Origin: Tubulanus polymorphus
Lineage: Eukaryota; Animalia; Nemertea
Direction of reading: 5' to 3'
DNA: 64,000 nucleotides
Assembly (NCBI RefSeq): GCF_964204645.1
Contig: NC_134036.1
Location: 4,060,600 to 4,124,599 of the forward strand
Shown here: positions 1-64,000 of the stretch, piece after piece
Layout: each line of letters opens with the position of its first letter
Position numbering within the stretch: the stretch's first letter is position 1
Notes under the pieces: generated by a model
The model's database searches: none
Told to the model about the DNA's origin: nothing
What the model saw: only the letters and a program-made list of their open reading frames with translations
Made by a program: the position numbers and the translations under genes

Positions 1-1320
1 CGTTTGATATGTTCCATCTGCAAGTGAGAGAACACAAGAGATCAGAGGAACAGGCAGGAAGGTATGATTTAGAAAGTGGAACTTTTACGATGACCAGCCT
101 GCTTCTTGGGCGGACGGGTGGCTGGCTGTCCGAGGATGCATAGACCTTGGCTGAATAAATGACTCGAGCCAGTGGCGGCTGTGTTGTAGGCCTACAATAG
201 TAGTACAGACCATCCACAAGGCGTCTAAATCTTCCGTGCTCAATCTTTACACGTCATAGCCAAAGGGATCATTCATTAATTACGTACGCATAAAATTTGA
301 ATTTTTCAATCCCCTTCCCCCGCTGTACGCAAAATTGGCCATTTTTTCTTATACACTAAGCATTACAGTACGCGATTGCACTGACCCCTCCCCCCTCCCC
401 TAATGCGTACGTAATAAATGAATGACCCCAAATGGAAAATGCCGGGCCCGGTTGCTCAAAAGTTGGTAAAAGATAACCAGTGGATAGATACCGTAGTAAC
501 GATGAACTTTTAATTGTCACTATGTCAACAATCCACACTGGTTAACTCTAACCAACCTTTGAGCAACTGGCCCCAGGCAGGTATCTTTAGTTCTAGTTCT
601 ACCTATTACTGGCCAATTTCAACATCTTGAAGATTTTTGCCAGGTACGGACTTTTGTTGTTAAATCAGTGAGTCGACGAGCACTGATATGTGTCCTGCCT
701 GAATAGCAGGTTTCACTAGGATTCGAACCCTCAACCTCTCGGTTGTGAGTCAAACACCTTATCCACCATGACACACAGGACAGGACAATCTTTTATCTGG
801 GACCAGGCTCGATGCACAGCTAAGGACCGGACCAAGCGGAAGAAGTTTGTAACGGGCTTATGTCCCAGAAGGGAAGGGATGAGGAGGATTAAGAGAGAAA
901 TGGAAAATGGATAAATGTTCCTTTCCCGTTCAATGGTCGGATCGGAAGGGTCGGTCGGTCCAAGCAACAAGTTGTTAGGCGACTTTTATTGATCTTATTG
1001 ATGAGAAATCGATCATTGATTGTTGTTTATATCGAAGAGAGTAGTTGCAGTTTCATTTCTTCCAATCAATCCTCCTCCTCAAACTGACTCCCCAGCCACT
1101 CACCGAGCCATCGAGATGTCTGACTGGAGAATTTTGTTCTTACCGTTACGCCGTATTTCAGCGCGATTCCTTGCAACGTTTCGTCCTTCTCGACTTTGTG
1201 GTGGATATAGGTTTCAGTACGGGATATAGCCGCCCGCTTAGTCGTGCCGTAGTGGCCGTGAGATCGGGCCATTTTACCGAAAGAAGCCTTCTCTCCCGAT
1301 CCACCGCCTCCGGTCGCCAT
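1..1320 (-). CDS. LysM domain-containing protein (LYSMD1/LYSMD2-like), 5' part; continues off the left edge
   Basis: Exon 1 is 1320-1144 (MATGGGGSGEKASFGKMARSHGHYGTT...YIHHKVEKDETLQGIALKYGVT) and ends at a GTAAG donor in phase 0. Exon 2 starts at 17 after a TTGCAG acceptor and reads MEHIKR. The joined HKVEKDETLQGIALKYGVT-MEHIKR matches the metazoan LysM consensus (H.V...DTLQGIALKYGVTMEQIKR). Confidence 0.92.
263..429. mobile_element. MITE family A
   Basis: Terminal inverted repeats (TIRs) GGGATCATTCATTAATTACGTACGC and GCGTACGTAATAAATGAATGACCCC. An inverted second copy lies at 8794-8960. Confidence 0.75.
444..574. mobile_element. MITE family B
   Basis: TIRs GGGCCCGGTTGCTCAAAAGTTGGT and ACCAACCTTTGAGCAACTGGCCC. 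A second copy lies at 27945-28075 in reverse orientation. Confidence 0.75.
600..778 (-). mobile_element. tRNA-derived SINE (partial)
   Basis: The minus strand reads TGGTGGATAAGGTGTTTGACTCACAACCGAGAGGTTGAGGGTTCGAATCC, a tRNA-like head with A and B boxes, followed by a non-tRNA body. Confidence 0.6.
790..897 (+). mobile_element. 3' fragment of an RTE-clade LINE
   Basis: Translates IWDQARCTAKDRTKRKKFVTGLCPRR, resembling the RTE ORF C-terminus (W..A...AQDR..WR..V.GLC). Confidence 0.5.
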
Positions 1321-1965
1321 TTTGCGGGAGAACTGTCAAATAAATTTTTGAATTGAATTTACGAAAAAGGGGTCTTGACGGTGGCGCCATCTTGCTCATT
1401 TTGACCTCTTTTTAATGAGAATATGGTTATAAAATGTCCTGATTGCGTATTTTGTATGTTTCAAATATGTACCAGCATGTTAGTTTTACCTTTCCTAAAA
1501 TACATTTGAATTTGAACATTTTTTGCGCATGTACGCCGCCGGATCACATGACCACCCATACTGGACAAAATGTCCGCGCCCATGAAATTGAAATAAAATC
1601 GAATATGCCTCTGAGAGGGCGATTTCTAGTCCTCGAATAACCACGAAATATCGACGATCTTAACATTTTAAAGAAGAATCATCGGTTATCCACGTGATGT
1701 CGTCATTTTACGCTAACTCTAGCCAACCGTAGAATACCGAATAAATGGAATAAATCGGGCTCGAACCGAAGCCACATTCAATATTCTGCGCGCGCCGCGT
1801 CATCCAATGACGTCATTGTGCAGCGTTGACAGTTGGCTGTCGCCTTGCGTCTAGCACCAACCATTCCAGTACTATTGAGTTGTGGTGTTTACGTTGTCGT
1901 TATTACTCGCAGTATTTTGGATTAAGTTAAGCCGTAATTCGACGGTTTTCGCAGTCTCTGTAAAC
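1321..1965. promoter_or_regulatory. Probable bidirectional promoter between the LysM gene (-) and the fasciclin gene (+)
   Basis: Only 645 bp separate the two divergent ATGs (1320 and 1966). The interval has a YY1-like GCCATCTTG (1386-1394), an E-box CACGTG (1691-1696) and a CRE TGACGTCA inside the palindrome CAATGACGTCATTG (1805-1818). Motif function is inferred. Confidence 0.55.
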
Positions 1966-4900
1966 ATGGATTTATTCGGTAGCGTTTTGTTGCTTATGTC
2001 GGTGATGTTGATGACCGCGACGGTCACCGGTCAACAAACGCTGACCGAGTGGATGGCGTCCCAGGGCGATCTCAGTCAGGTAGGTCGTGTCCTAGTTTCA
2101 CAATGTCAATAAATATCTCCAATCTGTCAAAACTACTAAGGATTTGTTCGATTTTAAATCCGTCAATTTCACTTTCAAATTTGTTTTGAATTTTGAATAT
2201 CGATGTAGTTGGTTTTTGTATAGCCGTCAAAATGGCTATATCATTGTCTTTTCTACTGCTGATAAAACAAGTCTCAGATTTTTTTTGATTTGTGAAAAAT
2301 GGGTGTTTCCTTCTCAGCAGGGCTTACTGTCAAAAATGAATTTCTTTGATTTAGGTAAATTTAAAAAATGGTTACCCAATAATGCTTCGATCGCTTTTAG
2401 TTAAACTTTTGATCTTGAATTTGTAAACAGTGTATTTTTAAGCATTTGTTTGAAATTGATTAATCGATTTTGAAATTAGTTATAGAATAAATTTTTAGAT
2501 TAAAAAAAAGGTTTTTCTTCAGACAGAAGTTAGTTGCAAAATATAATGTTCAAAACTATCGGAAATGATTGAGACATTTGTCCATAGCAAGTTTTTTAAA
2601 AACTTTTTCGAATTTGTTGCATCTGACAAGCAAGGTTCCATACATTATCATCACAGGAGGACTCACAAATATAAACATTGAATTGAATTTTCTACTGATG
2701 ATTGTTGGATTAAATAGGTTATTATTCAAAGAAAAAAGTCATTTCAATTTTGATTAAGATTTAGTCTTTAGAGGAAATCAAACGCAAAGACCAACTTACT
2801 ATTTAGCGAATATGGCGAATTCAGTGGAATCCTCGATTGCAACGGTATCCTACAATTTCAGGTTTATCGAATTGGAATTGAAAATTAGCAATTTTTTTCA
2901 TACTTCAACCATTTCCAGCTTCCATGGTTTATGGAGAGAGAGAGTCCTATAATATATACGTATTTACAAAATGACTGAAAATATTAACTTTTCATGGAAT
3001 AGGGCCAATGTGCTATTTACAGTATCGGAGTGATCTAGGCCTATATTCATCTAAGCCTATTTTTTGATGTATTATGCTAACTGGGTTGTCGGATTTTGTT
3101 GAACCAAAATTGTTGGGATGTCTTTACGTAAGACACGTCATCTGGTGGCACGAGTCTTTGAAATACATTAAGATAAAGATTAAGATCAGATAAAACCGAG
3201 TTAGCGCAAAAATTCGACGAGTGCAAATCTGTTTAGAACGTATTGGATAAGAATTGATATTTTCTGCCGGCACTGAGAAAGCAAGCATACATCGGTATTA
3301 GCGCAGGTCTGACTGAAATAGAGAGAGAGCTCTTGATCCAGTTGAAATTCAACTAGAATAACATCGCCTTATTTCCGAGTACCGTACGAGTGATCTTTAT
3401 TTGTGAATTGAAACGATTTCGCGAAATATTTTCTTTTCGATTGCACGATGAGACCGTTTCAGCCGAGGCCTATTAGCCTGACCTGAACCTCCGTAAATCT
3501 TCGAACCAGTCTAGCCCTTTTTTACTGTCAGTCAGTGTCGATAGGGACCCAACAGGATGAATGCTACCGTGGCGCAATTGATAATTCGAACTGCAACTAA
3601 AGGAGTGCTGGAAATTTTCTGGCCTGCTCGCAAGGACATTTTCTGTCTGGTTTTGCATTTCGAAATCTGTTGCTCTGTTTGTGTGAAAATTATTTGTCCT
3701 GTTTTCATGACATTTGGACATGTCCTGTGTTTGCATGGACAAATTACATTTTTGTCCTGTTTTCATGGACATTTTTTGTCGACTGCTGCAAATTTTGCAT
3801 AGGAGTAACGTTGAACCCAAATGGACTACGCGAAATGCGAAAATCATGCTGAACCAGGGGCCTAGGACTCTTGATTCCTTAAAACCTCCTTCAAAACAGA
3901 AAATCCTTCGAGGATGATAATTACCTACACAGTTTACGGAGATAAACAGTACCGATTTAGGAGGAGTCTACTGTAATTGGGATATGAAAGTGATGCAGAC
4001 GCTTCCTCGAAATTTGAAATCTTTTCTTTAGAAACTCCTTATATCCAGGAATAACCGATCTGTAGTAGGGACCTTGCATAGGCCTAGTTATCTGTAATCG
4101 AACTAGGGTTCTTCTTCTCTGGCCTATTCCGAAACCTAGGCTTCGTTTTCGCGATCTCGAGTAATGGCCGCGGATTCGTGAAAAATCTCGCCGAGCACAT
4201 AGGTGCCCCGATCGATTCTGCCCTGGACAGAGTGGATCTTTTAAACGAATTCACATTTGACACAGTTAGTTAACGCGTAGATGTCTCTCATTTGAATTGA
4301 ATGAGCATTAAATTCTAATCGTTAGTGTGTAATATCGTGTACATGTTCGCCTATTCATATATGCGTGCACAGGTAGGCCTTCGAGCCTAGTAGTAAAGTA
4401 GACCTACAAGCGGCACATAGCAAATTCCGCACGTAGGCCTATACCACCGCGTAATAACCCGAATCGGGACGCGTTTGGTTTTTAAGGAGAAAGACAATCG
4501 AGTGTTTTCGACAATATGCGAAACGAAATGGCTGAAGGCGCACAATACAAAAACGTGTCCTCGTTCGTCTAAATATAGTCGGTCTCTCTCTCTCGCGAAG
4601 AACGGGTTTGATTTCAACGGGCGTTTCCGGGCGGTTTTGTCGCTCTTGAAAGTTTTGATTTATCGGCATCGTTTCTTTCTAATTGCGCGCCGCGAATTCC
4701 TATACGCGTATATGGTTTTTTTTTAGCAGGGCTACCTATACAGACATTAGTTCAGAACTTCACCTGAGACGTTTTAAATCGAAAATGAACTACAAACACC
4801 AGGCATTAGACATTTTATCAGCGCGCTTTCAAAAACTGATCTTGCACACTTCGCATGTGTTCAGTGCTTCACCTGAGACATTTCTAATTCAAAATCAACT

Positions 4901-5261
4901 ACAGACACCAGATATTAAAACATTCACGATTGTATTTGTCATTTTGAAACCGAATTGCCAATATCAATGACATAGTGCACATCGACTCGCACAGAACCCC
5001 TTTATTAACGCATAGTAGGTAACTATATATATATATATATATATTATATATATTTATATTAGAAACATTATTGTAACGGTTTTTACGGGCGTCAAAAATA
5101 TCTCGTTATCCGGTGGTGGTATTTCGCGTCAGGTCAGGCTGTTTTAGTTACGGTTCGTCGTAATCAAATATATTCGTGTCGAGTTAAGAATACAAATATT
5201 TGTAACTCGTTTATCAAGATTTTCACATGCGGTTCAAATATATCTCTTTTCGACGAAAAGT

Positions 5262-5334
<73 letters not shown>

Positions 5335-8300
5335 GAGTCCATGTGCTCCATTGCACTATGTGTGCCTGTGAACCAGACGACGCTTGTTAAGAATTGTCGA
5401 GGGTCTCAACACGACATTTTTCTCAATGATTCGAGGTGTTTTGAGGTTACGCAAATTTGTTCAACGTCGACGGTAAGCGGAATGCTCTTGCACTCTTACG
5501 GAGACCTGTAGACCCATTTATTTATGAAGAGACCCATTTATTTACGAAGATCGTATGTTTGCAATTTTTTTATCAGGCCAGGGTTTTGTGTTATTCTGGT
5601 TTTTTTTTAGGGTGGCGATTGATTTGATTCTGGATCCAGTTCCACAGTTGTGCGGGTTTAATTTGACTCTGGATCTGCCCAGTTCCACAGTTGTGTGGGT
5701 TTAACCAGACTCGGGATCTGCCAATTATTGCATTTGTGTGGTATAATAGTGGACCCAGTTCCACACTTTGTGGGTTTAATTTGACTGTGGAACCAGATCC
5801 ACAGTTGTGTAGACCGTAAGATTAGACTATGGATCCAGTTCCTTTTCTCGAAACCCCGCAGATCTCCACCAGTCTTCGAAATGTTCAAGAAATTCCCTGA
5901 TGCTGACTCAAATCAATATTTCAAAAAAAATCTAAAAATGAAAATACTGTCTTCATACTTGAATATTTAAATAGCGTAGGTATATAAAAGTGCCTCTGTT
6001 GACACAGTTGTAGGTAAAGTACAAACGTGTTAGTACTATTTTTTCGATCGTGGTTTTATCGATATTCGTGGTTACGAGGGCCGTGTTTGTCTGTGTCTAC
6101 GTCGTTCGGCCTTGCGGTGCGGTGCGGTGCGCGATGTATTTTTTTGCAGCGTATCGAGTAGCGTTGATATGTAATATGTATATATATATATCATCGGAAA
6201 CTCGGTGTTTGTATTGTCTGATTTCGAATTCGTGTATTTGCTTAAAAACGACAGTGGACAAATAAAACTTTAGACTTGTCAGATTCGAAAATATATAGGA
6301 ATCTTATAAGCAGATGCCATCACGAGTCCAGAAGCTTATTTTATCGGACCAAGATATGAATGGTTCAAAATAGAATGGTTCTGAGAGTTACTTTCAGTTA
6401 GCACATGGTGGCACAAATTGTAACCACTGGATGCACACAGCGGATATTTTGTCAATAGATGGAAAATAGATGGTGGAATTGATATGGCCGGTTTCGTCCA
6501 TCAGCTCAAAGCTGTTTGGAAGTACTGGGAGAAAATGCGCAAGATTTCAATAAATTTTTTCCCATTCTACTAAATCGATGCTTGACCTAGTTTTATGACA
6601 TCACAGGGAAAGCCCTTCAGAAGGGCATCATCACTTGGAAATCCCTCTAGAAGGGCTTTCCCAGTGACATCATTATGGAGAACTGTTCTACCATGTACTT
6701 GTGACTTATAGGGGAAACCCATTACCATGTATATCAGTTGAACATGCTTACTACACAGTCTACGATGATTTCATCTTTATCAGCTCTTTATACGTAATTG
6801 CAAATCCAAGAACAAATCGATTTTTGTGCTCAAAACTAAAACGTACTCAGTTGATCCTACTGAACCCATGGTCCTTTATTAGCTATAGTGGCCATCTAGT
6901 TCGAATGCCTGCTATATCTTAAGACTATCATTGACTCCCATGATGTCGTCATCAGGTGCCAGCTTCGAAATCCCCGTGACGGAGGATGGCGGTTTGTACC
7001 ATCGCAGGGTGACATCAGGTTTGAATCTCTGGTAGGGAGGAACGTGGTACTGTAGAGTCTCACGATGCCATCAGGTTCGAATCCCTGCGAGGGAGGAACG
7101 TGGTAGAGTCTCTGGATGGATGCCATCAGGTTCGAATCCCTGGGAGGAAGGAACGTGGCAGAGTCTCACGATGCCATCAGGTTCGAATCCCTGCCAGTGA
7201 GGAGTGTGGCATAGTCTCGCGATGCCATCATGTTCAAATCCCTGCGAGGACGGAACATGGCAGAGTCTCTAGGTGCCATCCTGTGTATTATATTTTACTT
7301 CCCTAAACCAAATGTAAATTGATATCGACCGATCTGAATAGAAAGAGAAAATGACTCATTCAGCTGAGCAGATTTATTATCGACCTATATAGGCCTATAT
7401 AATACTGGTACAGACAAATATTGAAATAAGTAACATCAGTTTCTATTAAAAAAAAAAAAGAAAAACTAATCGATTTTTTTTCGCATTAACGGAATGTTAA
7501 ATCGAATTTTCGATTCAATATACATCGTCTACAGATAATTAATCATAATAGATACTCATTTCCGATAACGCTGAATGTGAGGGCTATATCAGCTTGCGCA
7601 GCTGCTGACTGCGTGTTTTTCCTATACGCAAAGCTGCTGCATTCGGGCCTGTAAATACTGCTGCGCAAAAATGTCATTCATCGCAGTGTAAAATAGACGA
7701 CTAGAAAAGGGAAAAATGCACGACAGGAAAAATTACTTAGTCAAACACGAGGTTAATTACGATATGTTCATATTTTCGCCGGCTGCTTGTCAGAATACGC
7801 ACTTCGATTTGTGTGCTTAGCTGGCTTTCTTCGATGCAAATAGGCCTTTGTCAATCTGCAGGCTCTAGAACCACTACCACCACCTTCCTTTCAGACATTC
7901 ATTCAATTACTGATGAAGTGGGATGTGCGGTTTGAAAGTGATAAAATGATACCGATAAAATGTCTAATATCTTGTGTTTGTAGTTGATTTTCAATTAGAA
8001 ATGTCTCCTGTGATGCGGTGAACTCATGTGAAGTGTGGACGATCAGTTTTTGAAAATCAGTCGATCGGATACTCGCGAATAAAGGACAGACTCCAGTCTG
8101 ATTTTTATGGGATCCAGTATTTAAGACCTTTCAGTGCGTCTACACCGCAGTGCGATGTATAGATAGGTGAAGGACATTGCTAGTACACCGCATGGCGCTG
8201 TATTGATGTTAATAAAAAGTAATTAGTTTCTATACCCTATATTGATAGATGCCAGCACCTGTCAAACATAGTGAAATATTAGTTACTAATGATACACTGC

Positions 8301-11300
8301 ACTGCAGTGTAGACACACCTTAGCGGTATGCCTGTTATTCAACGCACTGGGGTGCACGTTTCGGAAAATGTCAAATCATCGTCAGCACTTTCGGGTATTG
8401 ATTAGTCAACGGTGAAAGCGTAAACGCCCTTTTTTGCGTAACGCGGGAAAAATTGATAATTCTAATTCGATATAGATATTGCAGTTATATTCGACCGAGC
8501 GCTAGACAAACATTAACACGTATAGCGTAGTAGATCGGGAGCCTCTATTCGTACATACACGCGGTGACACTGCCACTTCAAAGCTGTGCGTGAATTTTTT
8601 TTTAGGCGCACTGCTATCGACTTGATTGTATAGTTCTAAGCGGTTGAGGACGTATAATGAGCTGGAATTAATGCAGTCGACGACAGGTTGTTTTTCGAAA
8701 GCGAAATCAATTCGTCAATTTCCTGTATATGATATTAGAGAGCGTACCGGTTTTTATCGGACGGATACGTCGGTGCGATCTACACAGACTATTAAGGGGT
8801 CATTCATTTATTACGTACCCATTAGGGGAGAGGGAGGGGTCAGTGCAATTGCATACTGTAATGCTTACTGTATATGAAAAAATGGCCGATTTTGCGTACA
8901 GAGGGGGGGGGGGTTGAAAATTTCAAATTCTAGGCGTACGTAATAAATAAATGATCCCTAAGATAATCGCCGGTCTTAGGTGTGAGGATGTTGCATTCGC
9001 AAACAGTGTCGAGTAGTAATAAGCAGGTTCGAGTCCTACCGGAGCTGCTTACTGCGTGCGGGCAACTCCTCAAAAGCCGCGGTCCTGTCGTGAGGTTAGA
9101 TGAACAATCCAATGAGGGCGGTCTTCGTAAACGAGAATCATTCAGTACCCAGTAAGGTTCGAGTCCCGCTGGAAGATGCTCTGACGGCGTGTGGGCTTCA
9201 AAGTGTCTAGAAGTCGAGAAGATCTAAACTATGCTAAGCAAAACAAAAACAATCATTCAATTCAATCGATTTTGATTGATTGATTGATTTTATTTTCATA
9301 GAACATAGTTTAGTATAATAATTTATCTTACAAAATACCACAATGAACTATGAAGCCCCGGTGACTATGAAATGGATGATGACAATGATACAATGTCAAT
9401 ATTATAAGGCTTATCTATGGTAAGCTATTTTCAAAACAACATACAACATACAATGGTAATACTACAAAAACTATTATATAACATAAACATACCATGATAG
9501 AATATTTCGATGATATGATAAGGAAGGTTTAGAAGGCAGCCTGCCTTAAAAGAAGGTTCCCTGACTATATATAAGCTATATACAAGATGATGTCATAGGT
9601 AGATTGCGAAGGCATCCATCTTATATCTATCCGTTATCATCGACCGGTCGTTCAGGTATACATCTTATTGTCATCGCAATGAACTAAACAATTACTTTAA
9701 AAAAAAAACAAACCGCGATGTCATTTTCGTACACGTGTCGACCGAACGAGACGCGTTCGAAAGCTCTTGTTTTATTCGACGATAAACGCAGAAGTAGTCG
9801 ATCGACTCGGTATTTTATGTTCGAGATCGCGGAGATGTCGGAGCCACCAGATGTTTGCGTCGTCGAAGCCCCTACCTCTATGTACACGTATATAAACCTA
9901 TCTATCTATATATCGACTATATTCTATTACCGCTGCTGCTGTAGATCGTACCTATTTGCGAAACGGTTTTCGTCGACAGCTGTTTTTTCGCCGCGACGTT
10001 ATCGCCATCGCAGATATTTCTAATCGGTGCCCAGCACCTCGCGTGTCGTCGTTCGATTTCGCGATGATTATCGCGATTTCGATTATATCTCCGTTGGTAT
10101 CTATCGATCGTCGGGTGCAGACCTGCCTCCTCGCGATATGTTCAATTCGTCCAACCCCCTGATATCTCATAAACGGGAAACTATAGCAGTTGGTCCGCGC
10201 CGAATTTGGCACGGCTCGAAAAACGCTTGTGACATCGCCGCTTATATCATAACGCCTGGTTCGCGGCAGTATGGCAAAACGGTAAAGGCCCATCTAGTTG
10301 GGCTCACTGTTTAAGGCGCCATGCTGGTCGAATGGCAGAATTCGGTCATCTTTGGTAGAGTCGCATTGTAGGGTTAATCGGATCATACAAATATGTATTT
10401 TAAGCCAATGGTCTCAATGATGAAACGACCCGCTACAGATTTAAGATTAGTAGTATTCACCTGGGACATTTTCTCACGTGTTCACTACTTTACCTAAGAT
10501 GATTTTAATCGAAAATGAACTACAAACACCAGACATTAGACATTTTATCAGCGCGCTTTCAAAAACTGATCGTCCACACTTCACATGCGTTCAGTGCTTC
10601 ACCTGAGATGTTTTTGATTGGAAATGAACTACAAACACCTAATATTAGACATCTTTATCAGTACACTTGCAAAAACTGATCGTCCACACTTCACGTGTTC
10701 GCAGGACATTAATTTCAGACATTTTTCATCGAAAATGAAGTGACAAACACCGGATACAAGACATTCTATCAGGAACGGTCTGAGTGAGGCCTCGACAAAA
10801 CGAGGAGTTTTCCGGTTGGGACTTTACTGCGTCTATCGGTAAAGATAGGTTAAGCGACGAATAAGGAACGACTAAGAATCGAACGAGTTATTAAAGCGTT
10901 TTTAGAGAGACGACAAGAAGCGCGCAGCTAAATTAATTACTCGCGCGCCAGCTGCGACACGACCGCGAATACAGTAACACCTGCGTTTATAGACCAACAC
11001 CTAACATCAGCTCATATCATCGTATATGATAATATGTATACAATATAGATTATAGATTGAATACAGTGTTCGTCTGCGTTCATCTTCTTATTGTGTTAGA
11101 GCTAATAGATTTGTTAACTGCATACAACTTCCATATTGAGTCGGGATTTGCGGGGTTTCGCAAATCCGTTAAGAATGCGAAGGTGGTCACAATCATCATT
11201 GTAGTTTTGAATACTCCGCGGTCGCAAGATGTCTTAACATCTATCGAAGCGGAGCTCGGAGATTTCTATATTATGTTTCTTTATCCTGTAATTTCAAATA

Positions 11301-14300
11301 TTCTATTTTCTAAACTGACCAGTCCCCCACCTGACTCCAGTGGTTGTGATTTAGTTTGTTATGGAGCTTTCTGCAACCGGCCGCTCAGCTTTTACCGCAA
11401 ATAAACTTAAGATAGAAAAAAAATAATAATAATAATTGTACTGAATCATTGAAGTCATTGAGAATGAGAAGTTCGTCATTAGTAACAAATCAAAATCTTA
11501 CTGAATTGTTGTTGAGAATGAGAAGGTCGTCGTCAGTAACCGATCATAATTTTGCTGAATCGTTGAAGTTATCGAGAATGAGAAGATTGCCATTAATAAC
11601 TAATCATAATTTTACTGAATTGCTGAAGTTATCGAGAATGAGAAGGTCGTCATTAGTAACTAATCATAATTTTACTGAATCGTTGAAGTTATTGTTCTTA
11701 TCTGCGTGGATTCATGGATTTCCTTGAAACTCGCTCGCAGAGAATTGAGACGGGTTTATCTTTTCCGCACTTGTACCGAAAATTCTTGCGGAGCCAATGA
11801 ACTATTTGGTGAGCTTCGAAATTTTCATTTCGAAGAGCGGCGCTAAACCTCACAGCGCGACTGTTCAGGTATCCATTTCGACAATTGAATATTACGACAT
11901 GTTATTTTCGTTATATATTTTCAGTGGAATGCGTTGTTGAACGCGAACCCGCAGAAAGCGGCGTTGTTGGCGATGAAAGGATTCGTCGTGCCGACGAACC
12001 AGGCGCTGACGACGTTCAACTATCGATACAACCAGACGCTGGATCCGAAAGATCTCGTCGCGCAATACACGACCGGTAAGTCGAATACGCGCACGGCCTC
12101 GCCATCCGGTGAGAGCATTCGTAATAAGTCGGGCATTGATACAGCGTAATGTGGGGGGCAGGGTTAATCTTTTTGTAGTGCGTCTACACGGCAGTGCGTA
12201 GTTTTTTAAGTGGTATTCTAGATAGAGCCTTAGCCCTTACAGCGCTTTAACACTGTAGTGCGGTGTATGAATTATTTGCTAGTACACCGCATCGCGGAGT
12301 TACGTTGTAAGTAATTAGTTTTTTAAAGCGGTATTCTCAATAGGCCTTATAGCCCTTACAGCGCTTTTACACTGCAGTGCGGTGTATGAATTAGTAATAG
12401 TATTTGCTAGTACACCGCATCGCGGAGTAATGTTGTGAGTAATCAATTTTTTAAGCAGTATTCTCAATAGGCCTTATAGCCCTTACTGCGCTTTTACACG
12501 GCAGTGTGGTGTATAAATTAGCGATAGTGTCTGCTAGTACACCGCATCGCGTAGTAATTATGTTATTAAGTAATAAGTGTTTTTCTCGATTGAAAGATGG
12601 CAGCGCCTGTCAAACATAGCGCGATATTAGTAACTAACTATACACCGCACTGAAATGTAGTTGCACTTAAGCGATATGCCCGAAAGGTTTTTCCTCGTTT
12701 GAGGAGACGGTGAAACCGATCATAAATTCAGTCACGCAACGGGCCTCTCCGAGTACGCTTCACTGCAGGGAAAATGCGGGGAACTTGTACAGGAAAGTGG
12801 CGCCACCTTGAACTATGAATCCCGACGCACCGCTCTTATTACATGATATCTCTCGATCGATGTCAATTTTAGGTTCATATACAACATTGGACACGGCGAC
12901 GACCACGATGTCCGACGAGAGAGACACGGCTGATGGTACTCATATGTACATCCGGAAAGTGAATAACGTAAGTGTTCGTTTCATTAGTACGTTGCACGAT
13001 CGGTAGACCGGATGTCGTCTCTGTTATTTCAAGTCGACGACGAGTGTTCCCACAATAATAGTAATGATCAGATAGTGTGTCTTCCTTAGCGAAGCTGCTC
13101 AGAGCGCTTTACATTTTTCAGTATTATTACCCCAGCTATAGGCGCTCAGGAGTCAGCAGGCCAGGTGCCAATTTACTCCTGGGTGGAGTGAGGCAATGAG
13201 GATTGATTTAGTGTCTTGCGCGAGGACACTACGGTAATGTACGGGGTTCGAACCCACGACTTGGCTTCCGAGAGCCGAAAGCTCTAACCACTTCGCCGCG
13301 CCGCCCTACAACAATGGGGGTACCAGCGATGCTACCGTAACGACAGAGGACACTGCGATGATCCGCCATGTGTCGCTAATAGTTAGCGGGTTACTGCGCT
13401 TCAATTTTCGTACCCAACATTTCGATTACCGGTAAATTCGAATCGACTTCTTATATCTATCCGATGACTCCTTCCATAATTTTCATATTTTTGGAAGCCT
13501 AAAAATCATGTAGTAAACAGTGCGGATTTATGAGTGTTCACCCTGCCACACTAGACCAAGTGCGATCATTATCAGCCAATCAGATATCCCGTTTTATTTT
13601 AACCCGGGTTTTCCCGTTTATAGTTCTTCCGTGAAATTTACCTCAGCGATTATACAACGAGCAATCTGATTGGTGCCGCAAGTTTTCGTGCGGCAAAGCT
13701 GCGCATGTATCCGCCCAACCGGTCTGTGGTAGAGGGTCTAGCGATGCCATCATGTTCGAATCCCCGCTGTGTGAGGATGCTCATATCCAGGAAGGACCGA
13801 TCTTTAGGGACCTTAAACGAATTAACTGTCGTGTGATTTTTTTTCTTTTTCGGTATTTTCGTATAGGTGCTGAGAGTGAATGGCGGCGCCGTGGTGCGCG
13901 AGCAAGTACTTGCCAATCAGGCAAAGGCGTTCGTCGTCGATGCCGTCATGTCCTCCAAAATGAGCGATCTGCAAACTATATTGGCCTCTCCAAAGTTCTC
14001 GTGAGTATCTCCTGCTCTTAAAACCAAGATGCCAACTTTTCACATGCTTGTTAGGCTGACAGTTGACCCGTACAGCTCCCATCTGGTTTATGGTGACCCG
14101 TACAGCTCCCATCTGGTTTATGGTGACCCGTACAGCTCCCATCTGATTACTGATTAATTTGAACAGAAATATGAAAGAGGTTACTCAGGGTCTTACTGTT
14201 GATTACTGATTAATTTGAACAGAAATATGAAAGATGTTACTGAGGGTCTTACTGTTGATAACTGATTAATTTAAACAGAAATATGAAAGATGTTACTGAG

Positions 14301-17300
14301 GGTCTTACTGTTGATTAACTTATTAATTTGAACAGAAATATGAAAGATGTTACTGAGGGTCTTACTGTTGATTACTGATTAATTTGAGCAGAAATATGAA
14401 AGATGTTACTTAGGGTCTTACTGTTGATTACTGATTGATTTAAACAGAAATATGAAAGATGTTACTGAGGGTCTCACTGTTGATAACTGATTAATTCAAA
14501 CAGAAATATGAAAGATGTTACTGAGGGTCTTACTGTTGATTACTGATTGATTTGAACAGAAATATGAAAGATGTTACTGAGGGTCTTACTGTTGATTACT
14601 GATTAATTTGAACAGAAATATGAAAGATGTTACTGAGGATCTTACTTTTGATTACTGATTAATTTGAGCAGAAATATGAAAGATGTTACCGAGGGTCTCA
14701 CTGTTGATTACTGATTAATTTGAACAGAAATATGAAAGATGTTACCGAGGTTCTCACTGTTGATTACTGATTAGGCCTAATTTAAACATTTTCTTTCATA
14801 TTTCGATGAAACATTACTGAAACAAAAATTCAATTTGTTACTGATAGTACATTTCAGAGGTTGGCAACCCTGTGAATCTTAAGTTTGACGGTCTAGTAAC
14901 TAGGGCCTGTAGACATGTATTAGCTTTAATGCATTCAATAGTGCTACTAATTTATCAGCCGCTGAAGGTAGAAGTCCCGTCGTTCCATTCGCGTTGTTTG
15001 GTTTTTACCGTATACGGCGGTCGTTTCAGGAAATTCTCTACGCTCCTGAAAGACGCCGACAAAACGCTGTACGACGCGGTGCAGATGAGCCTCACGTTCA
15101 AGATGAAGACCGTGTTTCTGCCGACGAACGAAGCGATGAGTAAAATCCCGCCGGCGAAAGATCCGGCAGCCAGTCCTATGAAGAAAGCCGTGAGTATCTT
15201 CCTTACCCATTCAAGCGCGTCTACATTGCATCGCGGTGTAGCCTATTGATGTTACTAGTTTATCTCCATTGAAAGACGGCAGCACCTGTCGAACAAAGTG
15301 AAATATTAGTAACTAGTGATACATCGCAATGCGGTGTAGACACACTATAGCGGTTTTGTCATTAGTTCAGCGAACTGGGATGTTTCTAATTGAAAATGAA
15401 CTACAAACACCTGATATTAGACATTTTATCAGCTCACTTTCAAAAGCTGATCGTCCACACTTCACATGTGTCCATCGAATATCATCGAATTCCCAAAACC
15501 TGATCGTCAACACAACACATGGGCTTAGTACTACAGTACTTAGTACTACTAATACTAGTAGTACTAAGTACTGTAACAGTACTTAGTACTACTAATACTA
15601 GTAGTACTAAGTACTGTAACAGTACTTAGTACTACAGTACTTAGTACATTAGACATTTTATCAGCACACTTTCAAAAACTGATCATTTACACTTCACATG
15701 TGTTCAGTGCTTTCAATTGAAAATGAACTACTGACACCAGACATTACACAGTTTATCAGCACACTTTCAATAATTGATCCTTCACACTTCACATGTGTTC
15801 AGTGCTTCACCTAAGACATTTCTAATCAAAAAAGAAATACAAACACCAGATATTAGACTTGTTATCATCGAATTCCCAAAACCCGATCGTCAACACAACA
15901 CATGGGCTTAGTACTTCACCTGAGACATTTCTAATTGAAAATATATTAAAAACACTAGATATAAGACTTTCACCATCTCCGCAGCAGTCTTTAGTGTAAG
16001 GACCAGCGCGAGCGGTTTAACCTGTCAGTTGCATCGTTGTTTCCGCGATGTTTTTCAGATCGTCGACAGCCATTTCCTGGACGCTCTTTTCTTCGAAAGC
16101 GACCTCGCGCCGAATCAGGAGCTTACGTCGACCAAGCAGAATGCGTGCAAGCCAAAAATTCTCACCGAACCGGACGGCAAATGTACGTATAGAATTTTCC
16201 GTAGTCGAATACCTAAAATGTAAAGATAGATATTTATTCGAAGGTTTAACCCATTAGCGCTCAAGCCGCCTGGCCCGTTATCCCTCAAGCCGCTGCACAA
16301 AAATGGTTACAGCGGGATTTGAACCCAATAGCTTCGGATAAACTAGACATCCAAGATGTCAAAATTCCTATTCGAAATTCTGTATAGTATTTGCAGTATG
16401 AATATGACAGATTTTAGCACTCGCTTATATCTTAAGTAAGTCTGGATGAATTTCTGGGAGGGGGGACTAAATGTCGGGACATCATTGGGCAGGGAATAGT
16501 CGGGGGAAAAGAAAGTCGATTAAAAGTTGTCACCCTGTACTCCGTCGACCCGTAAAATGTTATTTCTTTCTCGGCAGTGCTGGTCGAATGCGGTCTGGTG
16601 ACGGCGCGAATCACGTCCGCGATACTGCTCACGAAAATGGTCGCCGTGTACGAGATCGACCGCCTGTTGAACTACGTTTATGAATCGGCGTACGACCAGA
16701 TTCAAGCTAACAGCAACCTCGGGTAAAACTCTCTCTCTCTTTCGCTGACGTATGCCGTCCTAGGCTGGGATTCAAACCTGTTGACACCGCGGCGCTCTGC
16801 CATTTTCCTACCTCACAGGGATTTGAACAGGGATGCCATCATGAGCTGCCAAATTCCTCCCTAGCTCAGATTCGAACCTGACGTTCCTCCCTCGCAGCGA
16901 TTCAAATCGCATGGCATCGTGAAACTGCCAAAATCCTACCTAGGCAGGGATTCGAACCTGATGACATCATGAGACTGCCACCTTCCCCCCCCGCAGGCGA
17001 TTCGAACCTGATGACATTCCAAGGACATGGCAGAGTCTCGCGAAGCCTGCCATGTCCTTAAAATGCCCCGAACGATGCTCAGTGGGCTGAGGGGAAAACG
17101 AAACCTCAAATCTATACCAAAAGTACCCTGAGTGGCACTGTTAAATAGAGGGCAAGAATAAACCTCAAACCTGCTGAGTGAATTGACGGGGGGAAAGAAA
17201 CCCAAGATCTAATAATTATTTCCTCGGCGGGTTTACGGAAAAGTTACCCATTCAAAGAAACTTGAACTTTATAGAATCTGTAAATTTTTGTTGCAGTGAA

Positions 17301-20300
17301 TTCAAGAAGCTGCTCTCGAGAGTAACGGGAGACACGACGATCAGGGCCATGTTGGAGAGCGGCCAACAAACGACGGTTTTCGCGCCGATAAACAGCGCGT
17401 TCATCGGCGTCGACCTGAATCAACAGGCTGATCTGGTCAAGGTAAGCAGATTCGCAGTAAGCGGGTGAAAAAAATCGAAGTACTGGTATTCGTTTCCCGA
17501 GTTCGATTTAAACTCTTTTCTTTTCGAAGAGAAATTTAAGCTCCTTTAGTTTCTTTCGGTAAGAATCTAGAACTCGCTTGAAGAGAAATTTAAATGCTCT
17601 TAGTTTCTGAGAGAAATTGAAACACGTTTATATTCTAAGAGTAATTAGAACTCTTCCGATCGAGAAGAGTTTCTGTATAAAAAATCACTGAACCTTTCAG
17701 TGCATTTACACCGCAGTGCGAAGTATGAATCAGTGATGGATGTTGCTAGTGCATCGCATCGCGGCGTCTTGATGTTATTAGCAATTAGTTTTTATATCTA
17801 ATAAAAGATGGCAGCACCTGTCGAACGCAGTTATATATTAGTTACTAACGATACATAGGAAACACCGTTTTTTTCTTGCGCAATCCGTATCAAACTACTC
17901 TTCTTTTGCTCATCCGCAAATTTGTGCACCGCAGTACGATTCACGGGCAGGGTGTGGGCGTGACGGGCAGGTTGTGCGCGTGACGGAGAGGTCGTGGGCG
18001 TCACGAGCAGGGCGTGACGGTCACGGGAGGGTGCGTGGGGATGGTGGCTTTCATTTCAAAAGCACGATGCGCGGACCTTTTCGATGATGGCACCGTTTCT
18101 AATGTCAACACAACACGCGGTTCTTAATTCGGGAGGTTAGTATTCGACACGATTCGTCCTTTTTACCTCATCAACCGCGGGTTACAGAATTCCTTCCTCT
18201 CGGCGGGGCGCCGAATTGTGATTCAAACCTCTGATGGCATCGCGAGATATAAAAGAAAAAAGCCCTACTTCAGACTCTTGTACTGTGGTACTCTGTCTGT
18301 TTTGTACTCTTGTACTGGATGAAATTGATCATAACTCCTTGTATACTACAGAACACTCCTCTCAAGTCGAATCAAAGACTTGAAAGTGATATCCTTGTTT
18401 GACAACACTTGACTCCGCTTGAGTCAGTTCTCGTTGATCTTTTGACTTGGGAGTGATATCAGAGTTGGATGATACAGTAGACTCCGCTATAGTCTGATCT
18501 TTTGACTTGGGAGTGATATCAGAGTTGGATGATACAGTAGACTCCGCTATAGTCTGATCTTTTGACTTGGGAGTGATATCAGAGTTGGATGATACAGTAG
18601 ACTCCGCTATAGTCTGATCTTTTGACTTGGGAGTGATATCAGAGTTGGATGATACAGTAGACTCCGCTATAGTCTGATCTTTTGACTTGGGAGTGATATC
18701 TGAGTTGGTCGGTAGGCCTACAGCATTTTTTCGACTAGAAATCATCAACATGAGAACAGCAAAATTCGTGACGCTTTGCCGTGCACGGGGTTGACTTTGT
18801 TGGGGGTTTGTTACGTCGGTAGTCAGGCGATGCCATCCGGTTCGAATCTCTGCCAGGGAGGATGGTCTCGTGTTTTTTTGTTGTTGTTCCGTAGTCCACG
18901 TTACGGATCGAAGCCCTGATTTGTTGTCCTCGTTTATTTTGATTTCCGTCCTCGCTTATTTCAGTTTTGATTTTAGTTGTAGAGAGCAGTTTTTTTATTT
19001 TGTCTCCTCCGAATTAGAAAGTTGGTCGCGGCGATTTTTGACGAAACCCCAGCCTCAGTAGATGTCCCATTTTCCATCCCGGTGACCGGGACCTGATTGC
19101 ATCGGAAGACTCTGCCCTGCCCTTATAGATATCTTCCCTGGCGATGTCATCACGTTCAAATTCCCGATTCAGAGGGAAGTCTCGTGATACCATCGGGTTT
19201 GAATCCCTGCTGCGAGGGAGGAACATGGCAGTCAAATGATGCCATCAGGTTCGAATCCCTGCAAAGGAGGAACGTGATAGAGTCTGGTGAAGCCATCGGG
19301 TTCGAATCCCTGCGAGGGAGGAACGTGATAGAGTCTCGCGATGCCATCAGGTTCGAATCCCTGCGAGGAAAGAGTCACGCGGCAGAGTCTGGCAACGTCA
19401 TCAGGTTCGAACTCTTGATTCGGATCCCTGCAACGAACATATAGATGTAAATAAGACTCAAGAGTAGCTAATGATACAGAATCGGCGACGAATTTTTCGA
19501 CTCGTCTGTGTGTTGTTCGTAGAGGGTTTCATTTTTTAAACGTCTTATTTTTACCGGGGTGTTGAGAACATGTTGAAAATATGATATCAGCGTTGCGTAC
19601 AGTACCGAGTCGACGCGTGTGTTTTCGTTACAAAACGATGGGTGTCGGTTATTTTATCGAGCGTAGTTTTAAAAAACCATCATGTAGGAGGGAGAAGAAG
19701 GTTTTTTGTTTTCGTTTTACGTTTTCCAGGTGATAGTAACTTGCTCATGATATTCAGCCCAGCCAGTGTAACAGCAGGGTGACAACTGACCGCTGGGGAG
19801 TTGTCGGTACATCTGCCAGAGAAGATATTGATTTGGGAACATTGCTCTCTAACGTGGGAAATTTTTTGAAAATTGTCCGGGAATACAGGACTAGTAGGGG
19901 CTAAAGTTGTCACCCTGGTATACACCACCAGTTTACCGTTCGCGAGCTTTGATAGTCACAAATATTATTCTCGAAATCAGAATGATTTCTAGTATTCTAG
20001 TTCATTTTCGATTAAACTACAGTTTTTTTTCGTCGTCAAATTGTGATGAAAACCACTACGTAAGTAGATACGCCAATATAAACGGGCGTTCGCTTTTTTT
20101 TTCCAGATCGTAAAATGTCAAATTCACAGCACGAATTCGTACAGCGTCGCGAACCTGAAAAGCTTGGTTTCGTCCGGAAACGGTCAACTGCAAACGATGG
20201 ATCCGACCGTCAGTCTGAAAGTGGCCCTGACGGACTCGGGCATGGGTACGTAGGACATAAAAGCTGATATAAAAAACAAAATGATCAGGATTTTTATTTG

Positions 20301-22951
20301 AAATCAGCCTGGCCAAATACTAGGAAAACCTTGTGGGTTTTGATTCATTAGAATCATAGCTATGCTTGAGTAGCTAGCTGGCTAGCTATGTACATAGCCT
20401 AGATCATACACCTTTGATGTCTAGACATAGCTGGTGGCGTACATACTTAATATACACAGGGTCCCTATGACCCTTGATAAACTCATTCAAAACTGCTAGA
20501 ACTCCTTGCATTTGAGCGAAATGCCCAAAACTCCTTCAATTTTGAGAAATTGGCAATTAGATATATTTGTCTAGTTTGCAGGTGTCAACTACACCTGAAT
20601 TGGTACAGTTTAGCTAGTTAAAAGGATAAATAAATGCTCATAAACCACTGTATTAACATTAAACTGTACCGATTTAGGAGGAGTCTACAGCAATCGGCGT
20701 AGAAATATGAAATTCCCTGCAATATGAAATTTCTCATTTAAAACTCCCTGAGAAAAATGAACGATCTGTAGCAACCCTGCGTATATCAGTCGCACGCAGT
20801 ACTGGTACATACATACATCATCGATGTTATTACGCTCTGTTACAGGCGTGACGCTGCAGAAAGGAGCCAGTCCACCGGTGTTGGTCAGCACCGGCGACTA
20901 CGGCGTCACGACCGGTTTCGTACACCACACGAACGGATTGTTCTGCGCGGCGAAACACACCATCATGGTCATCCTCGAGTCGCACCAAAACATAAAGTAA
21001 GTGTCGTCGAGATCGGTCCTTCTCATAATTATGGTCTTCACCTGAGATATATCGTTTTTAGATCAGAAATGAACTGTACTGCCAATCTTGGTGATAACCT
21101 TGACACTATATCAATATTATGAGATATATATATATATATATATACACACATACAATCCAGCGACAAAGAAACCAATTCAAGCAATCAAAGATGATACAAA
21201 CTAAAGGAAAATAAACGTAGATTAACTTTAATTCGGTATCATCTTTGATTACTTGAATTAGTTTCTTTGTCTCTGGATTGTATATCTCATAATTTCTGTT
21301 GGAATTCATTATTCCTGAAGATGACTATCAGGAGATAGTCGAAACGTTGAATAATCGACTAGCTTCAGTTACGTTTTCGCACTGTTTCTTCGTTATTATT
21401 GTGGGATTCTCTCGACTTATACTATTATATCATCGTGAATTCAAGAACAAATTGATTCTTGGGCTCAAAAGTAAGACGTACTCAGTTGATCTTACTCGAC
21501 CCGTGGTCCTTTATTTTTCTGATTTTTTCTCCGACAGCGTGTTCGTCGGTCTGCTGAAAGCCGTCGGTCTCGACGCGATGTTACAGAACGACACGGCCAG
21601 CACGTACAACGTGTTCGCGTTGCCGAACGAACGCATCGCCACGCTGAATCAGCAACTAGCCGCGAACCTTAAACTGAGCACGAAAAATCTCGAGACGACG
21701 AAAGAGGTACGTGAGGAGGGACTGTTTGATCGTCTATCAGCTGAACCTGATAGATGACACTGCTGCGTTCCTCCCTTGGCAGGGATTCGGACCAGATCGC
21801 ATGGTGAGACTGCCACATTCCTCCCTAACAGAGATTTGAACCTGATGGCTTGGTAAGACTATCATGCTCCTATCTCACAAGGATTTGATCCTGATGGCAT
21901 TGTGAAACTCTCCCTCGTTGGGATTTGAACCTGATGGCGTCGTGAGACTCTGCCACGTTCCTCCCTCGCAGGGATTCGAACCTGATGGCATCGCGAGACT
22001 CTGCCACATTCCTCCCTTGCAGGGATTCGAACCTGATGACATTGCGAGACTATCATGCTCCTCCCTCACAAGGATTTGATCGTGATGGCATCACAAGACC
22101 CTGCCATGATCCTCCCTAGCAGGGATTTGATCCTGATGGCATTGTGAGACTCAGCCACGTTCCTCCCTCGCAGGGATTCGAACCTGATGACATTGCGAGA
22201 CTATGCTCCTCCCTCATCAACCCGATGGCTTGTGATGGCATCGCTAGACTTCTGATCGCTTTTTTTTCGCCGTTGTTTTTTCCAGTATTTGCGCTCGTTC
22301 ATCGTGAAAGGTCCGAAGATCAACCTGGCGTGCAACAATTCGCCGTTCAACGCCGTTAACGGTTATAAGATCACGATTTCGTGTTCGAAAGAATTCGGTA
22401 AGGGTGTTTTTTCGAAGCCGACTCAAATAACCGGCCCGTGTCAAACAATCCGAGCAGTCCTACCGTCAAACTGTCGAACTGCGCGTTAGATCCAATGTCA
22501 TCTGGTGGATCCTCGTTTGCCACAAGGGTTCATCCGTCTATTGCTGCAGTAGACTTACTACACACTAGCAACACCCTCGTCATTAGATTTATTTTAGATA
22601 TTTTTAAAAATTTGTCTTTGCCAATAAATTTTTTCCAGATGGCACATTCGAAATTTGAAATCTTTCCTCGCTTGCCAGCGGGGGATTGTCTTTTCTTCCA
22701 TTCGTACTATACGTATCTGATTCTGTTTTTCAGGCGCTACGATTTATAACTACAACGTGAAGAATACCGCGACGCCGTTCGAACGCCTAAACGACAGCGA
22801 CGCCCCGAACGGTCGAGTGTTCATACTCGCCGGGAGGCTGCCGAAAATCGGCAAGATGACCAGCGCGGCGCGGTCGACGACGCGGGCCACCTCGACGACG
22901 ATCGCAGCTTCGGTCGTTATGATTCTCGCGGCTAAATTCGTGATCAGTTAG
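1966..22951 (+). CDS. Fasciclin-1-like cell adhesion protein: signal peptide, four FAS1 domains, GPI-anchor-type C-terminus, 618 aa
   Basis: 13 GT-AG exons join in one open frame (1857 nt including stop): 1966-2079, 11925-12075, 12873-12967, 13867-14000, 15030-15189, 16059-16182, 16578-16722, 17297-17441, 20107-20245, 20846-20996, 21538-21706, 22286-22397, 22734-22951. Signal peptide: MDLFGSVLLLMSVMLMTATVTG-QQ. FAS1 H1 motifs: FVVPTNQA, TVFLPTNEAM, TVFAPINSAF, NVFALPNE. H2 motifs: AFVVDAVM, VYEIDRLL, GFVHHTNGL, NGRVFIL. The hydrophobic tail IAASVVMILAAKFVIS* has no cytoplasmic domain. Confidence 0.9.
6950..7280 (+). repeat. ~51-bp B-box minisatellite array
   Basis: Same unit as 21740-22250, on the plus strand. 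Confidence 0.9.
8794..8960. mobile_element. MITE family A, second copy
   Basis: Reverse complement of 263-429, with the same TIRs. Confidence 0.75.
11435..11695. repeat. 60-bp minisatellite family
   Basis: Unit TCATAATTTTACTGAATCGTTGAAGTTATTGAGAATGAGAAGGTCGTCGTTAGTAACTAA. Also at 30195-30480 and, inverted, at 35140-35620. Confidence 0.9.
12177..12668. mobile_element. MITE family C with an internal ~120-bp triplication
   Basis: Termini AGTGCGTCTACAC.GCAGTGCG and CGCACTG...TGTAG..GCACT. Shorter copies lie at about 8132-8320, 15214-15347, 17698-17855 and 24247-24308. Confidence 0.65.
13054..13306 (-). mobile_element. tRNA-derived CORE-type SINE with an L2-like tail
   Basis: Head with A box (GGCGAAGTGG) and B box (GGTTCGAACCC), CORE-like GTGTCCTCGCGCAAGACACT...CACTCCACCCAGGAGTAAAT, tail TGTAAAGCGCTCTGAG ending in short (TAT)n repeats. 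Confidence 0.8.
14142..14773. repeat. 56-bp minisatellite, about 11 copies (fasciclin intron 4), preceded by about 3 copies of a 30-bp unit
   Basis: Unit TGATTAATTTGAACAGAAATATGAAAGATGTTACTGAGGGTCTTACTGTTGATTAC. The 30-bp unit TGACCCGTACAGCTCCCATCTGGTTTATGG spans 14064-14146. Confidence 0.95.
15370..15970. repeat. Abundant ~110-bp dispersed/tandem repeat, here interrupted by AGTACT-rich palindromic repeats (15525-15650)
   Basis: Unit TTGAAAATGAACTACAAACACCAGACATTAGACATTTTATCAGCACACTTTCAAAAACTGATCGTCCACACTTCACATGTGTTCAG.ACTTCACCTGAGACATTT. Other copies lie at about 4750-4925, 7930-8060, 10450-10770, 29310-29570, 31860-32110, 32800-32930, 36525-36690, 42540-42920, 55150-55310, 57550-57790 and 58770-58935, in both orientations. 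Confidence 0.9.
18410..18710. repeat. 60-bp tandem repeat, about 5 near-perfect copies
   Basis: Unit ACTCCGCTATAGTCTGATCTTTTGACTTGGGAGTGATATCAGAGTTGGATGATACAGTAG. A related degenerate array in opposite orientation lies at about 47870-48440. Confidence 0.95.
19100..19440 (+). repeat. ~51-bp B-box minisatellite array
   Basis: Same unit as 21740-22250, on the plus strand. Confidence 0.9.
21308..21355 (+). ncRNA. Minimal type I hammerhead ribozyme motif (Penelope-like-element type), intact
   Basis: ATTATTC-CTGAAGA-T-GACTATC-agga-GATAGTC-GAAA-CG-TT-GAATAAT: 7-bp stem I, full CUGANGA and GAAA core, 7-bp stem II, palindromic ACGU in place of stem III, GUU cleavage triplet. Confidence 0.8.
21740..22250 (-). 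repeat. ~51-bp B-box-containing minisatellite (largest array of a dispersed family)
   Basis: Unit ATGCCATCAGGTTCGAATCCCTGCGAGGGAGGAACGTGGCAGAGTCTCGCG. Other arrays or single copies lie at about 6950-7280, 13725-13790, 16765-17055, 19100-19440, 41750-41870 and 46355-46420. Confidence 0.9.
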
Positions 22952-24726
22952 AGGGATGAAATAGGGATTTCTCGTTTTTTTTTTTAATCGTCGCGCAGTT
23001 GTAAGAACGTTTTATGATGATCGCGCGTGTCGAATATTGCTCGAAAGTCGTTCAGAACCAAAGGACGGTATTCCCCGGGGGTGGGGGGGCAGATCTAGGA
23101 AAATTGGCTGAAGAAAAGAAAATGTATTTTTCGGATAAAGCAGGCATGTTGAAGGCCACTAGCCGGATCCCACCCTCGGTGTTAAAATATTTTTGAAGAA
23201 ATCTGGCTACAAGATGCTAATTCCTAAAGGATGAGCATCAAAATTTTCAAATTATTTCAATTCTTCGAAGACTATAGTTCACAACCGGGGAATCGGATCC
23301 CAAATTTTAGAATCGAACAACTTTCGAGCAACCCTGACACGTGCTGTTAACGCGAAACAACCGCAGTCTCGAGATGCGAGATCGCGCGTACAAACTACAG
23401 TCGAACACGCCCAGATTTCTTTAGTTTAAGTAAGATTTGAATTATGTTAACGTGGTTCCAGGTTGAATGGATCGAATATTTCATCCAAATCAAGTGAGAA
23501 AGCCGGATTGAAAAATGTTAATTCGAAGCGAGTTCTACTGTATAAGGAAGATTCTCGAGTCATTTCTTTAGCGACGCATCTCATTTCAAACAGCTGAAAA
23601 CAAAAGTGATATTTTACGCGCGAAATGTATGCAACTGCAACAACTAACCCGTAGAAGGAATTAGAATTTTTTTTCAAGACAACTGAGATAGAAAACTGCT
23701 TTGTATAGAGGTGCATACATGTATCGTATCTGATTCTTGTTGTATGTCAAAAATGTCGAAAATTACGCTCACCAACTTCAGGTAGAACATGGCTTACATG
23801 ATGCCTTATACATCTTCTAGCGCAACTAAGTGAGTTTTGTGATGGAAACTAGGATGAAGGGGAGATCCGTAAGGTATTTCAAAACTAAATAGAGCTCATA
23901 TCCGTTGTCGTCCGTCAAAAATCATTTAATTGTAAAATTGTGTGAATTATAAATTTTGCGAAGGCATAGTACACGTCTACTGCGCCTGAATCTGGCTGCC
24001 GCGCATCAGCAGTTCAGGGCTGGATCCAGGCTGTAAGAAAGGGGTTCACCTTATAGGGCACTTAATAGTCGTGGCCAAAGGGGGTCCTGCCCCAGAACAT
24101 TTTGAAAAAGTTTAGGTACATTTTAATGCAATCTGAGTTCATAGAACTCATTTAACCCTTTCAGTGCTGACTAATTAATACCCTTTAGTGCTGGAGATTT
24201 AAAAAAATTCCACCTTAGTGTGTTAAATAACGGCAATACCACTATAGTGCGTCTACACCGCGGCACGGTGTATCATTAGTTGCTAGTACATTACTATGTT
24301 TGACAGGTGTTTCGTGAGCAGTTCGCTGAAATTCGAAGAAACGTTCAGGACACGAATACACGACAAACGACGTCAAGCTGTCGCCGGCGAAAATCGATTT
24401 TAAATTTCCAATTTCGAGCGATTAATCATCGTTCGAGTATTGTCCGCGTCGATGGCAGCGTCTTGTGACAATAGTGTATCCGTCATCATGAGCGGTGTCT
24501 CTATCTGTTGTCTGTTACATCGACTCCAAGCTGTTGGATTATCGAAGAAAATCATGTATTTGAAATTAGGCTGAAAAACGTCGATACCTCGTTTCTCAAT
24601 TTTCTGCCGAGCTTAAAAAAATGGTGACCCGGTCGGCTGCCTATCTACCCTGTACATTACTTTTCAGAAAATCATGATCAAGCTATCAATAACAGACCCG
24701 ACAACTATTAGGGGGTGTGTACAGAC

Positions 24727-25020
24727 CAGGGGCGAATCCAGGGGCATGTTGGGACCATGTCGACCAATAAAAAGGGCATATATTGTTAATTTAGGGCCGA
24801 AGGCATATCAGCATAATTTTTGAAATTTTACTATCAATTTAGAGTTTTCTGAGCATCTCTGAGAGGCATTTATAGTCAAGAAACAAAGGTTATATATTTA
24901 TGAAAAATATCTATTGTGTATCTCGGGTGGTTACAACGGCAAATTTTGATACACAGAAAAAATAAAAAGGCAATTCTGACCATGTCGACATGGTCGACTC
25001 TGTCTAAATCCGCCCCTGCA
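24727..25020. mobile_element. MITE nested in an older dispersed repeat
   Basis: Termini CAGGGGCGAATCCAG and CTAAATCCGCCCCTG. The host sequence on either side (about 24590-24710 and 25090-25200) occurs uninterrupted at about 37010-37200. Confidence 0.55.
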
Positions 25021-25611
25021 GACAGCAGGTTCGATAGCTGCATAAAGGTCTACTCAGTACATTACTTTTAAAATACCACCATCGGGCAAAACAATAACAG
25101 ACCTAGCAGCTATAAATAAATGAACTGATTACAAATTTTATTGCGGTTTACTCAAATGCCCCGGCCGATTAGGAGAAACAAGGTATCATTCGTTTAGCCT
25201 TACTTAAGACTTTTCAAAAAAGCTCTCAATGAAATAGTAGGCATGTTATACAGCTGTTTTCGCGGAAAGCTAGCGCGATTTCCTAGTAAATTATCCGTCC
25301 TTAACGTTATTAGAAATTGCCAAATCATCGGTGAACTTAAAAGAAAAAACAAAACTTAAAGTTAAAGAAAAGGTAAACCTAAGCATTCCATCCATATCCC
25401 GGGATATTCGTTTTGCTCATTTTGTAGATGGTTCTGTATTGCCAACTTTTCGATACTGATCGAATCAGTTAATCATCGATTTAAAAACGTTATATCCGTG
25501 TTGTGTGACGATAATGTGGTAGAGAATCCCACAATAATAACGAGAAAAATAATATAAGGTCCGGAAATGTTTCCTGGGGCTCTAGTAGTTTGTTCGACGT
25601 TTCGACTATAT

Positions 25612-25745
<134 letters not shown>

Positions 25746-25756
25746 TCATATTCTTG

Positions 25757-26445
25757 CTTGAAGATGACTACATGTACTAGGATATAGTCGAAACTTAGTT
25801 CATTCAACGTTTCGACTATATTCTAATAGTCATCTTCAGGAATACTGAAGATATATTCCAGAAGATGACTATTGAAATATAGTCGAAACTTAGTTCATTC
25901 AGCGTTTCGACTATATTCTAATAGTCATCTTCAGGAATACCGAAGATGTATTCCAGAAGATGACTATTGAAATATAGTCGAAACTTAGTTCATTCAACGT
26001 TTCGACCATATTCTAATAGTCATCTTCAGGAATACCGAAGATGTATTCCGGAAGATGACTATTGAAATATAGTCGAAACTTAGTTCATTCAACGTTTCGA
26101 CCATATTCTAATAGTCATCTTCAGGAATACTGAAGATGTATTCCAGAAGATGACTGTTGAAATATACTCGAAACTTAGTTCATTCAACGTTTCGACCATA
26201 TTCTAATAGTCATCTTCAGGAATACTGAAGATATATTCCAGAAGATGACTATTGAAATATACTCGAAACTTAGTTCATTCAACGTTTCGACTATATTCTA
26301 ATAGTCATCTTCAGGAATACCGAAGATGTATTCCAGAAGATGACTATTGAAATATAGTCGAAACTTAGTTCATTCAACGTATTGATTATATTCTGATAGT
26401 CGTACAGTACAATACGGTATTCCATATTCCTGAAGATGACTATGA
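25757..26445. repeat. 95-bp tandem array (about 7 units); each unit is an inverted repeat of two hammerhead ribozyme motifs
   Basis: CATTCA(A/G)CGT recurs at 25801, 25896, 25991, 26086, 26181, 26276 and 26371. Each unit is a 36-nt arm, a 14-nt loop, a 36-nt reverse-complement arm and a 9-nt spacer. Confidence 0.95.
25801..26319 (-). ncRNA. Tandem minimal type I hammerhead motifs (5 intact cores, 1 with U16.1>C)
   Basis: Each unit reads TATTC-CTGAAGA-T-GACTAT-tagaat-AT(A/G)GTC-GAAA-CG-TT-GAATG on the minus strand, at 25844-25801 and every 95 bp after. The unit at 25896 has GAAACGCT. The A>G variant in stem II keeps a G-U pair. Confidence 0.75.
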
Positions 26446-27459
26446 TTTCCCGATTAGAATTTAGTCGTAACGTTGAATGAAGTCGGTAAACTATTTTTCT
26501 CGGTTTTGTGTCAATAGTTAAGAGCGCCCAATTCTGAAACCGATCGCGCCAGTTGTTTAGATTATTATCGGAAAACGTTCCTCCCAAAACTTACGGGTTA
26601 TGATGTAGTTTGTTGAATGTACAAAAAAAACCGTGTTTTGTTAATAATCAAAACCTAGAATATATTTTCCGACCAGCACCGCAGTAGGAGCACAACCTAC
26701 CTGCCCCCTCATCATGAGCACTTACAATATTAGGCTATAATTTGGAGTAATCGGGCTGATGTATTGACTTTATTTTCGGTACGTCATTTCAAAGTCACCG
26801 GTATATTACGTATAGGCTGGCTAAATTGTTATCAATCTGTTGCCTGGAGCCGGCACCCTTTCAGGCGCCGGTATTCTTCCAATTTTCGCGATCGCGCCCA
26901 AGCTTCGCAAATGTGAATATTAGAAATTTCATTGGCACATTTTCGAAAAGCGATTGTTTGTCCGTGCTATGCACGTGTCTGGAACAACTTCATTTCAAAA
27001 GGGAAATAAACCGACATTTTCGAAAAGGTCAGAAACATCAGCTATTAGCAATCGGTAAACTTTCGCTTAAGACTTCGCGCTACAATGTTTGGCGGATATC
27101 TGGAAAGTTCTAGGTTCCCGAATGCGGGTTGATACCTACATTAGGGTTGAATAAAGCGGATCGAATTGCGGCGTTCGATTCTAGAATTTGGGGATGAGTT
27201 TTTAGCGAGGTTTCGTCGTTGATGTACGTTGTGTATTGAGATGTTATTTGTTATTCGTGGAGTAGTTTTTGTCGTACATATATTCATTATTTACAAACGC
27301 TTTTCTAGTGGTTCGGGTAAAAGATATTTAGCAAAGGGTCGGCATATAACTAACTACACGCTCGGGTGTAGTCTCGGTGTTTTAATTGATGTAAAAATCA
27401 TCGGCACTCTGTTCGATAGTCGAGAATTCCATAGTTGAGACTGTCATAGTCGAGGGTCC

Positions 27460-27875
27460 TGAGTCGACAAACTGGATATGAACGCAATATCGAACCTCGA
27501 TCCAGAGTTGAATTGAACCCACGCAACTGTGGAACTCGGGAACCAGGGTCACATTAAATTCGCGAGACTGCGGAACTGGATCCAGAGTCGAACTAAACCC
27601 GCACAACTGAAGATAACTTTTAGCATACCCGTGCAACCGTCGAAGTCAAAGTAAACCCACACAACTGTGTAACTGGTTTCAGAGTTAAAATCAGCCCACA
27701 CAACTGCGGTACTGGATCGAGAGTCAAATTCAGCCCACACAACTGTGGTTCCGTAGCCAGATTAAAACTACACAACTGTGTATCTTCGTCCAGAGTCAGA
27801 TTAAACCCAGATAACTGTGTACCTTGGTCCAGAGTCAAATTAAACCGAGAAAACTGGAACCGGATCCTGAAAAGC
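27460..27875. repeat. ~40-bp degenerate minisatellite
   Basis: Recurrent TTAAACCCACACAACTGTGGAACTGGATCCAGAGTCA. An inverted array lies at 5620-5845. Confidence 0.8.
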
Positions 27876-27944
27876 TATGGAATTAACCAACTATGGAACA
27901 GGAGTCAAGTGTGTGATATATCTTCTGAACATTCCAAAACGTCT

Positions 27945-28075
27945 GGGACCAGTTGTTCAAAAGTTGGTTAGAATTAACCAGTGGATAGTTGATGTAGTGA
28001 CAATAAAAAGTTCATTGTTACTATGGTATTTATCCGGCCGTCGTTTATCTTTAACCAACTTTTGAGCAACTGAAG
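27945..28075. mobile_element. MITE family B, second copy
   Basis: Near reverse complement of 444-574. Confidence 0.7.
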
Positions 28076-28278
28076 CCCCTGGATATTTTCTGAAGACGGT
28101 TTCTGGATATTTTCTGCAGGCGGTTTCTGGTGGCGATGAAACTATTTTGTTTGTGTACGGCGTCGTATGGAAAACCATTTTCTAACTTCGTTGTGTGAAT
28201 TTTGCCGTGTTGTCGTCGTCATGTAAACTACGTTACTTATTACATATATTATCTTCCATCATCATCATCATCATCTGC

Positions 28279-28309
<31 letters not shown>

Positions 28310-30675
28310 GATGATATCGCGCGTTTTTTAAAAAGGTTATTTATATTTATTACGAGAACGATTTTTGAAGGAAAAATAGTAACCAAGATCTCCACATATA
28401 ATGTGACGTATACGATATACATTCCGCGATCCGTCGCTGTTCGTATTCCAACCGTCGTCGTTTCCGTCGGTTCACTGCATACATACGCGTAGATTAACTA
28501 TTTCCATGCGGTAGACTCCGCCTTACTCTGCTGCAGCAGCGTCTCGGGACTGTGAATGTTTCGCCGAGTTCAGAATGCGGGGTCGTGCGCAGTTGTGAAT
28601 CGAGTCCGAAAGAGTGGCCTCGAGTGAAGTAAAAGTATATAGTCGTACGACTTCGATCTCTCGAACCTAAGCAATCGGTCCCGAGGAAAATAGAAAAGTT
28701 TTTTGAGATGAATGTTTTTTGTTTGAATACAATGCGGAATACCTGAAAGTGGATTAGCCACACACTAACATGGCGAATAGATGATACGATTACATGTTTT
28801 TAATCTTTGAAGTTTTGTGTTAAAACCACCGTGTTTACTGGTAAGCAGGAGTCTACCGTATCGTAAAAGCGGCTTGGCTTCTTTCGTAAAAACCGCAGGT
28901 GCGTTTACTTCACGCATGCTTCGAAATATATCCAATCTTGTTGTGATGTTCTTTATAATGGAACATTCGTATGGATTTAGGAATTATTTAGAAATTATTC
29001 CCCGAATATCTGCACGATATTTTCGCGTTTACGCGTGCCTACTTTTTTCCGTCGATTTAATGTGATCTTCAATATTCGTCCATATTCGTATAGTTAGTAT
29101 GCGTCGTTGTTTCTTCTGTCCAGCCATAATAATGTTTAATCGTCGTTTCACCGTTTTACAACAGAGATTGCGCTCATTGCACTGTTATCTATCTGCAGTC
29201 TGGAGGTTGCGCTGCCTCAGACATTGGATATATCATTACCGGTTACCAATTCATCATCGTCCAGGTTTTGAATGATTGGTTTCTCGCCTTTATTCAAGGC
29301 AACATTGAAGAAAATGAACTCCAAGCACCAGACATTTTCAGCACACTTTCAAAAACTGATCGTCCACACTTCGCGTGTGTTCAGAACTTCACCCGAGACA
29401 TTTTCAATTGAAAATGAACTACAGACACCAGGCATTAGACATTTTATCAGCACACTTTCAAAAACTGATCGTCCACACTTCGCATGTGTTCGGGACTTCC
29501 CTCAGAGACATTTTGTTTCGAAAATGGGCCTATGAAATATTGAATGTCTGGCGTTCGTAGTTCATTTTTCAAATTGGTCTAGTTTTGCAATAAATATTTG
29601 AAAAATATCTCGCAAGATTTTGAACGATCAAAAATAAGTATCGAATATCTGGGGAGGGCATGTAGTCCGGGCTGCAGACGATCTACAAGCACCAATATGA
29701 AACCTTTCAGAACCGTTTATCTGCCATTACAGTTATCATTATCGAGGATTACATTATCATTTATATCATTATATTTATTACACGTACATATTATGTTATC
29801 ATATTATTAATATTATTATTATTATTATTATTATTATTTACATATCAAAGATCGTAAACGGATATGTAGAATCCTTATGCATATTAAATAGATGGATTAA
29901 CAAAAAGATAGATTTGTACATGCATAGTGAATGATAATGATTATAGTTAATTATTATAATTATAATCATTATCGGGATTATTATTAATGTTTGATATATA
30001 ACGATGTGCTCTTTGTTGTGGACTTTTACATTATTTTTGAAAAAAATTGATCTTCATATTAAATCTATAAATATACATACGTGAATACATTCTTATGTAT
30101 GATTATATATCATTCGGATATAAAGCTTGGATTTTTACACGAAAAAGCTTTTCGTTTTGTTATTTCTTTTATTTCTCTGTTTCATTGCGAAATGTTGAAT
30201 CACGATTTTACTGAATCGTTGAAGTTATTGAGAATGAGAAGGCCGTCATTAGTAACTACATTAATCACGATTTTACTGAGTCGTTGAAGTTATTGAGAAT
30301 GAAAAGGTCGTCGTTAGTAACTAATCATAATTTTACTGAATCGTTGAAATCATTGAGAATGAGAAGGTCGTCGTTAGTAACTAATCATAATTTTGCTGAA
30401 TCGTTGAAGTTATTGAGAATGAGAGGCCGCCATTTTACTGAATCGTCGAAATGATTGAGAACGAGAAGGTCGTTAAGTCTTAATATTATGTACATCTTAA
30501 AGTTAATCGAAATTTGTTGAAAAACGCATGCAAATGCACTTTGAAATGATGTATACAAAATGACTCTGCCTATGCATGTTAGAATTGACCTTAACTTGAC
30601 TGGAGAGCAGCGCTATCATAATTAAACCTCGCTATCGTTTTAATAATTTGAATGATTATTCCGTGAATTTTATAG

Positions 30676-33300
30676 ATCGTCAAGAACCACATCGTCTCGG
30701 GCATATTGACTAACGTAGGCATGAATAAAGGTTTCGCGGCGCAAACAATGGCGAAGACGGCCCTGAAAATAACAGTCGCTGATAACCGTACGTATTGTCG
30801 ATCACGATTGGTAGAACACTATATCCGTGTTGACGCGATGAGGAGAGAATCCCACAATGATAAAAATTATTATCATTGTGGGATTCTCTCCTCACGTATT
30901 GTCGATATACTGAATTAAGAAACCATAGAAATCCGAATGCATGTGTATTTGATATTGACGCAGCCTGGAACCTGCACCCCTTCAGACGTTCAATGATATA
31001 ATGATTGTGTAGTGTGGGGAATCTTTCTTTACGATCTGTTTGAAGGTGTTCTGATGTGTTCTGTGAAAAAGTCTTCAATGTCCGGAGTATGTTGTTCATT
31101 TCAATTAAGCCATCCTGAACACTGGTGAGATTTTGGCGATCGAAAACTAGAGAATGTCTGAATGGACCCAGTGGCGGACGCAGTGGCCAATTTTAAAGGA
31201 CTTGTTGCATCCCAAAAGGGCACTCGTCGAAAAAAGGAATATTAAGCGTATTCCTGCGCACTGAAATGCTCCAATATTATCATCGTTGACAAAATGAAAT
31301 GAGCACTCAAAAAATCTTGATGGACCTGTACAAGTCTACGAAGTCCCTCTGGATCCGCCCCAACCCGACTATACTGGGAGTGTGCCTAGATTCCCTCCAT
31401 CCCTGTCTCTGCTTTTGCCTCGCCGTCTCCTCATCTTAAAACTGTTCGTTCTTTGATTAAATTGCAGATCGGTTTATAACGGCCGGTGGCGGGCGTGGCC
31501 GGATCTTAGCGAAGGAGGAACGGGTCTCTACGGGAGTAGTGCATATGATCGACGGCCTTCTCGGCGTCAAAATGAAAACCATCATGGAGCTCATCCATGA
31601 AAACCCGAAATTGACGTAAGTGCTCTTTTAATAGTGCGGTAGATTTTGATAAGCCTAATTTGTGAAATTTCCTTCGTGATACCGGTGGAGACCGTTAGCT
31701 ACACACGGCTTGAATTGGTCGGACCAGGGAAATGTAATGATCACTACACTTTCCTGGTCTGACCTTTTGTGGAAGGGTTAGTAATACTGAACCATAATTC
31801 AGGTGACGAGAGCTTTTGATATTCATCATGAAGACTTTGCAGAGCGGATAACTTCATGGAGGTGTTCTCATAAAATATCTAATGTCTGGTGTTAGCAGCT
31901 CTTTTTCAATTGAAAATGTGTCTCCGGTGAAGCACAGAACACATGTGAAGTTTGGCCGATCAGTTTTTGGGTTTTTGAAACTACACTGATAAAATATCTC
32001 ATGTCTGGTTGTTGTAGTTCATTCTCATCTCGGGTGAAGCCTTAGGCACATAATATGATGAATAGAGCACGGTCAGTTCTTGAGAGTGCGCTGTTAAAAA
32101 AGTGTCTGATATAATAACCTTTTTCTATTCGAACATTTCAGAAAGTTCAACATGGAATTGATTCGCGCCGGACTCGATAAGATGCTGGATAAGAAGACCC
32201 CCGGGACCCTCTTCACCGTGTTCGCCGTCTCCAACGACGCGTTCGAAGCTCTGGTCACTCACCCGGCCGGATGGGGTTTGTTCTCTTTGAGGAACAGAGA
32301 GAAGATGAAAAAGGTAACTACATTCATAGTATTAATCAAGGCAATATCGTTAGTTTTTAATATAATCTAGAAATATATTGATTTGGTTCGCTTTTATAGA
32401 GATAATTGTCGTTTGTTTGTGGTTTTATTTGAGGATTTTTTAAGATGTTTTCAACACTCCAAATGGAAACAGTAAAATTCGTTGTTTTTAATCGTCTGTT
32501 CCGTAGTTCATCGAGAACCTGATCGTGCCCAATCACGACATCGACGTGCCGCGAGTTTTCAACAAACCTGCCGTCGTCAAATTCGAGACGGTCGCTGGTA
32601 GAAATATGACTTTGTCGTACACGTTCAAGGATGCGAGTAAGTTATCGATAGAGTCTTTCCATACAGTTTCAGTCACTTCTATATCGTCGGTCTACGCGCA
32701 TGTATCATCAATCCGTGTTGCTCAGATCCGACCCTTAGACATCCGAGGCTCTATCGCCATTCTCCTAGTTTGCTACAAGATCAGGCTCGGATATAGTGTC
32801 CAGTGCTTCATCCGAGACTTTTTCGATTGAAACTGAACTACAAGCACCGGACATTAGACGTTTTATCAGCTCACTTTTAGAATCTGATCGTCTACACTTC
32901 ACGTGTGTTCAGTGCTTCGCCTGAAACTTTAGCTAATCGAATATAAACTCGAAGAATGGTGATAAAGTATGGAATATCTCAAGGCTATAGGTTTGATGCT
33001 TGCGATTGCTTGAAATAGTGTATATACCTATATCTATTTTTATCTATATCGGAAGGATACTCACCGCTGCCGCTAAATTCTTCTCTCGTTTCGTTTGTTC
33101 TTTCAGAGATGCTCTACCGCCTGGACACGTTCGACGTACCGCTCGCGCTCGACAACATCCTGAACCTGTCGCGACAACGCGCTTTCAACGGCGCCCTGTA
33201 TGTGTTGCCTAGGGGTCCGTTCACCGGCGCCGCCACCGCCCTCTACTGCTCGTTCGCCACCTTGGCTCTGTCGTTGGCCACCGCCTTCGCTTTGCTGTAA
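30676..33300 (+). CDS. Second FAS1 exon block (about 1.7 FAS1 domains plus GPI-type tail); alternative 3' half of the upstream fasciclin gene, or a 5'-truncated paralog
   Basis: 5 in-frame GT-AG exons: 30676-30787 (IVKNHIVSG...), 31468-31615 (...STGVVHMIDGLLG...), 32142-32313 (...FTVFAVSNDAF...), 32507-32636 and 33107-33300 (...FNGALYVL...YCSFATLALSLATAFALL*). Entry phase 0, then phases 1, 2, 0, 1, identical to exons 9-13 of the upstream gene. Confidence 0.85.
30839..30894. repeat. Perfect 25-bp inverted repeat; internally deleted copy of the hammerhead-element flank
   Basis: TGAGGAGAGAATCCCACAATGATAA-aaatta-TTATCATTGTGGGATTCTCTCCTCA. The arm matches AGAGAATCCCACAATAATAA near 25521 and its complement near 21393-21413. 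Confidence 0.8.
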
Positions 33301-35139
33301 ACTCGCTCGTTTTCGATTGTTTCGTGCTTCACGCTCGAGGCGTCCGTAGCCTTGCCTCCATCCTGCTTCTGGCGGCTATAGAGCTTACGCGCGTGATGTC
33401 GTAGTGTGTCGAGTGTATCGATGCCAAAGGTCGAGAAGATAATACACAAAACTTCCGTGGTGCAAGGTGAATACGTAAGAAATCCGCGAATAATTCCAGA
33501 AAACTTGTAGCGAGATCGTCTAGTAAATGGATATATTCAGTTTGACTGACGATGGATGTAATCGTCTTCTACGAGAAGTCTTCGTCGTCTGCTGGAATTA
33601 TTGTCGGATTTTTTTTACGTATCGACCGCCATTTTTGACGGGAACATACGAAGCCTGTGAACTGTACACACAGCTACGCGTGTGAATCTCTATAGCCTTA
33701 ACTCTTTTATCTTTATTGTCTTCGGCTTTCTTTTAGCTTTATGGTGTACTGTAGTAATGACTATTTTCGTAACTTAAAATTCCGTTCTCCATTCCGACGG
33801 TATTCGGTACACGGTTCTTTCATTGCTGACCGTATTACGATTTACGAATTATTGGAGATGAACTGAATTTGATCGTAAGCAAATTCGTAAGCAGACGGTG
33901 TCTTAACTCTATAACTGTGAAACAGTCCCGTGTACTTTTTTCATCTTTATCTGAACATGTCCGTCTTATCTAGAAACCGAATGGGGTGATTTCGTTCCAT
34001 TCGGAACTTAAACGGGTTGAACTTAAGAAGATTTCAAAATATTCCGTAAAATTAAAATCAGAATTTTCACCTGAAAAGAGAAATATATTCAAAATCATTG
34101 TCCGTAAATCAAAACTATCGTTTACGTAACGTTTTTTTTTTTAAAATCAACAGAAATTGAGAAAGTCAAAATATATCGAAGTCAAAAAATAATGTAATCA
34201 AATATTGAAATTCAAAAGCTTTCGAGAAAAGATTTGTAATTTCGTAAAACTCTTTTTAAAAAGCCCACTTCGGCATAAGTAGCATTCACACTTGTTTAAG
34301 ACGACCGTACCTGGAAGTGAACGCAAAATCCTCGAGAAGGACTTGCGGTCCGAGTCCTAATTGAGATCCACAATACCAAGATGAAACAATAAGAAGTCCC
34401 CGATATCGAGAATGAATTTAGATTTATCATTTTGAAAGAGCGATAAATTGAAACGCGAAAACTTCATTTGATTGATTATGTAAAAAACATATAAATATAC
34501 GTCCATTATAAGGTTCACAATAAGCAAGCATTTTAAGAGATTTTTCAAGAAATTCTCAGATTTTCTTTTCGATTCACCATCGTGTCGGAGACGCGAATGA
34601 AGCAAATGTCTCAATATTGCTCAGTGTAATCGCGGACTCTAAAGCGAAGTTCGTGATATGATTAGCATAAGATTTTATTGGAACATTATCCAGCGGTGCG
34701 AGTACTTAAATGATACACGTGAGTTTATTGTGGTATTTTATTTATTTTTGTTTATTTATTTGGTAATCAAAGGTTTTTTTTTCTAAATATATACATGTGT
34801 TTGAGGGAAGGGCAATTTTACTTACGCATAATTATCTAGCGGGTATTTACTTATATTAGTTTGCAGGGGCCCCGGCTCCATTTTCATTGACTATTAAGTA
34901 GTTGAGTGAAAAACGATTTGAATTTAGTTGTTATATACACGTAATAGGTTATTGGGTCCAAACCTCGTAGAAATATCGGATTTAAGATTAGTCACTATGA
35001 CATGTATTGTCCGAGGGCGGATGCGCATGTTTTTGCATATTTGCATAATGTATACGTCGTAATATCGTGTAAAAGGCGGTGTTAGTCCTTCTTATAGGTG
35101 GTAACTGAGGTAAAATATTATCGCAAAAACGTTCCCTTC

Positions 35140-35620
35140 AACAAATACCTTCAACAATTCAGTAAAATTATGATTACTTGCTTATAACGACCTTCTCATT
35201 CTCAATGACCTCAACAATCCAGTACAATTATAATTAGTTACTTATAACGACCTCCATAACTTCAGAGACTCAGTAGAATTATGATGAGCTACTAAAAGAT
35301 GACATTCTCATTCTCAATAACTTCAACGATTCAGTAAAATCATGATAAGTTACTAATGACGACCTTCTCATTCTCAATAACTTCAAAGATTCAGTGAAAT
35401 TATGATGAGTTACTTATAACGACCTCCATAACTTCAGAGATTCAGTAGAATTATGATGAGCTACTAAAAGATGACATTCTCATTCTCAATAACTTCAACG
35501 ATTCAGTGAAATTATGATTAGTTACTAATGGCAACCTTCTAATTCTCGATAACTTCAACGATTCAGTAAAATTATGATTAGTTACTCATGCCGACCTTTT
35601 AATTCTCAATGACTTCCAGC
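35140..35620. repeat. 60-bp minisatellite family, inverted copy
   Basis: Reverse complement of the unit at 11435-11695 and 30195-30480. Confidence 0.9.
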
Positions 35621-38600
35621 AAATATGAAATATAAAAGCAATTCCTCATTTGGTTGAACTCGGGGTCATCATCGATGAAGTTACCACCTAAAGAAATTAA
35701 CATCGCTTTGAAACATAAATGCATAATAGGATTGCGCGTGAATTATTAGGATATTCGTTTTAAGGCTGTGATCGGATTGTTTGCTTTGATGAGAGAAAAA
35801 ATGAAAAAAAAGAATAGCCATGATTGGTTTTGGTTGTGATAGTCGTATTCGTGGTGTATAATTTCGGGTTGGGGTGTTCTACCATACAATGTATCCTTAA
35901 AACTATATATAAACGGGTATATCCTATAATGGAAGGTGGCCGATTACGGCTTGAGATGGTTAAAGTAATTAAGAGCGTCGTCGTCAACGTTTCCTATAAC
36001 TTTAGCGAAACGACACAAGATTTCGAAGATCACAAACGTCGAAAGATAAATGTTGCCGATGCGCTGTCCTTCGCTACTGATCGTTTGTTAGCCGAACAGC
36101 AGCCGATAACCTGTCTGTGATTTGGTTTCACGATGGGTTATTTTCACGCGGAAGCCCAACCGATTAAAAAAGCTTATCACCCACGATTAGGTAGCTTACT
36201 ACCTAGAACGTTAGATCTTCTGCTATAGATATTGGAGAATTTTACCGAAAGTGCCCATCTTCGAAGCTATCGGTCGTGGCGACGCTCCTGTTATAAAGAT
36301 CCCTTTTCGGTATCAATCAGGTCCTGGTAGATTAGGTGTCGTTGAAATGAAAAAAGAAAAAAACATTTTGGAATGTTCATCGACTTCATCGATACCGAGA
36401 AGGTGTAGTAAGATTGAAGGAATTTGACTCTTGAAAATTAGTAGGCTACTACAGGGATGTAGGGTCGAATAAGAAGGTATCGTTCTGCAACCTTGGCCAG
36501 CCCCTTCAGACTTCTTCACTTGAGCAATTTTCAATCGAGAATGAACTACAAACACCAGATATTAGATATTTTGTCGGATCCCTTTCAAAAACTGATCGTC
36601 CAAGCCACATGTGTTCAGTACCTCAACTGAGACAGTCTTAATTGAAAATAAAATATACAGGCACGAGGTATTAAACATTTCATCAGCGTGTTACAAAAAC
36701 TTATCCGCCAGAGAATACGGGTGGTTGTCTGAAGGGCGTGGTCCCCGGCTGCGTATTGGTACCTGCATCAGGGCGTTAGAATATTTGATCGCAAAATGTT
36801 TGAGTAAATCGGATGTAATGAATGAGATACATAATAAATAATGATGATGTCCAGCGTGTTTTCTGTCCGTTTCTTTTTTTGTGACGGTTTTCCTATTATT
36901 CGGGCTTTCGAAGAAAAACAAACAAGTCGATTTTAAGAACAGAAGCGCAGATTTTCACCCGAAAAGGATTTACACATATCTACAGTTATGGCTAAATATA
37001 ATCTTCCTTGGTTTTCATTTCTGCCGGGCTTAAAAGTTCACCCCACCGGCCGCCTATCTACCCAAACATTTTCTGAAAATCGCGATCAGGCTTTCTTTAA
37101 CAGACCAGGCAGTTATATAGAAATGAACTGATTACAAATTTTGTTGCTCAGTTTACGAAAGCGAGCCGGCCGATTAGGAGAAACGATTGGTATCATTTTT
37201 TTATGCCTATGCCTATGCCATATTACGGCAGGTCAGTGGTCAGGATGTTGCGCATCCCTGACAATACATACAAATATAACTGACCCGCCGATCGATATCA
37301 ATCACAATAACGTATGGCCTACATCCCGATCACAATAAGGCTAAGCTACCGTGGATTCGCATTTATACAATACACACGACCTCCTTAGGTTTATACGACC
37401 AAAACGTTCGATTATAGGCGATAGACGTTGATTTCATAACGAATTTTTCGGACTCCAAGAGGAGGAAGTTTAGAGAAGTTTTTTCCATATCATTACTGGT
37501 CATCAAATCTGCACATTTTCGGAATATATACGTGTGATTTTTAAGAGACTAGACTATGGAATATATATGCAAATTTCGTGTGGATATAGTCAGCGAAAGG
37601 AGAGATGACACCAAGAACTTCTTATAATGGCAATGGCGAGTTGTCGCAAGAGTTAAAAATGAGGTAAGTCCATATTTCAAAACATTGAAATTCTTTTTCG
37701 GCCCATCTCTGCCGCGTTAAGTGTTTTTTCGACTTGGTGCTTGTTTATTCAAATGACCGCACCAAAGCACGCTCTCAAACAATATCCATCAACCAACCTG
37801 AGTTAGAAATTCGAAATATATGCATTGCAGTTGTATTGTAACGCCGGCGAACGCTCCAGGAAACTTAGTACTTGTATTTTCAAGCGGAGCTACTGAGAAT
37901 ATATACCGCTATATAGGAAAGTATCTACAAAAAAATATTGAAAGGCGCTATTTGACGTTTTGTCGAAATTGAAAGAGAACTCGAAGCATCCGTACACAGC
38001 TTACTAGAACTAAAACAATACGTCGATTACGTAACGGCACACTGAATATAGGTTTTCTAAAATCATCTTCTTGCACAGACGTACGTGTTTGCCGGTCCTA
38101 TAACAGACTCGATGTAGGTCTAAAATTTGTGAGGTCGAATTAGAGTTGTCGTTTGACCGCCTTTATTTAAAAAAGCGGTTTACCGTATACTTTATGACTG
38201 CTTCCAATTCGGTACTGATTGTTCAAACCACTTATCCAGGCGTTCCACCTATAACTTTTCATTCCGCATTTGTGAGTTATAGTTAACTCCGAGTTAAGAT
38301 TAGTTAATTTTCAATCAGTTAACTCTTGAGTGAAATCAACTGTTGAACTGGGACTCGATGATCAAGTCAGTATATAGGCCTGAATTGCGTGTCTTAGGTC
38401 GAAGTAGAACCCTTTTAGTAATACTAGTAGTATGTACATGGATGAGTGATTCGACGAATGCGTATTTGGAAAACGCAAATGAAACCTCTTCATAGAAGCA
38501 AACACGATATATTTTATTGATGTCCAGAAAACTCGATTTTATTTAGCTCAATAATCTTCACCACTTTGATTATGATCATTCATTTTCGCTGCTCATGAAG

Positions 38601-39776
38601 TCTAAACAACAGACTGATGACAAGGTATAGTCGCGTTCCATTTTTCTTGCTCTTCGTTCGTTCGGCTTTCATTACGAGGTGTCTTTCTATAGTTCTTCGT
38701 GTTTAGTGATCAAGTAGAAGATATTGGAAGTTTTGAAAGAATTGGAAGTTGATATTTTATGATATACAAATGAGGGCTGAACATATGGGCGGATATGTTT
38801 TTATATGACTTATCTGTTCTGTTTGTTTCTAGTCTTTCAATATCTTTTCTCAAACTCGTATTTGTTTTTCTTAACGATCCTGCTTACCAGAATTAATGAA
38901 CGTATCCGATGCTTAGGTGTGTTGTTGGTCTATCGTCTATTCTAGGGTACCCTGCTCTATAAACCTACGTACCTTAAATGTTTCCGGAGCCATCTTCGAT
39001 AACTATACATAGCATCATGTCGTCTCCTAACTATTCATTTAATCAAATATACAAAGAAGAAAGTCGAATTCACTATTACAGGTTCGGTATATGAAAGATG
39101 TACTTAATATTAGAACCAACGTTATAAGTTTCAACGGCCACGATCAGTATACACTCAATGAACTAGGGTAGGTTTAGACGATAGTATCAATCTGGGGATC
39201 TGCTTGTTGTCCGTAAGTACCCTGCAATGTCTCGGACAGCAGATCTTGTGAGGGGTGGGTACAGACATTAGATTGTCTGAGAGGTAGGGCACAGAGAATG
39301 GTGTCAGAATGAAGTCAGTACAGACATCAGATTACTTAGGGAGGTTTGCCACAGCTGGAACGTGGATACAGATCTTAGATTGTTGATTTTACGTAAGGTC
39401 TTTTTTATTACTTGGCGTACAGACTTTTTCAAGTAAAATGTGGGAGGATGAAAGGAAAAAATATAATCAACTATGAAACAAATATTTTCATAATAGGCGT
39501 TTTAAAATGGAAGGGAATAGGAAAATAAATTTTTCTTTATTATTTTAGTATTTTGCACGTAAAACCTCGGAAGGACTGCAGTTAGAATTAGGTGAACATT
39601 GTATTGACTTTGATTCAAATGATGGGAGCTTTGAAAAAATAAACAAATTTCGAAAATCACGAGATTGAAAATGAAGATGAACAAACATTAATTTTGCAAG
39701 TTACTAGAATTAAAAACAATAATTCTGGGAGGCGGATCCGTACTCCAAATGTTTTAGAAAAGGTCTTAGTACATAC

Positions 39777-42700
39777 CTTGAACTCTTCTGGTGTAGAAGT
39801 TATAGGATACGTCGGCTGTCAGCATGTCATCGGTGACCGTTGAGGACAGGCACCGACACGTCCGCTTGGCATGGTTGTATTCGATGGCGGTCGATGATGG
39901 CGAAGGGTTGCCCCACGTCGACGAACAGGCCGCGTAGCAGCCGGAAAGCGTCGACGCGAACGGCGGATTGTCATTCGGCATTGATGACGGCGATAGTCGC
40001 TTCGAAGGTAGCAAATCGAATCCGGGTAACTCTGCGTTAAAACGATCGGAACATAAATCAATTACACATTGCGAGGTAGACCGTTGATAAAACTCTACAT
40101 TATCCGTTTTATGACGATAATGTGTAGAAAATTCCAAAATAATAACGAAAATGATAATTCGAAGTCCGAAAATGTTTCCTTGAGCTAGTAGTTCGACGTT
40201 TAGAATTTATTCGAATATTTAACTTCAGGAATAGGCTCATATCCTGCAGTATTCCTGAAGATGACTATCAGTAAAACTACTACGAATAAACTACTAGCTC
40301 GAAGAAACATTTTCAGACATTATGTCATGCTTGTCGTAAATCATTCTGAATTACTGTTGACCTAACATCTGGTACCTTTAGTGTGATAATCGTGGTGGTC
40401 GCTGGGCGATAACTTGCCGCTACAGCTGTCGTCCAGGAGCCAACAGTTGCGCTCGGTGCCGTTGTAAAGGAACGCCCGGTAGGCGGCGTTCGCGTGGCAA
40501 ATCGCCGCGCATTGAGACAAAGATACATTGCCGTAAAATTTCGGGCTCAAATACGGATCGCCGCAGGTCGTGTTTTTCTTGTACAAGAAAGTCTTCGTAG
40601 CTGAAATTTCGAAACACTGAATTTTTAGAATATAGGTGTGAGGAGGGAGGCCTATCATATCTGTTCTACTCGCTGCTCTTCCGCTACAGCTGTGAGTAGA
40701 GGGGGTTCACAGAGAACCTTTTGCGTCTGTTCTACTCGCCGCTCTCCCGCTACAGCTGTGTGGAGAGAGGAGAGGGGGTTCACCGAGAACCTATTGTATC
40801 TGTTCTACACGATGCTCTCCCGCTACAGCTGTGAGTAGAGGGGGTTCACCGAGAACCTATTGTATCTGTTCTACACGATGCTCTGCCACTAAAGTTGTGC
40901 CGAGAGCGGGTCCAGATAAGGTGTTCGTGTCTCATGGTCAAGCAGATGCTCTACTCTTAATATTTCTACGATCTCGAATGCCTTTAAAGGCGTGGGAGGA
41001 ATGTATGGTCGTTTTCCGAATTACTTACCTCTACTATCGAACCAGTAATCGGTGAATCTCTTAGATGTCGTACGCGTACAAGTCGTCGTTTGGTACATAA
41101 CAACGACCAAGTTATTCCGATCGACGTGCAAACCGAAGGACATACAGTTGATATCGTTCGAACACTGTTCGGCGGCATCTCGGGCGCGTGTGAACGTAAT
41201 CGGTGCCCGCTTCACCGCGTTGTCCTTGCATTCGGCGAACCTTTTCGTTACGTAACCTACGGCATCATCTGAAAAATGCCACACTATTACTAGATTTACA
41301 TCCGAACTAGATAGGAGATGGGGTCTACTGAATCCGCGCGATCACTCGCTGCGACGATTTGGCGCCCGGATCAGACCTTAAGTCAAATTTGGCTCGTGCC
41401 TAATTAGAAAGCATAAGCACACGTAAACCACTCACTCGAAACTAAACAATACTCGAATAAAGCGAGGAATCAGTTGCAATTCGCACGCAACGATTAGACA
41501 CGTGCTAAAATTTGTCTCGGGCCTGGTCCGACGATCGTACCGCGACATAGTCAGTCCCTCTCGACGCATTTACGCTCAAATCCCTAGCTGTCGTGAGGGA
41601 GGTTTGGTCCGCTGCGTTACGACACCGTTATAGGATTCAAATCAACAGTTATCAACAGTGAGTTGAAAATGAACTCACTTTCACAACTGTAAAATCGCGT
41701 CCTGGACAAGACGGACGACACTGCAATCACTGACCATATGGGACAAAATAACCATCAGGTTCGAATCCCCGTAAGGAATGATGGGGTTGCTTAGGGTTGC
41801 AACCAAGGCAGAGTCTCTACTGTACCACCAGGTGTGAATCCCAGCACAAGGTTGAGGTGCAGAGGCCATCAATGGTGGACGTGTTCTTTCGCGGCGTTTA
41901 CACGCGTCCGATATGGCGACGTCAACACTTACCCATTCTATCGTAGAAATTATAAAGATTGACGGAAGTAATGGAAGGCGTCGCGCAACTCGACATCACG
42001 ACCGCTCCCGTTAGACTACAGTCGTCATTACGTTTTATGATGAAACCGGTCGGCGACGGTTCAGTTAAAACCACGTTGCCTAACGCGGCGGGCGTCGCGG
42101 CGTTCAACTGAACAGGCCTCAGATGGTCGCATGAGATGCCTCTTCTTAACAGGAAACGGTCCACTTCTGGTAGTTCGACACGATTTGAAATATAAAAGGA
42201 AGGAAAAAGTGATTTGGGGTTTTAGTCGTTAGAGCAGGTATCAATCTGTGCTCCGAACGGCGTTATGATCGCCCAAAGCGGGCCATCACTTTATTTTACC
42301 GTTCCCATTCCATGCCCCTTTAAAAAGAAAATCCTAAGGCCCGAAAAAAGGACTTTTCCAACAAGAAGAATCAAAAAGTTCCGCCATCTATCAGTGTTTG
42401 GGCATTTCACCGGCTCTAAAACATGCCATAGTGCGGTTGGAGCAGCCACATTTGACTAGTTCGCCATCTAGCGGACAATTTGCAATAAAAGATGTCTTAG
42501 GGGAAGCTCTGAACCCGAGACTGGACTAAAGTTTTAGTGTGTTCATGAAAATGTCTGGAGTTTGTAGTTCATTTTCGGTAAAAACAATATCTATCTTTTA
42601 GATGCGGCCCTGAACACAGAAGCGCGGACCCAGTTTTTGAAAGTGCGCTGTTAGAATGTCTAATGCCTGGTGTTTATAGTTCGTTTTCAATTAGGAATGT

Positions 42701-45700
42701 CTCAGGTGAAGCACTGAACACATGTGAAGTGTGGATGATCAGTTTTTGAAAGCGCGCTGATGGAATGTCTAATGTCTGGCGTTTGCGATTTATTTTTGAT
42801 TAGAAATGTCTCAGGTGAAGTTCTGAACACAAGCGAAGTGTGGACCCAGTTTTTGAAAGTGTGCTGATAGAATGTCTAATGCCTGGTGTTTATAAATAGT
42901 TCATTTTCGATTGAACGTGTCCAACGTGAAGTTCCGAACTTACCTTTCGAATCGTACACATTTCGCGACGGACTAATCGTCGCCTGTGCGCAGGTTTGCG
43001 TGTACATCCGGCAGGTGATCGTTTCGAAGTCGAATGTGAATGTCGTACAAGGCGAGCCCTTCATTTCCAGGCAAGATCTGTAACATTTCATCAGACAAGT
43101 ATCCATTAGCACAGCGTACGGCGTCAGTTGTTCACAGTCGCAATGGTTCCTGTAAAAGACGTCGCTTTTCGGCCCTGCAAAAACCACAGTTGGTATTAGA
43201 TATGCAGGCGTTTTTTTTAAGGAAATGTTTCGTCTTCTCTGTTAATCGGATTTACGTGTTAAACGATATTTTTCTTGTCTATAAGTTACTTCGGCAACGC
43301 AAACTCGGGTATGATTTCTATATTATAAAACAAGCTATTGCGTCTATTCTACTCGCTGCTCTACCGCTATAGCTGTGAGGAGAGCAGGTTCGCCGAGAAC
43401 CTATTGCGTCTGTTCTACTCGCTGCTCTCCCGCTACAGCTGCGAGGAGAGCGGGTTCACCGAGAACCTAACGCGTCTGTTCTACTCGCTGCTCTACCGCT
43501 ACAGCTGTGAGGAGAGGGGGTTCACCGAAAACCTATTGTCTATTGCATCTGTTCTGTACTCGCTGCTCTACTTATCAAGTTTACGTCTTTTTCTAAGTGC
43601 TAAGAACTGTACAACTAAGAACTAATCTATCGACAGAAAAAGTAATTAATACGTACTTTTCTTAGAGTACACGGTTTTCTTGATCCCAACTAGTGGAGAA
43701 TGTGTTGGGTACGCCCCGTGCAGTACGCACTGTCCCAATGACTGGTACGTGTAGGCCGTGCAGTTTAACATCCGTTGACAGGCCAGGGCGCAGTCCGAGT
43801 GCGTCAACGATAAGCTGGCGATCGCCGTATCGTTAGAAAACCACCGATCGATGTATCGATTATATAATCTCATTACACAAGTTCCTTAAACAAAAATTTA
43901 AAAAATGCAAAGAATTGTTTGCAGCTTTATCTTTTTTTTGCAACAGATATTCGAGCTTGATTTAAGGGAATCAGAGCTTGATTTGAGGGAATCAATATGG
44001 ACATTGCCACCAGTTGCATACGATATGTCGATGATGATGATGATGATGATGATGAAACAGGCACCCAAGGGGGGATGGGGTATACGGGTGTAGCGAACGA
44101 ACCCCCTAATATTTCAAGGCGCCCGTAATAAGGCGTCACAGTGTCTAAACATTCGGGCCACTATTTTTCGAAATTTGGATATAGTGTTCAGGTTTTGAGG
44201 AAAGGGTAAACCTGTAAGGGGTCATTGGTCATCGGGATCTATCTCAATTTGGTATGTACATTATATAGAAATTTACGAAGTCAAAAAGTCATTTAGAATG
44301 TAAGTGCGATTACCCTGCATGTATTCGTAGGTATAGACAACCGGGTCGTCGGTTGTCACATCCGATTTCTGACACGTGGCGTTGTGCGCCCAACAGATCG
44401 ACTGTTCTTCGTTGCACGATACGGTTTGAACCGTCGCCGAACCGAAGTCGTTCAGTGCCAGCGACTGGGCGTAGCCGGCGTAAGTATCATCGTACGCTTT
44501 TATCACCGGGAGATCCGGCTGGCACGCCCCGTGAGTGACGGAGAACTGTCCCGCCTTGTTCTCTGAAACAAGATGAAGTCGTTTATTAAAAGTGAATCTA
44601 TTTCAGGCAAAAATCCTATCGTGTTTACATACACGCTGCTTGCCCGCTACAGCTGTGAGGAGAGGGGGTTCACTGAGAACCAATTGCGTCTGTTCTACTC
44701 GCTGCTCTCCCGCTACAGCTGTGAGGAGAGGGGGTTCACCGAGAACCTATCGCGTCTGTTCTACTCGCTGCTAATACTACTGCAGTGGGGTTTGTAAGGG
44801 ACACCGTATCAATAGAAATCAAACGAAATCCACCAATGAAATAAATAACAGGGCCGATCCCTATTTTCAGAGATCAAAAATACTACTATGCCAAACCAAT
44901 ATATGGGCTCTATTCCTGTCGCCCGTATGCAAACGGAAATGCTTGAACTAATGTTAGAACGTAATGTCAGAATGTGATGGATTTCCGAAATATCAAAACA
45001 TACCGTTTTTGACAAGCATCTTCCGTCGACGCGCGCGAAGAACGCCCTCGATTATAGCGGTTGCCAATAATTTTGTCGGTCATAAAAAATATCGGTTATA
45101 CGAAATGCAGGAAACAATTTTAATGGCAACGCATTTTGATGGTATAGGCGGTGGTTAATGCGCTTTTCAGTTTCCCGGCTCTTACTGATTGTCATCGACG
45201 TCTCCTCGAGGTTGAGGTTCGGCTGAACGTAATTCTAAATCTAGTTTTTCTACGCAGAAAATGCAAATACGCTAATACGTATGCGTAGTATTTCAGCTCG
45301 TTTAGTGGCGAACTCTTAAAGTAGTTAGCCCGAACAAAACCGGGTATTAATGTATTACGATAATATGTAGAGAATTCCGCAATGAGAACGAAAGAAACAC
45401 ATTTTAAGTAAGAAAACGTTTCCGTGACCTGGCAGTTTATTAGACGTTTCGACTATATTCTCATAGTCATCTCCAGGAAATACTGAAGATTTTGAATTCG
45501 GACTTTTTATTTTTTATTTTTTCGTTATTATCGTGTCACAACACGTAAATATAGTGTTCTATCAGTGGTGAGAGTTTTATGCATTCTCAATATAAAAGCA
45601 CTCAGATTTTAAAATCAAACCCTTTTTAGACAGTTGGGAATGTTTCTTAGATACGGTAGATATAGTTCATAGTCGTAGCCTAATTGACTAGCATTGAGCA

Positions 45701-47737
45701 ACAACCCACAAATAATTCTTATGACAACTGCTATTGTTTCATTTTATAATTGTTTTTCATATTCTGATAATTTTCCACTTGATATCTCATTTTCAAAATT
45801 AACTCTGAAAATGGGTAGCAGAATTCCGCATGAAGCGCAAGGAAAAATAAAGAACGCAATAGCAGTTGTTTAGATGCATATTGCGGGTTTTCGCTGATCA
45901 ATCTCTCTGTTTCGCTGCCGGGCAGGTGCGGTGTTCGGTTTGGAAGGGGAATCTATAATCGAATCGAATCAAATCAAATCAAATCTACCGACCAACTGAA
46001 TAAAAAGACGATCTCTTTCTCAAGATATGTGGTTTCGGACGGTTTTTCGCTAGTCGGTATAAATACAATACGATTACCTCTTTTGAATATGAGTTTATGT
46101 CTGTAATGAGTATCCGGTTTCACACATATGGAATCGGTTGATTGTAGATCGCAGTTTTTACGCTGGTCGTAGAACGCCGCTGCGCAATCGACGTGTGCTT
46201 TGCAGAGATTCTTGCAATCGGTCAACGACTTTTTCTCGAAGACGACCACGCGATTCGATTTCAGGTCGACGTCTCCACACAACACGACATCCTTCACAAC
46301 CTGGACTGGAACGGAGGGAGAAAATGATGAAACATTTGATTTGAACTTGACGGCCTGCCACGTTCCTCCCTCGCAGGGATTCGAACCTGATGGCATCGCG
46401 AGACTCTGCCGCGTTGATGGCATATAGCGAGTATATATACCACTGCGAGACTTTAGAAAATAAAGTAATTTAAACTCTAAGTTTAACTCTAACTCTATAA
46501 ACACTGTGGAACTGGATCCTATAGCATTTGCTCAAAGGTTGGTCGTCGGTTTAACAGCGAATTTAGCCATGGAAACAAATTCAATATTCAAGATATCGAC
46601 TTTCCGCTGGTCAACTTTAATCAAATCCAACTAAACTAGGGGTTTCTCCACACAATCAACTCCACAACACAATGCCATAGGTGCCAATTTGCTATCTCAT
46701 TATCCTAGTTACAAAATATCTAATCCTTCTTAACTTAGCTTAGAATTTTGTGTGGTTTCGCGGTAACCTTGTTTTTTGTTGTTTTAACAAGTTGTCTTAG
46801 TTCGGAAACATGCTGTGAGTTTTACATGCTTCGTTATTTCATTTTGCTTCTGACTTCATAGTCAACAGCCGAACAGTTGTGGTTTCGTTTTGTTAAATTC
46901 AATCGTGTAAAATTCTATTGTGGGTCTTCTTAATTCAACTTCGATCAACTTCTATCGTTGACCCATTTCTATAAGTTCGGACAATGAAAATGCAATTAAG
47001 CTGAATACTCTTGATCTGCGCGTTCTCTCTCTCTCCTGACGCGGGTTTATCCGATATATTTGTATCGGAATTACACGTACTTTAAAGCGAAGCGGAAATC
47101 TACGCGCTGTTTCACTTTCGTTTACCGCTAAAAGCGGGATATCGGCTTTTTTAGTGGAATCGGAGAGAAGCCTACTTTTTCGTACTCGCGCTCTACTCGA
47201 GTCGTCATATTATACGTGCGTTGCGATATCGATAATTTCCTAAGCAATCCATGATTCGAGGCAGTTTCTTTTTTCATTTTTACACTCCTTTCGAAAATGA
47301 AAGAATATAGAATCACACGCTCTTTAGAACCATAAAATGCAGATATCGGATATCGGCATAAGTATAGCACTTTTCGACGAGTTTATTTTCCAGCGGTAAA
47401 TAAACCGGAATCGTCAACAATTCCCTCAAAAATTACCTTAGGGTAACGAATCTGCGAAATATTTAAAAGATTGCTCGCCATGATTGCGAGTATTCTTAGA
47501 TTTAAACAGCTCGTCAAAAATGCGATATCTTAGCAATCGCCACGTTCTTTTTTAAAAAGGCGTGTTGTACACGTTAACGCACGAATTTAAGAATGTAGAT
47601 TCGAAAAATGAAAATAAATCCGCGTACTTACACGTGTCATCTGTGACCACTTCTTCGGTAAGAAGAGCCCCTACTAGTAAAATCGGCGTTAGAAGAATCG
47701 TTATCGCCGAGCTTAAGTCTTGTCGCCGTCTCGCCAT
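39777..47737 (-). CDS. Secreted protein with at least 8 tandem PAN/Apple-like domains; last coding exon unresolved
   Basis: Signal exon 47737-47632 (MARRRQDLSSAITILLTPILLVGALLTEE...), then eight phase 1-1 exons in frame: 46305-46078, 44562-44314, 43884-43657, 43174-42944, 42166-41933, 41268-41029, 40600-40376, 40031-39777. PAN-type C-x3-C...C..(F/Y).Y...C.L patterns include DCKNLCKAHVDCAAAFYDQRKNCDL, DCALACQRMLNCTAYTYQSLGQCVL and QCAAICHANAAYRAFLYNGTERNCWL. The last listed exon ends in a GTATGT donor. Minus-strand AATAAA at 38543-38538 and 38518-38513 suggest a 3' end near 38.5 kb. Confidence 0.85.
40100..40318. mobile_element. Palindromic non-autonomous element with decayed back-to-back hammerhead motifs
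   Basis: AAAATGTTTCCTTGAGCTAGTAGTT and AACTACTAGCTCGAAGAAACATTTT form inverted arms around ...CTTCAGGAATA...TATTCCTGAAGATGACTAT. The flank matches 25490-25615 and 45350-45550. Confidence 0.6.
43335..43570. repeat. 66-bp minisatellite
   Basis: Unit CTATTGCGTCTGTTCTACTCGCTGCTCTCCCGCTACAGCTGTGAGGAGAGGGGGTTCACCGAGAAC. Also at 40630-40890 and 44630-44775. Confidence 0.9.
45350..45555. mobile_element. Copy of the same hammerhead-bearing palindromic element; minus-strand core mutated (CTGGAGA)
   Basis: Minus strand 45480-45439 reads TTTC-CTGGAGA-T-GACTAT-gagaat-ATAGTC-GAAA-CG-TC. The flanks match 25490-25615. Confidence 0.6.
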
Positions 47738-47869
47738 CGTGACGGCAGTTCTGCGTGTAAACGGAGCTGATTCTGTCCGCAATCGATTCTTTGTTTTGAT
47801 CCAATTTTCCGTGTTCAATGATTAATGGAGAAAAAGCATAGATTTTTCAATGTTTGATTTTTTAATGTA

Positions 47870-48440
47870 CATCATTATCAAACTCAGATATCGCTCGTAA
47901 GACGAAAGAGCCAATTGGAGCGGAGTGTACTGTACCATCCAACTCAGATATCACTCTCAAGTCGAAAGATCCAACTGGAGCTGAGTTTACTGTACCATCC
48001 GACTCAGATATTGCTCTCTAGTCAAAAGATCAGACTTGAGCGGAGTCTACTGTATCATCCAACTCAAATATCACTCTCGGGTCAAAAGATCATGAGCTGA
48101 GTCTACTGTACCATCCAACTCAGATATCACTCTCAAGTCGAAAGATCATGAGCTGAGTCTACTGTACCATCCAACTCAGATATCACTCTCTAGTTGAATT
48201 CGAATCTACAAGGTGAAAAATTCCCAGATCCGACTTGAGTTTTAAGTCGACTACAGCATTATTCCCAATTCAGATCGTGCTTGAGTTTGGATATTTACAG
48301 TCCAGAAAGATCCGACTTGAACGGGGTCTGCTCTACCGTCCAACTCAGATATCACCCTCAAGTCAAAAGACCCGACTTGAGTCGAGTCCACTGTACAATC
48401 CAACTTGCGTATCACTCTCAAATTAAAAGATCCGATTTGA
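47870..48440. repeat. Degenerate minisatellite related to 18410-18710
   Basis: Recurrent TACTGTACCATCCAACTCAGATATCACTCTCAAGTC.AAAGATC. Confidence 0.85.
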
Positions 48441-50055
48441 TCGGAATATTTTCGGAATATGTGCCGCTGTCTGCGTTTTAGCGCTGAATATCGGTACGAA
48501 AACTCGAATGGGCGCGTTTCGGACCGTGTTCAGCTAGAAAACGATTCGTTGAAACGAATGAAAGCGGATGCGCGAACGTCGTGATCGGCTGCGTTGATTC
48601 GACGAACCTACGCTTATCAATACATACTCCGCGCCACAAAGTGTATAAAATCGAAGATACATAGGTCGTAATTTACATGTTTTTCATTTGCGAATTAATT
48701 TACTGAGAAAGAAATAGAAGTATTTATATAAAGTTGAACCGTCTAGACTTTTATCCACTGTACAATATCGCTTAACTTACTGGAAGGCTTTTATCTTTTA
48801 TCTTGAGTTTTCTACGATGTTTTGTTCGAAATATTTCTTCTAGGAAACAAATCCCCTATATTAATTAATTAATTTTATCGCTATTTTCTCAATATCACCC
48901 ATGAAATCATCGATGTGAACGATTTTTCGGGGGTTGACTGTTAAACAGCATTAGTTCGATGAAGCTTTTTACTATACACACTATAGGCAAGCTCGTAATT
49001 CAGATAATGTCAGACCTAAATTTCTACTACATTGCGTGTCTACAAGTTTATCGATTTGATACCAGCTTAACGCAGCTCTTCTTCCGACTATTGTCAAGGC
49101 ATCTACGCAAAAAACAACTAATACGTCGTGATCGAGTCGATACCGAGAAAATGTTCGTGTTCTTCCCTAAAAGCGTCGCGTGCAGGGCATCAGGGCATCA
49201 AATCCGTTTCGGATTCGGTTCGAACGTCCACCCTGATGTCGGCATAAAGAAAATATGGCCACGCTTCCAAACCTAATCGATTTGAGGCCAGATTTACAGG
49301 AAAAAGAAGCAAATTTCTTTTTTTCACCACGAATGTGCCACGATTTGTGAAATTGCGTACGATTTAGAAATATTCTCAGCCGTAGCACTCCCAGGAATCA
49401 CGACTTAAACTCCGTGCCGTTGGCGAGTACACCTTACAAAAAGTTCACTTCCTCGAAAATCGAACCCCTCCGAATTAATGGCTGCGAGCCTGGGACATCC
49501 GCCCGGATTACCGTATCATTAAACTTGTGTATAAGTCGGATCGGTCTTAATTGGCCCGAACTTTTTCCGTTCGTTTTCCTTACAAGGAAATTATGTCTCG
49601 AAAGTTGTAAGTAAAAAAGTCGCCTAAATCGGACAAAATGTTTGATATCCAAAATGCTAAAATGAAGGAATTTGTTTTTGTTCTAGTTGTCACCTTCAGT
49701 AGTATCCGGAAACTCAACTTGGCATCGAACGTATGAAATTCTGAATTTGTTTCTATCTAAAAAAATGCTGACTTCAAAATTGTAGGCTATATCGCGATAC
49801 ACTTTACAATGATATACGTATATATTTATATTTTGCGGAGTGGGCGCTGATTGAATTAGGTTTCGAATTCATTAAGTTCGTAAGTACGCGCGTTGTGAAT
49901 AGAAACCGCTTACAAGCGGCGAAAACACAATTGAAAACTGTAAATTGTAAATTTGTGCGTTCTTCATTCACTGGATTAGGGAAGTGAAATCGATGTATTC
50001 AGTAAAGTTGTGAGCGGCGCAGTAGACGCGCAAGGTTCGTCGACAGCTCAGCGAG

Positions 50056-51138
50056 ATGTTCGATAACGCTACAATAATTACCACGGTGACGACGCTGAAG
50101 CTCACCCGATGCCAGAAGTTTGAAACTCGCCCAGTTCAATGGATACTAAAATTCAGCGTTTTCACGTATTTATGCTGGTATCTACCGGCGTCCGTGCTGG
50201 GTATAGTATTCAACGCGTTCACGCTGTCGGTTCTAAAACGATTCAAATCTGATAACTATTTTCTCATCAAAGTCCTAGCTGTAAACGATCTTCTGTTTAT
50301 GATCGCGACGTTCGTTCTGTATCCGCTGAGAACTGCGCACATTTACGCCGTTTTGGGCGATATTTTGTTTCGCATGGGTGATTGGCGTTTTGGCGTAATT
50401 TTCATCTCGGCGGCCTTGCCGTTTTTCTACATGTTTCAGATGACGCGTAACTGGTGCACTGTACTGCTCAGTCTAGAGCGGTTAATCGTCGTATTGTTTC
50501 CAATAAAATCTCGTAAATTGCCCAAGAAGTTTATATCGGTTTGTGCGATGGCTTTTATTTTGCTGCTCAGCTTTTGTGGCCATTTTATTCACTTTTTGCC
50601 TCCACAGCATATCATACTCATGGAATGTCCCGATCATTGGCCCTACATTACAATCCGCCATAGGACATTTCGATATTGGCTACATTGGCGTCATCGGCTT
50701 AACTATTGGCGGTTTAGGGTTTCCGTTCAATTTTTTTTCTTTTATCTGACCGTCACTATTCCGATTTGTCTTTTAGTCGTCATCAATGTAATGCTTATTT
50801 CGGCGACATTTTTTCGTCGGGTCACTCGACGTTCAAAGCTCGGCGTAACCGACGAATCGTCCAGGAGGGAAATGAGGGTTCTAAGAATGGTCTTATCCGT
50901 AATTGCGTTGTATATTATTTGTGAAGGTTTCGGATTTTTCGATCGTTTAAACGCTTTTGGAATCATTGGGAAGCTTCCGGCTATGAGATTGATAACTTTA
51001 GGATTTTCCATCGTCGATTCGTCAGTAAATTTTATCGTTTATTGTGCGACTAATGAACAATTTCGAAAAGTGGCGGTTGAAATTTTAGATACCTTGCTTC
51101 ATAAACGAGTCGTGATCAAAGCCCCTGCACGTCTATGA
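50056..51138 (+). CDS. Intronless class A GPCR, FMRFamide/peptide-receptor-like orphan (copy 1), 360 aa
   Basis: Seven hydrophobic segments: TM1 GIVFN, TM2 LAVNDL, TM3 WCTVLLSLERLIVVLFP, TM5 IPICLLVVIN and TM7 DSSVNFIVYCATNEQFR. These motifs are typical of the invertebrate FMRFamide/sex-peptide-receptor-like group. Confidence 0.93.
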   Translation: MFDNATIITTVTTLKLTRCQKFETRPVQWILKFSVFTYLCWYLPASVLGIVFNAFTLSVLKRFKSDNYFLIKVLAVNDLLFMIATFVLYPLRTAHIYAVLGDILFRMGDWRFGVIFISAALPFFYMFQMTRNWCTVLLSLERLIVVLFPIKSRKLPKKFISVCAMAFILLLSFCGHFIHFLPPQHIILMECPDHWPYITIRHRTFRYWLHWRHRLNYWRFRVSVQFFFFYLTVTIPICLLVVINVMLISATFFRRVTRRSKLGVTDESSRREMRVLRMVLSVIALYIICEGFGFFDRLNAFGIIGKLPAMRLITLGFSIVDSSVNFIVYCATNEQFRKVAVEILDTLLHKRVVIKAPARL

Positions 51139-53481
51139 AAACATATTTGCCCAGTCAAGTCCCACTTGCCCTATAATTTTGGCCATTTGTGAAAATCGTT
51201 TAAAACCATACTATTATGGGTTGCAGGGTGCCTCCCAGAAAAGGGTATAAATATCACACTTTCTAAATGTACATTAAAAAATTCGGGAACATATTTGATT
51301 CATGGAGCTTTTTATAGAGCCCACGTGGTGGAATAACAACTAGCTAAAAATTACCAGTTAACGATTGACGAATGCCGAGACCACGTGATAGTGTCTTTTT
51401 CTTTTCCTCTAAATTAAATTGTAGAAATTTCGGCGGTTTGAATTTTGCATCGAATTTAGAAATTCGAATTATTGAAGTTGAAATATTTCCGAGAGACGAG
51501 CACTAACTCTAAGTCTGTGCTCTGAAAATATTCCAGTCTCAGGTCGCGTGAGCTCCTTTAAATCCCTACTTTCAGTATCGACTCTACAGTCACACGCTGT
51601 TACTGGACAGAGAGTGAGAGTTCCCCTAGTGTTGGTCAATGGATGGCCACGTACGTGCGTATGGCACTCCATTGTGAGTTAGTTCATACGCACATATGCG
51701 AACGGGAAAGCCGACTCCTCTGAAAACAATGCATTTTCCAGACTGGTTGCTGGTCTTAATTTTCTTGAAAAAGGGTATATCCTCCGTGCTCGCGCGGAGA
51801 AACAATTATGTACACGAATCTTTGAGAAATAATACGCACCATTCGTAAATATCTGACAAATAGTAATATACCCACATCGCCCGCCGTGCTATATCATAAT
51901 AATCTACTAGCAATATTTTCTACAGAATATTTAAGTCATGTAAGAAACGTGCGGATGAAAATTCCAGCTTCATTTCGCGGGTATATTTGACTTTTTATTT
52001 ATTAAACAAAAATATGTATATAAGGTCGACCGAACGTCCACATCTGCCCAACGGAAGGGGATGTAAGGGGTCAAAACTTCAATCAAACTATAACTGATCA
52101 ATCGAACAAGTAGGATGGAAAATTTCCGATCCCTATTTCAAGATCAAAGACACTATTTCGAACAAACTTAGACCCAGACCCGCAATGTTGCGAGTAAGAG
52201 TTAACTCCGAATTAAAATCAGTTCATTTTCAATGCCTTAACTCTCAAAAGCCAAATCGTAACTCATAACTTAGGAACTGGATCCCGAAGCTTCTGTAGCG
52301 CCCGCAATACGATGTTGTTATACGATAATTTCTAACTATCAGTTTTGTTTCAAATATTTGGGCATACGAGGTTTTGCGGAATTACATGGAAATTTACTTT
52401 TTTCGTAACATCGTTTTCGCCATTGTTTATCAATCGGCGCACGATATACGCGCGTGAGTAGTTGTTCTAAAGCCTAAATACTCAAACGTTTCTTTCTATT
52501 ATTTTCAAATTACCAGGGAGAAAATATCGACACCTATTCATAAACTCGGTTTTTGAGTTATCTTTCGATATGACGATTATGATATACGTTTGACGATACG
52601 GTACGACGGTAAAGTGCTCCTGACGCGTTCCTTTGAAATACAACTAGAAAGTCATTGAATTGATGTTACATTATTGGACGTTACGAATATGTGGTATTGA
52701 TGAAGATGTATCGGAACTAGTCAGTCTACCTAGCAGTGAGTCGTAGGCTAGAGTAGAACATCGGTAACTAGCCGGGTACGGCGGGCTCGCTACGAGAGGC
52801 CGCTATATCCGTCTGGCGGCCTCTCGTAGGGCGCTATAGTTGCCGCTAATCGGCGATAAACCCAGTGCGTCGAGTTGCTTGTCGACATAAGTCAGCCTTA
52901 AGCCGTATCGTCCAGAAGTATATATGTTATTCGGTAAGAAATAACTGAATTGTCTTTGAAACTTGAGACGAGAAATTCTAAGTGTATATATGTACATATC
53001 CGTTATATCGTTAGAGCTATATCCGAGTTCGTTTCCTGACCATCTCACGTTCGATCAATTCGTGTAAAGACTTTCTTTGATTTTTATCGGCCGAACTCGG
53101 TTCAGAGTACTGTGGCCGATCCAAACCGTAATGATGAAGTACAGGCACAGTAGCGTTGGGATATCGGCCGCTCATTTTCATCGATAACAAGTTGCCTTCT
53201 TTTTTCGCTCGCTTCGTGCAATTCGTCAGATTAGATTACAATACAACTAAGTTCAGCAGTATACGCCAAATTGTTCCTACGATACTGTATCAATATGGAT
53301 GTATCCTTAGAGCGAATTAACTCTTCTTAGGTGTGAATCAATTCTTTTTCTTTTTGAGGGTCCTGTTTTATATAAAATAGACCCCTTCAAGTCTAATTTA
53401 CTGTATTTTGTATTTTGCATTTATGTACATTATGCTGTGAATTATCAGGTTCGAACCGTGTTATACTTCATAATATGACTT

Positions 53482-54582
53482 TTAACTAACGTATACACTT
53501 GCTAGCCTTGTCGGCCATGGTTTTGACATCACGATGGAAGTTAAAATGCTAACGGCTACTTTTCTGAACTTTGCATTAGTCGCGCAATAAACGATAAAGT
53601 TTACTGACGAATCGACGATAGAAAATCCCAACGCTATATGCGTCACACCCGTGAACTTGTGAACATACCCAAAACTGCTTAAACGATCGAAAAATCCGAA
53701 ACCTTCACAAATAATATACAACGCAATTACGGATAAAACCATTCTTAAAACCCTCATTTCCCTCCTGGACGATTCGTCGGTTACACCGAGCTTTGAACGT
53801 CGAGTGACCCGACGAAAAAATGTTGCCGAAATAAGAATTACATTGATGACGACTAAAAGACAAATCGGAATAGTGACGGTCAGATAAAAGAAAAAATATC
53901 TATCGGATATTCCATACCGCCAATAGTTAAGCCGATGACGCCAATGTAGCCAATATTGAAATGTCCTATGACGGATTGTGATGTAGGGCCAATGATCGGG
54001 ACATTTCATGAATATGATATGCTGAGGGGGTAAAAAGTGAATAAAATGGCCACAAAAGCTGAGCAGCGAAATTAGCGTCATCGCACAAACCGATATCAAC
54101 TTCTTTGGAATTTTACGAGATTTTATTGGAAACAATACGACGATTAACCGCTCTAGACTGAGCAGTACAGTGCACCAGTTACGCGTCGTCTGAAATATGT
54201 AGAAAAACGGCAAGGCCACCGAGATAAGAATTACGCCAAATCGCCATTCGTTCACGCGAAACAAAATATCGCCCAAAACGGCGTAAATATACCCAGTTCT
54301 CAGCGGATACAGAACGAACGTCGCGATCATAAACAGAAGATCGTTTACAGCTAGGACTTTGATGAGAAAATAGTTATCAGATTTGAATCGTTCAAGAACC
54401 GACAGCGTGAACGCGTTGAATACTATACCCAGCACGGACGCCGGTAGATACCAGCATAAATACGTGAAAACGCTGAATTTCAGTATCCATTGAACTGGGC
54501 GAGCTTCGAACTTCTGGCATCGGGTGAGTTTCAACACCGTCGACGCTGCATCGCTCGCTATTGTTGTTACGTTATCGGACAT
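53482..54582 (-). CDS. Intronless class A GPCR, FMRFamide/peptide-receptor-like orphan (copy 2), 366 aa
   Basis: Intact ORF, close paralog of 50056-51138, with the same 7TM motifs. Confidence 0.93.
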   Translation of the reverse strand: MSDNVTTIASDAASTVLKLTRCQKFEARPVQWILKFSVFTYLCWYLPASVLGIVFNAFTLSVLERFKSDNYFLIKVLAVNDLLFMIATFVLYPLRTGYIYAVLGDILFRVNEWRFGVILISVALPFFYIFQTTRNWCTVLLSLERLIVVLFPIKSRKIPKKLISVCAMTLISLLSFCGHFIHFLPPQHIIFMKCPDHWPYITIRHRTFQYWLHWRHRLNYWRYGISDRYFFFYLTVTIPICLLVVINVILISATFFRRVTRRSKLGVTDESSRREMRVLRMVLSVIALYIICEGFGFFDRLSSFGYVHKFTGVTHIALGFSIVDSSVNFIVYCATNAKFRKVAVSILTSIVMSKPWPTRLASVYVS

Positions 54583-55622
54583 CTCGCGAAGCTGTGCAGC
54601 GATCTCTCTGTCTATGAGGCTGTTCTCTCTAGTTTATCCGATACATCGGTTCAACCGCGGACGTATAAACGACAGCGTTTATACATCCGTGGTTTAGCTT
54701 TCCTTGAATAGAGACATCTGCGTCACCGGGCATCTCGCTAAGCTGCTCAAACGAGGCAGTTTGCATTCGCCTATCTTTCATACTTTAACGTTATAAGCCT
54801 TAATGAATGCATCAATTTAACATCCTTTGAGCGGAATGCGTGCGTGCCTTGCCAGCCATTTATCGTTTGTTCGAAAATACGCGGCTGCAAATTCTTTGGC
54901 AACACTTCAGAATTTCTAAAGAATCGTCTGCAAATGTTTGATATCGTGTTCATACCGGGAAAATGCTTTCAAACTGTTTATCTATTTTCAGCATTTTAAC
55001 TGACGTGCTATTTTAAGAATTTGTAATACTACACGATTCACGATCAACGCGCGTAGAAATCATGCATTTTTCAATGATTGTTCAGTCTTTAGTTTAGCTC
55101 GTACAGATTCATCTCTCCTCCTGTCACAGGATCTTGATCACAATCCAATCCCGTCATTTTTCGGCGCACTTTCGAGAACTTGTCGCATGGCCGCACTTCA
55201 CGTGTGTTCAGGACTTCACTCGAGACATACTTTATCGAAGTGAACTACAAATACCAGACTTTAAATATTTTATCGGCGCACTTTCGAAAACTGATCGTCC
55301 GTCCACGCTTCGCACAGCACGTTTTTTTTCGGGCATCTCCGCGAACATTTGATGAAATCGTTGTTAGATTTGGGCTGATTTCCGAAATTTCCAAATTAAC
55401 CAAGATCAATCCGCCGATCGAATGTACAAACGAATAATCTGGTTTATTTTCAGCAGTGTAAAAACCGAGAAATGACCCTGTTTTTTATTAGACATTTTTA
55501 TTAGATTTATTATGGCTAATAATGGATTACGAGATTACCAATTGTTGTGTATAGTTTCATGGAATTCGTCCATGGCTGCCTGGTCTGGCTAGCCTTAGAT
55601 AATCTTTTCGACCAACTCCCTT

Positions 55623-55811
55623 GTACGGAAGCCCGTTGGCCACGTCCTAGATAATCTTTTCGTGATTTCCACTTATTATGTCTAAATTTGAATTATCATG
55701 TCGAAATTCGAGTTAATTATGTCAAAATTATAACATAGTTAGTCGCATTTCGACATATTAAATCGAAATCATGAAAAAACTATGTTGTATGTCACCAACG
55801 GGCTTCCGTAC
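55623..55811. mobile_element. MITE with short TIRs
   Basis: GTACGGAAGCCCGTTGG and CCAACGGGCTTCCGTAC; possible TA duplication (Tc1/mariner-like). Confidence 0.65.
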
Positions 55812-55954
55812 TATAGCTATTAATTACTACTAATATCTTGAACTATACCACTGCTTATACCTAACACTGTGTTCATTCCAGGGAAATGTAATATTCAATC
55901 CGCGATTATACATGGTGGACGGACCCTATATAACGTGCGTATCTTGCATCGTCG

Positions 55955-57013
55955 TTAACAAAGCAATTTTCTTAAAATACTTACCGCAACTTTTCTAAAT
56001 TTGTCATTTGTCGCGCAATACACGATAAAATTTACCGACGAATCGACGATAGAAAATCCTAAGGCTATTTGTCTCATATTTGCAAACTTGAGAATTACTC
56101 CGAAATTATTTAAACGATCGAAAAATCCGAAACCTTCACAAATGATATACACAACAATTACGGATAAGACCATTCTTAGAACCCTCATTTCCCTCCTGGA
56201 CGATTCGTCGGTAACGCCGAGCTTTGATCGTCGAGTGACCCGACGAAAAAATGTCACCGAAATGAGAATAACATTGATGACGACTAAAAGACAAATCGGA
56301 ATCGAGACGGTCAGAAAGAAAAAAAAGAATTTTTCTGATATCAGATACCTCCATTCATCAAACGGTCCTCGCCAATTGTACCAATATTGAAATGCCTTTT
56401 GGCGGATTGTAATGTAGGGCCAATAATCGGGACATTTCATAAATATGATATGCCGTGGAGGTAAAAAGTGAATGAAATGCCCACAAAAGCTGAGCAGCAA
56501 AATAAACGCCATCGCACAAATCGATATGAACTTCATGGGAATTTTACGAGATTTCATTGGAAACGATACGACGATTAACCGCTCTAGACTGAGCAGTACA
56601 GTGCACCAGTTACGCGTCATCTGAAACATGTAGAAAAACGGCAAGGCGACCGAGATGAAAATTATACCGAAATACCATTCGTTCACGCGAAACAAAATAT
56701 CGCCCAAAACGGCGTAAATGTACGCAGTTCTCAGCGGATACAGAACGAACGTCGCGATCATAAACAGGAGATCGTTTACAGCTAGGACTTTGATGAGAAA
56801 ATAGTTATCAGATTTGAATCGTTTAAGGACCGACAGCGTGAACGCGTTGAATACTATGCCCAGCACGGACGCCGGTAGATACCAGCATAAATACGTGAAA
56901 ACGCTGACTTTCAGTATCCTTTTAACCGGGCGAGTTTCGAACTTCTGGCATCGGGTGAGTTCCAACGCCGTCGACGCTGCTTCGCTCGCTATTGTTGTAA
57001 GGTTATCGGACAT
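55955..57013 (-). CDS. Intronless class A GPCR, FMRFamide/peptide-receptor-like orphan (copy 3), 352 aa
   Basis: Intact ORF, close paralog of the other two. Its 5' flank (57014-57550) is visibly homologous to the flank of copy 2 (54583-55140), indicating a tandem duplication. Confidence 0.93.
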   Translation of the reverse strand: MSDNLTTIASEAASTALELTRCQKFETRPVKRILKVSVFTYLCWYLPASVLGIVFNAFTLSVLKRFKSDNYFLIKVLAVNDLLFMIATFVLYPLRTAYIYAVLGDILFRVNEWYFGIIFISVALPFFYMFQMTRNWCTVLLSLERLIVVSFPMKSRKIPMKFISICAMAFILLLSFCGHFIHFLPPRHIIFMKCPDYWPYITIRQKAFQYWYNWRGPFDEWRYLISEKFFFFFLTVSIPICLLVVINVILISVTFFRRVTRRSKLGVTDESSRREMRVLRMVLSVIVVYIICEGFGFFDRLNNFGVILKFANMRQIALGFSIVDSSVNFIVYCATNDKFRKVAVSILRKLLC

Positions 57014-58720
57014 CTCGCGAAGCTGTGCAGCGATCTCCGTCTACGGCGCTGTTGGTGCTCAAATTTCATTGAACGTTCAACCGCGGCCGTATAAACGACA
57101 GCGTGTATACATCCATGGTTTAGCTTTCCTTGATTAGAGAAAGCTGCCTCACCGGGCATCTCGCTTAGCTGTTGTGACGAGGCAGTTCCCATTCGTCTAT
57201 TGTTACTTGACGGTTCTAAACTTTAATGAACGCATCAATTCAACATCCATTGAATGGGTAATGTGTGTAAGCTGTTCCAGCCATTCATCGCAGCTATAGA
57301 TTATAATAAGCCCGAGTTAGGATTTCCAAAGAATCTTCTGCGAATGTTTGATATGGCGATCATGCCGCGGAAATGTATTCAACCTGTATCTTTATTCTAT
57401 GTTTCTATATTCTATATTCTGTTTTAAGAACCAGACGATTCGAGGATGAAAGCGCGTGGTAAAAATGATTACGCATTTCTCAATGACTGTTCAGTTTTAG
57501 CTCACACAAATTCATCTCCCTTACTGAGAAGTAATTTTGATCACCATTCATAATAATGAACTACAAATACATTAGACTATCAGATTTATAATTTATCAAC
57601 ACACGTTTTGAAACTGGTTGTCCACATTTCGCATGTGTTCAGTACTTCACCTGAGACATTTTCGACTGAAAATGAACTACAAACACCGGACATCAGACAT
57701 TTCATCAACACACTTTCAGAAACTGGTCGACAACAGTCCAGAACTTCACCTGAGATATTTCGAAGTGAAAATGAACTATAAACATCGGCTTCTTTGACCC
57801 GACCAAAAACCACGGACCAGGCCCGAGCCAAATTTTAGCACCGGTCGAATCATTTCGGGTGAATTGCGACAGGTTCCTGAAGTGACTCACTACGCATTGT
57901 TTACGCATTATTTAATATCGAGTGAGTAGTTTACGTGCGTGAACGCACTCTCTTTGATTTATACACGGGCCCGCTTCGATCAGGGCCTGATTCGAGCCTG
58001 TCGTCGCGGCTTTTATAGAGCGTGTCCAAGAGGATTCATCCCTCTGTACAAATCTCTCAACCCGCGCTAATGATTAGATACGCGTGTGCGTGTATATATG
58101 TTTTTCCCTGTCGCTATGAACCGTGATTATTGTCTTTTTGTCGATCAAAATTCGCACGACGTCGAAATATTACTAATTCCGGGCGCGCCAGTTCCTGTGT
58201 TCATAACTTCGTTTATTCATCACCCGCGCGCACCGGTAAATTCGATTTTCTAACCGCGGCTTCGTTCGGCGGGGGTTGATTACGGTATTCCGCGGCGCTG
58301 CGGCGGCGACGACGGCCGCCGTAAACAAAACGACCACGCCTGGTTCCCGGCTCGGCGCGGTGTATTAGTCGTTTCCGGGAAGGTAAGTCGCGCCGGGTGA
58401 ACTCGTCGTCGTCATCGACGCGGCGGTCAGCGCGCGGACGCCTCGACGAAGCGGCAGTATGCGACGAGACCCGCCCAGTAGACAGTCGACCAAAAACGCA
58501 TGAGTGCCCCGCGGCGTTCAGACGCACACACCATAATCCGTTGAAAATCGCCGGTGCCGTAATCGACTTGTCGTCGTAACTAGAAGGAACTAAACTCGCG
58601 AAGCACCGCGCGAGTCGATAGTTTGACCGACGATCATCTTACGAACAATTCCGATAGTACAACGTAATTGTTTTTTTTTTTTAACTGAGCGAAATTATTA
58701 GAATTTTATCGATCAGCGAA

Positions 58721-61700
58721 ATGGATTCGACCGAATACAGAAAACGGGGTAAGTCTAGTTATACTAAGCGCCGAACACATGTTAAGTGTGGACGATCAGT
58801 TTTTGATAGTGTGCTGATAAAACGCATAATAATGTCTGTTGTTTGTAGTTCATTTTCAATTGAAAATATCTCAGGTGAAGTTCTGAACACATGTAAAGTT
58901 TGAAAAGTCAGTTTTTGGAAGTGTGCTGATGAAAATTTGTTCATGACTCACGGTGTGATTTTTAAAAAAAGCGTATACAATTTTTAGGTACACTGAAGTA
59001 GACATAAGTACATTGTACGAGGAATATCTGGCACACTATGCATAACTGCAGGCTGTTGGCTTTATTGTTACATTTCACTGCAGGAGTTACCTAACGGCCA
59101 CACGTTTGAGATGCGGTACCATATTAACCCAAGTGACAAACAAGCGTAACTCTCTTTTATGAATTTATTTTTCTTCGTTAGCGATATAAGTTATAAATAT
59201 GATGAGAGGCCTAGGCCTTTTCTCATTACGAGTAGGAATTTTGGAGATAAAATATTGGAAGGACGAAGGGAGGGATTTATATATAATAATCTTTTTTTTC
59301 AGCTACAGGCTTAAAATTAAAGTTGAATTTGTTTTTGTGTAAATTTGTGAGGTTTCGAATCGAACTCAAACGACGAAGAAAACAACATTTTCGCAAATCA
59401 TTTCGATCGAAAAAATACGATTTTTTTCTGAAGAGTTTGATATGCATATGACGAAAACACGACGGGTTAGTAGTTTTTACACGCAAATAGACCGCGGGCT
59501 TGGTCAATCTACTACCCCTGTGAAGCTGGCTCCCGGTTCCCGGTTCCTTATTCGGCTCCCGATTCAAAAACATTTTGAATTGGGAGCCGAATCAGGAACC
59601 GGGAACCGGGAGCCGGCTACTGGTTCGGCTACCGATTCAAAATGCATTTGAATCGGGAGCCGAATAAGGAACCGGGCACCGGGAGCCAGCTTCACAGGGG
59701 TCAATCTACTAACATATTTAGGCAGGTCTGTGAAATTCGTTGTGTCTTTTTAAAGATTGAAATCGAATTTTATTTACGATGATCTCCGGTGATAGTTCGA
59801 AATGTCGTGTACATTGATGTCATGGAATCCGTGTCTCCACAACCGAGTTTGGCAAGTCTACAAAAAAAGATTATCATCTAGATAACTATATATAGATAGC
59901 TGCGATATTTTTTTGGAGGACACGTCACGGTTATTCAGTACTGAGTGTTTCATGTGGATTTTTCATTTTTTTGGGTCCTAGATAACCCTGTGAAGGTCTT
60001 CAGCATAGTTTAAAATGTGAATAATTACAAGGAGGCATTATAATTTAGTAAAAGAAAATCCATGGCAAACTGAAGTACAAAACATCATCAGTCTTTGTCG
60101 ATCATCAGCCATTTTGGAAGATATCTTTCTCTGCAATTACGTATTTGCAGCTTATGAATTAGATGAGCTTGTTTGATCGACAATGAAGACACGCGAGTGT
60201 GCAAACAAAACTACACCGGTACGGGCTGTCAATATACGCGGATAAAGAGAAACAATTACTTTATTAAAACGTCGGATTAGCGCCGCGTCCGGTGAGCTGA
60301 AAAGAGATTAGGGATGGGGCCGGCTAGCTAGCGACCTGTCGATAAAACGGCGTCGGTCACGCGAGGATCTACTCGCGACGGCGTGGCAACCCGCCAAGTT
60401 TTTTCTCCCCGTGCGCCTTCGTTAGCTCGCCGGTGACTTTAAAAAAGCATTTGACACTAACGCGTAATATACGTTATGGAATGAGATCGATAACGCGCGC
60501 GCGCGTGGTAGTAATCTATATACACGTATAATCTATATACACGACAAGCTGTTATAGTCGTTATGACGATTGCGATCTTCTAAACGCTCCGGCTTACTCT
60601 CCTTAATTAACGAAATTCATCGACAAGTAAACGCAACCCACCACAGCTAGCCCACCACATAGTGTGGCGAGCACTCTGTCTTCTACTAAGTAACATTCGT
60701 GTCGCAATTAGTGTTTGCGGATCTATATCAGCTGCTGTGAACCACCGCAACGCCGAATCTATTACAATTAGAATTTAATGTTTTTAATAGTTTAAAACTT
60801 TAAAATAGAATTGAATTAGTTGCACGTCACATGTTTATTGTGTATCTTGGAATTATCAATGTGTCTTGTAAGCCTTAATATATTCTGGTTTGTTATTATA
60901 CACGTCATGACACTTAAATGTATGCATACAATTTTATATTTTCTGTATGTTAATTTTCCTCTAATTTTCTGTTAGAATTTTCAACGAACTGAGAACTGAA
61001 TTCTAAATGAAGCTCCCGAATCCATCCGTTATCACAGGTCTCGTAAACTATTCATTCAGTTCAATCAAATTCATCGCAACCTTTTTTGTGTACTTCTAGG
61101 TCGGGAAATTGTCGACTACATCGCCGACTATCTGGAGAATATTCGCGAGCGTCGGGTGTACCCAGATGTAAAACCGGGCTATCTCAGTCAACTGTTGCCG
61201 GATAGCGCCCCGTTCGAAGGCGAATCATGGGACGCCATTTTCAGGGATTTCGATAACGCCATCATGCCCGGCGTAAGTATAGAAAAAACCCGGATGGCCT
61301 ATATATAAACCCACAACTGAAAGAAAACCGTATGCCGTCATTGAATGCCTACTTGTTATTTTGATCGATACAATGGTATTAAACAGGGCTGCTCAATGAA
61401 GTCATCAAACTTGAAAATACGGGCACGAAATAGCTATGCCGTCTAAATCCCATGACATCATCGAACTTTGCCTACTAACGATTTCACCCACATATAACCT
61501 TGGCAAATTTAAAAATGCGTAATTTTAGCAGAGTCAATCATATAGATACTATCACACTTGCTATCATTTTTGTAGAATGCTGAATTTTTTTTGCTTCCTC
61601 AGTCTTTTGATATATTTCATTTATTCGTTAAGACACTTTTTAGATTTCTTTACCATCTGACTTTATTGTGAAAAGCCGATAACGTTAACCATATATATCA

Positions 61701-63944
61701 CGCTGCAATTAAGGCAAAATTAAAATTGAAATTGAATTGGAATTGTTTCGTATTTACAGATAGCTCATTGGAAGAGTCCGCACATGCACGCCTATTTTCC
61801 GGCGTTGTCTTCGTATCCGTCGTTACTAGGCGACATGCTCGCCGACGCTGTCAATCAAATCGGTTTTACTTGGGTAAGTGCGCGCAATGGAATCATCGAA
61901 ATTCAAACTGATAGCGAACTAAAACTGACTTTCTGTAGAATTCTGATCGAAAACTTTCTTATTTACAGGCGTCGAGCCCGGCTTGCACCGAACTGGAAAC
62001 GATCGTTATGGATTGGTTGGGAAAGATGATCGGCTTACCGAGCGATTTCTTGCACGTCAATCAAGAGACGATGGGAGGCGGGGTTATCATGGTGCGTACG
62101 CAGTTTGTTGTTAACTGTACTTGTTTACAATGATGATTCCAGGTCAGACTATGCGCAGTTTCCTACTAACGCCATTCGTTCATTGTATGAAGAAAGAAAT
62201 CTGATGGCAGTAAGTGAATTTGAGAAGAAATACAGCAGTGATGCCGATGTCCTATCGCACGCTAGCAAACCTGGTGGATCCTCACTTGCCACAGTAAGAT
62301 GGTAATATCTAACTAAACGCTAGCACACCTGGTGGATCCTCTCTTGCCACAGTTGGATGGTGATATCTAACCAAACGCTAGCACACCTGGTGGATCCTCA
62401 CTTGCCACAGTAAGGTGGTGATATCTTACCAAACGCTAGCACATCTGGTGGATCCTCACTTGCCACAGTAAGATGGTAATGTCTTACCAAACGCTAGCAC
62501 ACCTGGTGGATCCTCACTTGCCACAGGAAAATGGTGACCTCACTTGCTTAACTTCGTCATGTCCTACCACACACTAGTGACACCTGGTGGAAACTCATTT
62601 GCCACAGGTGGGGTCCACAGTAGCGAATTTTCTAATTGACATTGTTATCATTTTCTTTCAACGCATTCTCAAAAAGACGACCGCCAGCGAATCGACGTAC
62701 ACGTGTATGCTCGCGGCCCGGACCGATGCCATTCGCCGGCACCGCTATGCTGATCCGGACGACGACTCGACCGACTCGATACTCAACGACCGACTGGTCG
62801 GGTACTGTTCCGAGCAAGCGCACTCGTCCGTCGAGAAATGTGGCATCATAGGTACGTAAGCAATCGAGGGTAGGGGAGGCAAGTGCGTGGGTATTCAGGC
62901 CCGTGCCGAGCTTTTTCAAGGGGCAGTTCTATTTCAAGGAAAAAAGGCACTTTCTCGTTGTAAAAAGGAGCATTTTCTTATTGAAAAAGGGCAGATCATA
63001 AATATGAAGTGCCCGCGTACCCGAATAAATCATTTTTCATTTTACAAAAAGATACACGAAAATTGTATCCAGCTTTAAAAAAATCTTTACCCAATTTTTT
63101 GACAATTGCTTTTTGAAGGGCACTACCCCCGAACCCCTTCTCGGCAGGGCATGATATTTCTAGAAAGATCCTTTGCACCTAGGAAACTTCATGAGTAAGA
63201 CTTAAACTTAAGCTGGGAAACCCGATGACGTATGAAGGCCGTTTCGTATGAATTCTCTTACTATTTAGGAGGGTTTTGAACGTATCCCGGTTTAGGAATA
63301 GCGATTCCGGATCACAAACTCTCTACCGGCCGCTTCTATCAGACTCATTTCGGAATGGGTAGATTGTATTCTGGTCGAAACCAGCGCACCAGCAGATTAT
63401 TCCTGAATCGGTAGAGACCGGTCGAAACCCACGTATGGTTTATTGAGTCGAGGTTATGCGTATCTTAACTACCGAAATCTCCGTGCTTGCCATTTCCAGG
63501 ATTGGTGCGCATGCGCCTACTGCCGACCGACGAAAAGTTGGCCTTACGAGGTAAAACGCTGCGAGAAGCGATTATCAGCGACAGAGAAGAGGGCCTCATT
63601 CCGTTCTTTGTAAGTATAAGAATCTAACGCGACAACAACGTCATATTAGAAATAAAAAATCACTTGACTTAAGATAATGGGGAACTTGAAGAACGCGCGA
63701 TTTAAACCTTATAGTCTCGACGAAATAACGAAGAAATTGATGCACGGACAACCGATGACTTACACTTCTAGCCAACCTCCATTGCCACTGTTGATCGAAT
63801 TTCTCAAACGCAACAGTAGTCGAAGTAGTAAGACGTTTGCTTCAACGATCTTTCTATTTTTCTTTCGTTTTGGGTAGGTTTGTGCCACGTTAGGAACAAC
63901 GGGCGCCTGCGCTTTCGACAATCTAAAGGAATTGGGTCCGATAT
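58721..63944 (+). CDS. HDC: Histidine decarboxylase-like PLP-dependent group II decarboxylase, 5' part; continues off the right edge
   Basis: In-frame exons: 58721-58748 ([10 protein letters not shown]), 61100-61272 ([28 protein letters not shown]...IMPG), 61760-61873 ([38 protein letters not shown]), 61969-62091 ([10 protein letters not shown]...GGGVIM), 62677-62851 (TTASES...QAHSSVEK), 63500-63609 and 63878-63944 ([22 protein letters not shown]). SPHMHAY.PAL, DMLADA.N and [14 protein letters not shown] match the HDC branch rather than DDC or TDC. The PLP lysine lies beyond the window. Confidence 0.88.
59514..59701. mobile_element. Foldback MITE with a 9-bp target site duplication (Mutator-like), in HDC intron 1
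   Basis: Long TIRs ACCCCTGTGAAGCTGGCTCCCGG and CCGGGAGCCAGCTTCACAGGGGT. The direct repeat CAATCTACT flanks it at 59505-59513 and 59702-59710. Confidence 0.85.
62255..62610. repeat. ~58-bp minisatellite in HDC intron 4
   Basis: Unit ACGCTAGCACACCTGGTGGATCCTCACTTGCCACAGTAAGATGGTAATATCT.ACCAA, about 6 copies. A single relative lies near 22490-22575. Confidence 0.9.
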
Positions 63945-64000
63945 GTAAGTGTTTTACAAGTATCAGTCCAAATCGTGATCTCATATAGGGTCATGTATTC

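Follow-up and report, generated by a model that had tools for sequence, protein, structure and literature searches.

The window, a 64,000-nucleotide stretch of contig NC_134036.1 from the Tubulanus polymorphus genome, contains a tandem array in which a 95-bp unit is repeated 6.5 times with 96% matches (Tandem Repeats Finder [TRF] score 1121). The mean divergence among the interior units is 3.4%, and the edge units are degenerate. The array lies between two outer arms that are alike at only 58 of 85 positions, and an (AT)64 run is found directly upstream of it. The left arm stops within the 3′ half of a hammerhead, where it is interrupted by this (AT)n run. A fasciclin gene around the array could not be confirmed, as ten ORFs gave no Pfam match and PF02469 was not found on the contig. 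The sequencing runs that contain the locus look like DNA, with even coverage of the non-coding DNA beside the (AT)n repeat and no starts or ends. The features of the locus are collected in Table 1.

Table 1. Features in and around the 95-bp array, in window coordinates (R1, covariance model described in the text; L050 and L054, other copies in the same genome)
Feature	Position	Strand	Evidence
Outer arm with ~35-nt tail extension, 5′-truncated PLE 3′ end	25476..25615	-	blastn to L054:4317-4480; alignment to solo copy L050
(AT)64 microsatellite, interrupts left arm and first unit	25616..25743	.	TRF period 2, 64 copies, 100%
Degenerate edge unit, plus-sense hammerhead fragment with insertions	25744..25795	+	sequence; blastn; R1 15.5 bits at 25752-25805
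95-bp tandem array, 6.5 units	25782..26401	.	TRF and mapping onto PLE tail L054
Minimal hammerhead motif, unit 1; core intact, predicted cut 25806/25805	25798..25847	-	R1 46.1 bits, E 1.4e-10
Inverted dead copy (CAGAAGA; no helix III or I), complementary "lock" of neighboring minus motif	25854..25900	+	R1 18.7 bits; blastn 25854-25889
Minimal hammerhead motif, unit 2; U16.1 changed to C (GAAACGCU), plus-strand base 25902	25893..25942	-	R1 34.3 bits
Inverted dead copy	25946..25995	+	R1 19.1 bits; blastn
Minimal hammerhead motif, unit 3; core intact, helix II U-G pair	25988..26037	-	R1 38.8 bits
Inverted dead copy (CGGAAGA)	26041..26090	+	R1 18.3 bits; blastn
Minimal hammerhead motif, unit 4; core intact, helix II U-G pair	26083..26132	-	R1 41.3 bits
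Inverted dead copy	26139..26174	+	blastn to L054:4350-4385, 83%; no R1 report at E up to 10
Minimal hammerhead motif, unit 5; core intact, helix II U-G pair	26178..26227	-	R1 41.3 bits
Inverted dead copy	26234..26280	+	R1 11.4 bits; blastn
Minimal hammerhead motif, unit 6; core intact	26273..26322	-	R1 43.6 bits
Inverted dead copy	26326..26375	+	R1 19.1 bits; blastn
Degenerate right edge and right outer arm	26402..26535 (end approximate, maybe ~26571)	+	blastn, R1, alignment to L050

On the minus strand, every full unit reads UAUUC-CUGAAGA-U-GACUAU-(6-nt loop)-AUAGUC-GAAA-CG-U-U and continues with GAAUG. This is the layout of a type I hammerhead with a 5-bp helix I (UAUUC/GAAUG) and a 6-bp helix II (GACUAU/AUAGUC), in which one unpaired U is bulged out after A9, ahead of helix II, and helix III is cut down to A-U around a palindromic CG. 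The core (C3-U4-G5-A6-N7-G8-A9, G12-A13-A14, A15.1, U16.1, and H17) is intact in five of the six units; in unit 2, the change of U16.1 to C breaks it. AUAGUC has become AUGGUC in three units (plus-strand bases 26007, 26102, and 26197), with a U-G pair kept in helix II. Cleavage of the minus strand is predicted between 25806 and 25805 and at the corresponding positions of the other units (+95n). All of this bears out a preliminary description of the stretch, which had reported a 95-bp array with a minimal type I hammerhead on the minus strand of each unit, five intact cores out of six, and a G-U pair preserved in stem II, and which had placed the cut at GUU/GAAUG, with 5′ ends at 25805+95n, the same position that we derive.

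Using three units of the array to search the assembly genome-wide (268 Mb, 77 contigs), we found many relatives, partly in arrays with a period of mostly 69 bp, but also of 52 and 101 bp, and partly as solo copies of ∼220–250 bp; the closest outside DNA matches to the three units are at most 77% identical and have other periods. The outer arm with its tail recurs in more than 40 copies at 99–100% identity, some of which are spaced exactly 2857 bp apart, and a tandem 2857-bp unit is present at two loci (L054 and L055). This unit encodes an 802-aa ORF with an RVT_1 (5.8e-10) and a GIY-YIG (1.5e-5) domain, a pair that is the signature of Penelope-like elements (PLEs) and therefore identifies the element as a PLE. 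A hammerhead motif identical to that of the window lies ∼310 nt past the stop codon of the ORF, and the arm and tail behind it are also those found in the window; a search for a Penelope-type RT/GIY-YIG element with the same motif, which had been suggested earlier, has thus found one. In at least 17 places the genome is 100% identical over a 279-aa query from the C-terminal part of the ORF, with open frames of up to 841 aa, and given these many identical open-frame copies the family looks recently active. The arms of the array are 83–94% identical to the tail of this multicopy element and, judged by these alignments, the window motif is descended from a PLE tail and is not a chance match.

Minimal hammerheads (min-HHRs) are known from the pseudo-LTRs of metazoan PLEs (Cervera and de la Peña, 2014, PMC4209133), and the window motif has all the features listed for them: the type I layout, the CUGANGA/GAAA core, a short helix I (5 bp), a long helix II (6 bp), the A-U/CG helix III, and an origin in the noncoding terminal part of an element with RT and GIY-YIG domains. 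Four further PLE families in the genome, whose C-terminal ORF part is 55–69% identical to that of the element described above (family A), have, beyond the ORF, a motif of the same architecture whose stems differ in sequence. In an alignment of the window units with these five families (a further family, 64% identical and with a longer helix II, was left out), the core positions are invariant, 92.4% of the cells assigned to pairs are paired, compared with 31–45% when the partners are slid, and 9 of the 12 pairs have changed on both sides across the PLE families; the observed covariation score was reached by none of 500 shuffles. The helix III palindromes are all self-complementary, that is, ACGU in the window and in families A–D, AUAU in family E, and ACCGGU in the 101-bp array. 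A UAG at the start of loop 2 is also invariant across the element families.

A covariance model built from families B–E only (R1), which includes sequence from neither the window nor family A, finds all six minus-strand units at 34–46 bits (E about 1e-10 to 4e-7). Together with the covariation, these matches show that the minus-strand motif genuinely belongs to the PLE min-HHRs in sequence and covariation; the earlier assignment of this motif to the Penelope type is upheld by the same scores and by the shared descent with the PLE tail. With the Rfam hammerhead models, neither the window nor the array, a 69-bp array, or the tails of four other PLEs gave a match, even when E values up to 10 were allowed, and the best score in a genome search with Hammerhead_1 (RF00163), in which 73 of ∼34,600 candidates were scored, was 22.4 bits, against a cut-off of 34; the only Rfam matches in the window are generic, sub-threshold ones of the hairpin or miRNA-precursor type. 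Because Rfam also misses the motifs of the other PLE families, its blank result is uninformative for the min-HHR class, which is known to escape standard descriptors (PMC4209133).

The plus strand presents a different picture. Each unit does carry an inverted copy (C[A/G]GAAGA...GAAAC-UU), but U4, helix I, and helix III have been lost from it, and it scores 11–19 bits with R1, compared with 34–46 bits for the minus-strand units. The plus-strand "hammerhead" is thus a dead inverted fragment, and the notion of ambisense hammerheads in the preliminary description is not supported, although its caveat that the plus-strand motif lacks U4 and stem I was correct and can be extended to helix III. The origin of this copy is apparent when the unit is mapped onto the PLE tail at L054, where it runs from 4398 to 4342 (57 nt, antisense on the plus strand), through a 9-nt center, and on from 4350 to 4385 (36 nt, sense on the plus strand), and is therefore a single segment that asymmetrically spans the center of a palindrome, with a whole hammerhead in its 57-nt part and a partial one in its 36-nt part. 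The junction word that marks the breakpoint of the unit has seven matches in the 268-Mb genome, all seven of them inside the array, which speaks against mobility of the unit.

The surroundings of the array have the make-up of an inverted PLE insertion. The left flank (25476–25615) is an antisense arm with its tail, from which it follows that the PLE is read in the sense direction on the minus strand, and the leftmost, degenerate unit already has the GAAAC-TTAG duplication junction. The right edge holds a plus-sense hammerhead copy at 26422–26482 in which loop 2 is enlarged and GAAA has become GUAA (R1, 17.3 bits; 73% blastn identity between 26417–26481 and L054:4341-4395), and a decayed arm follows it. 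We looked for a target-site duplication around the window insertion and could define none because the right arm is too decayed. The solo copies elsewhere in the genome are palindromes that consist of an antisense arm, a short loop, a sense arm, and, on just one side, an extension of 35 nt; their target-site duplications differ in length (e.g., 10 bp at L037 and 13 bp at L045). A usual PLE insertion comprises a 5′-truncated copy, an adjacent inverted 5′-truncated copy, and a 30–40-bp terminal tail on one side (Craig et al., 2021, PMC8557442), and PLE insertions are associated with microsatellites (PMC8557442). The inverted arms, the 35-nt one-end tail, and the variable target-site duplications of the solo copies are shared with these published insertions, and the flanks in the window are such arms. 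Unlike in the published insertions, however, the center of the inverted pair has in the window been tandemly amplified into a satellite of palindromic units, for which we found no description in the literature searched.

Comparison with other arrays in the same genome sets the 95-bp array further apart. The 69-bp arrays (and also those of 52 bp) are built from the same hammerhead segment and the same PLE source and are likewise set between inverted PLE arms, but they are pure head-to-tail arrays of sense units with one junction at many loci and a nearly free hammerhead fold, whereas the 95-bp array alternates in orientation, occupies a single locus, and is locked. The 69-bp multimers lie inside insertions that are bounded by target-site duplications (e.g., of 13 bp at L006). 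An alternating palindromic array with a 101-bp period is found 45 kb away; its flanks are unrelated, and its cores are dead on both strands.

For the monomer delimited by the predicted cuts, the predicted structure is a hairpin of 34 bp that is interrupted by three single mismatches, closes with a 7-nt apical loop, and leaves 14 nucleotides unpaired at the ends; its energy is −43.6 kcal/mol for the linear and −37.9 kcal/mol for the circular molecule. This agrees to within one closing pair with the two 36-nt arms, three mismatches, and 9- and 14-nt linkers described previously, and the rod-like fold of the 95-nt monomer follows trivially from its palindromic origin. When three units of the minus strand are folded in silico as one transcript, helices I and II have a probability of 0.0 at equilibrium. 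The cost of forcing the hammerhead fold is +27 to +29 kcal/mol for the 95-nt array, compared with +3 to +6 kcal/mol for a 69-nt array and +1.2 kcal/mol for the native PLE tail, values that are thermodynamic predictions and ignore proteins, helicases, and dimer formation. When the growing chain is folded in silico, the hairpin is already present when the chain extends just 14 nt into the hammerhead; because the blocking arm lies upstream and is transcribed before the hammerhead, no co-transcriptional (i.e., kinetic) window is to be expected either. On these predictions, with a hammerhead fold that costs 27–29 kcal/mol relative to the rod and a blocking arm that is made first, the release of 95-nt circles proposed in the preliminary description is not supported.

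Selection on the core is not borne out by the variation in the array: of the 13 within-array departures from the consensus, 1 affects the 11 core nucleotides, where 1.5 would be expected (a test with almost no power), such that the core varies as much as the rest. Among the dispersed copies, the core has changed at 5.0% and the stems at 6.2%, which is neutral decay of the kind expected of dead insertions and is not informative on the function of the array. Loop 2, the CpG, and H17 show excess variation in these copies, reflecting subfamily differences.

We consider it probable that the array arose by a DNA-level tandem duplication across the center of a palindromic PLE insertion. In the order of events that we infer, a PLE would have inserted as a back-to-back pair of 5′-truncated tails, in which the hammerhead motif of the tail came to lie near the junction of the two copies; a 95-bp segment over the palindrome center, with 57 nt from one arm and 36 nt from the second, would then have been tandemly duplicated at the DNA level and expanded to ∼7 units by unequal exchange or slippage, with the hammerheads as passengers in the duplication. 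A single tandem duplication and subsequent unequal exchange would account for the entire structure and fit the unique junction, the degenerate edges and the homogeneous interior, the independent 101-bp array, and the contrast with the 69-bp arrays. Local amplification at the junction of a palindromic element had been raised before as a caveat, and it is supported by the mapping of the unit across the palindrome center and by the flanks, which are PLE arms. Since each hammerhead would be preceded by its own reverse complement in a minus-strand transcript, such a transcript would form 34-bp hairpins rather than a ribozyme, and the folding model leads us to expect little or no self-cleavage into 95-nt monomers.

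It should be noted that the interior units are much closer to the intact PLE copies (34–46 bits) than are the edge units and outer arms (15–17 bits), which is at odds with simple neutral decay of an old array. The preserved interior could reflect a younger or nested secondary event or a re-expansion, ectopic conversion from other PLE copies, or constraint; selection may be the cause, with no other observation in its support.

An alternative to DNA-level duplication is that the alternating array was made during retrotransposition, with the PLE reverse transcriptase switching between two cDNA or template strands where the inverted copies meet. We regard this as unlikely: the same two breakpoints would have been needed seven times over, decay has gone much further in the outer arms than in the interior units, and degenerate edges around a homogeneous interior are the usual signature of unequal exchange after insertion. 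Nevertheless, cleavage and extension of both strands of the target have been seen in vitro for a PLE enzyme (PMC11167929), complex tandem and inverted PLE insertions are known (PMC8557442), and the position of the 69-bp multimers within insertions flanked by target-site duplications (13 bp at L006) suggests that multimers can form during insertion itself. Another reading takes the array for a working ultra-small retrozyme, whose minus-strand transcripts would cut themselves at GUU/GAAUG into circularizing, viroid-like rods of 95 nt and whose antisense copy would serve as a regulatory lock. Five intact cores in a genuine motif class and interior units that are unusually well kept relative to the edges are in its favor, as are retrozyme families down to 51 bp in size (preprint 10.64898/2026.07.22.740005). 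A helix III formed between two copies (ACGU), as has been proposed for PLE min-HHRs (PMC4209133), could, moreover, arise in a tandem array, but PLE min-HHRs cleave poorly in vitro even as dimers and even without a lock (PMC4209133), and for a PLE of Anolis no RNA-seq reads ending at the hammerhead site were seen and hammerhead cleavage is not needed for insertion in vitro (PMC11167929). With the hammerhead fold disfavored by 27–29 kcal/mol behind a blocking arm that is made first, a plus-strand copy that cannot be a hammerhead, a core that is unprotected within the array, and a junction whose uniqueness in the genome gives no sign of propagation, we hold a working retrozyme to be very improbable.

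The array might also be a hairpin-RNA locus, at which transcripts of either strand would fold into tandem 34-bp hairpins and be processed to small RNAs against the hammerhead-bearing PLE tail, dampening the element. In animals, endogenous siRNAs are known to arise from inverted transposon repeats. Each unit is predicted to form a very stable hairpin (−43.6 kcal/mol), the sub-threshold Rfam matches are only of the generic hairpin or miRNA-precursor kind, and the arms are 83–94% identical to the tail of an element with many identical open-frame copies. However, this is one 0.6-kb locus among thousands of PLE-derived palindromes and has no evident special status, and we consider such a role to be quite unlikely. 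That the motif is a chance hammerhead-like match in the terminal inverted repeat of a DNA transposon (MITE) or in a plain satellite would accord with the silence of the Rfam hammerhead models, even at E up to 10, and with the resemblance of the dispersed copies to palindromic MITEs of ∼220 bp; yet the location of the motif in the tail of an element with RT and GIY-YIG domains, the one-sided tail, the varying length of the target-site duplications, and the strong covariation across PLE families rule out a chance motif, a MITE, or a DNA transposon for practical purposes. There is a slim chance that the array is transcribed and gives rise to small RNAs against the tail of the active PLE or, more rarely, that some transcripts escape the lock and yield 95-nt circular rods. 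In the former case, the array would be an accidental transposon-derived silencing locus; in the latter, the circles would be among the smallest DNA-encoded hammerhead circles.

Under our preferred reading of a duplicated palindrome center, the array can be compared with several known systems. Opposite-strand PLE min-HHR motifs close to one another have been noted before (PMC4209133), but unlike the min-HHRs of that study, the window copies are located in a secondary 95-bp array derived from the center of an inverted insertion and not in the end repeat of an element. We found no paper in the literature searched that links hammerheads with nemertean PLEs. Classical non-LTR retrozymes are 170–400 nt long, have canonical hammerheads with loop-loop contacts, are present at many loci, and give circular RNAs (PMC7229834), and tandem hammerhead repeats derived from PLE end repeats have been described in families of 51–972 bp (Li et al., 2026, preprint 10.64898/2026.07.22.740005). 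The 95-bp array shares with non-LTR retrozymes the head-to-tail units, each with a type I hammerhead motif; it differs from them in that the unit occurs at one locus, is known here from DNA alone, and has a min-HHR that is blocked by its own inverted copy. With viroid-like RNAs (Avsunviroidae and circular satellite RNAs), the 95-nt unit has in common a rod-like predicted fold in which the hammerhead is sequestered. However, in those RNAs the ribozymes work in both polarities and replication proceeds from RNA to RNA, whereas the 95-bp unit has a core in one polarity only, is chromosomal, and is descended from a retrotransposon, and a reading of the locus as a viroid-like RNA factory is not supported. 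What is particular to the 95-bp array is that the tandem unit is itself a palindrome center, which leaves the ribozyme locked by its own inverted copy.

The apparent viroid-like RNA factory is thereby best explained as a by-product of PLE insertion and palindrome amplification. Beyond this locus, five element families of the Tubulanus polymorphus genome support the PLE minimal hammerhead by clean covariation, and the genome offers a natural comparison set for the question of whether such weak ribozymes are active in vivo at all, in which the hammerhead is free (PLE tail), nearly free (69-nt arrays), or fully locked (95-nt array).

Two further copies derived from Penelope-like elements (PLEs) lie within the window (see table). 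R1, a covariance model built from PLE families B-E without any sequence from the window or from family A (the family whose tail gave rise to the window's 95-bp hammerhead array), assigns its top score in the window, 47.3 bits, to an intact motif at 21307-21356 (+), within the family-A-like insertion.

The first three nucleotides of hammerhead loop 2 are U-A-G without change across the five PLE families (columns 23-25 of the motif alignment A2), in contrast to helices I and II, which covary freely in the same alignment. This trinucleotide lies outside the canonical hammerhead core; it might make a tertiary contact, or it might be recognised by a protein.

Coordinates of hammerhead-related features and neighbouring repeats
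Feature	Location	Strand	Remarks
Second insertion, PLE family-A-like	window 21100-21415		inverted duplicate of region upstream of hammerhead
Solo PLE-tail copy, old	window 45380-45570	-	core mutated to CUGGAGA; R1 24.1 bits
Loop 2 U-A-G, examples	window 26298-26300	-	alignment A2
	L054:4369-4371		alignment A2
69-bp sense arrays	L006:1416-2098; L011:1386-1990		flanked by inverted PLE arms
52-bp array	L005:1410-1928		PLE-tail hammerhead segment
101-bp array	L020:1496-2173 (G000:C12:4041326-4042003)		independent; alternating PLE-tail fragments; ~19 kb ahead of window start
39-bp tandem repeats (two), and short segment of very high contig depth	window 27644-27856; 27955-28164		not PLE-related

The preliminary description had placed a fasciclin gene across the array (window 17297-33300), which we could not confirm: a Pfam search of ten ORFs in this interval gave no matches (0/10), and PF02469 (fasciclin) was absent from the window's contig, with matches on other contigs only. 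Contig depth is very high in 4/4 runs over a short segment listed alongside the two 39-bp repeats, indicating another high-copy repeat; it and the 39-bp repeats are unrelated to the PLE.

Elsewhere in the genome, all units of the 52-bp array carry two core changes (CGGAAGA, and GAAA to AAAA), and an intact ribozyme is evidently not needed for array persistence. In the 101-bp array, one strand has a dead core (CUAAAGA) and the other lacks GAAA, while helix III has changed from ACGU to ACCGGU with the palindrome retained. At L014, repeats of 52-105 bp with TTAGGG runs (L014:2582-2941) adjoin a 69-bp hammerhead array, which suggests a subtelomeric setting for some hammerhead arrays. Because target-site duplications (at L006 13 bp, ATCGATATCTAGA) bound the insertions holding the L006 and L011 69-bp arrays, these multimers were probably inserted in multimeric form, and it is these sense arrays that are the genome's stronger retrozyme-like candidate.
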